NCBI RefSeq assembly: GCF_000008565.1
Contig: NC_001264.1
Span: 127,418 to 159,417, forward strand
DNA from: Deinococcus radiodurans R1 = ATCC 13939 = DSM 20539
GTDB taxonomy: Bacteria; Deinococcota; Deinococci; Deinococcales; Deinococcaceae
Length of the DNA: 32,000 nucleotides
Reading direction: 5' to 3'
A program made the position numbers and the translations under genes. The notes beneath the pieces were generated by a model, which did not search any database, was not told the DNA's origin, and saw only the letters and a list, made by a program, of their open reading frames with translations. Below are positions 1 through 32,000 of the stretch, piece by piece. Position 1 is the first letter of the stretch. Each line of letters opens with the position of its first letter.

Positions 1-797
1 ATGTACGGCACGGGCGTCTCCAGCACCCGCCCCAACACCGAGAGTTCGTGCGCGTAGTCGTGAACCAGCAGCACCGCCGCGCTGCGCTCGTCGAGCGGCG
101 GCAGCTCGAGTTCCTGACCGTTCTCCACCGGGTAAAAGGTATGCACGTCCGGCCAGCGCTCGGGGGTCAGCCGCTCGGGGTGGTCGTCGGTAAGGGCCAC
201 CCGCATCCCCACCGTGCGGGCAAGGCGGGCGAGTGGGCGGGCCACCGGGCCGGAGCCCACGATGAGCAGCCGGAAGGGGGCCGGCCACACTTCGCGCAGT
301 TGCTCGTCCTCGCCGCTGCCGACGCGCTCGACCCGCTGCTCGCCGGCGCCTTCCGGCAAGGGGGCCAGCACGGTCGGCCCGGGTCGGCCCAGCGGTGTCA
401 GCAGCAGCATCCCCTCACCTGCCTCGCGCCGCCGGGCGGCGGCCTGCCACACGGGGTCGGCGGGCGACATCGGCCAGAGCAGCACCTCGGCCTGCCCGGC
501 GCAGGTCATGCCGAACTCGTAGGCCTCGTCGCTGCCGAGGTCTACCCGGACGCGCTGGCTCCGGCGCTCCCGCCGCACGTCCTCGGCCACCTGCCGCAGC
601 TTGCCGTCGGCGCAGCCGCCCAGCGTGACCGAGCCGCGAATCTCGCCGCCGGGCAAAAACCATGCCCGCCGCCCCAGCGCCTTGCCTGAGCCGCTCGCGT
701 CGATCAGGGTCGCCAGCACCAGTTCGCCTGCTCGGTCCGCACCTTCGGCACTCAGCGCGGCGCAGGTGTACAGAAAATCGTCGAGTGTTTCGTCCAT
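1..797 (-). CDS. XdhC/CoxI-family maturation factor (first ~265 codons; 3' end lies beyond the left edge)
   Basis: Absent from the track because there is no stop in the window. Reverse-strand ATG at 797-795 follows GGGGAG. My translation reads MDETLDDFLYTCAALSAEGADRAGELVLATLIDASGSGKALGRRAWFLPGGEIRGSVTLGGCADGKL, and later FRLLIVGSGPVARPLARLARTVGMRVALTDD. That matches an XdhC N-domain plus a Rossmann-like GxGxxA domain. Confidence 0.7.
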   Translation of the reverse strand, partial: MDETLDDFLYTCAALSAEGADRAGELVLATLIDASGSGKALGRRAWFLPGGEIRGSVTLGGCADGKLRQVAEDVRRERRSQRVRVDLGSDEAYEFGMTCAGQAEVLLWPMSPADPVWQAAARRREAGEGMLLLTPLGRPGPTVLAPLPEGAGEQRVERVGSGEDEQLREVWPAPFRLLIVGSGPVARPLARLARTVGMRVALTDDHPERLTPERWPDVHTFYPVENGQELELPPLDERSAAVLLVHDYAHELSVLGRVLETPVPY

Positions 798-872
798 ATC
801 CTTGACTCCCCTGGTGCCCTCATCTTCCGCAGTTCGGCCTGCTGCAAAAGCGAGCCAGGCACCGTCCGGCGC

Positions 873-1469
873 TCAGCCCGCCGCGCCCTCGCGCTCGAAG
901 AGGTCGAGCCGGTAGCCCTGCGTCTCATCGCCGTGGCGCTCGCCGTGCAGGTGCCGCAGGCCGTGGCCCACGCGCCGCAGCGCCGCCTCATGCACCGCGT
1001 CGCCGGTCTGGGGATAGTCGTGGACGGTGGGCGTCCAGTGAACCAGCAGCAGCGTGCCGCCGGGAGACAGCCGCGCCAGCACGGCGTCCAGCGCCCGCTC
1101 CAGGTGGGCGGGGGAGAGGTAATACAGCACCTCCGAGAGCAGCACCAGGTCGAAGGGCCCGGCGGGCAGGTCGTCCGGCAGCCCCCGGCGCTCGAAGTGC
1201 ACCTGCGGCAGCCCGGCGCAGCGCTGGCGGGCGCGGGCAAGCGCCTTGTCGTTGACATCCGTCGCCACCAGTTCGCGTGTTCGGGGCGCGAGCTGCGCCG
1301 TCAGCACGCCGATGGAGCAGCCGACTTCGAGCGCCCGCGCGTACTCGGGCCGGGGCAACGCAGCGAGGGTGCGGGCGTACTTGGCCGCCTCGTAAGGACT
1401 CGTCTCGAACTCCCAGGGGTCGTCGCTGGCGCCGTAGACATCGTCGAAATAGCTGGGGGGCAGGGTCAT
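873..1469 (-). CDS. class I SAM-dependent methyltransferase, NodS-like (small-molecule type)
   Basis: 198-aa track ORF. Motif I is ALEVGCSIGVLT, followed by the acidic loop ELVATDVN, then FDLVLLSEVLYYL and TLLLVHW. No DNA-methyltransferase DPPY/NPPY or PCQ motifs. Confidence 0.8.
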   Translation of the reverse strand: MTLPPSYFDDVYGASDDPWEFETSPYEAAKYARTLAALPRPEYARALEVGCSIGVLTAQLAPRTRELVATDVNDKALARARQRCAGLPQVHFERRGLPDDLPAGPFDLVLLSEVLYYLSPAHLERALDAVLARLSPGGTLLLVHWTPTVHDYPQTGDAVHEAALRRVGHGLRHLHGERHGDETQGYRLDLFEREGAAG

Positions 1470-1496
1470 AGCTAGGTGTTAGCGCATGCGGGCGAC

Positions 1497-1545
1497 TGAG
1501 ACAAATAGGGATGCTTGGGACAAATAAAGCTGGTTGGGACAAAGC
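1497..1545. promoter_or_regulatory. three direct repeats TG(A/G)GACAAA spaced exactly 19 bp, in the divergent intergenic region
   Basis: TGAGACAAATA starts at 1497, TGGGACAAATA at 1516 and TGGGACAAAGC at 1535. They lie between the methyltransferase start (1469) and the likely helicase start (1609). Confidence 0.4.
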
Positions 1546-1608
1546 GCCGACGCTCAGCCCCACCCGACAGGTGATGCAGAGACGGTCTCCATCCTGAATA
1601 CTGACAAG

Positions 1609-4221
1609 ATGACCAGAGTCCACCGGCGTGGTTTCGTCACCTATCCTTTGCCCGAAGCGCGGCTGTATCCCTCACACAAGGTGCCCGCCGCGCATCAGGA
1701 AGACGCCCTGAAGTCGCTGCGGCGGTGGTCGAGTGCTCAGCGGCAGGTCAGCGGCGGCATTCTGGTCCTGCCCACCGGCGGGGGCAAGACCTTCACGGCC
1801 ACCCGCTTTCTCACTGAGGGGCCGCTGTCCAGGGGTCACAAGGTCATCTGGCTGGCCCACACCCACCACCTGCTCGATCAGGCGTTCGGGGGCTTCGGGC
1901 CGGACGCGGCGGGGCGCTACGAAATCGGTCACGTGGGCGGTGAGCAGCAGCGGCTCACCCTGCGGACCGTGTCGGGCACCCTCGGCCACGGCAAGGTCGC
2001 GGAAATCAAGCGCACCGACGACGTGCTCATCATCACGCTGCAAACCCTGGCCCGCGCCCTGAACGCCCGGGTCCACGCGGGCCTGCGCGGCTTTCTGGAC
2101 GAGGCCCGCCAGACTGGGCTAACCGTCGTGTTCGACGAGTGCCACCACGCGCCCGCCCCCACCTTTCGCAGGTTGATCGAGGGCCTGCGCGGCGCGGTGC
2201 CCGAGCTGCACCTGCTGGGGCTGACCGCCACGCCCACCTACACCGACGAGCGCCGACAGGGCCTGCTGAAAAAGCTCTTTCCTCAGGGCATCCTCTATCA
2301 GGTCAGCCCGCAGGAGCTGATGCTGGCGGGCATTCTCGCCCGGCCCATCGTCGAGGAACCCGCCACCCACATCAGCCCGGACTTTACTGAGCAGGAGTAC
2401 CGCGACTGGCAGGGCAGCTACCGCGACCTTCCCGAAAAGGTCATTGCCCACCTCGCCAGCAACCGCGCCCGCAACGCCCTGATTGCCGACACCTACGCCC
2501 AGAACCGCGAGCGCTACGGCCAGACCATCATCTTCGCCGACCGCTGGTATCAATGCACGGCGCTGGTCGAGCTGCTGCGTCAGCGGGGCGTGCGTGCCGA
2601 CGCGATTTTCACCCACCGGGACGCCGACCCCGGCACGGTGGACGTCCGCAACGCCCGCTCGGCAGACGAGAACGAGACGGTGCTGGCCCAGTTCAAACGC
2701 GGCGAACTCGACGTGCTGGTCAATATCCGCATGCTGACCGAGGGCACCGATGTGCCGGGCGCCCAGACGGTGTTTCTGACCCGGCAGACCACCAGCCGCA
2801 TCCTGCTGACCCAGATGGTCGGGCGGGCGCTGCGGGGCCCGAAATTCGGCGGGACTGAGGAGGCCTACGTGGTGTCCTTTATCGACGACTGGAAGCAGCA
2901 CATCAACTGGGCGCGCTGGGACGACCTGCTCAGTCAGGAGGTGGACGACCAGACCCGCGAGGCGGCGCCAAGGTTGCCCGTCGAACTCGTCAGCATCGAC
3001 CTCATCGCCCACCTCGCCCGCGAACTCGACCCGCAGGACCTGGTGGAGGTGCCCTTCCTGACCCTGCTGCCGCTCGGCTGGTACGTCGTGAGCTACGACG
3101 CCGCCGTCCAGCCCAGGGTAGAGGCCACCCCGGAAGACGAAAACGCCGAGCAGGCCGAACCGGGCGACGATATCGAGACGGTGCGCCAGCTCATTCCGGT
3201 CTACAGCCAGGACCAGGCGAGCTACCTGCGGATGTTTCAGGAACTCGACCAGGTGCGGCTCGACGACTTCGGAGAGGTTGAACTCGGCGAGGCCGCCCAG
3301 CAAAACGTGCGGGGCTGGGTGCAGGCGTATTTCGCGGCGGGCGAACGGCTGACCCGCCTGCAAGACGACGTGCAGTCGGTGGTGCGTCACCGCGCCATCA
3401 ACGGGAGCTGGCCGGCCTTCACCCCCTTCGAGGCCCGTAAAAACCACGACATTGACGCCCTGGCGCAACGCCTCGCCTTCGACGAACAGTTGTCGCGGGT
3501 GGCGGAAAACGCGGCCTTGCGCCAGGAATTCAGCGATGAGGGCCGACTCTGGGGAACGCTGTACCGCAACTACGACCAGTTCAAGCGCCAGTACGACGCC
3601 AGCGTGAATCGCCTGCTGTACCTGCGCGAAAACCCCGAACTCGTGCCGGTGCTCGGTGACGGAGAGGACGACTTTCAGCCCGCCGAGGTGTCGGCTGAGG
3701 TCAAGAAAGCCATTCGCAAGCGTGACCGCGTGTGCCTGTGCTGCGGCAAGCGGACCCAGTTGCAGGTGGATCACATTCAGTCGCGCTATGCGGGCGGCAC
3801 GCACGACCTCGACAACCTGCAACTGCTGTGCCAGGTCTGTAACAACCTCAAGGGCACCCGCGAAATGAACTTCCGGCAGCACGTTTCGCCGCTCACTTCG
3901 GGCGCGCAGGTGCAGGTTAACGCCGACCTGCTGTTCCGGCGCACCGCCGTTCGGGCCGAAGACAATCTGTTTACCCTGCTGTGCCGCAACGTCAATATGG
4001 GCCTGGAATGCCACGCCGTGGCAGACGTGCGTTATGTCGCAGCGACCAAGCGGCGCCCAGCCCACTGTGAAATCGCGTTGTATGAGGGCAACGACCCGGC
4101 CTGGGTCCAGCCCCTGCTCGACCGGGCGTTTACCCTCTGGAAGCGCGACAACCCGAACTTCGCGCAGACGTTCGCCGATTCGGCGCAGATTGTCGGTGTC
4201 CGGCCTTTACCGGAAAAGTAA
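1609..4221 (+). CDS. SF2 (ResIII/DEAH-like) helicase fused to a C-terminal HNH nuclease
   Basis: The track ORF opens at TTG 1534; the only in-frame ATG is at 1609. Helicase motifs: I LPTGGGKTF (1771-), II DECHH (2134-2148), III LTATP, V TEGTDVPG, VI QMVGRALRG (2812-2838). HNH: CLCCG..VDHIQS..NLQLLCQVCNNLKG (about 3730-3860) with two Cys pairs. Confidence 0.9.
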   Translation: MTRVHRRGFVTYPLPEARLYPSHKVPAAHQEDALKSLRRWSSAQRQVSGGILVLPTGGGKTFTATRFLTEGPLSRGHKVIWLAHTHHLLDQAFGGFGPDAAGRYEIGHVGGEQQRLTLRTVSGTLGHGKVAEIKRTDDVLIITLQTLARALNARVHAGLRGFLDEARQTGLTVVFDECHHAPAPTFRRLIEGLRGAVPELHLLGLTATPTYTDERRQGLLKKLFPQGILYQVSPQELMLAGILARPIVEEPATHISPDFTEQEYRDWQGSYRDLPEKVIAHLASNRARNALIADTYAQNRERYGQTIIFADRWYQCTALVELLRQRGVRADAIFTHRDADPGTVDVRNARSADENETVLAQFKRGELDVLVNIRMLTEGTDVPGAQTVFLTRQTTSRILLTQMVGRALRGPKFGGTEEAYVVSFIDDWKQHINWARWDDLLSQEVDDQTREAAPRLPVELVSIDLIAHLARELDPQDLVEVPFLTLLPLGWYVVSYDAAVQPRVEATPEDENAEQAEPGDDIETVRQLIPVYSQDQASYLRMFQELDQVRLDDFGEVELGEAAQQNVRGWVQAYFAAGERLTRLQDDVQSVVRHRAINGSWPAFTPFEARKNHDIDALAQRLAFDEQLSRVAENAALRQEFSDEGRLWGTLYRNYDQFKRQYDASVNRLLYLRENPELVPVLGDGEDDFQPAEVSAEVKKAIRKRDRVCLCCGKRTQLQVDHIQSRYAGGTHDLDNLQLLCQVCNNLKGTREMNFRQHVSPLTSGAQVQVNADLLFRRTAVRAEDNLFTLLCRNVNMGLECHAVADVRYVAATKRRPAHCEIALYEGNDPAWVQPLLDRAFTLWKRDNPNFAQTFADSAQIVGVRPLPEK

Positions 4222-4237
4222 GCTCTGTAGCGGCTGT

Positions 4238-4936
4238 TCAGGACGCCCCGCCGTCAAACCGCCGGAAATACCGCTCGGGCCCCGCCAGCGCCCGCGCCAC
4301 CATCTCCGGCGCAAGGACGAAGCCGTCCGGGTCGTCGGCAATCAGCCCCAGTTGTGTGCGGTGCGAGGCAATGGCGCGGGCTTTGGCATCTCGCCAGTCG
4401 CCTACCGCGAAGGTCAATTCCTCGACCTCGTCGGGGCGCGGCCAGTCGGCGTCGGCCCCGCGCTCGGGCAACCAGACGGCATATTCCAGGGCCAGGGTGT
4501 CGGAAGGAAGAACGCCGCGCAGCAGGTGCCAGGCGGCGCGGTGGTCAGGGTGCGGGTCGCGTTCCCAGGGCAGCAACACGGTGCCGGGCCGGGCCTGCGC
4601 GAATGCTTGCCGCACCTGGGCGCGGGCGGCAGCGGTGAGGTGCTCCCCCAGCGCCCCGTCAGGCAGCCCCAGCGCGACAGTTCGGGCCGGGGGCACACCC
4701 AGCACGCTCAGGCCCTCGCGCCACTCTGCCAGCCGCACAGCGCTCAGGCGGGGCCGGGGGTAAGCCTTTGAAGCGGGGTGGGAAAAGCCGCCGTCGGTCA
4801 GGAGGAGCGCCCAGACCTCGCGCCCCGCCTCCGCAAGTGCCGCCAGCAGTGCCCCGCAGCCGAGCGCCTCGTCGTCGGGGTGCGGGGCCACCACCCACAG
4901 CGGGCCGGACAGCGCGAGCGGGTCGAGAGGCGTCAT
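4238..4936 (-). CDS. PIG-L/LmbE-family N-acetylglucosaminyl deacetylase
   Basis: 232-aa ORF with the family signature VVAPHPDDEALGCG near the N-terminus, plus downstream HPDH. Its stop is 16 nt from the convergent helicase stop. Confidence 0.85.
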   Translation of the reverse strand: MTPLDPLALSGPLWVVAPHPDDEALGCGALLAALAEAGREVWALLLTDGGFSHPASKAYPRPRLSAVRLAEWREGLSVLGVPPARTVALGLPDGALGEHLTAAARAQVRQAFAQARPGTVLLPWERDPHPDHRAAWHLLRGVLPSDTLALEYAVWLPERGADADWPRPDEVEELTFAVGDWRDAKARAIASHRTQLGLIADDPDGFVLAPEMVARALAGPERYFRRFDGGAS

Positions 4937-4972
4937 CTCACTCCCAGTCCCACAGCTCGCTGTCCTCGGTGC

Positions 4973-5965
4973 TCAGCACGAAGCGGCCCAGGTCGAGGCG
5001 CGCCGCGTCGGGCGCAGGTGGCGCAGGTAAAGCCGCAGGTCGCGCAGCAGCCGCTCGGTGGGCGCGGGCGGCAGCAGGCCACGCGCCCCCACCGCCCGCT
5101 CCGCCGCCTCGCAGGCGAGCAGGCAGGCGTCCTCGGTCAGCACACGGGCGATGGAGACGTAAGCGAGGGAGCGTTCCAGGTCGCTGCCTTGCGCCGTGTC
5201 AAGCTGCCGCTGTGCCCGCAACACCGTCTGCCACGCGCCTTCCAGTCGGGCCGCGACCTCGGCGAAACGCAGGCGCTGCACGTCGTCGTGCTGCCGCCCC
5301 AGCCGCTGCAAGGTGGCCCGCGCCGCGTCCAGCACCGCGTCCGCCCCGCCGAGCTGCGCGGCGAGAAACCGCAGGGCGCCGCCGCTGAAGTCCGGTTGCC
5401 GGTAGTAGTCGCCCGGCTGACCAATGATGTCTTTCACGCCTACACGCAGCCCCCCGAGGTCCACCCGCTCGCTGACCGTTGCCCGCATCCCGGCAGGCTG
5501 CCAGAAAGACGGGTCGAAGCGCTCCGGCGCGGGCGCCCCCGGCAGCAGCACCATCACCCGGCCCGCGTCTGTCTCGGCGGGGCACAGTGCGCGGGTCACG
5601 TGCCCGGCGCCTGACGCGAAGGTCTTGTGGCCGCTCAGCACACCGCCGCTGCCTTCCGAATTGTGAGGCAGCCGCACCCCCGGCGCTTCCTCGGTGTTCC
5701 AGACGCCGAAGAGTTCCCCGGCCTGCGCGTCTGAGGCGGCCCGTTGCCGCTGCTCAGGCGTGCCGAAGCGCAGCACGAGGTCGAGGGCGTTGACGTGCCC
5801 CTCGTATAGCCGCGCAACCGGCAGGCTCAGCCGCCCCAGCCGCCGCAGCAGGGGCACACGGTCATGGGTGCCTAGCCCACCGCCGCCGAGGGCCGCAGGC
5901 AAAGTAGCCACCAGCAGACCAGCTTCCTGCAAAGCCGCAAACGCCGCCACTGGGAAAGCCCGCAC
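4973..5965 (-). CDS. acyl-CoA dehydrogenase-family protein, apparently frameshifted at both ends as sequenced
   Basis: The 330-aa ORF starts at GTG and reads FPVAAFAALQEAGLLVATLPAALGGGGLG...GHKTFASGAG...RDLRLYLR. It is about 50 aa shorter than the usual ~380 aa. N- and C-terminal continuations are visible in other frames (see findings). Confidence 0.7.
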   Translation of the reverse strand: MRAFPVAAFAALQEAGLLVATLPAALGGGGLGTHDRVPLLRRLGRLSLPVARLYEGHVNALDLVLRFGTPEQRQRAASDAQAGELFGVWNTEEAPGVRLPHNSEGSGGVLSGHKTFASGAGHVTRALCPAETDAGRVMVLLPGAPAPERFDPSFWQPAGMRATVSERVDLGGLRVGVKDIIGQPGDYYRQPDFSGGALRFLAAQLGGADAVLDAARATLQRLGRQHDDVQRLRFAEVAARLEGAWQTVLRAQRQLDTAQGSDLERSLAYVSIARVLTEDACLLACEAAERAVGARGLLPPAPTERLLRDLRLYLRHLRPTRRASTWAASC

Positions 5966-7275
5966 GGCGTCAGCTGCGGAGCTTCGGCCTGCACCACTGG
6001 CGCCAGAGCGTCGAGCCGGGCCAGTGCCTCGGCCAGCGTGCGCGGCGGTGTGGGGAAAGCCGCCTGCGTCTCAGCCACAGTCGCTTCGGCGCGGCCCCAG
6101 TCCCACGTTTGAGCCTGCCGCAGCGCTTCCCATAACACGGGGTCGGCGGGCCGCTCGCCCTGCGCGTCGGGGTAGTCCCACAGCCCGTTGTGGCAGTGGC
6201 GGTCGTCGTCCCAGCCGGGGTGGTTGACGATGGGATAGAGGCACACCCCCTCCACCGGCACCCCGTCGCGGCGGGCATCAAGCGCGGCCCCAGCCACGTA
6301 GCTCAGCCACTCGCCGCGCTCGGCGTTCTCGGTGCCGGTCTCCGCGATCAGCAGGGGCCGCCCGTAGCGCTGCGCTGCGGCGCTCAGCAGCTCGGGTAGG
6401 GGCCGGTGTGCCGGATGGCCCGGCAACAGCGTTTCGCGCGGTTCCTCGTTTTCGTGGTGGCGCCACTGGTTGTAGGGGTAATAATTGACGCCGATCACGT
6501 CCAAGTAGCGCTCATGGCCGCCGAGGTCGGGCCGCAGCCGCCCGCTCAGCATGTCGAGCGCCTCGAACTGCGCTTCGTGCAGCTCGCGGGCGCGCTTTTC
6601 CTGCCAGGGGCGCTCGGGGTGATGGTCCACCACGATCAGCGGCTCGGCGTGTACGAATCGCACCGCCGGGTCCATCTCCCGCGCCGCGTCCATGGCCGAG
6701 ATGGCCGCGCGCACGAGCTGCGCCTTGAGCTCCTCACCCCGGTCCCGGACAAAGGGGTTGAGGTAGCCCACCTCGCCCCCGCCCCACGCCAGAAAGGAAA
6801 TCTCGTTGACCGGGCACAGCCACAGCGTGCCGGGCGTCTCGGCCCGCAAAAACTGCGTGGCGGCGCGGGCAAAGCGGGCAAACACAGCCGGAAACTCTGG
6901 CGCGAAGAGGTCCACGAAATCGGGAAACCCGTAGTGCAGCAGGTCCCAGATGACGCTCACGCCCTGCTCGCGGGCCGCCCGGACCTGAGCACGGGCACTG
7001 GAAAAGTCGTATTCGCCGGGCGAGCGCTCGATCAGGTGCCAGCGCAGCCCGTCGCGGGCGCCCGCAATGCCCACCGCCCGCAGTCGGGCGTAGTCCTGCG
7101 CGGCGAAGTGGTCGTGCCGGGTGGCGTCAATCACGTCGATGCGGCGCCCCGAGGGCCGGCGGTGGCTGCTGCACTCGAAGCCGCCGAGAAAAAAGCTGGG
7201 AAAGAGCGGTGAGTCCGGCGCCGCCCCCCGGCCCTGGGCTGCCGACGCGGAAAGCTCCGGTGAAAAGGCACACAT
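5872..7275 (-). CDS. clan GH-A (GH1-like) TIM-barrel glycoside hydrolase-like protein
   Basis: 467-aa ORF with N-terminal FFLGGFECSS. Candidate acid/base Glu in LCPVNEISF and candidate nucleophile Glu in LLIAETGTEN. The last ~35 aa (Cys/Trp/Leu/Arg-rich) overlap the next gene and look out of frame. Confidence 0.7.
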   Translation of the reverse strand: MCAFSPELSASAAQGRGAAPDSPLFPSFFLGGFECSSHRRPSGRRIDVIDATRHDHFAAQDYARLRAVGIAGARDGLRWHLIERSPGEYDFSSARAQVRAAREQGVSVIWDLLHYGFPDFVDLFAPEFPAVFARFARAATQFLRAETPGTLWLCPVNEISFLAWGGGEVGYLNPFVRDRGEELKAQLVRAAISAMDAAREMDPAVRFVHAEPLIVVDHHPERPWQEKRARELHEAQFEALDMLSGRLRPDLGGHERYLDVIGVNYYPYNQWRHHENEEPRETLLPGHPAHRPLPELLSAAAQRYGRPLLIAETGTENAERGEWLSYVAGAALDARRDGVPVEGVCLYPIVNHPGWDDDRHCHNGLWDYPDAQGERPADPVLWEALRQAQTWDWGRAEATVAETQAAFPTPPRTLAEALARLDALAPVVQAEAPQLTPCGLSQWRRLRLCRKLVCWWLLCLRPSAAVG

Positions 7276-7328
7276 GCGCCCTACCCTGCCACGCGCCTGT
7301 CAGCCGTTCGGCATGCCAGTAGACAAAC

Positions 7329-7478
7329 TAGAGCATTTGACAAAAAGATGGCACAGCTTTTTGGCGAGCGGAGCGAGTACAAAATACCGAGCAGAACGGA
7401 CTTGCAAAGCTGCGAAGCAGAGAATGGAGCGGGTGGCGGTGCTGTTCCGACGCACGCGTAATTCGGAGAACTGCTCTA
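7329..7478. repeat. ~150-bp AT-richer intergenic element bounded by inverted termini TAGAGCA / TGCTCTA (small noncoding repeat-like)
   Basis: TAGAGCATTT at 7329- and its near-complement AACTGCTCTA ending at 7478. GC is visibly lower than in the flanks, and there is no credible ORF. Deinococcus genomes are known to carry small noncoding repeats, but the family cannot be assigned here. Confidence 0.35.
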
Positions 7479-7564
7479 AATGACGTGAGTGCCGCCTGAG
7501 CAGGCCACAGCACAAGCAAAAAAGAAGCCGAGCACGCGGCCCAGCCTCCTTCCTCACCTCGACT

Positions 7565-8467
7565 TCAGCGCTTCGCCAGCCAGGACTTCGCCACCGCCGC
7601 CGCGCTCTCGCCGCCCACGGCGATGCGGCCATTGAGCTGCGCGAGGGTGCCTGCGTCGAGCTTGGCGAAAATCGGGTTCATGATCTTGGCGATGTCGGGG
7701 TACTTCTGCGCCACGCTCTGGCGCACGGTCAGCGCGGGCTGGTACACGGCCACCGCGCCCTTGGGGTCGCTGAGTGCCACCAGCCCCAGCGCACCGATGG
7801 CGCCGTCGGTCCCGTAGGCCATCGCCGCGTTCACGCCGCTGGTGCCCTGCGCCGCCGCCGTTTCGGTCTGGGTGGTGTTGCCGCCAGGGACGATGACGAG
7901 TTGCGCGGGCGAGAGCTTGAAGCCGTAGGCCTTTTCAAACGCCTTGAGCGCGTCGTCACGGTCCACGAATTCCTGGCTGGCAGCCAGCTTGACCGGCTTG
8001 CCCGAGTTCACGTAGCGGGCGAAATCGGCCATCGTCTTCAGGTTGTTCGCCTGCGCCAGCTTGCTCGGCACCGCCACCGCCCAGGTGTTGTTGGCGGGGG
8101 CGCGCGACAGCCACACGACCTTGTTCACCTTGAGGTCGAGCGCCTTGACGGTGGTGTAGGCCTTCACCGCGTCGCGGCTCACCTTGGGATCGATCTTTTG
8201 CCCGGCCTCGGTCAGCAGGTAAATGGCGCTGCCGGTGTACTCGGGGTACAGGTCGATTTCGCCTTGCAGCAGCGCCTTGCGGACCACGTTGGTGGCACCG
8301 GTAGAGCACTTGTCGTTCACCTTGAAACCACCGCGCTCCAGCGCCTGCTTGGTGATCTGGCACAGCAAGGCGCCCTCGGTGTCGATCTTGCTGCCCACCG
8401 TAACGGTTTTCTGGGCGAGCGCGGTGGGCAGGAGCAACAGGGCGGACAGGGTCAGCAGTCGGTTCAT
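7565..8467 (-). CDS. glycine betaine/choline-type ABC transporter substrate-binding protein (OpuAC/OpuBC family)
   Basis: The track ORF is over-extended to 8845. The real start is ATG 8467-8465, after GGAGG. Signal peptide MNRLLTLSALLLLPTALA, then VTVGSKIDTEGALL...LLQGEIDLYPEYTGSA, typical of the family. Confidence 0.85.
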   Translation of the reverse strand: MNRLLTLSALLLLPTALAQKTVTVGSKIDTEGALLCQITKQALERGGFKVNDKCSTGATNVVRKALLQGEIDLYPEYTGSAIYLLTEAGQKIDPKVSRDAVKAYTTVKALDLKVNKVVWLSRAPANNTWAVAVPSKLAQANNLKTMADFARYVNSGKPVKLAASQEFVDRDDALKAFEKAYGFKLSPAQLVIVPGGNTTQTETAAAQGTSGVNAAMAYGTDGAIGALGLVALSDPKGAVAVYQPALTVRQSVAQKYPDIAKIMNPIFAKLDAGTLAQLNGRIAVGGESAAAVAKSWLAKR

Positions 8468-8636
8468 GGAAGCCTCCAAAAGGCGGGGGAAAAAGCGAAA
8501 ACATTGGACCGGCAGAGCTTTATCCGACCTCTGCCGACCCGGCGTCAACCTCTCCACCCTACCGCCCGGCGCCCGGCGACTGTGTTCGACGCCGCACACT
8601 GCCAGCGTCAGATAAAGGCGCGGCCAAGAGTCCCTC

Positions 8637-10091
8637 ATGCCGCACGCCCGGCCAGCAACCGACAGTGGGGCCATGCCGACCCCTGCCCCTGCACTGGCCT
8701 CCGCGCCGGCCCCTGTGCTGGGCGTGCTTCCTCGGACCCTGGTGCGTCCGGTGTTGGTGCTGGCCGGCGTGCTGGGGCTGCTCGCCTGCGCGCTGGGCTG
8801 GGTCAACTTTCGCCCCAACCGGCTGGTGCTGGGCGAGGGCCGCACCCTGGCCGCGCTCGCCTTGCCGCTGTGGTGGGCACTGCCGGCGGCCTGGGCCGCG
8901 CTGCTTGCCAGTGGCTGGCTGCCGGCCCGCTGGCAACGGGTGCTGGCGCCGCTGCTGTACGTGGTGGCCGCCTACGCCGTGAGCTGGCTGCTCGGCGCGG
9001 CGGCGGCTTCGCTCGTCAGCGAGGACAACCCCTTCGCGCGGGTGTCGCCCGCCGCTGGACTGTGGCTGAGCATCGCCGCGCTCTACATCGGGGGTTTCGC
9101 CGTGAGCCGGGTGTGGCGCCCCGCGGGGGTGGCCGGGGCGCTCGCCTTCGCTGTGCCGCCACTGCTCGGCAAGTGGAACACCCTGGGGCTGGTGCAGGAA
9201 TACCGCAACGTGGCCGACACCTTCTGGCCGCAGCTCGGCACCCACGCGGCGCTCAGCGTCATCGCGCTCCTTCTCGCCGCGCTGCTCGGCCTGCCGCTCG
9301 GCATTGCGGCGGCCCGCAATACGCGGCTGGCGGGTGGCGTCCTGGGCTTTGCCAGTTTCTTGCAGACGATTCCCAGCGTCGCGCTGTTCGGTCTGCTGCT
9401 GCCGGTCTTTTCGGCGCTGGGCCGGGGCGTGAGCGTGGGCGCCTTTCTGGCGTGGTCGGGCGCCGCCCTGCTGCTGGGCCTCGCGCTGACGCGGGTGCGG
9501 CGGCTGGCGCTGCCGGGCGGCCTGCTCGCGCTGCTCGGGGCTCAGGCCTTGCTGCTGCTCGCCGGGCTGGGGCTGCTGCAAGTGCTGCAAGGCGCATGGT
9601 TCGGCGGCGACGGCCTCAGCCGGGACGCCTTCTCGCTCTCGGCCCCGCTGGCGAGTTGGGGCGTGCGCGGCATCGGGGCGGCCCCGGCGCTCTTCGCCCT
9701 CACGCTCTACGCGCTGCTACCCATCGTCGTCAACACCTTCGTGGGGCTGCGCGGCGTGCCCCCCGGCATTCCCGACGCGGCGCGGGGCCTGGGCATGACC
9801 CCGGCGCAGGTGCTGTGGCGCGCCGAGCTGCCGGTGGCGCTGCCCTACATCTTCGAGGGGTTGCGCAGCGCTCTGGTTCTCACTTTCGGCATCACCACTA
9901 TCGCCGCGCTGATTGGGGCGGGCGGGCTGGGCTTTTTTATTCAGCGCGGGGTGGAGGGCAACGTGCCCGACCTCGTGCTGCTCGGCGCCCTGCCCATCGT
10001 CCTGATTGCTCTGCTGCTCAGCGAGGGCCTGCGCCTGCTCGCCGGCTGGCTCACGCCCAGGGGCCTCAGAGCCGAGGGAGGAGAGGAATAA
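8637..10091 (+). CDS. ABC transporter permease (Opu type) with a long hydrophobic N-terminal extension and an internal insertion
   Basis: The core aligns by eye with the second permease at 11080: IPSVALFGLLLP..., then GAAPALFALTLYALLPIVVNT, DAARGLGMTPAQVLWRAELPVALPYIF and IGAGGLG. An alternative ATG at 8673 is possible. Confidence 0.8.
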   Translation: MPHARPATDSGAMPTPAPALASAPAPVLGVLPRTLVRPVLVLAGVLGLLACALGWVNFRPNRLVLGEGRTLAALALPLWWALPAAWAALLASGWLPARWQRVLAPLLYVVAAYAVSWLLGAAAASLVSEDNPFARVSPAAGLWLSIAALYIGGFAVSRVWRPAGVAGALAFAVPPLLGKWNTLGLVQEYRNVADTFWPQLGTHAALSVIALLLAALLGLPLGIAAARNTRLAGGVLGFASFLQTIPSVALFGLLLPVFSALGRGVSVGAFLAWSGAALLLGLALTRVRRLALPGGLLALLGAQALLLLAGLGLLQVLQGAWFGGDGLSRDAFSLSAPLASWGVRGIGAAPALFALTLYALLPIVVNTFVGLRGVPPGIPDAARGLGMTPAQVLWRAELPVALPYIFEGLRSALVLTFGITTIAALIGAGGLGFFIQRGVEGNVPDLVLLGALPIVLIALLLSEGLRLLAGWLTPRGLRAEGGEE

Positions 10092-10153
10092 GATGAAAAG
10101 TTCGCTCTGGTCCGTGTTTTTTATACCTCTCTCCTCCATAACTTCCTCCTCCC

Positions 10154-11083
10154 ATGATTGAATTCCAGAACGTCATCAAGAGCTTCGGCGGCCCCGCCGT
10201 CTTGCAAGACATTTCGCTGACGGTGCCGACCGGCGAACTCGTGATTCTGATCGGGCCGTCGGGCTGCGGCAAAAGCACGCTGCTGCGGCTGGTCAACCGG
10301 CTGCTGGAACCGACCTCGGGCGACATCCGGGTGGGCGGGGTCAGCGTGCTGGAACAGGACCCGGTGGCGCTGCGGCGGCGGCTGGGCTACGTGATTCAGA
10401 GCGTGGGCCTCTTCCCGCACCTGACCGTGCAGGAAAACGTGGAACTCGTGCCGAGCATCAGCGGCGTGGGTCGGGAAACGCGGGCGGCGCGGGCGCTGGA
10501 GCTGCTGTCGCTGATGGGCCTGGAGCCGGGGCAGTACGCCGGGCGCTATCCCCGGCAGCTCTCCGGCGGGCAGCAACAGCGGGTGGGCATTGCCCGCGCC
10601 CTTGCCGCCGATCCCGAATACTTGCTGATGGACGAACCGTTCTCGGCGCTCGACCCCATCACCCGCGCCCGCTTGCAGGAGCAGTTTCTGACGCTGAAAC
10701 GTGAAATCGGCAAAACCATCGTCTTCGTCACCCACGACGTGGACGAAGCCGTGCGCCTCGGCGACCGTATCTGCGTGCTCGGCAACGGGACCGTGCAGCA
10801 GTACGCCGCGCCGGAGGAGATTCTTCGTCACCCCGCGAACGACTTCGTGGCGAGCTTCGTGGGCGAGGGCCGCGAACTGCGGAGTCTGAGCCTGCGCCCG
10901 GTCAGTGCGCTGATGCGGCCTGGGGCAGGCGACGGTCAGGCACTCGGCACCGTCGCCGCCGACCTGCCCGCCGACCAGGCCCTCTCGCGGCTGCTCGGCG
11001 CGGGCAACCGCACGCTGAACGTGGTGGACTCGGGCGGCGCGGTGGTGGGCACGCTGAGCCTCGCGGACTTCGGGGCGGCATGA
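10154..11083 (+). CDS. ABC transporter ATP-binding protein (osmoprotectant type)
   Basis: Walker A GPSGCGKST, Q-loop, signature LSGGQQQRVGIARAL, Walker B LLMDEPFSALD and H-loop FVTHD. Its stop overlaps the next start by 4 nt (11080-11083). Confidence 0.9.
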   Translation: MIEFQNVIKSFGGPAVLQDISLTVPTGELVILIGPSGCGKSTLLRLVNRLLEPTSGDIRVGGVSVLEQDPVALRRRLGYVIQSVGLFPHLTVQENVELVPSISGVGRETRAARALELLSLMGLEPGQYAGRYPRQLSGGQQQRVGIARALAADPEYLLMDEPFSALDPITRARLQEQFLTLKREIGKTIVFVTHDVDEAVRLGDRICVLGNGTVQQYAAPEEILRHPANDFVASFVGEGRELRSLSLRPVSALMRPGAGDGQALGTVAADLPADQALSRLLGAGNRTLNVVDSGGAVVGTLSLADFGAA

Positions 11084-11823
11084 CCCGCTGGCTGCCGCTG
11101 CTGGGTCCGCTGGCCGGCTGGCTGGCCTTCTTCGTGCTGGTTGCGGCGCAGCAGGGCTGGAAAACGGTGCTCTCGCGCCTCTTTCCCCAGGTCAGCACCC
11201 CCATCTACGAGCGCGATACGCTGCTCGCGCTGACACTGCAACATCTGCAACTCACCGGGCTCTCTATGGCGCTGGTGCTACTCGTCGGCCTGTCGCTCGG
11301 CATCTGGGCGACCCGGCGGCGCGGTCAGCCCTTTTTGCCGCTGGTGAACAACCTGACGACGGTGGGGCAAACGTTTCCCCCGGTGGCCGTGCTGTTTCTG
11401 GCCCTGCCGATTCTGGGCTTCGGCCCCCGCGCCGCGATTCTGGCGCTGTTCGCCTATGCACTGCTGCCAGTGACACGCGGCGTGATTCTGGGCCTGCAAA
11501 GCGTCCCCGAAAATGTGCAGGACGCCGCCCGTGGCCTGGGCCTCAGCGAACGCGAGCGGCTGTGGCGCCTGGAATGGCCCACCGCGCTGCCTTCGACCCT
11601 GGCGGGCATCCGCACCGCGCTGGTGCTGACGGTGGCAACGGCCACGCTGGCCCCGCTGGTCGGCACCGGCGGGCTGGGCGTGCCGATTATCGCCGGACTG
11701 GGCGCCGACAACCTCGCTCTGATTCTGGAAGGCGCGGTGCCGGTGGCGCTGCTGGCCCTGCTGTGCGACTGGACCTTGCGGGTGCTGGAGCGCGGGCTGA
11801 CACCCTGGGCAGCGGGCGAATAG
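11080..11823 (+). CDS. ABC transporter permease (Opu type)
   Basis: 247 aa, including FPPVAVLFLALPILGFGPRAAILALFAYALLPVTRG, DAARGLGLSERERLWRLEWPTALP and VGTGGLG. ATGA overlap with the upstream ATPase gene. Confidence 0.85.
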   Translation: MTRWLPLLGPLAGWLAFFVLVAAQQGWKTVLSRLFPQVSTPIYERDTLLALTLQHLQLTGLSMALVLLVGLSLGIWATRRRGQPFLPLVNNLTTVGQTFPPVAVLFLALPILGFGPRAAILALFAYALLPVTRGVILGLQSVPENVQDAARGLGLSERERLWRLEWPTALPSTLAGIRTALVLTVATATLAPLVGTGGLGVPIIAGLGADNLALILEGAVPVALLALLCDWTLRVLERGLTPWAAGE

Positions 11824-11920
11824 CTCAAGAGTCGGCGGGGCAGGCCCAGAACTGATTGCTGTGTTCAGGGCCTGCCAGAGTGTGTTTAGAACATTTAACA
11901 AAATAATGCGTTCTGGTTTT

Positions 11921-11978
11921 GACCCTCTACCTTGATGGGAGAGGGCCTGCCGAAGGCAGGGGTGAGGGTGTCTTTTTT
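11921..11978 (+). terminator. nested GC-rich palindromic element ending in T6; likely terminator of the ABC operon and a repeat-family member
   Basis: Outer arms GACCCTC / GAGGGTGTC. Inner arms CCCTCT(11923)/AGAGGG(11940) and CCTGCC-GAA-GGCAGG (11946-11960). TTTTTT follows at 11973-11978. GGGCCTGCC also occurs at 11868-11876. Confidence 0.5.
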
Positions 11979-11990
11979 CTGCCAAATGCT

Positions 11991-12440
11991 CTAGAGCGTT
12001 GCCGTATCCAACGACTGCCGTTCGCGGCGCGCCAGCTTGGAGCAGCGCCAGAAATTCAAAAAGGCTTCGATCTGGTCCACGAATTCGCTGAAGCCGGTGG
12101 CCTTGACCATGTACGAGGTGGCGTGCAGGTTATACGCCTGCTCGATCTGGTCGGGGGCATCCGAGGTGGAGAGCACGACCACTGGAATATGACGCAGCTC
12201 GGGGTCGGATTTGATGGCGCGAATCACGTCCAGGCCCGTCATGCTCGGCATGTTGAGGTCGGTGATGACCACGTCGGGCAGGGCATAATTGGGGTCTTTG
12301 AGATGGCTGATGGCTTCGTTGCCGCTGGAGCAGGAGGCGACGTTGACCCAGTCTTCGTGGGATTCGAAGACTTCGCGGGCCAGCATCAGGTCCGCGGGGT
12401 TGTCGTCGACCAGCAAAATAGAAAGCGACTGAGGCATCAT
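11991..12440 (-). CDS. single-domain response regulator (CheY-like receiver only)
   Basis: 149 aa: ILLVDDNPAD, the phospho-acceptor context VVITDLNMPSMTG, VVVLSTS and YMVKA. No output domain, and no histidine kinase in the window. Confidence 0.9.
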   Translation of the reverse strand: MMPQSLSILLVDDNPADLMLAREVFESHEDWVNVASCSSGNEAISHLKDPNYALPDVVITDLNMPSMTGLDVIRAIKSDPELRHIPVVVLSTSDAPDQIEQAYNLHATSYMVKATGFSEFVDQIEAFLNFWRCSKLARRERQSLDTATL

Positions 12441-12487
12441 TTTCAGTGTAGAGCGTCTTTGCCCCGCTTATGCCCCGGTCCTCACAT

Positions 12488-13306
12488 TCAGGGCCGGCCC
12501 AGACGGCGCCGCGCCCCCACGCTCAGCGCCGCGCACGCGAGCGGCAGGGCGCTGCGGGTGCCGCCCAGCACCGCACTCAGCGCGAGGCCGCCCAGCGCCA
12601 GTTGCCGGGACCGCTGTACCCTCTCAGTGGAGATGGTCTGGTCGCCCCGGTCGGTTTCGGTGGTCACGTCCTCGGGTTCAAGCAGGCTGGGGGCCAGCAG
12701 CAGAGCGCCCGCGATGGCCGCGCTGCCGAGCGACTGTCGCCCGCCTTCCCGCGTCGCTGCGATGGTCGGCAACAGCGCCGCGAGCAGGGCTGCCGGACCA
12801 CTGACCGCGCTCTGGGGCGCCAGGTCGTCGCCCTGCTGACTCGACAGGGCCAGCGCCGCGCCGGGCAGCAAGGCCGCTGCTTTTTGCCCCGCTCCGGCAC
12901 ACATGGCCGCCGCCGCGCCGAGTGCCGCTTCGTCGCCTGCTGTGGCCGCCGCGCCGGTGGTCGCACTCAGGGTCCGCACGCTGCTCAGCGCGGTAAACGC
13001 CGCGAGCACCTCGCTCAGCACCGCCGCGTCGCTGTTGTCCTCGCTCAGCAGCGAAAGCGCCAGGGTGAGCGGCAGCGCGGCGTTGGCGGTGACGGCATGG
13101 TCCGGGTCGAGTTCCCGCGCGCATGCCCAGGCCGCAAAGGCACTCAGGCCCGTGCCCGCGCTCCCCACCCACGAGCGCCCCCGCAGCCGCCCGAGCGCCA
13201 CGCCGCCCAGCAGTCCCAGCATCGCCCAGCGGTTGGACGGGTACGAGAGGTCAATGGTGCGCGGCAAAGCGGCGGGCAACAGTCCCGATGAAGATGCAGA
13301 AGTCAT
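12488..13306 (-). CDS. hypothetical Ala/Leu/Gly-rich membrane protein
   Basis: 272-aa ORF with strongly GC-biased third codon positions and several hydrophobic stretches. The opposite-strand ORFs are Arg/Pro junk. No motif recognised. It lies 47 nt upstream of the receiver gene on the same strand. Confidence 0.5.
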   Translation of the reverse strand: MTSASSSGLLPAALPRTIDLSYPSNRWAMLGLLGGVALGRLRGRSWVGSAGTGLSAFAAWACARELDPDHAVTANAALPLTLALSLLSEDNSDAAVLSEVLAAFTALSSVRTLSATTGAAATAGDEAALGAAAAMCAGAGQKAAALLPGAALALSSQQGDDLAPQSAVSGPAALLAALLPTIAATREGGRQSLGSAAIAGALLLAPSLLEPEDVTTETDRGDQTISTERVQRSRQLALGGLALSAVLGGTRSALPLACAALSVGARRRLGRP

Positions 13307-13453
13307 GTGCTCAGCGTAGAAGCTGCGATTCGCTTTTGGGGACAGGCCAGCTCAAGACAACGTTGGGGTTTGCGTCGGAAATGGAGGCGAGGACGAGCTC
13401 CTTTTCACGGATCAAAGCTGCTTTTCCAGCTTGTTTAATACCTTCGGACCATC

Positions 13454-13481
13454 AAAGAAAAAACCGCGTGCAGGACGCGGT
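13454..13481 (-). terminator. rho-independent terminator of the 144-aa gene
   Basis: The minus strand reads ACCGCGT-CCTGC-ACGCGGT followed by TTTTTTCTTT. Stem at 13463-13469 / 13475-13481, with the A-tract at 13454-13463 on the plus strand. Confidence 0.75.
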
Positions 13482-13509
13482 ATCATGTGCTCTTTGTAAC
13501 GACTCGGGC

Positions 13510-13944
13510 TTACTTCTTTTTCAGGCTCTTCTGCTTGCGCGAGTTGCCGAGCTGTTGCCCACGGTTGTATTTGGATTCCATGCTGCGGCGGGTTTCTTCC
13601 ACCAGCGCCTTGAAATCGACTTCGCCCGCTTCCACTGCTTCCAGGCTGAGCACCACTTTGGAGTTGCCGCCGCGAGTATTGATCTTGCCCAGGTCTTCGC
13701 TGGCCTGCTTGATCCACTTGTCGCTCTTGGGCGTCACTTGAAACACCATGTCGCGGGTATCACGTTCATAGCTGCCTTCAGCGCCGCGGCGATGGTACTG
13801 CTTGGGCAGGGTAAAACGTTCCTTGAGTTCGATGGCGTCAATATCACCCTCACGCACAGCGTTGCGAAACATCTTCACAAAGCGGTCGCTCTGCTGAGGG
13901 TTTTCAAGTTCCATCACAACTTCACTGAGTTTCCTGAATTCCAT
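13510..13944 (-). CDS. hypothetical 144-aa highly charged protein with a basic C-terminal tail
   Basis: Clean ORF MEFRKLSEVVMELENPQQSD...NSRKQKSLKKK in a visibly lower-GC stretch, followed by a strong terminator. A TACATT -10-like hexamer sits 6 nt upstream of the ATG. No family recognised. Confidence 0.7.
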   Translation of the reverse strand: MEFRKLSEVVMELENPQQSDRFVKMFRNAVREGDIDAIELKERFTLPKQYHRRGAEGSYERDTRDMVFQVTPKSDKWIKQASEDLGKINTRGGNSKVVLSLEAVEAGEVDFKALVEETRRSMESKYNRGQQLGNSRKQKSLKKK

Positions 13945-14073
13945 GCGGGCAATGTAACATGCGCCAGCTCCGTTCGTGTCATTGGGCTGGCCTTAAGATG
14001 TCAGGGGCTGGCACGCTGTCAAAAGCTCTCTACTTTTGTTACCCGGCGAATCTTTTTTGCCCTCGATTAATGA

Positions 14074-14101
14074 CAAAACGAAAATGGCAGCTTCGTTGCC
14101 A
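14074..14101 (-). terminator. weak terminator-like hairpin just after the TetR stop
   Basis: The minus strand reads TGGCA-ACGAAGC-TGCCA followed by TTTTCGTTTTG. The stem is only 5 bp. Confidence 0.35.
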
Positions 14102-14105
14102 AAGT

Positions 14106-14780
14106 TCAATCGAGAGACGCTTGCTTTTCCTGCTCCTGAATCTGTGTTTTGATGCCGGCCAGCATCAGTTCGAGGGCCACCTCAAAAAAATCGTCCTCGT
14201 TTTCTGAGGCGGCGGGCATCGGCAAACTCAGCGCGAGGGGAAAGCGCTCGGGCTGCCGCTCGGCGAAGGCTCGGCGCTGGGCGAAGGCGCTGGGGGCGAA
14301 GTTGCCGTTGAGTTCGGCGTAGCAGAAGCCGACCATGAAAATCACCAGAACACTGCCGTACTTGGTGATGACCTCTTCGGGCAGCCCGACCTGACGCAGC
14401 AGCCGGTACAGCGACTCGTACACGTCGAGTTCCTCTCTGCTCACGCGGTGGCCGCGAAAGTAATAGCCGATAAAACTGGCGTGCCGCACCATGCTGCGCC
14501 TCAGGCTGTGGGCCAGCCGGCTGAAGCGCTCCTGCCAGCTGCCTTCGTTGAGGTCGGGCAGCTCCAGCTCACGCAAAATCTCGCTGTAGACGCCCTGGAG
14601 CAGGTCTTCTTTGGTGGGAAAGTAGTGGTAGAGGCTCTTGGGGCTGACGCCCAGTTCGGCAGCCAGTTTGCGGATGCTCAGGCCGTCGAGCCCGTCGCGG
14701 TGCAGCGTATCCAGAGCCTGACGAGTGATTTTCTCGGCGCTCAGCAAGGGGGCGCCGGCAGGAGGACGTGCCATGTCCAC
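14106..14780 (-). CDS. TetR-family transcriptional regulator
   Basis: The N-terminal HTH ITRQALDTLHRDGLDGLSIRKLAAELGVSPKSLYHYFPTKEDLL is a canonical TetR_N domain. The gene is divergent from the 3-hydroxyacyl-CoA dehydrogenase gene. Confidence 0.9.
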   Translation of the reverse strand: MDMARPPAGAPLLSAEKITRQALDTLHRDGLDGLSIRKLAAELGVSPKSLYHYFPTKEDLLQGVYSEILRELELPDLNEGSWQERFSRLAHSLRRSMVRHASFIGYYFRGHRVSREELDVYESLYRLLRQVGLPEEVITKYGSVLVIFMVGFCYAELNGNFAPSAFAQRRAFAERQPERFPLALSLPMPAASENEDDFFEVALELMLAGIKTQIQEQEKQASLD

Positions 14781-14789
14781 TAATTTACC

Positions 14790-14798
14790 ACACAGTGT
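14790..14798. promoter_or_regulatory. palindrome ACAC-A-GTGT, candidate TetR operator half of a pair
   Basis: ACACAGTGT lies 10 nt upstream of the TetR start codon. A near-identical ACACGGTGT occurs at 14925-14933. Confidence 0.3.
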
Positions 14799-14886
14799 TG
14801 AATAAATCTTAACCCATCCTTACCTTAACAGCAGAAGAGGCGTCTGGGACGCTGAATTCGGCAAATTCGGGCAAGAATGCGCCGCC

Positions 14887-14933
14887 TTGACGCGCCTCCG
14901 AGTGTGGAGTAGGTTGGGTTTGTTACACGGTGT
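14887..14933 (+). promoter_or_regulatory. sigma70-like promoter TTGACG-17nt-TAGGTT followed by palindrome ACAC-G-GTGT
   Basis: TTGACG at 14887-14892, a 17-nt spacer, then TAGGTT at 14910-14915. ACACGGTGT (14925-14933) sits just downstream, where a repressor would block initiation. Confidence 0.3.
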
Positions 14934-14965
14934 GTGGTTAGCGAAACTGCGGCCCACACCCAGTC

Positions 14966-15001
14966 GTTCACCGGCTGCTTTCGTGGAGCCGCCCGGTGAA
15001 C
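14966..15001 (+). other. perfect 9-bp stem hairpin in the putative 5' leader
   Basis: GTTCACCGG (14966-14974) pairs with CCGGTGAAC (14993-15001) across an 18-nt loop, about 40 nt upstream of the start codon at 15040. Confidence 0.3.
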
Positions 15002-15039
15002 TTGCCTCCCTTCCACGTGGTGCAAGACAGGAGAGCAGC

Positions 15040-15930
15040 ATGAGCATCAAGACAGTTACGGTGTGCGGCAGCGGCGTTCTCGGTTCGCAAATCGCTTTTC
15101 AGACCGCTTTTCACGGCTTCGACGTTCACCTCTACGACATCAACGACGCCGCCATCGCCAAGGCCCGCGAAACGCTCGGCAAGTTGCAGGCCCGCTACCA
15201 GCAGGACCTGAAGGTGGACGCCCAGCAGACCGGCGACGCCTTTGCGCGCATCAGCTTTTTCACCGACATTGCCGAAGCCGTCAAGGGTGTGGACCTCGTT
15301 ATCGAAGCCATTCCTGAGAACATGGACATCAAGCGCAAGTTCTACAACCAGCTAGGTGAGGTGGCTGACCCGAACACCATCTTCGCCACCAACTCCAGCA
15401 CCTTGCTGCCCAGCCAGTTCATGGAAGAAACCGGGCGCCCCGAGAAGTTCCTGGCGCTGCACTTCGCCAACGAAATCTGGAAGTTCAACACCGCCGAAAT
15501 CATGCGCACGCCCAGGACCGATGACGCCGTGTTCGACACGGTGGTGCAGTTCGCCAAGGACATCGGCATGGTGGCGCTGCCCATGTACAAGGAGCAGGCC
15601 GGCTACATCCTGAATACGCTGCTGGTGCCGCTGCTGGGCGCCGCGCTGGAACTGGTCGTCAAGGGCATCGCCGACCCGCAGACGGTGGACAAGACCTGGA
15701 TGATCGCGACCGGCGCGCCGCGTGGGCCGTTCGCCTTCCTGGACGTGATCGGCTTGACCACGCCCTACAACATCAACATGGCGAGCGCCGAGACCAATCC
15801 CGGCAGCGCCGCCGCCGCCAAATACATCAAGGAAAACTACATCGACAAGGGCAAATTGGGCACCGCGACCGGCGAGGGCTTTTACAAGTACCCCAATCCG
15901 GCCTTCGAGAGCGCCGACTTCCTGAAATAA
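15040..15930 (+). CDS. 3-hydroxyacyl-CoA (3-hydroxybutyryl-CoA) dehydrogenase
   Basis: The track ORF is over-extended to 14887. ATG 15040 follows AGGAGAG. Rossmann motif VTVCGSGVLGSQIA, then VIEAIPENMDIKRKF, HFANEIW and the C-terminal dimerisation domain GPFAFLDVIGL. Confidence 0.9.
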   Translation: MSIKTVTVCGSGVLGSQIAFQTAFHGFDVHLYDINDAAIAKARETLGKLQARYQQDLKVDAQQTGDAFARISFFTDIAEAVKGVDLVIEAIPENMDIKRKFYNQLGEVADPNTIFATNSSTLLPSQFMEETGRPEKFLALHFANEIWKFNTAEIMRTPRTDDAVFDTVVQFAKDIGMVALPMYKEQAGYILNTLLVPLLGAALELVVKGIADPQTVDKTWMIATGAPRGPFAFLDVIGLTTPYNINMASAETNPGSAAAAKYIKENYIDKGKLGTATGEGFYKYPNPAFESADFLK

Positions 15931-15953
15931 CCCCTGCGTTTCCTACAAGAAGT

Positions 15954-15973
15954 CCAAGTCACACCCAAGTCAC
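15954..15973 (+). promoter_or_regulatory. direct repeat CCAAGTCAC x2 with an 11-bp period, plus a partial third copy
   Basis: CCAAGTCAC at 15954-15962 and 15965-15973, then CCAAG at 15974. This is 60-80 nt upstream of the ATG at 16033 and is followed by the GC hairpin GGGCG..CGCCC (about 15989-16009). Confidence 0.3.
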
Positions 15974-16032
15974 CCAAGGGTAGGTTGAGGGCGCGGAACG
16001 TCTCCGCCCCTCACTGCCAAAGGAGATTGATC

Positions 16033-16764
16033 ATGAGTCAGAACCAGAAATCCAGTGATACCGGTGACAAATCGGCCAGCGAACGCTTGGCGGCGCTGAA
16101 GCTGGCGCTCCAGAACGACCTGCGCGACGCGCCCATCATGGCGAAAGTGGCGCTGGAAAACCTGTTCAACCGCGACGATTCCGATTCCGGACCCGCGGTG
16201 AAGTCGGCAGGTCGCGTGGGCCGTCAGCAGGGCAAGGTCTCCGAGCTGACCGCCATGGCCGACCTGAAACCCGGCGGCGCGGATCACCTGCGGCGCATTC
16301 TGGAACTGATCGGCGGCAACATGTCGGGCGCTCGCAAGGTCGGCACCGTGCATGACATGCGCTTCGTGATTTTCGACGACGACAAGAAAATCCTGTTCTG
16401 CACCGCCTACGACGGCGACTGGGACACCTACATCGAGGACTTTGCTACCAAGATTCCCGACCTGATGGACCTGCTGTTCGCCAACGTGGAAGGCTGGCCC
16501 GGCATCCACTCGCCCGAAGTCAAGGACTTTATCGCCAGCCACCAGCTCACCGCCGACGGCTGGTACGTGGACGCGCCCTACCTGACGGTGGTCGAAACCC
16601 GCCGCGTACAGGAAAACCAGCAGGCGCTCGAAACCTTTATGGACGAGTACAGCAAGACGGCCAAGCCGGTAGACGACATGAGCGAAGCCGAACTGCGCGC
16701 AAGCCAGAAGAAGCTTCAGGAGTTCTTGCAGAAGGTAGGGACCGCCAGCAGCGGGGTTGCCTGA
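16033..16764 (+). CDS. conserved-looking hypothetical protein (243 aa), coupled to the DyP gene
   Basis: ATG 16033 follows AAAGGAG. The core is VHDMRFVIFDDDKKILFCTAYDGDWDTYIEDFATKIPDLMDLLF. Its stop (16762-16764) is 1 nt from the DyP ATG (16766). No family name recalled with confidence. Confidence 0.75.
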   Translation: MSQNQKSSDTGDKSASERLAALKLALQNDLRDAPIMAKVALENLFNRDDSDSGPAVKSAGRVGRQQGKVSELTAMADLKPGGADHLRRILELIGGNMSGARKVGTVHDMRFVIFDDDKKILFCTAYDGDWDTYIEDFATKIPDLMDLLFANVEGWPGIHSPEVKDFIASHQLTADGWYVDAPYLTVVETRRVQENQQALETFMDEYSKTAKPVDDMSEAELRASQKKLQEFLQKVGTASSGVA

Positions 16765-16765
16765 G

Positions 16766-18139
16766 ATGACGCTGTTCAAAAAGCTGCGTGAGCTGGTTCA
16801 TCACAACGACAAGATCGACCTCGATCTGGACGATATTCAGGCGACCGTCTTGCGCGAGCGGCCCGAGCCCTACTACGGCACCCATGCCATGGTGCGCTTC
16901 GACACGGCGGAAGGCGGGCGCGAGCTCCTGAAGCGCCTGCTGCCGCACATCGCCTCCGCCGAGAAGTGGTGGGACGTGAAATATGCCTGGACCGCCGCCG
17001 CCATCAGCTACGAAGGGCTGAAAAAGCTGGGCGTGCCGCAAGACTCGCTCGACAGCTTTCCCGAGTCGTTCAAAGTGGGAATGGCAGGCCGCGCTGAGCA
17101 CCTCTTCGATGTGGGCGAGAACGATCCCAAGCACTGGGAAAAGCCCTTCGGCACCGGACAGGTTCACCTCGCGCTGACCATTTTCGCTGAGAACGAAGAG
17201 AACTGGCAAAAGGCCCTGGTCATCGCCGAGCACGAGCTTGAGGCGACCAAAGGTGTGACCTTGCTGATGCGCGAGGATTTCGGCGCGCAGCCCGACAGCC
17301 GCAACTCGCTGGGCTACAAGGACATGATCAGCAACCCGGCCATCGAGGGCAGCGGCATCAAACCATTCCCTGGGCAGGGGCCGGCCATCAAACCCGGCGA
17401 GTTCGTTCTAGGTTATCCCGGCGAAGCGGGCGTACCTTTGGGGATGCCCAAGCCCGAGGTGCTGGGGAAAAACGGCACCTTCGTGGCGCTGCGCAAGTAC
17501 CACACCAACGCGGGCAGCTTCAACCGTTACCTCAAGGAAAATGCCGAGTACACCGGCGGCGACGCCGAGCTCTTGGCCGCCAAACTGGTCGGACGCTGGC
17601 GCAGCGGCGCGCCCCTGACGTTGGCTCCCAAGGAAGACGACCCCGAGCTGGGCCACGACCCCAACCGCAACAACGACTTCACCTACAAAAACGACCCGGA
17701 AGGGTTGGAAGTGCCGCTGGGCTCGCATATCCGCCGCATGAACCCGCGTGACACCAAGCTGGAACTGCTCACCGACGTGAACATCCACCGGATTATTCGC
17801 CGCGCCACGGCGTATGGCCCCGCCTATGACCCCAAGGCCGACAGCCTGGCGGAAGACAAGGTCGAACGTGGCCTGTACTTCATCTTCATCAGCGCCAAGG
17901 CGATGGACACCACCGAGTTCCTGCAAAAGGAATGGATCAACAAGGCGAACTTCATCGGACAGGGCAGCGAGCGCGACCCGATTGTGGGCCTCCAGGACGA
18001 AGACCTGACCTTCACCCTGCCCAAAGAGCCGGTGCGCCAGCGCCTGCGCGGGATGGACACGTTCAACGTGCTGCGCGGCGGCGAGTACCTCTTCATGCCC
18101 AGCCTCTCGGCGCTGAAGTGGCTGAGTGAACTGAAGTAA
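16766..18139 (+). CDS. DyP-type heme peroxidase
   Basis: N-terminal LDDIQATVL. GYKDMISNP matches the GxxDG-type distal Asp motif. GSHIRRMNPRD carries the proximal His, IIRRATAYG the distal Arg, and RGLYFIFISA..EFLQKEWIN is present. The track start at TTG 16757 is less likely than the ATG at 16766. Confidence 0.9.
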   Translation: MTLFKKLRELVHHNDKIDLDLDDIQATVLRERPEPYYGTHAMVRFDTAEGGRELLKRLLPHIASAEKWWDVKYAWTAAAISYEGLKKLGVPQDSLDSFPESFKVGMAGRAEHLFDVGENDPKHWEKPFGTGQVHLALTIFAENEENWQKALVIAEHELEATKGVTLLMREDFGAQPDSRNSLGYKDMISNPAIEGSGIKPFPGQGPAIKPGEFVLGYPGEAGVPLGMPKPEVLGKNGTFVALRKYHTNAGSFNRYLKENAEYTGGDAELLAAKLVGRWRSGAPLTLAPKEDDPELGHDPNRNNDFTYKNDPEGLEVPLGSHIRRMNPRDTKLELLTDVNIHRIIRRATAYGPAYDPKADSLAEDKVERGLYFIFISAKAMDTTEFLQKEWINKANFIGQGSERDPIVGLQDEDLTFTLPKEPVRQRLRGMDTFNVLRGGEYLFMPSLSALKWLSELK

Positions 18140-18180
18140 AGCCGCTGAAGGTTCAAGCCCATTCAACAACAGGAGGAAGT

Positions 18181-19266
18181 ATGAATTACGTCAAATATAC
18201 CCCGAACATCGAAGTCAAGCAGCCCAACGAGGACGAGCAGATCGACAAGATTGTCGAGATGATGCACGCGGCCAACGTCAAGGCCTTCGACAAGCACCGC
18301 CACGGCATCCGCGACGCGCACGCCAAGCAGCACGGCACGGTGGTCGGCACGCTGGAAATTCCCGAACTGCCTGAGCACCTCGCCCAGGGCCTGTTCGCCA
18401 AGCCCGGCAGCTACCCGGTGGTCATCCGGTTTTCCAGCGCGCCCGGCGAACTCAAGGACGACAGCGTGCCGGTACCGCACGGCATGGCCGTCAAGGTGAT
18501 CGGCGTGCCCGGCAAAAAGATTTTGCCCGACAAGCAGGACGAAGTGACGCAGGACTTCCTGATGGTGACCATGCCGGTCATTCCCTTCGGTGATGTCGAG
18601 CAGTACCTGAAGATGCAGAACGTGGTCGCGTTGCAAGACAGCACCTCGGAAGAAGGGCAGCGGGCCTTTGCGGCGCTCGCCCGTGGCGGGCAGAAGGTGC
18701 TGGGTCTGCTCGGCATCAGCGACCCCACGCTGGACGGCATCGCTGCCGAGAACGAGCACCTGCTCGGCCAGACCTACCACACCATGGCGGCCATTCGTTA
18801 CGGCGACTACATCGCCAAAATCAGCGCCGCGCCGCTCTCGCCCGAAGTGAAGGCGCTCGAAGGTCAGATTCTGGACACCAAGAAGAGCCCTTCGGCCCAG
18901 CGTGACGCTCTGGTAGACTTTTTCCACAAGCACGGCGCCGAGTACCAGCTGCGCGCCCAGCTGTGCACTGACCTCGAAAAGATGCCGATTGAAGACGCCT
19001 CGGTCGAGTGGGACGAAAAGCTCTCGCCCCAGCAGCCGATTGGCCGCCTCATCATTCCGCAGCAGGAAGCCTACAGCCCGGCCCGGCGCGTCTTTTCCGA
19101 CGACAAGCTGGAGTTCAACCCCTGGCACGCCCTGCCCGAGCACCAGCCGCTCGGCTCCATCATGCGCGTGCGTATCAAGGCCTACGAATCCTCCACGGCC
19201 TTCCGTCACGCCATGAACGTGCAGCCGCGCGTGGAACCCAGGGACATCAGCGAAATTCCGCAGTAA
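18181..19266 (+). CDS. catalase-related mini-hemoprotein (~40 kDa, catalase core only)
   Basis: 361 aa, with AGGAGGA upstream. FDKHRHGIRDAHAKQHG aligns with the catalase distal-His motif (FDRERIPERVVHAKG). RIKAYESSTAFRH aligns with the proximal-Tyr motif (R..sY.dt...R). Confidence 0.85.
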   Translation: MNYVKYTPNIEVKQPNEDEQIDKIVEMMHAANVKAFDKHRHGIRDAHAKQHGTVVGTLEIPELPEHLAQGLFAKPGSYPVVIRFSSAPGELKDDSVPVPHGMAVKVIGVPGKKILPDKQDEVTQDFLMVTMPVIPFGDVEQYLKMQNVVALQDSTSEEGQRAFAALARGGQKVLGLLGISDPTLDGIAAENEHLLGQTYHTMAAIRYGDYIAKISAAPLSPEVKALEGQILDTKKSPSAQRDALVDFFHKHGAEYQLRAQLCTDLEKMPIEDASVEWDEKLSPQQPIGRLIIPQQEAYSPARRVFSDDKLEFNPWHALPEHQPLGSIMRVRIKAYESSTAFRHAMNVQPRVEPRDISEIPQ

Positions 19267-19276
19267 GTCCTGGTTA

Positions 19277-19326
19277 AAGAAGGGCGGGCCACTGAAGTTA
19301 TCCGGTGGCCCGCCCTCTTCTTTTTT
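19277..19326. terminator. bidirectional rho-independent terminator between convergent operons
   Basis: An 11-bp GC stem, GGGCGGGCCAC (19282-19292) with GTGGCCCGCCC (19305-19315), and a 12-nt loop. TCTTCTTTTTT follows on the plus strand, and the minus-strand side is also T-rich. Confidence 0.75.
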
Positions 19327-19330
19327 ACAT

Positions 19331-22093
<2,763 letters not shown>

Positions 22094-22101
<8 letters not shown>

Positions 22102-23008
22102 GGTCGAACACCTCGCACAGCGTCTCCATCACCAGCCGCGCCATTAGCAGTTCGCTGCGGCCCGTCGGGTCGAGGTTGGGGGCGAGTTCGACCAAATCGA
22201 GGCCCACCACCGTATTATTCGCCGCCGCTGCCGCCAGAATCTTCATGCCCTGCGCGTAGGTCAGGCCGTCGGGCTCGGGGCTGGACGTGCCGGGAATCAC
22301 GGCGGGGTCGAAGCCGTCCACGTCCACCGAGAAATACACGTTCTGGCCGCGTGGCAGCTGGGCCAGCACGCCCGCGAGGTCGGCGGTCACGTCGTCCATC
22401 GGAATGATTGTGTGGCCCCGCGCCCGCGCCGCCGCCACCGCCTCCGGGTCGAAGCGCAGCCCGCGCAGGCCGACGGTGGTGATGTGGACGAGGTTGGGCA
22501 GGGCTTCGCAGGCGCGGCGAAAGGGGCTGGAGTTGCTCCATTTCGTGTCGTTGCGGGTGTCGGTGAAGTCGAGGTGCGCGTCGAGCTGCACGACGTGAAG
22601 GTCGGGCACGTCGGCAAAAGCGCGCAGCAGCGGATAACTCACCGAGTGGTCGCCGCCGAGAAACACCGGCACCCGGCAGCGCCCCCGCACCTGCCGCGCC
22701 GCCTCGGTGATGCGGTCGTGGGCGAGTTGGGGTTCAAGCGAGGGCAAAATCACGTCGCCCGCATCGGCAAAAGTCACGCCCTGCAAGCGGGTTTTGCCGT
22801 CCAGACCGGTGAAGGGGGGCACGCTGCGCAGACTCGCCTCCCGCAGCGCACGCGGGGCGAAACGGGCGCCGGGGCGAAAGCCGAGGGCGATGTCGAAGGG
22901 GACGCCGAGGGCGGCCACGTCCGCCTGCCAGTCGCCGTCCGGTTGCACCAGCGGGGCGCGGGCGAAGGTCGGAATGCCGCCGTAGGGCAGGTGGGCCGGC
23001 CCGCTCAT
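22094..23008 (-). CDS. hutG: formimidoylglutamase (ureohydrolase/arginase family)
   Basis: Mn-binding motifs FLGGDHSVSYP, VVQLDAHLDF and SVDVDGFDPAV. The formimidoylglutamase assignment, rather than agmatinase, rests on its position inside the hut operon. Confidence 0.8.
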
Positions 23009-24368
23009 GGGGTCACGCCCGTTTCGACCCAGCCGCGCAGGGTGTTCCAGGCCTGCGCCGTCTGCCCAGGCGTAAAGCCGCAGTGCGCCGTCGCTTGAAA
23101 GCCCAGCGCTTTGGTCGGAAAGCGGGTCGTGGCGGTGGGCACCAGTGCCTGCGCGAGCTGGGCGCTGTTGCCCGCCGACGCCACTATGGAACGCAGCCAG
23201 CCCTCATGCTCGGTGGGCACCAGTGGGTCGTAAGCGTTATGGAGGGTGTACAGCTTGCCGGTGAAGTGGCCGCTCGGCGTCCAGCGTTCCTGCACCCGTG
23301 CCAGGGCCTGTGGGTCGGCGGCGTACCGCTGAATCTTGCGGTTCAGCTCAGCATTTTCGGCGTCGCTGAGCAGCGGGCTGTGGTAGACGGTCGCGCGGTT
23401 GTCCACGAACACGCCGCCCGCCTGCGCCCAGAAATCCTCGGCGCCCGTGAGCTGGGTCAGCAGCACCGAGCCGAGGGTGCCGATGTCGCTCTGCGCCTGC
23501 ACGCCCGGCACCGCGCTCGCCGTGCGCCGGATGATCAGGTCGGCCTCGCCGCCGGGCCGCAGCACCGCCGCCGAGTAGAGCCGCAGCAGCGTCAGGCCAA
23601 TCTTGTTGACGCTGCCCCCCGCGTTGCGCGTCACGTCCTTCACGCCGGGCAACTCGTAGGCGCTGCCCGCTGCGAACACGTTGTAGAGCGCCCGAATGTG
23701 CGTGGTGTAGTTCAGCTCCGGCACCCAGCCGCCCACCACGCCGCAGGCTGCCAGCGCTCCGGCGAACTGCTGTGGGTGGCGTTCCAGCGCGAGCTGCGCG
23801 ATGCTGCCGCCCTCGGAAGCGCCCGCCACATACGCCCGCCGCGCGCCCAGTGCCGTCAGCAGCCGCGAGAGGGCCGCCGTGCGCTCGATGCCGCTTTCCA
23901 CCGCGAAGCCGCGCTTGTCGTAGGCGCTCTGACCCACCGCCAGCCCCTGCGCGTAGGCAGCGGGCAGCAGTCCGCCCGTCTCGTCGTTCGCCACCGGGTC
24001 GGCGGGGATGTGGTCGGCCTCCGGTGAGACAAAGGTGTAGCCGTGCGCGAACACCAGCGATTCCTGATTCCAGTGCGCCGGAAAGCGCAGGACGAAGGGC
24101 GCGCCCGCCAGTTGACCACTCGCCAGCGTGCCGCCGTCGGCCTGGGGCTTGAGCTGAAGGCCGGTCACCGCCTGCGTACCCCGCAGTCCCGCGAAAGCCT
24201 GTTGCAGCCGGACAAATTCCGGGCCGGGCTGGGCGGCTTGCTGGGTCGGGGCACAGCCAGAGAGCAGCAGGGTCAGGCCGAGGGCAGCGCGCAGCGACAT
24301 GCGCCGAGGAGAGCATGTCGGCGTGGCGACAGGGTGAGGCCGGGGGTCAGCCACGTGGCCCCATTCAC

Positions 24369-24372
<4 letters not shown>
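23005..24372 (-). CDS. exported lipoprotein, alpha/beta-hydrolase-like (GxSxG)
   Basis: Lipobox LLLSGC after [10 protein letters not shown]. Nucleophile elbow [15 protein letters not shown] 24372 overlaps the hutU stop (GTGA) and gives an RR-containing leader. The alternative start is ATG 24300. ATGA overlap with the hutG start at 23005-23008. Confidence 0.7.
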
Positions 24373-26045
<1,673 letters not shown>

Positions 26046-26143
26046 GGAAATCCTCCGGGGCCAGGGGGGGCTGACTTATCGGTACTGGCCTTATGTAGGT
26101 GACGCCTCATCGTCCTCTGCGAGGCCCGTCCCCACAAGCCGAC

Positions 26144-26162
26144 TTTCCGCACTATCCGGAAA
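26144..26162. promoter_or_regulatory. inverted repeat TTTCCG-N7-CGGAAA in the hutU/IclR divergent region
   Basis: TTTCCG at 26144-26149 and CGGAAA at 26157-26162, 18 nt upstream of the IclR ATG. Any function is an inference only. Confidence 0.25.
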
Positions 26163-26180
26163 AGCGGCTATCCTGCCGCC

Positions 26181-26942
26181 ATGCCCCGCACCCTCGCCAC
26201 CGTCGAACAGGCCGTGCGGGTGCTGGAATATTTCGACGCCGACCACACCGAGTGGACGCTGAGCGACCTCGCACGGGCACTCGCCCTGCCGACCTCCACC
26301 CTGCACGAGCAGCTCAGCACCCTGACCGCCAGCGGCCTGCTGCGGCGCACCGGGCGGGGGCGCTATCAGCTCGGCTGGCGGCTGCTGAAACTCAGCTCGG
26401 CGCTCTACGGGTCGCTGCCCTGGTACTCGCTGGCCCACGCCGAAATGGAGCGGCTGGCGCGCGGCACCGGGCTGCTCGCCTTCGTCTCGGTGTTGCAGGG
26501 CGAGCAGGTGATCTGCATTGCCCGCAGCGTGCAGGGGCGCGGCGGGGCAGCGGTGGAGGGCGAAACCCGTTTCGAGCTGCCGCCCCACGCCACTGCGAGC
26601 GGCAAGCTGCTGTACGCCTACGCCGGGCTGCCGCGTCCCGCCGAGCCTCTCTACACCCCGCGCACCTGCTCCTCTGACTGGCTGGAGGAGGCCGCTCACG
26701 TCCGCGCTGCCGAACTCGCCGCCACCGAGGACGAGTGGGCGCTCGGCACCAGCAGCCTCGCCGTGCCGCTGCGAGCTGCGGGGGGCGAAGTGCTGGCCGC
26801 GCTGGGCGTCAGCTTGCCCACGCCGAGGTTGCGCGAGCGCGAGGCCCTGACCCGACGCCTGCACGACGCGGCGGCGGAGGTGGCGTGGGCGCTCGGCGCG
26901 CGGGGACGCAACGGTGAGGGTTTGGTCAGCCCCATGCATTGA
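26181..26942 (+). CDS. IclR-family transcriptional regulator
   Basis: N-terminal wHTH VEQAVRVLEYFDADHTEWTLSDLARALALPTSTLHEQLSTLTASGLLRR, then a C-terminal effector domain (GTSSLAVPLR..GEVLAALGVS). Divergent from hutU. Confidence 0.9.
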   Translation: MPRTLATVEQAVRVLEYFDADHTEWTLSDLARALALPTSTLHEQLSTLTASGLLRRTGRGRYQLGWRLLKLSSALYGSLPWYSLAHAEMERLARGTGLLAFVSVLQGEQVICIARSVQGRGGAAVEGETRFELPPHATASGKLLYAYAGLPRPAEPLYTPRTCSSDWLEEAAHVRAAELAATEDEWALGTSSLAVPLRAAGGEVLAALGVSLPTPRLREREALTRRLHDAAAEVAWALGARGRNGEGLVSPMH

Positions 26943-26979
26943 CCTGCGCCGGGCACGTGCCGGACACTGACGCTCAGGC

Positions 26980-27642
26980 ATGACCGAAGCGTTCAACCTG
27001 CGCCTGTGGCTCGAGGGACTCGATCCCGGGCTGCTGCATGTCGCCACCTTTTTGCTGATGCTGCTCGAAGGCGCGGGCGTGCCCGGTATTCCCGGCGTGC
27101 TGCCCATGATCGCGCAGGTGGCGGCCATCAACGCCGGGCACACCACCCTGGCGGCGGCGGTGTTCTGGGGCACGCTGGGCAACTGGCTCGGCGCCCTGCT
27201 CGGCTACGCGGTGGGGCGCTGGGGCCTGCGCTGGCTGCCCGCGCGCTGGCTCAGCCGCCTCGAAGGCGAACGGACCCGCACCCTGCTGGAGCGCTGGGGT
27301 GGGCCACTCCTGATCGTCGGGCGCGTGGTCGGGGCGCTGCGGACGCCGGTCACGCTGGTGTCGGGCATCGTTCACTATCCCCTGCTGCCCTACGCCGCCT
27401 ACAGCATGGTCGGCGCCCTGCTGCACGTCGGCGTGTGGCAGGTGCTGCTGTGGAAATTCGGCCCCGTCATCCTGACCGAGCTCGAGCGCTGGGGCCGCGA
27501 AATCCTGCTCTACGCGGCGCCGCTGCTGCTGCTCGCCCTGCTGGGGCACTGGCTGTGGCGGCGTGGGCGGCGCCGGGCCGTTCCGCCCGAAGACTCGGTC
27601 CTCGAACTTGCGGAGGAGGAAGCGGCCCACCCTCCACGTTGA
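26980..27642 (+). CDS. DedA-family (SNARE-associated) inner-membrane protein
   Basis: 220 aa: LLMLLEGAGVPGIPGVLPM...GNWLGALLGYAVGRWG...GGPLLIVGRVVGALRTPVTLVSGI, the usual DedA signature arrangement. Confidence 0.85.
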   Translation: MTEAFNLRLWLEGLDPGLLHVATFLLMLLEGAGVPGIPGVLPMIAQVAAINAGHTTLAAAVFWGTLGNWLGALLGYAVGRWGLRWLPARWLSRLEGERTRTLLERWGGPLLIVGRVVGALRTPVTLVSGIVHYPLLPYAAYSMVGALLHVGVWQVLLWKFGPVILTELERWGREILLYAAPLLLLALLGHWLWRRGRRRAVPPEDSVLELAEEEAAHPPR

Positions 27643-27655
27643 ACAGGCGGGCGGT

Positions 27656-28705
27656 TCAGCGAGTCTTCGTCACCTTGCTCAGCAGCGGGGGCCGGTCGGG
27701 GTCGAGGCCGCGTTCCAGCGCCAGATGCGCCACAAAGAGGTAAAACGCCAGCGTGCTCGTCACCGGGTCGGTCAGCGGGTGGCCGCCCAGAGGCGTGGGC
27801 AGGTCGGCGCCCGCCACCGGCCCGAGCAGCCGCAGGTCGGCGCCCGCTGCGCGCAGGTCGTCGTAAGCCTGCCGGGTCGCCTCCCAGGCGGCGTCGGCGG
27901 ACGCGAAGCCCAGCAGCGGCAACCCCTCGGCCAGCAGCCGCTTGGGGCCGTGGCTGAACTCGGCGGCGCTGTACGCCTCGGCGTGAATGCCGCAGGTTTC
28001 TTTCAGCTTGAGTGCCGCTTCCTGCGCGACGCCGTAGTGGTGCCCGCGCGCCAGAATCAGCAGGTTGTCGGCAAAGCGGTAGCGCCCGGCAAGTTCGTGG
28101 GCCGCGTCTTCCAGGGTCAGTGTGTGCGCCAGTTGCTCCGGCAGCGCGTCCAGAGCGCGTTTCAGTGCTTCGTCCCCGGTCAGCTCGGCAAGCACGGGGA
28201 GGAAGGCACACAGGCTCGCCAGATAGCTTTTCGTCGCCGCCACCGCTTTTTCCGGGCCGCAGCGCAGCGGCAGGGTGAACTCGGCGGCCTCAGCGAGCGG
28301 GCTGTCTTCCACGTTGACGAGGGCGACGGTCAACGCGCCGCCTTCGCGCGCCATCCGCACGTTTTCCACCACGTCGGGGCTCGCGCCGCTTTGCGAGACG
28401 GCAATGACCAGCGCTCCGGCAAGGTCCAGCCGCGCTCCGTAGAGCGTGTGCACGCTCGGCCCCAGCGAGGCGACCGGCAGCGAAAGCTGCGTTTCCAGCG
28501 CGTATTTGAGCACCGTGCAGGCGTGGTCACTGCTGCCCCGGGCGATGGTCACGGCGTAGGCGGGCTGGCGCTCCCGTATGGCGTTAGCGAGCCGGGCCAC
28601 CGCGTCCTGGTTCTCGTTCAGCAAACGGCGGACCACAGCGGGCGCCTCGCGCATCTCGCGCAGCATCAGGGGTTCGGCAGGGGCAGCGGAGGCGTCAGGA
28701 GTCAT
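27656..28705 (-). CDS. tandem-SIS-domain sugar-phosphate isomerase/deaminase (GlmS isomerase-domain-like)
   Basis: 349 aa: ARGSSDHA, VIAVSQSGASPDVV and PEKAVAATKSY in the first SIS domain, with a second SIS half containing AQEAALKLKETC..AEAYSAAEFSHGP. No glutaminase domain. Confidence 0.85.
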   Translation of the reverse strand: MTPDASAAPAEPLMLREMREAPAVVRRLLNENQDAVARLANAIRERQPAYAVTIARGSSDHACTVLKYALETQLSLPVASLGPSVHTLYGARLDLAGALVIAVSQSGASPDVVENVRMAREGGALTVALVNVEDSPLAEAAEFTLPLRCGPEKAVAATKSYLASLCAFLPVLAELTGDEALKRALDALPEQLAHTLTLEDAAHELAGRYRFADNLLILARGHHYGVAQEAALKLKETCGIHAEAYSAAEFSHGPKRLLAEGLPLLGFASADAAWEATRQAYDDLRAAGADLRLLGPVAGADLPTPLGGHPLTDPVTSTLAFYLFVAHLALERGLDPDRPPLLSKVTKTR

Positions 28706-28763
28706 GCGCGTACTCTACGGGCTTGGCGCATTTTCCCGGCGCCCGCTATGCTGCCCCTCACGT

Positions 28764-29757
28764 CATGACACTTGTCCAGTACCAAGGCAACCTGCTCTCG
28801 CAAACGCGCGAGTGGACCAACCTGCACGATGAGGAACTGCGCCGCCGGGCGGTCAAGGCGGCAGGCGAGAAGGACAGCCCCGCGCTCGTCTCGCTCGCGG
28901 TCGCCTACCTCGGGCACCAGGGCGGCAGCGGCGTGCTGAGCAGTCCGCGCACGGTGGAGGCGTATGCACTCGGCGTGCGGCAGTTCGTGGCCTACGCGAC
29001 CGAGCAGGCGATCAACCTGCTGCGGCCCGGGCGCCACGACGCGCAGGGCTATGTCAACGCCATGCTCGCGGCGGGGCGCGCTCCGGCGGGCGTGCAGCTC
29101 AAGGTGGCGGCGGCGGGCTGCCTCTACCGCGCCCTGCGCTGGGCGGGGGCCACCGAGGCCGACCCCTTCCGCGACGTGAAGGTGCCCAAGGACCGCACCC
29201 CCGGCATCGTCAAGCGCCCGCCCTACAGCGAGGACGACATCGCCGACGTGATCGAGCAGGCCGACGTGCAGGCCAAATTCCTGCTGTTCCTGACCGCGCA
29301 CGCCGGGCTGCGGATCAGCGAGGCGCTCGCGCTGGAGTGGCAGGACCTCGACGAGAGCGCCCGCCGCATCCACGTCCGCAGCGGCAAGGGCCGCAAGTCG
29401 CGCATCGTCGCCATGAGCAGCAGCCTGGGCCGCGCCGCCCGCGCTTACCGCACCCAGTTCGCGCCCGGCGGCCCCGAGCACGACACCGGACACCGCACCA
29501 CCCCGCCCGAGCGCGTCTTCCGCTACGCCAGCGTGATGACCGCCCGTTACCACATCGAAAAGGCGTTCAAGGCGGCGGGCGTGCCGTTTCGCGGCTTTCA
29601 TCCGGGGCGCAAGTACGCCGGCACCAAGCTGCTGCGCCAGATCAAGGATTTCGGGCGCGTTGCCGCCCACCTCGGCCACGAGAGCGTGGACACCACCCGC
29701 CGGGGCTACGCGCAACTCGCCGCCGACGACCTCAAGGAAGACCTCAGCGGCTGGTGA
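28764..29757 (+). CDS. tyrosine site-specific recombinase (XerC/XerD-like integrase)
   Basis: ATG 28764 is likelier than the track start at 28723. N-terminal SAM-like domain SPRTVEAYALGVRQFVAY. Catalytic set: AGLRISEALAL (Arg), GKGRKSRIV (Lys), FHPGRKY (His-x-x-Arg) and LGHESVDTTRRGY (His...Tyr). Confidence 0.85.
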
Positions 29758-29767
29758 TAATGACTGC

Positions 29768-29887
29768 GATTGAATCCCGCTGGTTTGGGATTCAATCCGA
29801 ACGGAGTGAGAAGCAGCAAAAGCGGATTTTGGGAAATGGACCCGCATCCGGTGCCGTCCCGGATGTGGGGGAATTGGACGAAATCCG
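29768..29887. repeat. palindromic intergenic element: a perfect 11-bp hairpin plus a nested imperfect inverted repeat
   Basis: GATTGAATCCC (29768-29778) pairs with GGGATTCAATC (29787-29797). CGGATTT (29823-29829) pairs with AAATCCG (29881-29887), enclosing CATCCGG (29845-29851) paired with CCGGATG (29859-29865). No ORF, and GC is lower. Confidence 0.45.
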
Positions 29888-29907
29888 TCTCAGTCCCTGT
29901 GGACGCC

Positions 29908-30195
29908 TCAGCGCCGCAGCAACTTGACCGCCCGCACCACGTCCGAGGGCGTCACCGCTTCGCCGGGGCGGGCGCGGCAGCCCAGAGCGTACTGTTCGAG
30001 CAGCCCTTCGCCCGCCGTGTCCAGGGCGCTGCGGACGGCGGCGAACTGCGTCAGGATGTCGTGGCAGTCGCGGCCTTCCTCCACCATCTTCTGAATCCCG
30101 CGCACTTGCCCTTCGATGCGGCGCAGCCGCTTGAGCAGCTTTTCTTCCTCGGGGCCCAGGGGGGGAGCGGCGGTGGGAGCAGCATTGGTCGTCAT
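29908..30195 (-). CDS. CsoR/RcnR/FrmR-family (DUF156) metal- or thiol-sensing repressor
   Basis: The real start MTTNAAPT is at 30195; the track is extended to 30234. LKRLRRIEGQVRGIQKMVEEGRDCHDILTQFAAVRSALD...LGC is the characteristic helical-bundle signature. Confidence 0.85.
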   Translation of the reverse strand: MTTNAAPTAAPPLGPEEEKLLKRLRRIEGQVRGIQKMVEEGRDCHDILTQFAAVRSALDTAGEGLLEQYALGCRARPGEAVTPSDVVRAVKLLRR

Positions 30196-30371
30196 CGGGA
30201 GTCTCCAGCGCACGGAAAAACGGGACAAGGCCATGGATGAGGGCGGTGGGGGTGCCGTGCCCGCACCCGTCGCCGCGTGTCCGTCTCATGGTCGCTGCAA
30301 ATGCACTCTGCTGCAACTGCCGGGGTCACGAACGTCTGGGCAGGGAGCGGGGAAGGAAGGGCTGCGTCGCC

Positions 30372-30389
30372 GTTCTTGCCGGTAAGAAC
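30372..30389. promoter_or_regulatory. 18-bp palindrome GTTCTT-GCCGGT-AAGAAC upstream of pstS
   Basis: Perfect 6-bp arms at 30372-30377 and 30384-30389, about 80 nt upstream of the pstS ATG, in the region divergent from the CsoR-like gene. Confidence 0.25.
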
Positions 30390-30468
30390 CGTTCCTCTAT
30401 GCGGCACATCCCCAGTCTTCGGAAGCCTTGACGCCCCGCTGACAAAGCCCCGCCACACTCGGCGACGT

Positions 30469-31488
30469 ATGAAGAAGACCCTGCTGGGCCTCAGCGCCCT
30501 TGTCATGATCAGCACCGCCGCCGCCCAGGGCGCCATCACCGGCGCGGGCGCGAGCTTCCCCTATCCCCTGTACTCCAAGATGTTCAGCGAGTACAAGGCG
30601 AGCAACGTCAACTACCAGTCGGTGGGCTCGGGCAGCGGCCAGAAGCAGATTCTGGAGCGCACCGTGGACTTCGCGGGCAGCGACAACCCCATGACCGACG
30701 CGCAGCTGGGGAGCGCCCCCGGCACCCTGCTGCACGTGCCCACCGCCATCGGCGCCGTGGTGCCCGCCTACAACCTGCCCGGCGTGACCAAGCCCCTGAA
30801 CTTCGATGGCCCCACGCTCGCCAACATCTACCTCGGCAAAATCAAGACCTGGGGTGACCCCGCCATCGCCAAGCTCAACCCCGGCGTGACCATTCCCCCG
30901 CTGCCGATCACCGTGGCGCGCCGCTCCGACGGCTCGGGTACCACCTTCGTGTTCTCGGACTACCTGAGCAAAGTCAGCGGCGAGTGGAAGAGCAAGGTCG
31001 GCGCGGGCAACAGCCTTCAGTGGCCCGTCGGCACCGGCGCCAAGGGCAACGACGGCGTGGCGGGCGTGGTCAAGGGCACCCCCGGCGCCATCGGTTACGT
31101 GGAACTGGTGTACGCCAAGCAGAACAAGCTGTCCTTCGGCGCCGTGAAAAACCGCGCGGGCAAGTTCATCCTGGCCGATAACGGTCCCGCCAGCAACGCG
31201 GCTCTGGGCGTGGTCATCCCCGCCGATACCCGCGTCAGTCTGACCAACAGCGCCAACGCCGGCGCTTACCCGATTGCCAGCTTCACCTACCTGATTTTCT
31301 ACAAGGATCAGAAGTACGGCAACCGCACCGAAGCCCAGGCCAAGGCGCTCAAGAACCTGCTCACCTACGTCGTGACCAGCGGCCAGCAGTACAACGAAGG
31401 CCTCGACTACGCCAAGCTGCCCAGCAACGTGGCGGCCAAGGCCAAGACCATCATCAACTCGATGAACTACGGCGGCAAGAAGCTCTGA
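30469..31488 (+). CDS. pstS: phosphate ABC transporter substrate-binding protein
   Basis: The track is over-extended to 30277. [21 protein letters not shown] is the signal peptide, followed by [21 protein letters not shown] and [12 protein letters not shown], the PstS hallmarks. Confidence 0.95.
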
Positions 31489-31577
31489 TGGCCTGCCGGG
31501 CAGGGGAGAGCGCCGAAGACCGCTCTGCCCCGCCTGGAAAGCGCTCAGGGTCCAGCTCAGTGCAGCCAAGCCAAAAC

Positions 31578-31600
31578 AGTGTCACAGCAAAGTGTCACAG
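31578..31600 (+). repeat. direct repeat AGTGTCACAG x2 with a 13-bp period
   Basis: Copies at 31578-31587 and 31591-31600, between the pstS stop and the hairpin at 31606. Confidence 0.4.
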
Positions 31601-31605
31601 AAAAA

Positions 31606-31641
31606 GGGGGGATGGTTTCCGAAGTGGAACCGCCCCCTTTT
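31606..31641 (+). terminator. terminator/attenuator hairpin between pstS and pstC
   Basis: GGGGG (31606-31610) pairs with CCCCC (31633-31637). The inner stem is GGTT.CC / GGAACC, and TTTT follows (31638-31641). Confidence 0.5.
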
Positions 31642-31786
31642 CGCTTGGCCCGCTGCCTGACCCGGACACCGTATGACGCCTGGCTGACCTGCCGCTGACA
31701 AAAAGGCCCCGACCCACGCGCGCCATGACGCAGAGCTGACCGTTGGCCTGTCAACTGTGGGCACCCTATGGAGGACTTCCACCGCC

Positions 31787-32000
31787 ATGATTGAACCTGT
31801 CAAATCCCCACCCCAGCTTCCGGGCCGGCTGTCGAGCCGCAGCGACCGGGTCTTCGAGATCGTGATTCTGCTGCTCGCTTCGATCATCGCCCTGATCTTC
31901 GTACTGAGCGTCTACCAGCTCGGCAAGGAGTCGTGGCCGGCCTTGCAGAAGTTCGGGCTGAACTTTTTCACGTCGCGCACCTGGAACCCGGTCAACGGGG
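31787..32000 (+). CDS. pstC: phosphate ABC transporter permease, N-terminal fragment (continues past the right edge)
   Basis: ATG 31787 lies 12 nt after GGAGG. My translation, [71 protein letters not shown], matches a typical PstC N-terminus and sits directly after pstS. Confidence 0.85.

Follow-up and report, generated by a model that had tools for sequence, protein, structure and literature searches.

SauUSI (PDB 7clg; mREase_IV in PADLOC) carries in a single polypeptide an N-terminal PLD nuclease, a motor of the ResIII/DExH branch of SF2 helicases, and a DUF3427/SRA-like reader of modified cytosine. PbeA is an HKD nuclease fused to a helicase, and its operon also encodes a CxC ABC ATPase and DndE (PMC10853773). 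In Hna, which acts in abortive infection as a single protein, a DinG/XPD-like SF2 helicase is followed by a C-terminal PD-(D/E)XK 3'-5' ssDNA exonuclease (PMC13381803). HmaA, DdmD, Nhi, and DruE, from defence islands, likewise link a motor with a nuclease, either in one fusion or as a pair (PMC11232893); their helicases belong to the SNF2, SF1, and YprA clades, the nucleases are of the PD-(D/E)XK type, and most of the systems need partners. CasDinG-HNH, from a Type IV-A CRISPR variant, has an RNA-guided, DinG-clade helicase followed at the C terminus by an HNH of the McrA/IscB/Cas9 type with a zinc knuckle (PMC11981726). Finally, the eukaryotic fork-remodelling enzyme ZRANB3 holds an SNF2 motor, PCNA/ubiquitin-binding modules, and a C-terminal HNH in one chain. 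The pairing of a ResIII-type helicase with an HNH nuclease is absent among the characterised single-protein systems (Hna, Nhi, HmaA, SauUSI).

Such a pairing is found in DR_A0131, a gene on chromosome II of Deinococcus radiodurans R1, which we analysed within a window of 32,000 nucleotides (table 1). The original prediction had proposed a stand-alone SF2 helicase followed by an unassigned middle region, a zinc-ribbon HNH, and an unassigned tail, and Pfam bears this architecture out. The open reading frame then given, 1534..4221 (+), is present as the maximal frame, but position 1534 is an upstream TTG; the ATG at 1609 is the likely start, as suggested by the RefSeq annotation (WP_027479745.1) and by homologues aligning from residues 1-12 of the 870-residue version. 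The old R1 annotation, AAF12227.1, is the 895-residue TTG form. The predicted lengths are also slightly revised, from ~280 residues for the linker to a gap of ~298 between motif VI and the HNH, and from ~120 to ~110 for the tail. The frame did not arise by chance, given its GC3 of 0.85 and GC2 of 0.43, which are this genome's coding pattern, and the conservation of its catalytic residues in 40 homologues; an antisense frame of 648 residues (2119..4065) is without that pattern. The GC content of the gene is 65-68% and that of its flanks 71-73%, the genome mean being ~67%.

Table 1. Features of the DR_A0131 locus (positions in the window; residues in 870-residue numbering)
Feature	Position	Strand	Basis or remark
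NodS-like class I SAM methyltransferase	873..1469	-	last gene of interrupted host operon
Inserted segment, PIG-L stop to methyltransferase start	1470..4237		gene plus 139 bp upstream DNA
2-3 direct repeats TGRGACAAAT(A), 19-20 bp spacing	1497..1545	+	divergent promoter region upstream of gene
Helicase-HNH gene DR_A0131 / WP_027479745.1	1609..4221	+	870 residues plus stop; RefSeq
SF2 RecA-like domain 1, Pfam ResIII, residues 26-210	1684..2238	+	Pfam; invariant columns
Motif I GGGKT, residues 57-61	1777-1791	+	sequence
Motif II DECHH, residues 176-180	2134-2148	+	sequence
Motif III TATP, residues 206-209	2224-2235	+	sequence
SF2 RecA-like domain 2, Pfam Helicase_C, residues 296-409	2494..2838	+	Pfam; invariant columns
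Motif VI QMVGRALRG, residues 402-410	2812-2838	+	sequence
Connector, residues 431-484	2899..3060	+	low confidence if modelled without helicase core
Conserved middle domain, residues 485-680	3061..3648	+	beta-hairpin then helical bundle; model and conservation
HNH (beta-beta-alpha-Me) nuclease with CxxC...CxxC zinc ribbon	3709..3888	+	Pfam, conservation, structure model
C-terminal alpha/beta domain, residues 761-870	3889..4218	+	confident model; conservation
PIG-L deacetylase	4238-4936	-	host-operon upstream gene
Acyl-CoA-dehydrogenase-like (ACAD) gene	4973-7275	-	host-operon upstream gene

Makarova et al. 2001 had already pointed out the helicase-endonuclease fusion, according to the passage of PMC10614293 that cites them. 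DR_A0131 has since been tabulated among DNA-repair genes as Rad25/XPB/YejH (PMC2587704, PMC5867870) and is among the repair genes listed in PMC10614293. With such repeated entries, repair has become its standing label in the literature, and the original prediction held that it could equally be a repair or recombination enzyme. Literature searches found, within the library covered, no paper characterising this helicase–HNH family, and DR_A0131 is missing from the REBASE-derived list for strain R1. Taken at its word, the label would make DR_A0131 a repair or fork-processing helicase–nuclease (a Rad25/XPB/ERCC3, YejH/RadD, or ZRANB3 analogue) aiding Deinococcus damage tolerance. We regard this as unlikely and the label as poorly supported, for reasons that begin with the motor itself.

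Motifs I, II, III, and VI and both RecA-like domains expected of an SF2 ResIII/DExH helicase are present in DR_A0131. In Pfam, ResIII is matched at E 2.7e-19 (70.1 bits, gathering score 22.5) and Helicase_C at E 4.5e-12 (46.6 bits, gathering score 23.5), while SNF2 remains below its cut-off (17.2 vs 26.7 bits). GGGKT, DExHH, TATP, and QMxGRALRG are invariant in an alignment of 40 homologues with 42-76% identity. The closest relatives of this core are dsDNA translocases, namely SauUSI/PbeA, RadD, XPB, and the R subunits of Type I/III systems. It is here that the repair reading finds its sequence support, for RadD/YejH (NF053632) is the best NCBIfam match, XPB/Rad25 models match too, and the PDB sequence matches include XPB, RadD, and the HNH domain of ZRANB3 (5mkw, E 0.0012), a precedent for a helicase–HNH fusion serving as a repair enzyme. 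However, these model matches are weak and cover generic SF2 DExH motor motifs alone: RadD/YejH reaches 60 vs 720 bits (E 1.3e-16) over residues 173-422 only, XPB (NF045503) 30.1 vs 610 bits, and rad25 (TIGR00603) 20 vs 328.7 bits. These scores lie 10-20 fold under the curated cut-offs, and no feature specific to either family was detected in DR_A0131. In addition, XPB/Rad25 and RadD/YejH are vertically inherited and without HNH, whereas ZRANB3 is set apart by its motor and accessory modules. With RadD, XPB, and rad25 scoring so far below, DR_A0131 does not fall into these repair families.

The active site of the HNH domain is intact. Pfam detects the domain at residues 709-751 (E 2.5e-12; PF01844 47.2 bits vs a cut-off of 21.4, PF14279 31 vs 27.5), with CLCC at 709-712, DH at 721-722, N736, and CQVCNN at 741-746. 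Among the 40 homologues H722, N736, and N745 are invariant, as are the zinc-ribbon cysteines C709, C712, C741, and C744 that characterise the McrA/Cas9-type subgroup, and D721 is kept in at least 90% of sequences. In Foldseek, the predicted structure matches the HNH domains of McrA, Gme, and Cas9 with probabilities of 0.95-1.0, and also Cas5-HNH.

Between motor and nuclease lies a conserved domain whose invariant residues include G490-W491-Y492, R593-H594, E640, and W648, and which is strongly acidic in each homologue examined (median net charge -13). A profile of this domain recovers the present helicase-HNH architecture only. Residues 430-700 and 760-870 of DR_A0131 have no Pfam match even at E<=1, and structure libraries returned no PDB or viral match for the middle domain (best E 1.4 in one search and 0.076 in another), while a PDB profile search gave keratin and calmodulin alone, at E>0.1. 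Pfam matches in 24 members at E<=10 were scattered singles, such as EcoEI_R_C in one of the 24 (E 0.16), and were taken as noise. A reading as HD-phosphohydrolase, prompted by H594...H613-D614...D616, was dropped, since many members have Asn in place of D614 and neither an HD model nor an HD fold is matched. The C-terminal domain conserves R793, N796, G827-N828, and W832, and its model has no significant Foldseek match; ferredoxin-like matches of the tail (MamM CTD, EscJ) were of low probability and not accepted. The view that neither linker nor tail holds an assignable domain thus holds, both for Pfam on the protein and for the searches with structure models of the two regions.

A comparison with the systems described above places DR_A0131 beside SauUSI and Hna as an analogue that belongs to neither. 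SauUSI is its best PDB sequence match (E 3.3e-10), and the mREase_IV match in PADLOC is ~1e-12; like SauUSI and PbeA, it unites in a single polypeptide a nuclease, the same branch of SF2 motor, and extra C-terminal domains, in a design in which no methyltransferase is needed. In contrast to SauUSI, the nuclease is a C-terminal HNH, and motif I begins at residue 55, with no Pfam PLD match in the protein. The modified-cytosine reader is also missing: residues 428-870 gave no DUF3427/SRA-like Pfam match at E<=10 over 24 members and no such PDB match in Foldseek, the middle domain being acidic and of no known fold. PbeA is the best PADLOC match (76 bits over 135 residues, E 4.5e-22), restricted to residues 290-424, and DR_A0131 has neither the HKD fusion nor the CxC ABC ATPase–DndE operon. 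The resemblance to Hna lies in size (~850 residues), an N-terminal SF2 helicase, a C-terminal nuclease, a single gene, and a broad, patchy distribution, and a possible model is offered by the autoinhibition of Hna, which depends on ATP and is lifted by a phage protein (PMC13381803). Yet the two are analogous, not homologous, as the motor of DR_A0131 is ResIII/SauUSI-like, with best matches to SauUSI, XPB, and RadD and not to DinG, and its nuclease is an HNH. No CRISPR linkage was seen here, unlike CasDinG-HNH. PADLOC-DB v2.0.0, NCBIfam, and the PDB sequence search returned partial helicase or HNH matches only, so that, as anticipated, no named family can be assigned; since PADLOC v2 holds no whole-protein model, the family was not brought out by the earlier defence screens it gathers, a point that counts against defence.

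At least 495 species genomes carry a full-length homologue; they come from ~13 bacterial phyla (including Deinococcota, Chloroflexota, Planctomycetota, Myxococcota, Cyanobacteria, Bacteroidota, Acidobacteriota, Armatimonadota, Gemmatimonadota, and Atribacterota) and two archaeal families, Methanotrichaceae and Methanobacteriaceae. This defines a compact candidate defence family, of one ~2.6 kb gene, in bacteria and methanogenic archaea. The distribution is patchy, which argues against a repair function, as does the situation within Deinococcus, where the homologues are non-syntenic, D. radiomollis has two copies, and D. rubellus has none (PMC10614293). Transposases flank some homologues and others reside on plasmids or megaplasmids; by these comparisons the family appears horizontally mobile. 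Transposases, a plasmid RepA, and a NERD-domain protein among the neighbours, together with the 25-29% identity of phage replication helicases to residues ~10-490 (core and connector), could also indicate that DR_A0131 serves the biology of a mobile element, as a replication/packaging helicase with HNH or a selfish homing-type nuclease, and not host defence. This seems very improbable, because none of 50,697 phage records matches at least 80% of the protein, full-length copies are found in only 2 of 72,556 plasmid records, both of them Deinococcus secondary replicons, and the middle-domain profile is confined to this architecture.

Architectural variants provide additional clues. Some members have an N-terminal kinase and others C-terminal TPR, HEAT, Sel1, GyrA-C, HTH, or FGE-sulfatase modules. 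In one variant, P0269, the HNH is inactivated (DH to SR, N to R) and a new N-terminal HKD/PLD nuclease is present, as in SauUSI; only this rare variant has a PLD. Such module swapping is typical of immune proteins and leans, on domain composition, to defence.

We next consider the genomic surroundings. The original prediction noted no co-oriented methyltransferase, specificity subunit, or other partner, and this holds in the window. An all-versus-all BLASTP of 2,615 flanking ORFs from 60 related loci yielded no conserved neighbour, the largest common cluster being shared by 3 of the 60, all close relatives. Known defence genes were present at about 12-14 of 25 annotated loci, a count that has no matched genomic control and often draws on the largest neighbours only, while 2 of 11 Pfam-annotated loci lie among housekeeping genes. 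One homologue is associated with BREX and one lies between PglW and PglX. Another, close to WYL/HIRAN genes, directly precedes a DISARM-like operon and has a start/stop overlap with the DISARM SNF2 gene. Elsewhere the neighbours are Type I R-M, AAA_15/21, and Nmad genes; McrBC, AIPR, and an Eco57I-type gene; GmrSD and Mrr; or, by PADLOC, a Type IIG giant and a GmrSD-like gene. Further homologues adjoin Type IIG/DrmMI, a Type I methyltransferase, or HmaC, and one is near a giant SF1 helicase–nuclease, which we take to resemble Gao's Hhe. PADLOC on 114 pooled neighbours also gave defence matches, not assigned to single loci, and per-protein scans were added. The check for defence islands suggested at the outset thus found known defence genes at roughly half of the annotated loci, but not at that of D. 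radiodurans.

The coupling or embedding at some of these loci, and the resemblance of the helicase to PbeA and dnd_restrict_1, which act in operons (PMC10853773), would suit a protein that is not autonomous but provides the nuclease and motor of a larger system (R-M, BREX, DISARM, or Dnd/Pbe-like) whose partners are encoded elsewhere. We consider this improbable: no partner family recurs, and at many loci, that of D. radiodurans included, no candidate partner is encoded within 10 kb. Moreover, the embedding systems vary by locus, a pattern that suits defence genes which are independent of the systems they are nested in. Nor does DR_A0131 behave as a Type I/III restriction subunit, given the lack of cognate methyltransferase/specificity genes in the window and of a recurrent neighbour, and curated Type I/III models score far below cut-off in NCBIfam.

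Comparison with D. frigens, in which ACAD, PIG-L, and NodS form an intact, tight operon with PIG-L and NodS overlapping (ATGA), shows that the ACAD–PIG-L–methyltransferase operon of D. radiodurans is interrupted by insertion of the gene. DR_A0131 is antisense to the operon, exactly at the PIG-L/NodS junction, and the adjoining NodS-like methyltransferase is of the small-molecule type and not a DNA methyltransferase partner. The insertion edges show no terminal repeats, transposon ends, or target-site duplication (a 7-nt inverted match alone, at chance level), and the segment carries no integrase or transposase, which further weakens a mobile-element role. Insertion into an unrelated operon also counts against repair, whereas the absence of defence genes nearby, DR_A0131 sitting here among housekeeping genes, is in its favour.

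Taken together, the patchy distribution, the loss of synteny even within Deinococcus, the frequent BREX/DISARM/R-M/Type IV loci, the insertion into the operon, and the sensor/nuclease module swaps lean the comparative evidence towards defence. DR_A0131 is thus probably an uncharacterised single-protein ATP-dependent helicase/translocase–HNH enzyme with a restriction-like defence function against phage or plasmid DNA. The motor would load on DNA, move along or remodel it with ATP, and bring in the HNH to nick or cut it; to break both strands, a dimer or repeated nicking would be required. A DNA-reading role is unlikely for the middle domain, which is uniformly acidic; it would more probably restrain the enzyme, as a DNA mimic or autoinhibitory element, or serve as a docking site for a protein signal. 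Sensing or DNA engagement could come from the C-terminal domain and from the TPR/HEAT/Sel1/FGE/kinase/GyrA-C add-ons, although we infer these roles, like those of the middle domain, from charge and fusions only. With no methyltransferase partner, self DNA might be spared in two ways: the enzyme would either recognise DNA by its modification, in the manner of Type IV systems, or, like Hna, be switched on by a protein or DNA structure that is specific to the invader. In tentative terms, we put forward an autonomous immune protein whose translocase and HNH are held in check by the acidic domain and freed by an invader cue through the C-terminal domain or add-ons, DR_A0131 being a horizontally inserted barrier to foreign DNA and not part of the repair toolkit. 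The family-confined acidic domain would then bear on how helicase–nuclease immune proteins avoid self DNA. DR_A0131 is still counted as a Rad25/XPB/YejH gene in Deinococcus repair inventories, and the evidence, which points to an accessory, inserted, defence-type gene, corrects this 25-year-old annotation habit. D. radiodurans is a naturally transformable bacterium, and if DR_A0131 restricts incoming DNA, deleting the gene could make Deinococcus and other hosts easier to manipulate genetically.

Regarding regulation, a scan for sigma-70 promoters and intrinsic terminators, models that are uninformative for Deinococcus, found nothing. In a weak test by consensus, the radiation/desiccation-response motif has 8 matches in the window vs 7.6 expected and none near DR_A0131, a further if slight point against repair. 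The direct repeats in the divergent promoter region (table 1) are a possible regulator site.

The fusion in DR_A0131 was already described in 2001 and so is not categorically new: a published passage (PMC10614293, citing Makarova et al. 2001) calls DRA0131 a "RAD25-like helicase domain fused to an endonuclease domain". This description, the gene order relative to DR_A0119 and the agreement of its 10 cysteines and two CXXC motifs with the published count (PMC5867870) identify the window gene as DR_A0131. Repair-gene inventories list it as the D. radiodurans homologue of ERCC3/XPB and YejH (PMC2587704); we found no functional study of it in the literature, and it is absent from a REBASE-derived list of R1 restriction systems. 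What is new is a coherent mobile family, often within defence islands, with a private acidic domain and swapping of modules.

The predicted ORF is real, and translation probably begins at ATG 1609, since the identical D. radiodurans gene starts there in RefSeq and homologues align from the first residues. The 895-aa TTG version of the original strain R1 annotation (AAF12227.1/Q9RZ22) extends 25 residues upstream and is identical over 870 aa; the protein also shares 100% identity with WP_027479745.1, on the 412-kb second chromosome of D. radiodurans. All helicase and HNH motifs quoted in the original prediction were recovered. Among 40 aligned homologues (42-76% identity) the helicase motifs, the four zinc-ribbon cysteines, H722, N736 and N745 are invariant, and D721 is conserved in at least 90%. 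Pfam recognizes the three expected domains (table) and leaves residues about 430-700 and 760-870 without a match at E<=1, in agreement with the linker and tail previously left unassigned. By these comparisons both the ATPase motor, of the dsDNA-translocase-related branch, and the HNH are intact, and two further domains are conserved and private to the family. As had been noted, the window holds no co-oriented partner gene. An antisense ORF inside the gene was rejected as the kind of shadow ORF that high-GC DNA typically produces: the coding GC3/GC2 pattern is confined to the plus-strand ORF, and chance long ORFs are common in DNA of 68% GC.

Features of the helicase–HNH gene and its surroundings (window nucleotides unless stated)
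Feature	Position	Strand	Remarks
DR_A0131	1534..4221	+	probable start 1609, 870 aa
ResIII	residues 26-210		E 2.7e-19, above gathering score
Helicase_C	residues 296-409		E 4.5e-12, above gathering score
HNH	residues 709-751		E 2.5e-12, above gathering score
Antisense ORF	2119-4065	-	648 aa
PIG-L stop to methyltransferase start	1470-4237		2,768 bp
Direct repeats	1497-1545		spaced 19-20 bp
ACAD-like gene	4973-7275	-	two overlapping ORFs in different frames, 4973-5965 and 5872-7275
Lower-GC block	13000-19000		GC 0.59-0.62, elsewhere 0.66-0.73
TetR gene	14106-14780	-	
Near-palindrome	14820-14836	both	RDRM-like, 1 mismatch
3-Hydroxyacyl-CoA dehydrogenase gene	14887-15930	+	
Lyase and amidohydrolase genes	19331-22101	-	maximal ORFs 19331-21103 and 20902-22101
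Helicase-nuclease giant, Deinococcus cavernae	3908-9052 of locus L004		1,714 aa

DR_A0131 fits none of the known families compared; the original prediction, too, could not place it in a named family. NCBIfam scores fall far below the cut-offs for RadD (60 bits vs 720), XPB (30 vs 610), rad25 (20 vs 328.7) and dnd_restrict_1 (49 vs 600). Matches in PADLOC v2 are partial (PbeA, residues 290-424; SauUSI-type mREase_IV, 140-431; PtuB over the HNH), as are those to PDB sequences, where SauUSI (7clg) ranks first at 3e-10, XPB and RadD follow, and the HNH is matched by ZRANB3, IscB and Cas9-type HNH domains. The existing label, a repair or fork-processing enzyme, has generic helicase similarity and the benign D. 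radiodurans neighbourhood as its sole points in favour; the failed family cut-offs count against it, as does, on a weak test, the lack of a damage-response motif. The best-known single-protein helicase/nuclease system is Hna. Since Hna joins a DinG-like helicase to a PD-(D/E)XK exonuclease (PMC13381803), it is an analogue and not a relative. PbeA joins an HKD nuclease to an SF2 helicase and belongs to a CxC-ABC/DndE operon (PMC10853773).

The two unassigned regions were modelled, and neither gave a significant structural match beyond the HNH. In an AlphaFold2 prediction from a 24-sequence alignment, residues 428-700 reach a mean pLDDT of 77.5; the first 55 or so are poorly defined without the helicase core, and a core at about 485-680, mostly above 90, forms a beta-hairpin and then a helical bundle. 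For this middle region Foldseek returned no match in the PDB (best E 1.4) or among viral structures (best E 0.076), and neither Pfam over all 24 members nor a PDB profile search gave anything consistent. Its profile retrieved only 438 of 1.84 billion representative proteins at E<=1e-3, all of them proteins of some 850 aa, or fragments of such proteins, with the region near residues 420-700; the domain is private to the family. The domain carries a net negative charge in all members examined (median -13, range -21 to -7), unlike the basic helicase N-domain and HNH, which argues against a DNA-reading role. Residues 686-870 (pLDDT 92.8) are predicted to form a canonical HNH resembling McrA, Gme-HNH and Cas9/Cas5-HNH, then an alpha-alpha-beta-beta-alpha-beta domain for which the structure search found no significant match.

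More than 3,000 90%-identity clusters match DR_A0131 over its full length, and relatives occur in at least 495 GTDB species genomes. These make up well under 1% of species and are spread over two domains of life (Deinococcota, Chloroflexota, Planctomycetota, Myxococcota, Cyanobacteria, Bacteroidota, Acidobacteriota, Armatimonadota, Gemmatimonadota, Atribacterota, Desulfobacterota-like lineages, Methanotrichaceae and Methanobacteriaceae). Such a patchy, non-syntenic distribution also speaks against repair. No full-length copy occurs in 50,697 phage records, where the helicase core alone is shared (25-29% identity), and two of 72,556 plasmid records contain one, both Deinococcus secondary replicons. 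A function for a mobile element itself is, on these counts and with no recognisable element at the D. radiodurans insertion, most improbable. Deinococcus radiomollis has two copies, on the chromosome (L037) and on a 583-kb plasmid (L032), each 56% identical to the query.

Variants collected with the middle-domain profile carry an N-terminal protein kinase, C-terminal TPR, HEAT or Sel1 repeats, a GyrA-C beta-propeller, HTH domains, DUF5679 or an FGE-sulfatase domain. In the metagenomic protein P0269 (1038 aa) the catalytic DH of the HNH has become SR and the final N has become R (LQVDHI to LMVSRV; CNxxKG to CRAHKG), an HKD/PLD nuclease of the SauUSI/PbeA kind has been gained at the N-terminus, and a DUF5679 zinc ribbon lies at the C-terminus, which looks like nuclease replacement within one scaffold. 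With the nuclease swapped, the motor and middle domain kept and protein-binding repeat sensors added, the variants point to a possible conflict function. Nuclease swapping and added repeat sensors are typical of immune proteins and unusual in housekeeping repair enzymes.

When 2,615 ORFs flanking the gene in 60 loci were compared all against all, no neighbour family recurred in more than three loci; the gene is genuinely stand-alone, and a part as subunit of a multi-gene system is very unlikely. Known defence genes lie within 10 kb in about half of 25 annotatable loci, an enrichment that is strong but qualitative and, having no matched control, not a statistic. They include BREX genes (BrxE, BrxB, a PglX-type methyltransferase); a DISARM-like SNF2/Eco57I/DEAD-MZB operon beginning at the homologue's stop codon, with WYL, HIRAN and RmuC upstream; Type I R-M with an AAA_15/21 ATPase and Nmad2/3; AIPR, an Eco57I-type giant and EVE-McrB/McrC; GmrSD and Mrr adjoining a transposase; a 1,726-aa SF1 helicase–nuclease, whose architecture resembles Gao's Hhe; and a Type IIG/ISP giant. 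One homologue is flanked by PglW and PglX within a BREX type 2 system, a GmrSD-like Type IV protein adjoins the D. radiomollis plasmid copy, and others adjoin Type IIG/DrmMI, a Type I methyltransferase or HmaC. Several Deinococcus copies are flanked by transposases, and three loci, the window included, appear housekeeping. These defence contexts, too, tell against repair. In D. cavernae, another unusual helicase-nuclease giant, combining an RNase_T exonuclease, a DinG-type (DEAD_2/Helicase_C_2) module and DEAD/Helicase_C, adjoins the homologue as well as a UvrD-like helicase and an IS3 transposase.

The window's neighbours recur beside no other Deinococcus homologue. D. frigens has the ACAD-like, PIG-L deacetylase and NodS-like methyltransferase genes in one operon, all in the same orientation and with their stop and start codons overlapping, and its helicase–HNH homologue lies on a separate contig. 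The three genes are all on the minus strand in D. radiodurans, where PIG-L and the methyltransferase are separated by the oppositely oriented helicase–HNH gene and 139 bp upstream of it. The locus is an insertion into a host operon, again at odds with repair; its edges show neither terminal repeats nor a target duplication. The direct repeats TGAGACAAATA, TGGGACAAATA and TGGGACAAAG lie in the 139 bp between the divergent methyltransferase and helicase–HNH starts, and are a possible operator or promoter element that arrived with the inserted gene. The ACAD-like gene is a single 779-aa gene in NZ_OV024759.1 and in a Logan contig; the coordinate offset shifts by 2 nt across it, revealing a 2-nt indel in the window that either marks the gene as a pseudogene or stems from faulty sequencing in the older assembly.

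The original prediction allowed for defence or repair, a caution that was well placed; the comparative data favour defence, which we consider reasonably probable, over repair, which seems unlikely, and the family picture undermines the repair label of DR_A0131. The family is a credible uncharacterised single-protein defence system, the specific roles of its domains being far more tentative. ATP-driven movement along DNA would bring the HNH to invader DNA for nicking or cutting; the acidic middle domain may be an autoinhibitory (DNA-mimic) or protein-docking element, and the C-terminal domain with its add-ons may provide sensing or DNA contacts. Self and non-self might be told apart by modification, as in Type IV systems and in line with the co-location near McrBC, GmrSD and Mrr, or the trigger might be an invader protein or structure, as for Hna.

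Elsewhere in the window, genes for a TetR regulator, a 3-hydroxyacyl-CoA dehydrogenase, a DyP-type peroxidase-like protein, a protein weakly resembling catalase and an unknown protein of 259 aa lie in the lower-GC block, possibly an island acquired separately. The near-palindrome TTACCTTAACAGCAGAA, between the divergent TetR and dehydrogenase genes, matches an RDRM-like pattern and is more likely the TetR operator than a radiation-response motif. The aromatic amino acid (histidine) ammonia-lyase and imidazolonepropionase-like amidohydrolase genes are probably part of a hut operon, and the apparent overlap of their maximal ORFs probably reflects an over-extended start.

Follow-up and report, generated by a model that had tools for sequence, protein, structure and literature searches.

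Three adjacent genes of Deinococcus radiodurans, encoding a protein of an unnamed family (UNK), a DyP-type haem peroxidase (DyP) and a catalase-related mini-haemoprotein (mCAT), are shown here to be co-inherited across phyla and to have been kept together in hundreds of bacterial species. As judged from gene context, the probable substrates of the triad are oxidised fatty acids and not hydrogen peroxide. In D. radiodurans the triad forms part of a four-gene unit next to a TetR gene, which looks horizontally acquired.

Organization of the DR_A0142-A0146 locus

The window, that is the entire 32-kb stretch analysed here, belongs to D. radiodurans chromosome II and contains the five genes DR_A0142-A0146. 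A first-pass annotation of this DNA had described four co-directional genes that diverge from a TetR gene and end at one strong terminator. This arrangement was confirmed for all five genes:

14106..14780, minus strand: TetR-family repressor DR_A0142 (Pfam TetR_N and TetR_C_1), likely ATG at 14774
14924..14936, no strand: candidate TetR operator, inverted repeat CACAC-N3-GTGTG with one mismatch here
15040..15930, plus strand: HAD, 3-hydroxyacyl-CoA dehydrogenase family, DR_A0143 (3HCDH_N and 3HCDH; NF006143)
16033..16764, plus strand: UNK, DR_A0144, 243 aa, unnamed family; predicted ABM-like alpha+beta-barrel core with long flanking helices
16766..18139, plus strand: DrDyP, DR_A0145, class V (C-type) DyP haem peroxidase (PDB 8RE2/8RE3)
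18181..19266, plus strand: mCAT, DR_A0146, 361-aa catalase-core-only haem protein, predicted catalase-core fold
19281..19326, plus strand: intrinsic terminator closing the four-gene unit; 14-pair stem with 11 G-C pairs, then a T run

The gaps separating HAD from UNK, UNK from DyP and DyP from mCAT measure 102, 1 and 41 nt, respectively, and the ATG of HAD is preceded by GGAGAG. The terminator hairpin at 19281-19316 (free energy -34.7 kcal/mol; z = -6.35 relative to shuffled sequences) is the sole plus-strand site of this kind inside or beyond the four genes, and a convergent hut operon lies 3' of the cluster. GC content is ~60% across 13-19 kb as compared to ~68-70% in the flanks, and the cluster was present in three of the 121 Deinococcaceae genomes searched. 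A low-GC import with such a narrow distribution does not look like a general resistance trait, which leaves little of the earlier suggestion that the cluster is relevant to the oxidative-stress resistance of the organism.

DR_A0142 combines the N-terminal helix-turn-helix (TetR_N, 47.6 bits) with the ligand-binding C-terminal domain (TetR_C_1, 152.5 bits) of TetR regulators and is 75% identical to the TetR protein adjoining the same triad in D. taklimakanensis. The CACAC-N3-GTGTG-type repeat occurs once in the 32-kb window, about as often as expected by chance, and this single match falls into the TetR-HAD intergenic region. In D. taklimakanensis, both exact matches are likewise intergenic, one between TetR and the gene for the oleate hydratase MCRA and the other between TetR and UNK. 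The operator-like palindrome is thus found 5' of HAD in D. radiodurans and 5' of both MCRA and UNK in D. taklimakanensis, and we infer that it is a candidate operator for TetR. DR_A0143 contains both domains of the 3-hydroxyacyl-CoA dehydrogenase family (3HCDH_N, 183.9 bits; 3HCDH, 80.2 bits) and matches NCBIfam NF006143 with 454 bits (cut-off 312).

UNK, DyP and mCAT form a conserved unit

Searches of species-representative genomes confirmed 384 stretches matching UNK-DyP-mCAT. Eighty of these loci, from alpha- and beta-proteobacteria, Micrococcus, Chloroflexota and Deinococcus, were fetched, and none of them lacks a triad gene wherever the contig extends far enough. It is also present on a Rhodococcus plasmid, where UNK identity is down to 34%. 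Co-conservation of the hypothetical protein, the DyP and the mini-catalase had been set as a check on the initial proposal, and the outcome is strong. In 79 of 80 loci, UNK is the gene immediately 5' of DyP, and in the remaining one the contig ends first. The UNK stop codon and the DyP start are separated by a median of 2 nt, and a 1620-aa protein of Sulfitobacter is a fusion of P450, UNK and DyP. The mCAT family extends beyond the triad, as approximately 50 of 80 metagenome loci anchored on mCAT show no DyP or UNK.

DR_A0144 has no sequence match in Pfam, NCBIfam or the PDB, and neither sequence nor profile comparison linked it to Pfam or DyP domains. Any name given to its 1381 homologues is 'hypothetical', and none of ten sampled representatives of the family, which comprises 1622 clusters at 50% identity, contains a Pfam family. 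Tandem-duplicated forms of UNK exist. In the AlphaFold model (pLDDT 72), residues 66-183 align by VIA-align with WhiE-ORFI (Z 7.7), AbxO (7.4) and TcmI (6.3), values below 8 being common among unrelated barrels, and the matches to ABM/SchA-like, TcmI and mutarotase barrels together span Z 7.7-5. The best Foldseek E-value is 0.012. UNK represents a large family lacking a Pfam model, and its predicted structure suggests an ABM-like alpha+beta-barrel core.

The ABM fold class includes haem-degrading proteins such as IsdG. UNK might accordingly be imagined as an IsdG-like haem degrader or chaperone acting in haem or iron handling, with DyP as an EfeB/YfeX-like deferrochelatase and mCAT as a haem carrier; DR_A0145 has in fact been placed in COG2837, the EfeB category (PMC6300522). 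We consider this highly improbable: sequence comparison reveals no similarity of UNK to IsdG, iron or haem transporters, Fur boxes and siderophore genes are not among the recurring neighbours of the triad, and DrDyP belongs to class V rather than to the EfeB class and binds its haem stably in crystals (PMC10820274).

The same fold matches could point to aromatic, quinone or polyketide-like small molecules that are oxidised or detoxified by the triad. The two haem proteins would then be oxidases or peroxidases sharing their substrate with UNK, which would be a cofactor-free enzyme of the ABM/cyclase-like type. Its core resembles the barrels of ABM/SchA-like proteins, the decarboxylase AbxO, the cyclase TcmI and ActVA-Orf6 (Z 5-7.7), and anthraquinones and phenolics are known DyP substrates (PMC10820274). 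Distant relatives also hint at such substrates: in the Terrarubrum locus, a SnoaL-like 'ester cyclase' is encoded between catalase and UNK, and efflux genes with annotations as RND-adaptor subunits and an ABC permease come next, while the P450 domain of the Sulfitobacter fusion has the macrolide hydroxylase EryK as its nearest match. However, the fold matches are weak, and no polyketide synthase or aromatic-catabolism gene recurs beside the triad. Its recurring neighbours encode fatty-acid enzymes, and a fusion with an alpha-dioxygenase points to fatty-acid hydroperoxides (see below). We therefore regard this scenario as unlikely.

Properties of the two haem proteins

The mCAT model (pLDDT 85) yielded its best VIA-align scores with MAP-2744c of M. 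avium paratuberculosis (3E4W, Z 23.7) and coral allene oxide synthase (3DY5, 23.5; 1U5U, 23.3), and true catalases score in a tie with these mini-haemoproteins (Z up to 23.0). The Foldseek TM-score against 3E4W, normalised to the target, is 0.70. R44, A46, H47, S85, R331, Y335 and R342 are invariant among 40 mCAT homologues. With distal His47 and proximal Tyr335 plus Arg331, DR_A0146 has the haem ligation of mini-haemoproteins, and its 361 residues, which are predicted to form the catalase beta-barrel core devoid of C-terminal or wrapping extensions, fit the ~300-370 aa class. DR_A0146 thereby resembles MAP-2744c (3E4W/3E4Y) and coral allene oxide synthase, which likewise consist of the core only and use the same His, Tyr and Arg, although no match to either was detected at the sequence level. 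The residue preceding the distal His is Thr in coral allene oxide synthase and Val in catalases, whereas mCAT has Ala. The distal Asn position is occupied by Thr in D. radiodurans mCAT and by Asn or Ser elsewhere.

Assignment of DR_A0146 as a monofunctional haem catalase (KatE) was considered and rejected. Its Pfam Catalase match (PF00199) reaches 20.5 bits, which is below the cut-off of 25, and covers residues 28-107 only; there is no NCBIfam match. Moreover, the passage of PMC6300522 that cites Jeong 2016 reports DR_A0146 to lack catalase activity, in line with the earlier view that the mini-catalase is not an ordinary catalase.

DR_A0145 is the crystallized DrDyP (PDB 8RE2/8RE3; 1022 bits), with two differences in 445 aligned residues, one of which is the engineered M190G. 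It shows the features of class V (C/D) DyPs, i.e. two ferredoxin-like domains, haem b, a proximal His and a distal Asp and Arg. No variation occurs at D189, H324, R348 and F375 among 60 triad DyPs; these residues include proximal His324 and distal Asp189 and Arg348. In place of the GXXDG fingerprint DR_A0145 has GYKDM, which retains the catalytic Asp. The fifth motif residue is Ser in 49, Asn in six, Met in three and Gly in two of the 60 proteins; Met190, described as 'unusual' (PMC10820274), falls within the GxxD[S/N/M/G] pattern seen across the family. The published DrDyP numbering begins at TTG 16757.

Both haem proteins have peroxide-handling folds, and one could thus envisage an ordinary back-up defence against H2O2 or oxidative stress, consisting of a peroxidase and a weak catalase under stress control. 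DR_A0145 and DR_A0146 are indeed both more abundant after UVC/vacuum exposure (PMC5731708), and mutation of crp (dr0997) lowers the level of the dra0146 transcript 2-fold (PMC4868304). However, DrDyP is active with H2O2 only below pH 4, and at pH 7.5 its haem is six-coordinate low-spin and cannot bind H2O2 (PMC10820274). The reported inactivity of mCAT as a catalase and the restriction of the cluster to a few Deinococcaceae also argue against such a role, and the regulator is a TetR protein rather than OxyR or PerR. Nor would H2O2 scavenging be expected to involve a third protein that is strictly conserved, or neighbouring genes for lipid enzymes, which makes this explanation improbable.

Lipid-gene context and proposed function

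Genes of fatty-acid metabolism recur beside the triad. MCRA adjoins it in three arrangements, whose MCRA proteins are merely 43-53% identical, and is accompanied by a dehydrogenase and TetR in D. taklimakanensis, in Paracoccus and on a mobile alpha-proteobacterial island that also carries a copper-type P-type ATPase. However, this one island, in copies whose MCRA proteins are 93.5-100% identical, accounts for 23 of the 26 loci with MCRA, and the independent associations are thus few. Two types of HAD gene adjoin the triad across loci, 4HBT thioesterase genes are divergent from it or directly 3' of DyP, and the TetR genes that occur with it belong to several subtypes; in 28 of the 80 loci the triad has no recognisable lipid gene nearby. 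Finally, a single 968-aa ORF on one metagenome contig (L142) encodes both a fatty-acid alpha-dioxygenase (PDB 4HHR, E 3.5e-112) and a domain of the mCAT family, which shares 42% identity with DR_A0146 in a full-length alignment. The hallmark of oxylipin clusters, i.e. a fatty-acid dioxygenase, lipoxygenase or hydratase encoded together with haem enzymes, is present in relatives (loci L001 and L011, the mobile island and the L142 fusion) and was not found in the window.

The conserved triad, the fusions and the recurring oleate hydratase, HAD, thioesterase and TetR neighbours, together with the reported lack of catalase activity of mCAT and the reported inactivity of DrDyP with H2O2 above pH 4, lend indirect support to the idea raised at the outset that lipid hydroperoxides are processed rather than plain H2O2 scavenged. 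We consider it an evenly balanced proposition that DR_A0143-A0146 constitute a TetR-controlled, horizontally acquired operon whose haem module is dedicated to fatty-acid hydroperoxides or oxygenated fatty acids and not to H2O2. Its core would be a three-protein cytoplasmic module of UNK, class V DyP and mCAT, in favour of which the invariant haem ligands and the joint increase of both haem proteins upon UVC/vacuum exposure (PMC5731708) also speak. Through its Tyr-ligated haem, mCAT would rearrange, cleave or reduce a fatty-acid hydroperoxide, a type of reaction known from coral allene oxide synthase and further enzymes related to catalase. DyP would work solely with UNK, its presumably translationally coupled partner, and would either use an organic hydroperoxide as oxidant or oxidise the products of mCAT. 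HAD could then oxidise the resulting hydroxy-acyl intermediates, and TetR would release the operon once a fatty acid or acyl-CoA-type ligand appears. It speaks against this reading that MCRA was not found in the D. radiodurans genome and that there is no dioxygenase in the window, so that any hydroperoxide would have to be supplied externally or arise non-enzymatically. More tentatively, UNK might be the missing obligate subunit of this class of DyP. Attached to the enzyme, and in some bacteria part of the same polypeptide, it would displace the hydroxide ligand or deliver substrate, enabling the otherwise inert DyP to work at neutral pH with a fatty-acid hydroperoxide as oxidant; UNK, DyP and the mini-catalase would together make up an undescribed bacterial three-protein complex of lipid-peroxide or oxylipin metabolism.

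We found no paper describing the UNK-DyP-mCAT module in the literature. New here are the conserved unit, the UNK family and its predicted barrel core, the lipid-gene neighbours and the P450-UNK-DyP and alpha-dioxygenase fusions. The authors of the DrDyP structure asked which substrate or event activates the enzyme, which they studied alone, the upstream partner gene, the triad and the lipid-enzyme neighbours not being considered (PMC10820274); DrDyP is not known to have been studied together with its co-inherited partner DR_A0144 or with DR_A0146. For the physiological role of bacterial DyPs, the locus offers a concrete and testable answer, namely oxidised fatty acids, to which the surrounding genes point. 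Since D. radiodurans can be manipulated genetically and a DyP crystal structure exists, the hypothesis is directly testable. If true, it would provide a natural function for triad DyPs and a first function for the uncharacterised UNK family with its more than 1600 cluster representatives. Our analysis also corrects the usual listing of Deinococcus stress-resistance proteins, in which DR_A0146 is called a 'third catalase' and DR_A0145 is classed with the EfeB-type peroxidases.

Several known systems share elements with the triad. Coral allene oxide synthase is fused to a lipoxygenase, whereas mCAT is partnered with DyP and UNK, which to our knowledge are part of no described oxylipin pathway. 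MCRA, the oleate hydratase of fatty-acid detoxification and hydroxy-fatty-acid pathways, adjoins the triad together with a dehydrogenase and TetR in the three arrangements named above and was not found in D. radiodurans, and we know of no hydratase pathway that includes haem peroxidases. In Nostoc punctiforme, a linoleate 10S-dioxygenase occurs with a catalase-related 10S-hydroperoxide lyase, as mentioned in PMC9579011 with reference to Brash et al. 2014. Unlike such pairs, the D. radiodurans operon encodes no dioxygenase and adds DyP and UNK. The L142 fusion resembles the Nostoc pair: its alpha-dioxygenase belongs to the same cyclooxygenase-like superfamily, and in both cases an oxygenase that makes a hydroperoxide would be combined with a catalase-fold haem protein that converts it.

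Layout and origin of the cluster

The cluster and its immediate surroundings consist of the following features:

14106-14780, minus strand: TetR regulator (DR_A0142) with TetR_N and TetR_C_1 domains, divergent from the four plus-strand genes
15040-15930, plus strand: HAD (DR_A0143), a 3-hydroxyacyl-CoA dehydrogenase family enzyme; NF006143 score 454 bits (cut-off 312)
16033-16764, plus strand: UNK (DR_A0144), an unnamed 243-aa protein without a sequence match in Pfam, NCBIfam or PDB
16766-18139, plus strand: DyP peroxidase (DR_A0145, DrDyP), essentially identical to PDB 8RE2/8RE3
18181-19266, plus strand: mCAT (DR_A0146), a catalase-core mini-haemoprotein of 361 aa; sole match a sub-threshold Pfam Catalase hit at residues 28-107
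19281-19316: hairpin of 14 pairs (-34.7 kcal/mol, z = -6.35), the sole plus-strand terminator-like site inside or after the four genes
19331-26045, minus strand: hut operon, convergent, 3' of the four-gene unit

Coordinates, intergenic gaps (102, 1 and 41 nt between HAD, UNK, DyP and mCAT, respectively) and hairpin bear out every detail of the gene layout proposed by the first-pass annotation, i.e. a divergent TetR gene and four co-directional genes with a single strong terminator. The near-identity of the DyP to 8RE2/8RE3 assigns the window to chromosome II of D. radiodurans (DR_A0142 to DR_A0146), in agreement with the literature. Published DrDyP numbering (460 aa) begins at a TTG at 16757, within the end of the UNK gene; the ATG at 16766, located 1 nt past the UNK stop, is the more likely start and yields a protein of 457 aa. 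The hut operon encodes HutH, a HutI-like amidohydrolase, an arginase-family HutG and HutU, with a 455-aa ORF (23005-24372) that has only faint alpha/beta-hydrolase matches residing between hutG and hutU.

Base composition sets the cluster apart: the GC content of the block from 13000 to 19330 is ~59-62%, as compared to ~67-70% in the flanks and ~68% in the whole window. To the left of TetR, the low-GC block also holds two ORFs lacking a Pfam family (12470-13291 and 13123-14070), the latter of which has no counterpart beside the triad of UNK, DyP and mCAT in the other fetched loci. The block looks like a single horizontally acquired island. UNK was found in 3 of 121 Deinococcaceae genomes and an IS transposase adjoins the cluster in D. 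xinjiangensis, which together with the low GC content argues for horizontal acquisition. Because of this sporadic distribution, the relevance for stress resistance that had been suggested initially is weak.

Conservation of the UNK-DyP-mCAT triad

To survey the conservation of the triad, as had been proposed in the first-pass annotation, synteny was assessed by related-locus retrieval, plasmid records, tblastn and ORF clustering. The UNK-anchored search confirmed 384 stretches in species-representative genomes, 80 of which were fetched and inspected; gene calls in these loci are crude, as ORFs were filtered by third-codon-position GC (GC3) and then clustered. All 80 loci keep UNK, DyP and mCAT wherever the contig reaches far enough. 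Among the taxa represented are Massilia, Duganella, Sphingomonadales, Rhizobiales, Caulobacterales, Paracoccus, Micrococcus, a Chloroflexota MAG and three Deinococcus species; in addition, 37 plasmids carry UNK. The common order is mCAT-UNK-DyP, with UNK-DyP-mCAT in Deinococcus and Rhodococcus, and a median of 2 nt separates the UNK stop from the DyP start. In the reciprocal, mCAT-anchored survey of metagenome loci, DyP and/or UNK were adjacent in 30 of 80 cases, and many of the remaining loci lack both, some despite ample flank. Thus, comparison of the two surveys indicates that UNK and DyP always occur with mCAT, whereas the mCAT family also occurs alone. Where mCAT occurs alone, its neighbours form a heterogeneous set that includes molybdopterin oxidoreductase, AI-2E transporter and WD40 genes, and no common theme emerges. 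We conclude with high confidence that UNK, DyP and mCAT function as a unit, in which UNK is the dedicated partner of DyP.

On a plasmid of Sulfitobacter sp. SK025 (L161, 3691-8553), a single 1620-aa protein annotated as 'cytochrome P450' comprises, in this order, a P450, a 320-aa spacer of no known identity, a UNK-like domain and a DyP; among solved structures, DrDyP is the closest to the DyP part. In the Terrarubrum locus (L165), genes for a 323-aa catalase and a SnoaL-like protein are followed in one row by UNK and DyP. Similar TPR proteins precede the Sulfitobacter fusion and the Terrarubrum row. In the Nostoc plasmid version, the 346-aa third gene is not detectably catalase-like. One alternative to a role in lipid metabolism is the oxidation of small molecules, and aromatic or polyketide-like substrates would suit the SnoaL, P450 and efflux neighbours of such distant relatives.

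The two haem proteins and the UNK family

The AlphaFold model of mCAT (pLDDT 85) is a catalase core. On re-ranking by VIA-align, MAP-2744c comes first (Z 23.7), followed by coral allene oxide synthase (Z 23.5 and 23.3), which amounts to a tie with the true catalases at Z 23.0 or below, although the catalase-related mini-proteins extend the alignment further into the N-terminus than true catalases do. At the sequence level, the mCAT family matches catalases weakly and exclusively in the distal-His region, and no match to MAP-2744c or coral allene oxide synthase was obtained. Among 40 homologues the distal His47, the proximal Tyr335 and Arg331 are invariant, while the distal Asn position is occupied by N, S or T. 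Likewise, the catalytic Asp, the proximal His and the Arg are invariant in 60 triad-locus DyPs. The 'GXXDG' motif reads GxxD[S/N/M/G] in these proteins, and hence the Met of DrDyP is the local form of a family-wide deviation.

Plain H2O2 defence is another rival reading. PMC6300522, citing Jeong et al. 2016, counts DR_A0146 as a third catalase of 'eukaryotic type', yet reports that it lacks catalase activity. DrDyP carries a six-coordinate low-spin haem at pH 7.5, is unable to bind H2O2 and shows activity only at a pH below 4; its authors pose the question of a physiological substrate or activating event (PMC10820274). Both DR_A0145 and DR_A0146 rise after UVC/vacuum exposure (PMC5731708). A further rival explanation is that the module serves haem or iron handling. 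The literature searches returned nothing on the two genes as a pair beyond the remark in PMC6300522 that they are neighbours, and neither a published account of the module nor one that connects DyP, mini-catalase and oleate hydratase.

The third member of the triad belongs to a family of 1381 homologues, all 'hypothetical' where named and none with a Pfam family. A profile search retrieved 1622 representatives of 50%-identity clusters, with a Pfam family in 0 of 10 sampled, and the ESM Atlas holds unnamed clusters only. The UNK model (pLDDT 72) displays a beta-alpha-beta-beta-beta-alpha core (residues 66-183) flanked by a long N-terminal helix and by C-terminal helices. It most closely resembles barrels of the ABM/SchA-like, AbxO, TcmI, mutarotase and ActVA-Orf6 kinds (Z 5-7.7). 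A Foldseek search of the PDB returned nothing at E <= 0.001. The barrel matches suggest that UNK may form a dimeric alpha+beta barrel. Some homologues (P0131, P0139, P0145) contain tandem UNK cores, two per protein of 314-432 aa, which fits a barrel made of two such domains. By profile comparison (hhalign probability 0.2%), UNK has no detectable relationship to DyP domains and is not a detached copy of one. Residues 58-73 are predicted to be disordered, yet are nearly invariant, which would fit a docking element. In the family alignments A1/A2, a variable linker leads to a conserved C-terminal tail, P-x-G-V-D-Y, in proteobacterial proteins, whereas deinococcal and actinobacterial ones terminate in G-x-x-x-x-G-V/T-A/V; this tail may act as a docking peptide.

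Fatty-acid genes beside the triad and a dioxygenase fusion

Neighbour clustering and domain scans of the fetched loci revealed recurrent fatty-acid enzymes beside the triad. On a mobile island of alpha-proteobacteria, mCAT-UNK-DyP faces a divergent operon, TetR-thioesterase-HAD-MCRA (MCRA, oleate hydratase), the first gene of which overlaps that of the thioesterase and lies ~160 nt from mCAT. D. taklimakanensis combines HAD, MCRA and TetR with the triad, a divergent TetR-MCRA pair accompanies it in Paracoccus panacisoli, Sphingomonas aquatilis has mCAT-UNK-DyP-thioesterase-TetR, and in Alicycliphilus a different HAD (517 aa) is located directly upstream. The three MCRA lineages are mutually only 43-53% identical. 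Of the 26 loci with an MCRA, however, 23 represent this one island, so that independent MCRA associations are few. This island (L013, L060 and ~20 further loci; e.g. L013 2445-12771) is nearly unchanged across Sphingobium, Brevundimonas, Rhizobium, Caulobacter, Shinella, Bosea, Novosphingobium and Devosia, also on plasmids, and carries a heavy-metal P-type ATPase, MCRA, HAD, thioesterase, TetR, mCAT, UNK, DyP and a broken MFS gene. Identities of 98-100% for MCRA across nearly all genera, as compared to mostly 89-97% for HAD, DyP and mCAT, hint at island segments with different histories.

The window contains a single palindrome of the type CACAC-N3-GTGTG, which is located between TetR and HAD; the D. 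taklimakanensis locus contains two, one before MCRA and one before UNK. Judged from the sequences of both species, this placement suggests a single regulon.

We rate the chances as roughly even that the module acts, as initially proposed, on hydroperoxides of fatty acids or on related oxygenated fatty acids, and not on H2O2; HAD and TetR would then belong to the same pathway. Against this reading, MCRA was not found in D. radiodurans, the window contains no oxygenase, and a third of the loci lack a lipid gene. A genome search for lipoxygenase (PF00305) carries no weight, since the control genomes gave no match either.

The most direct evidence on function comes from a metagenome contig (JAESGJ010000382.1; L142, 6186-9092), in which one 968-aa ORF joins a plant-type fatty-acid alpha-dioxygenase (PDB 4HHR, E 3.5e-112; PF03098, 354 bits) to an mCAT-family domain that is 42% identical to full-length DR_A0146 and keeps the haem ligands. 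Alpha-dioxygenases yield 2-hydroperoxy fatty acids. A 429-aa ORF of no known identity overlaps the start of the fusion gene, and a subtilase, an enoyl-CoA hydratase and a LuxR/AAA/TPR regulator are encoded nearby. On another metagenome contig (L082, 6936-9086), a 716-aa ORF ends in a mini-catalase domain 56% identical to DR_A0146, and its N-terminal 355 aa match neither Pfam nor PDB. The alpha-dioxygenase fusion follows the same logic as the coral lipoxygenase-allene oxide synthase and the Nostoc pairing of a dioxygenase with a catalase-related lyase (Brash et al. 2014, cited in PMC9579011).
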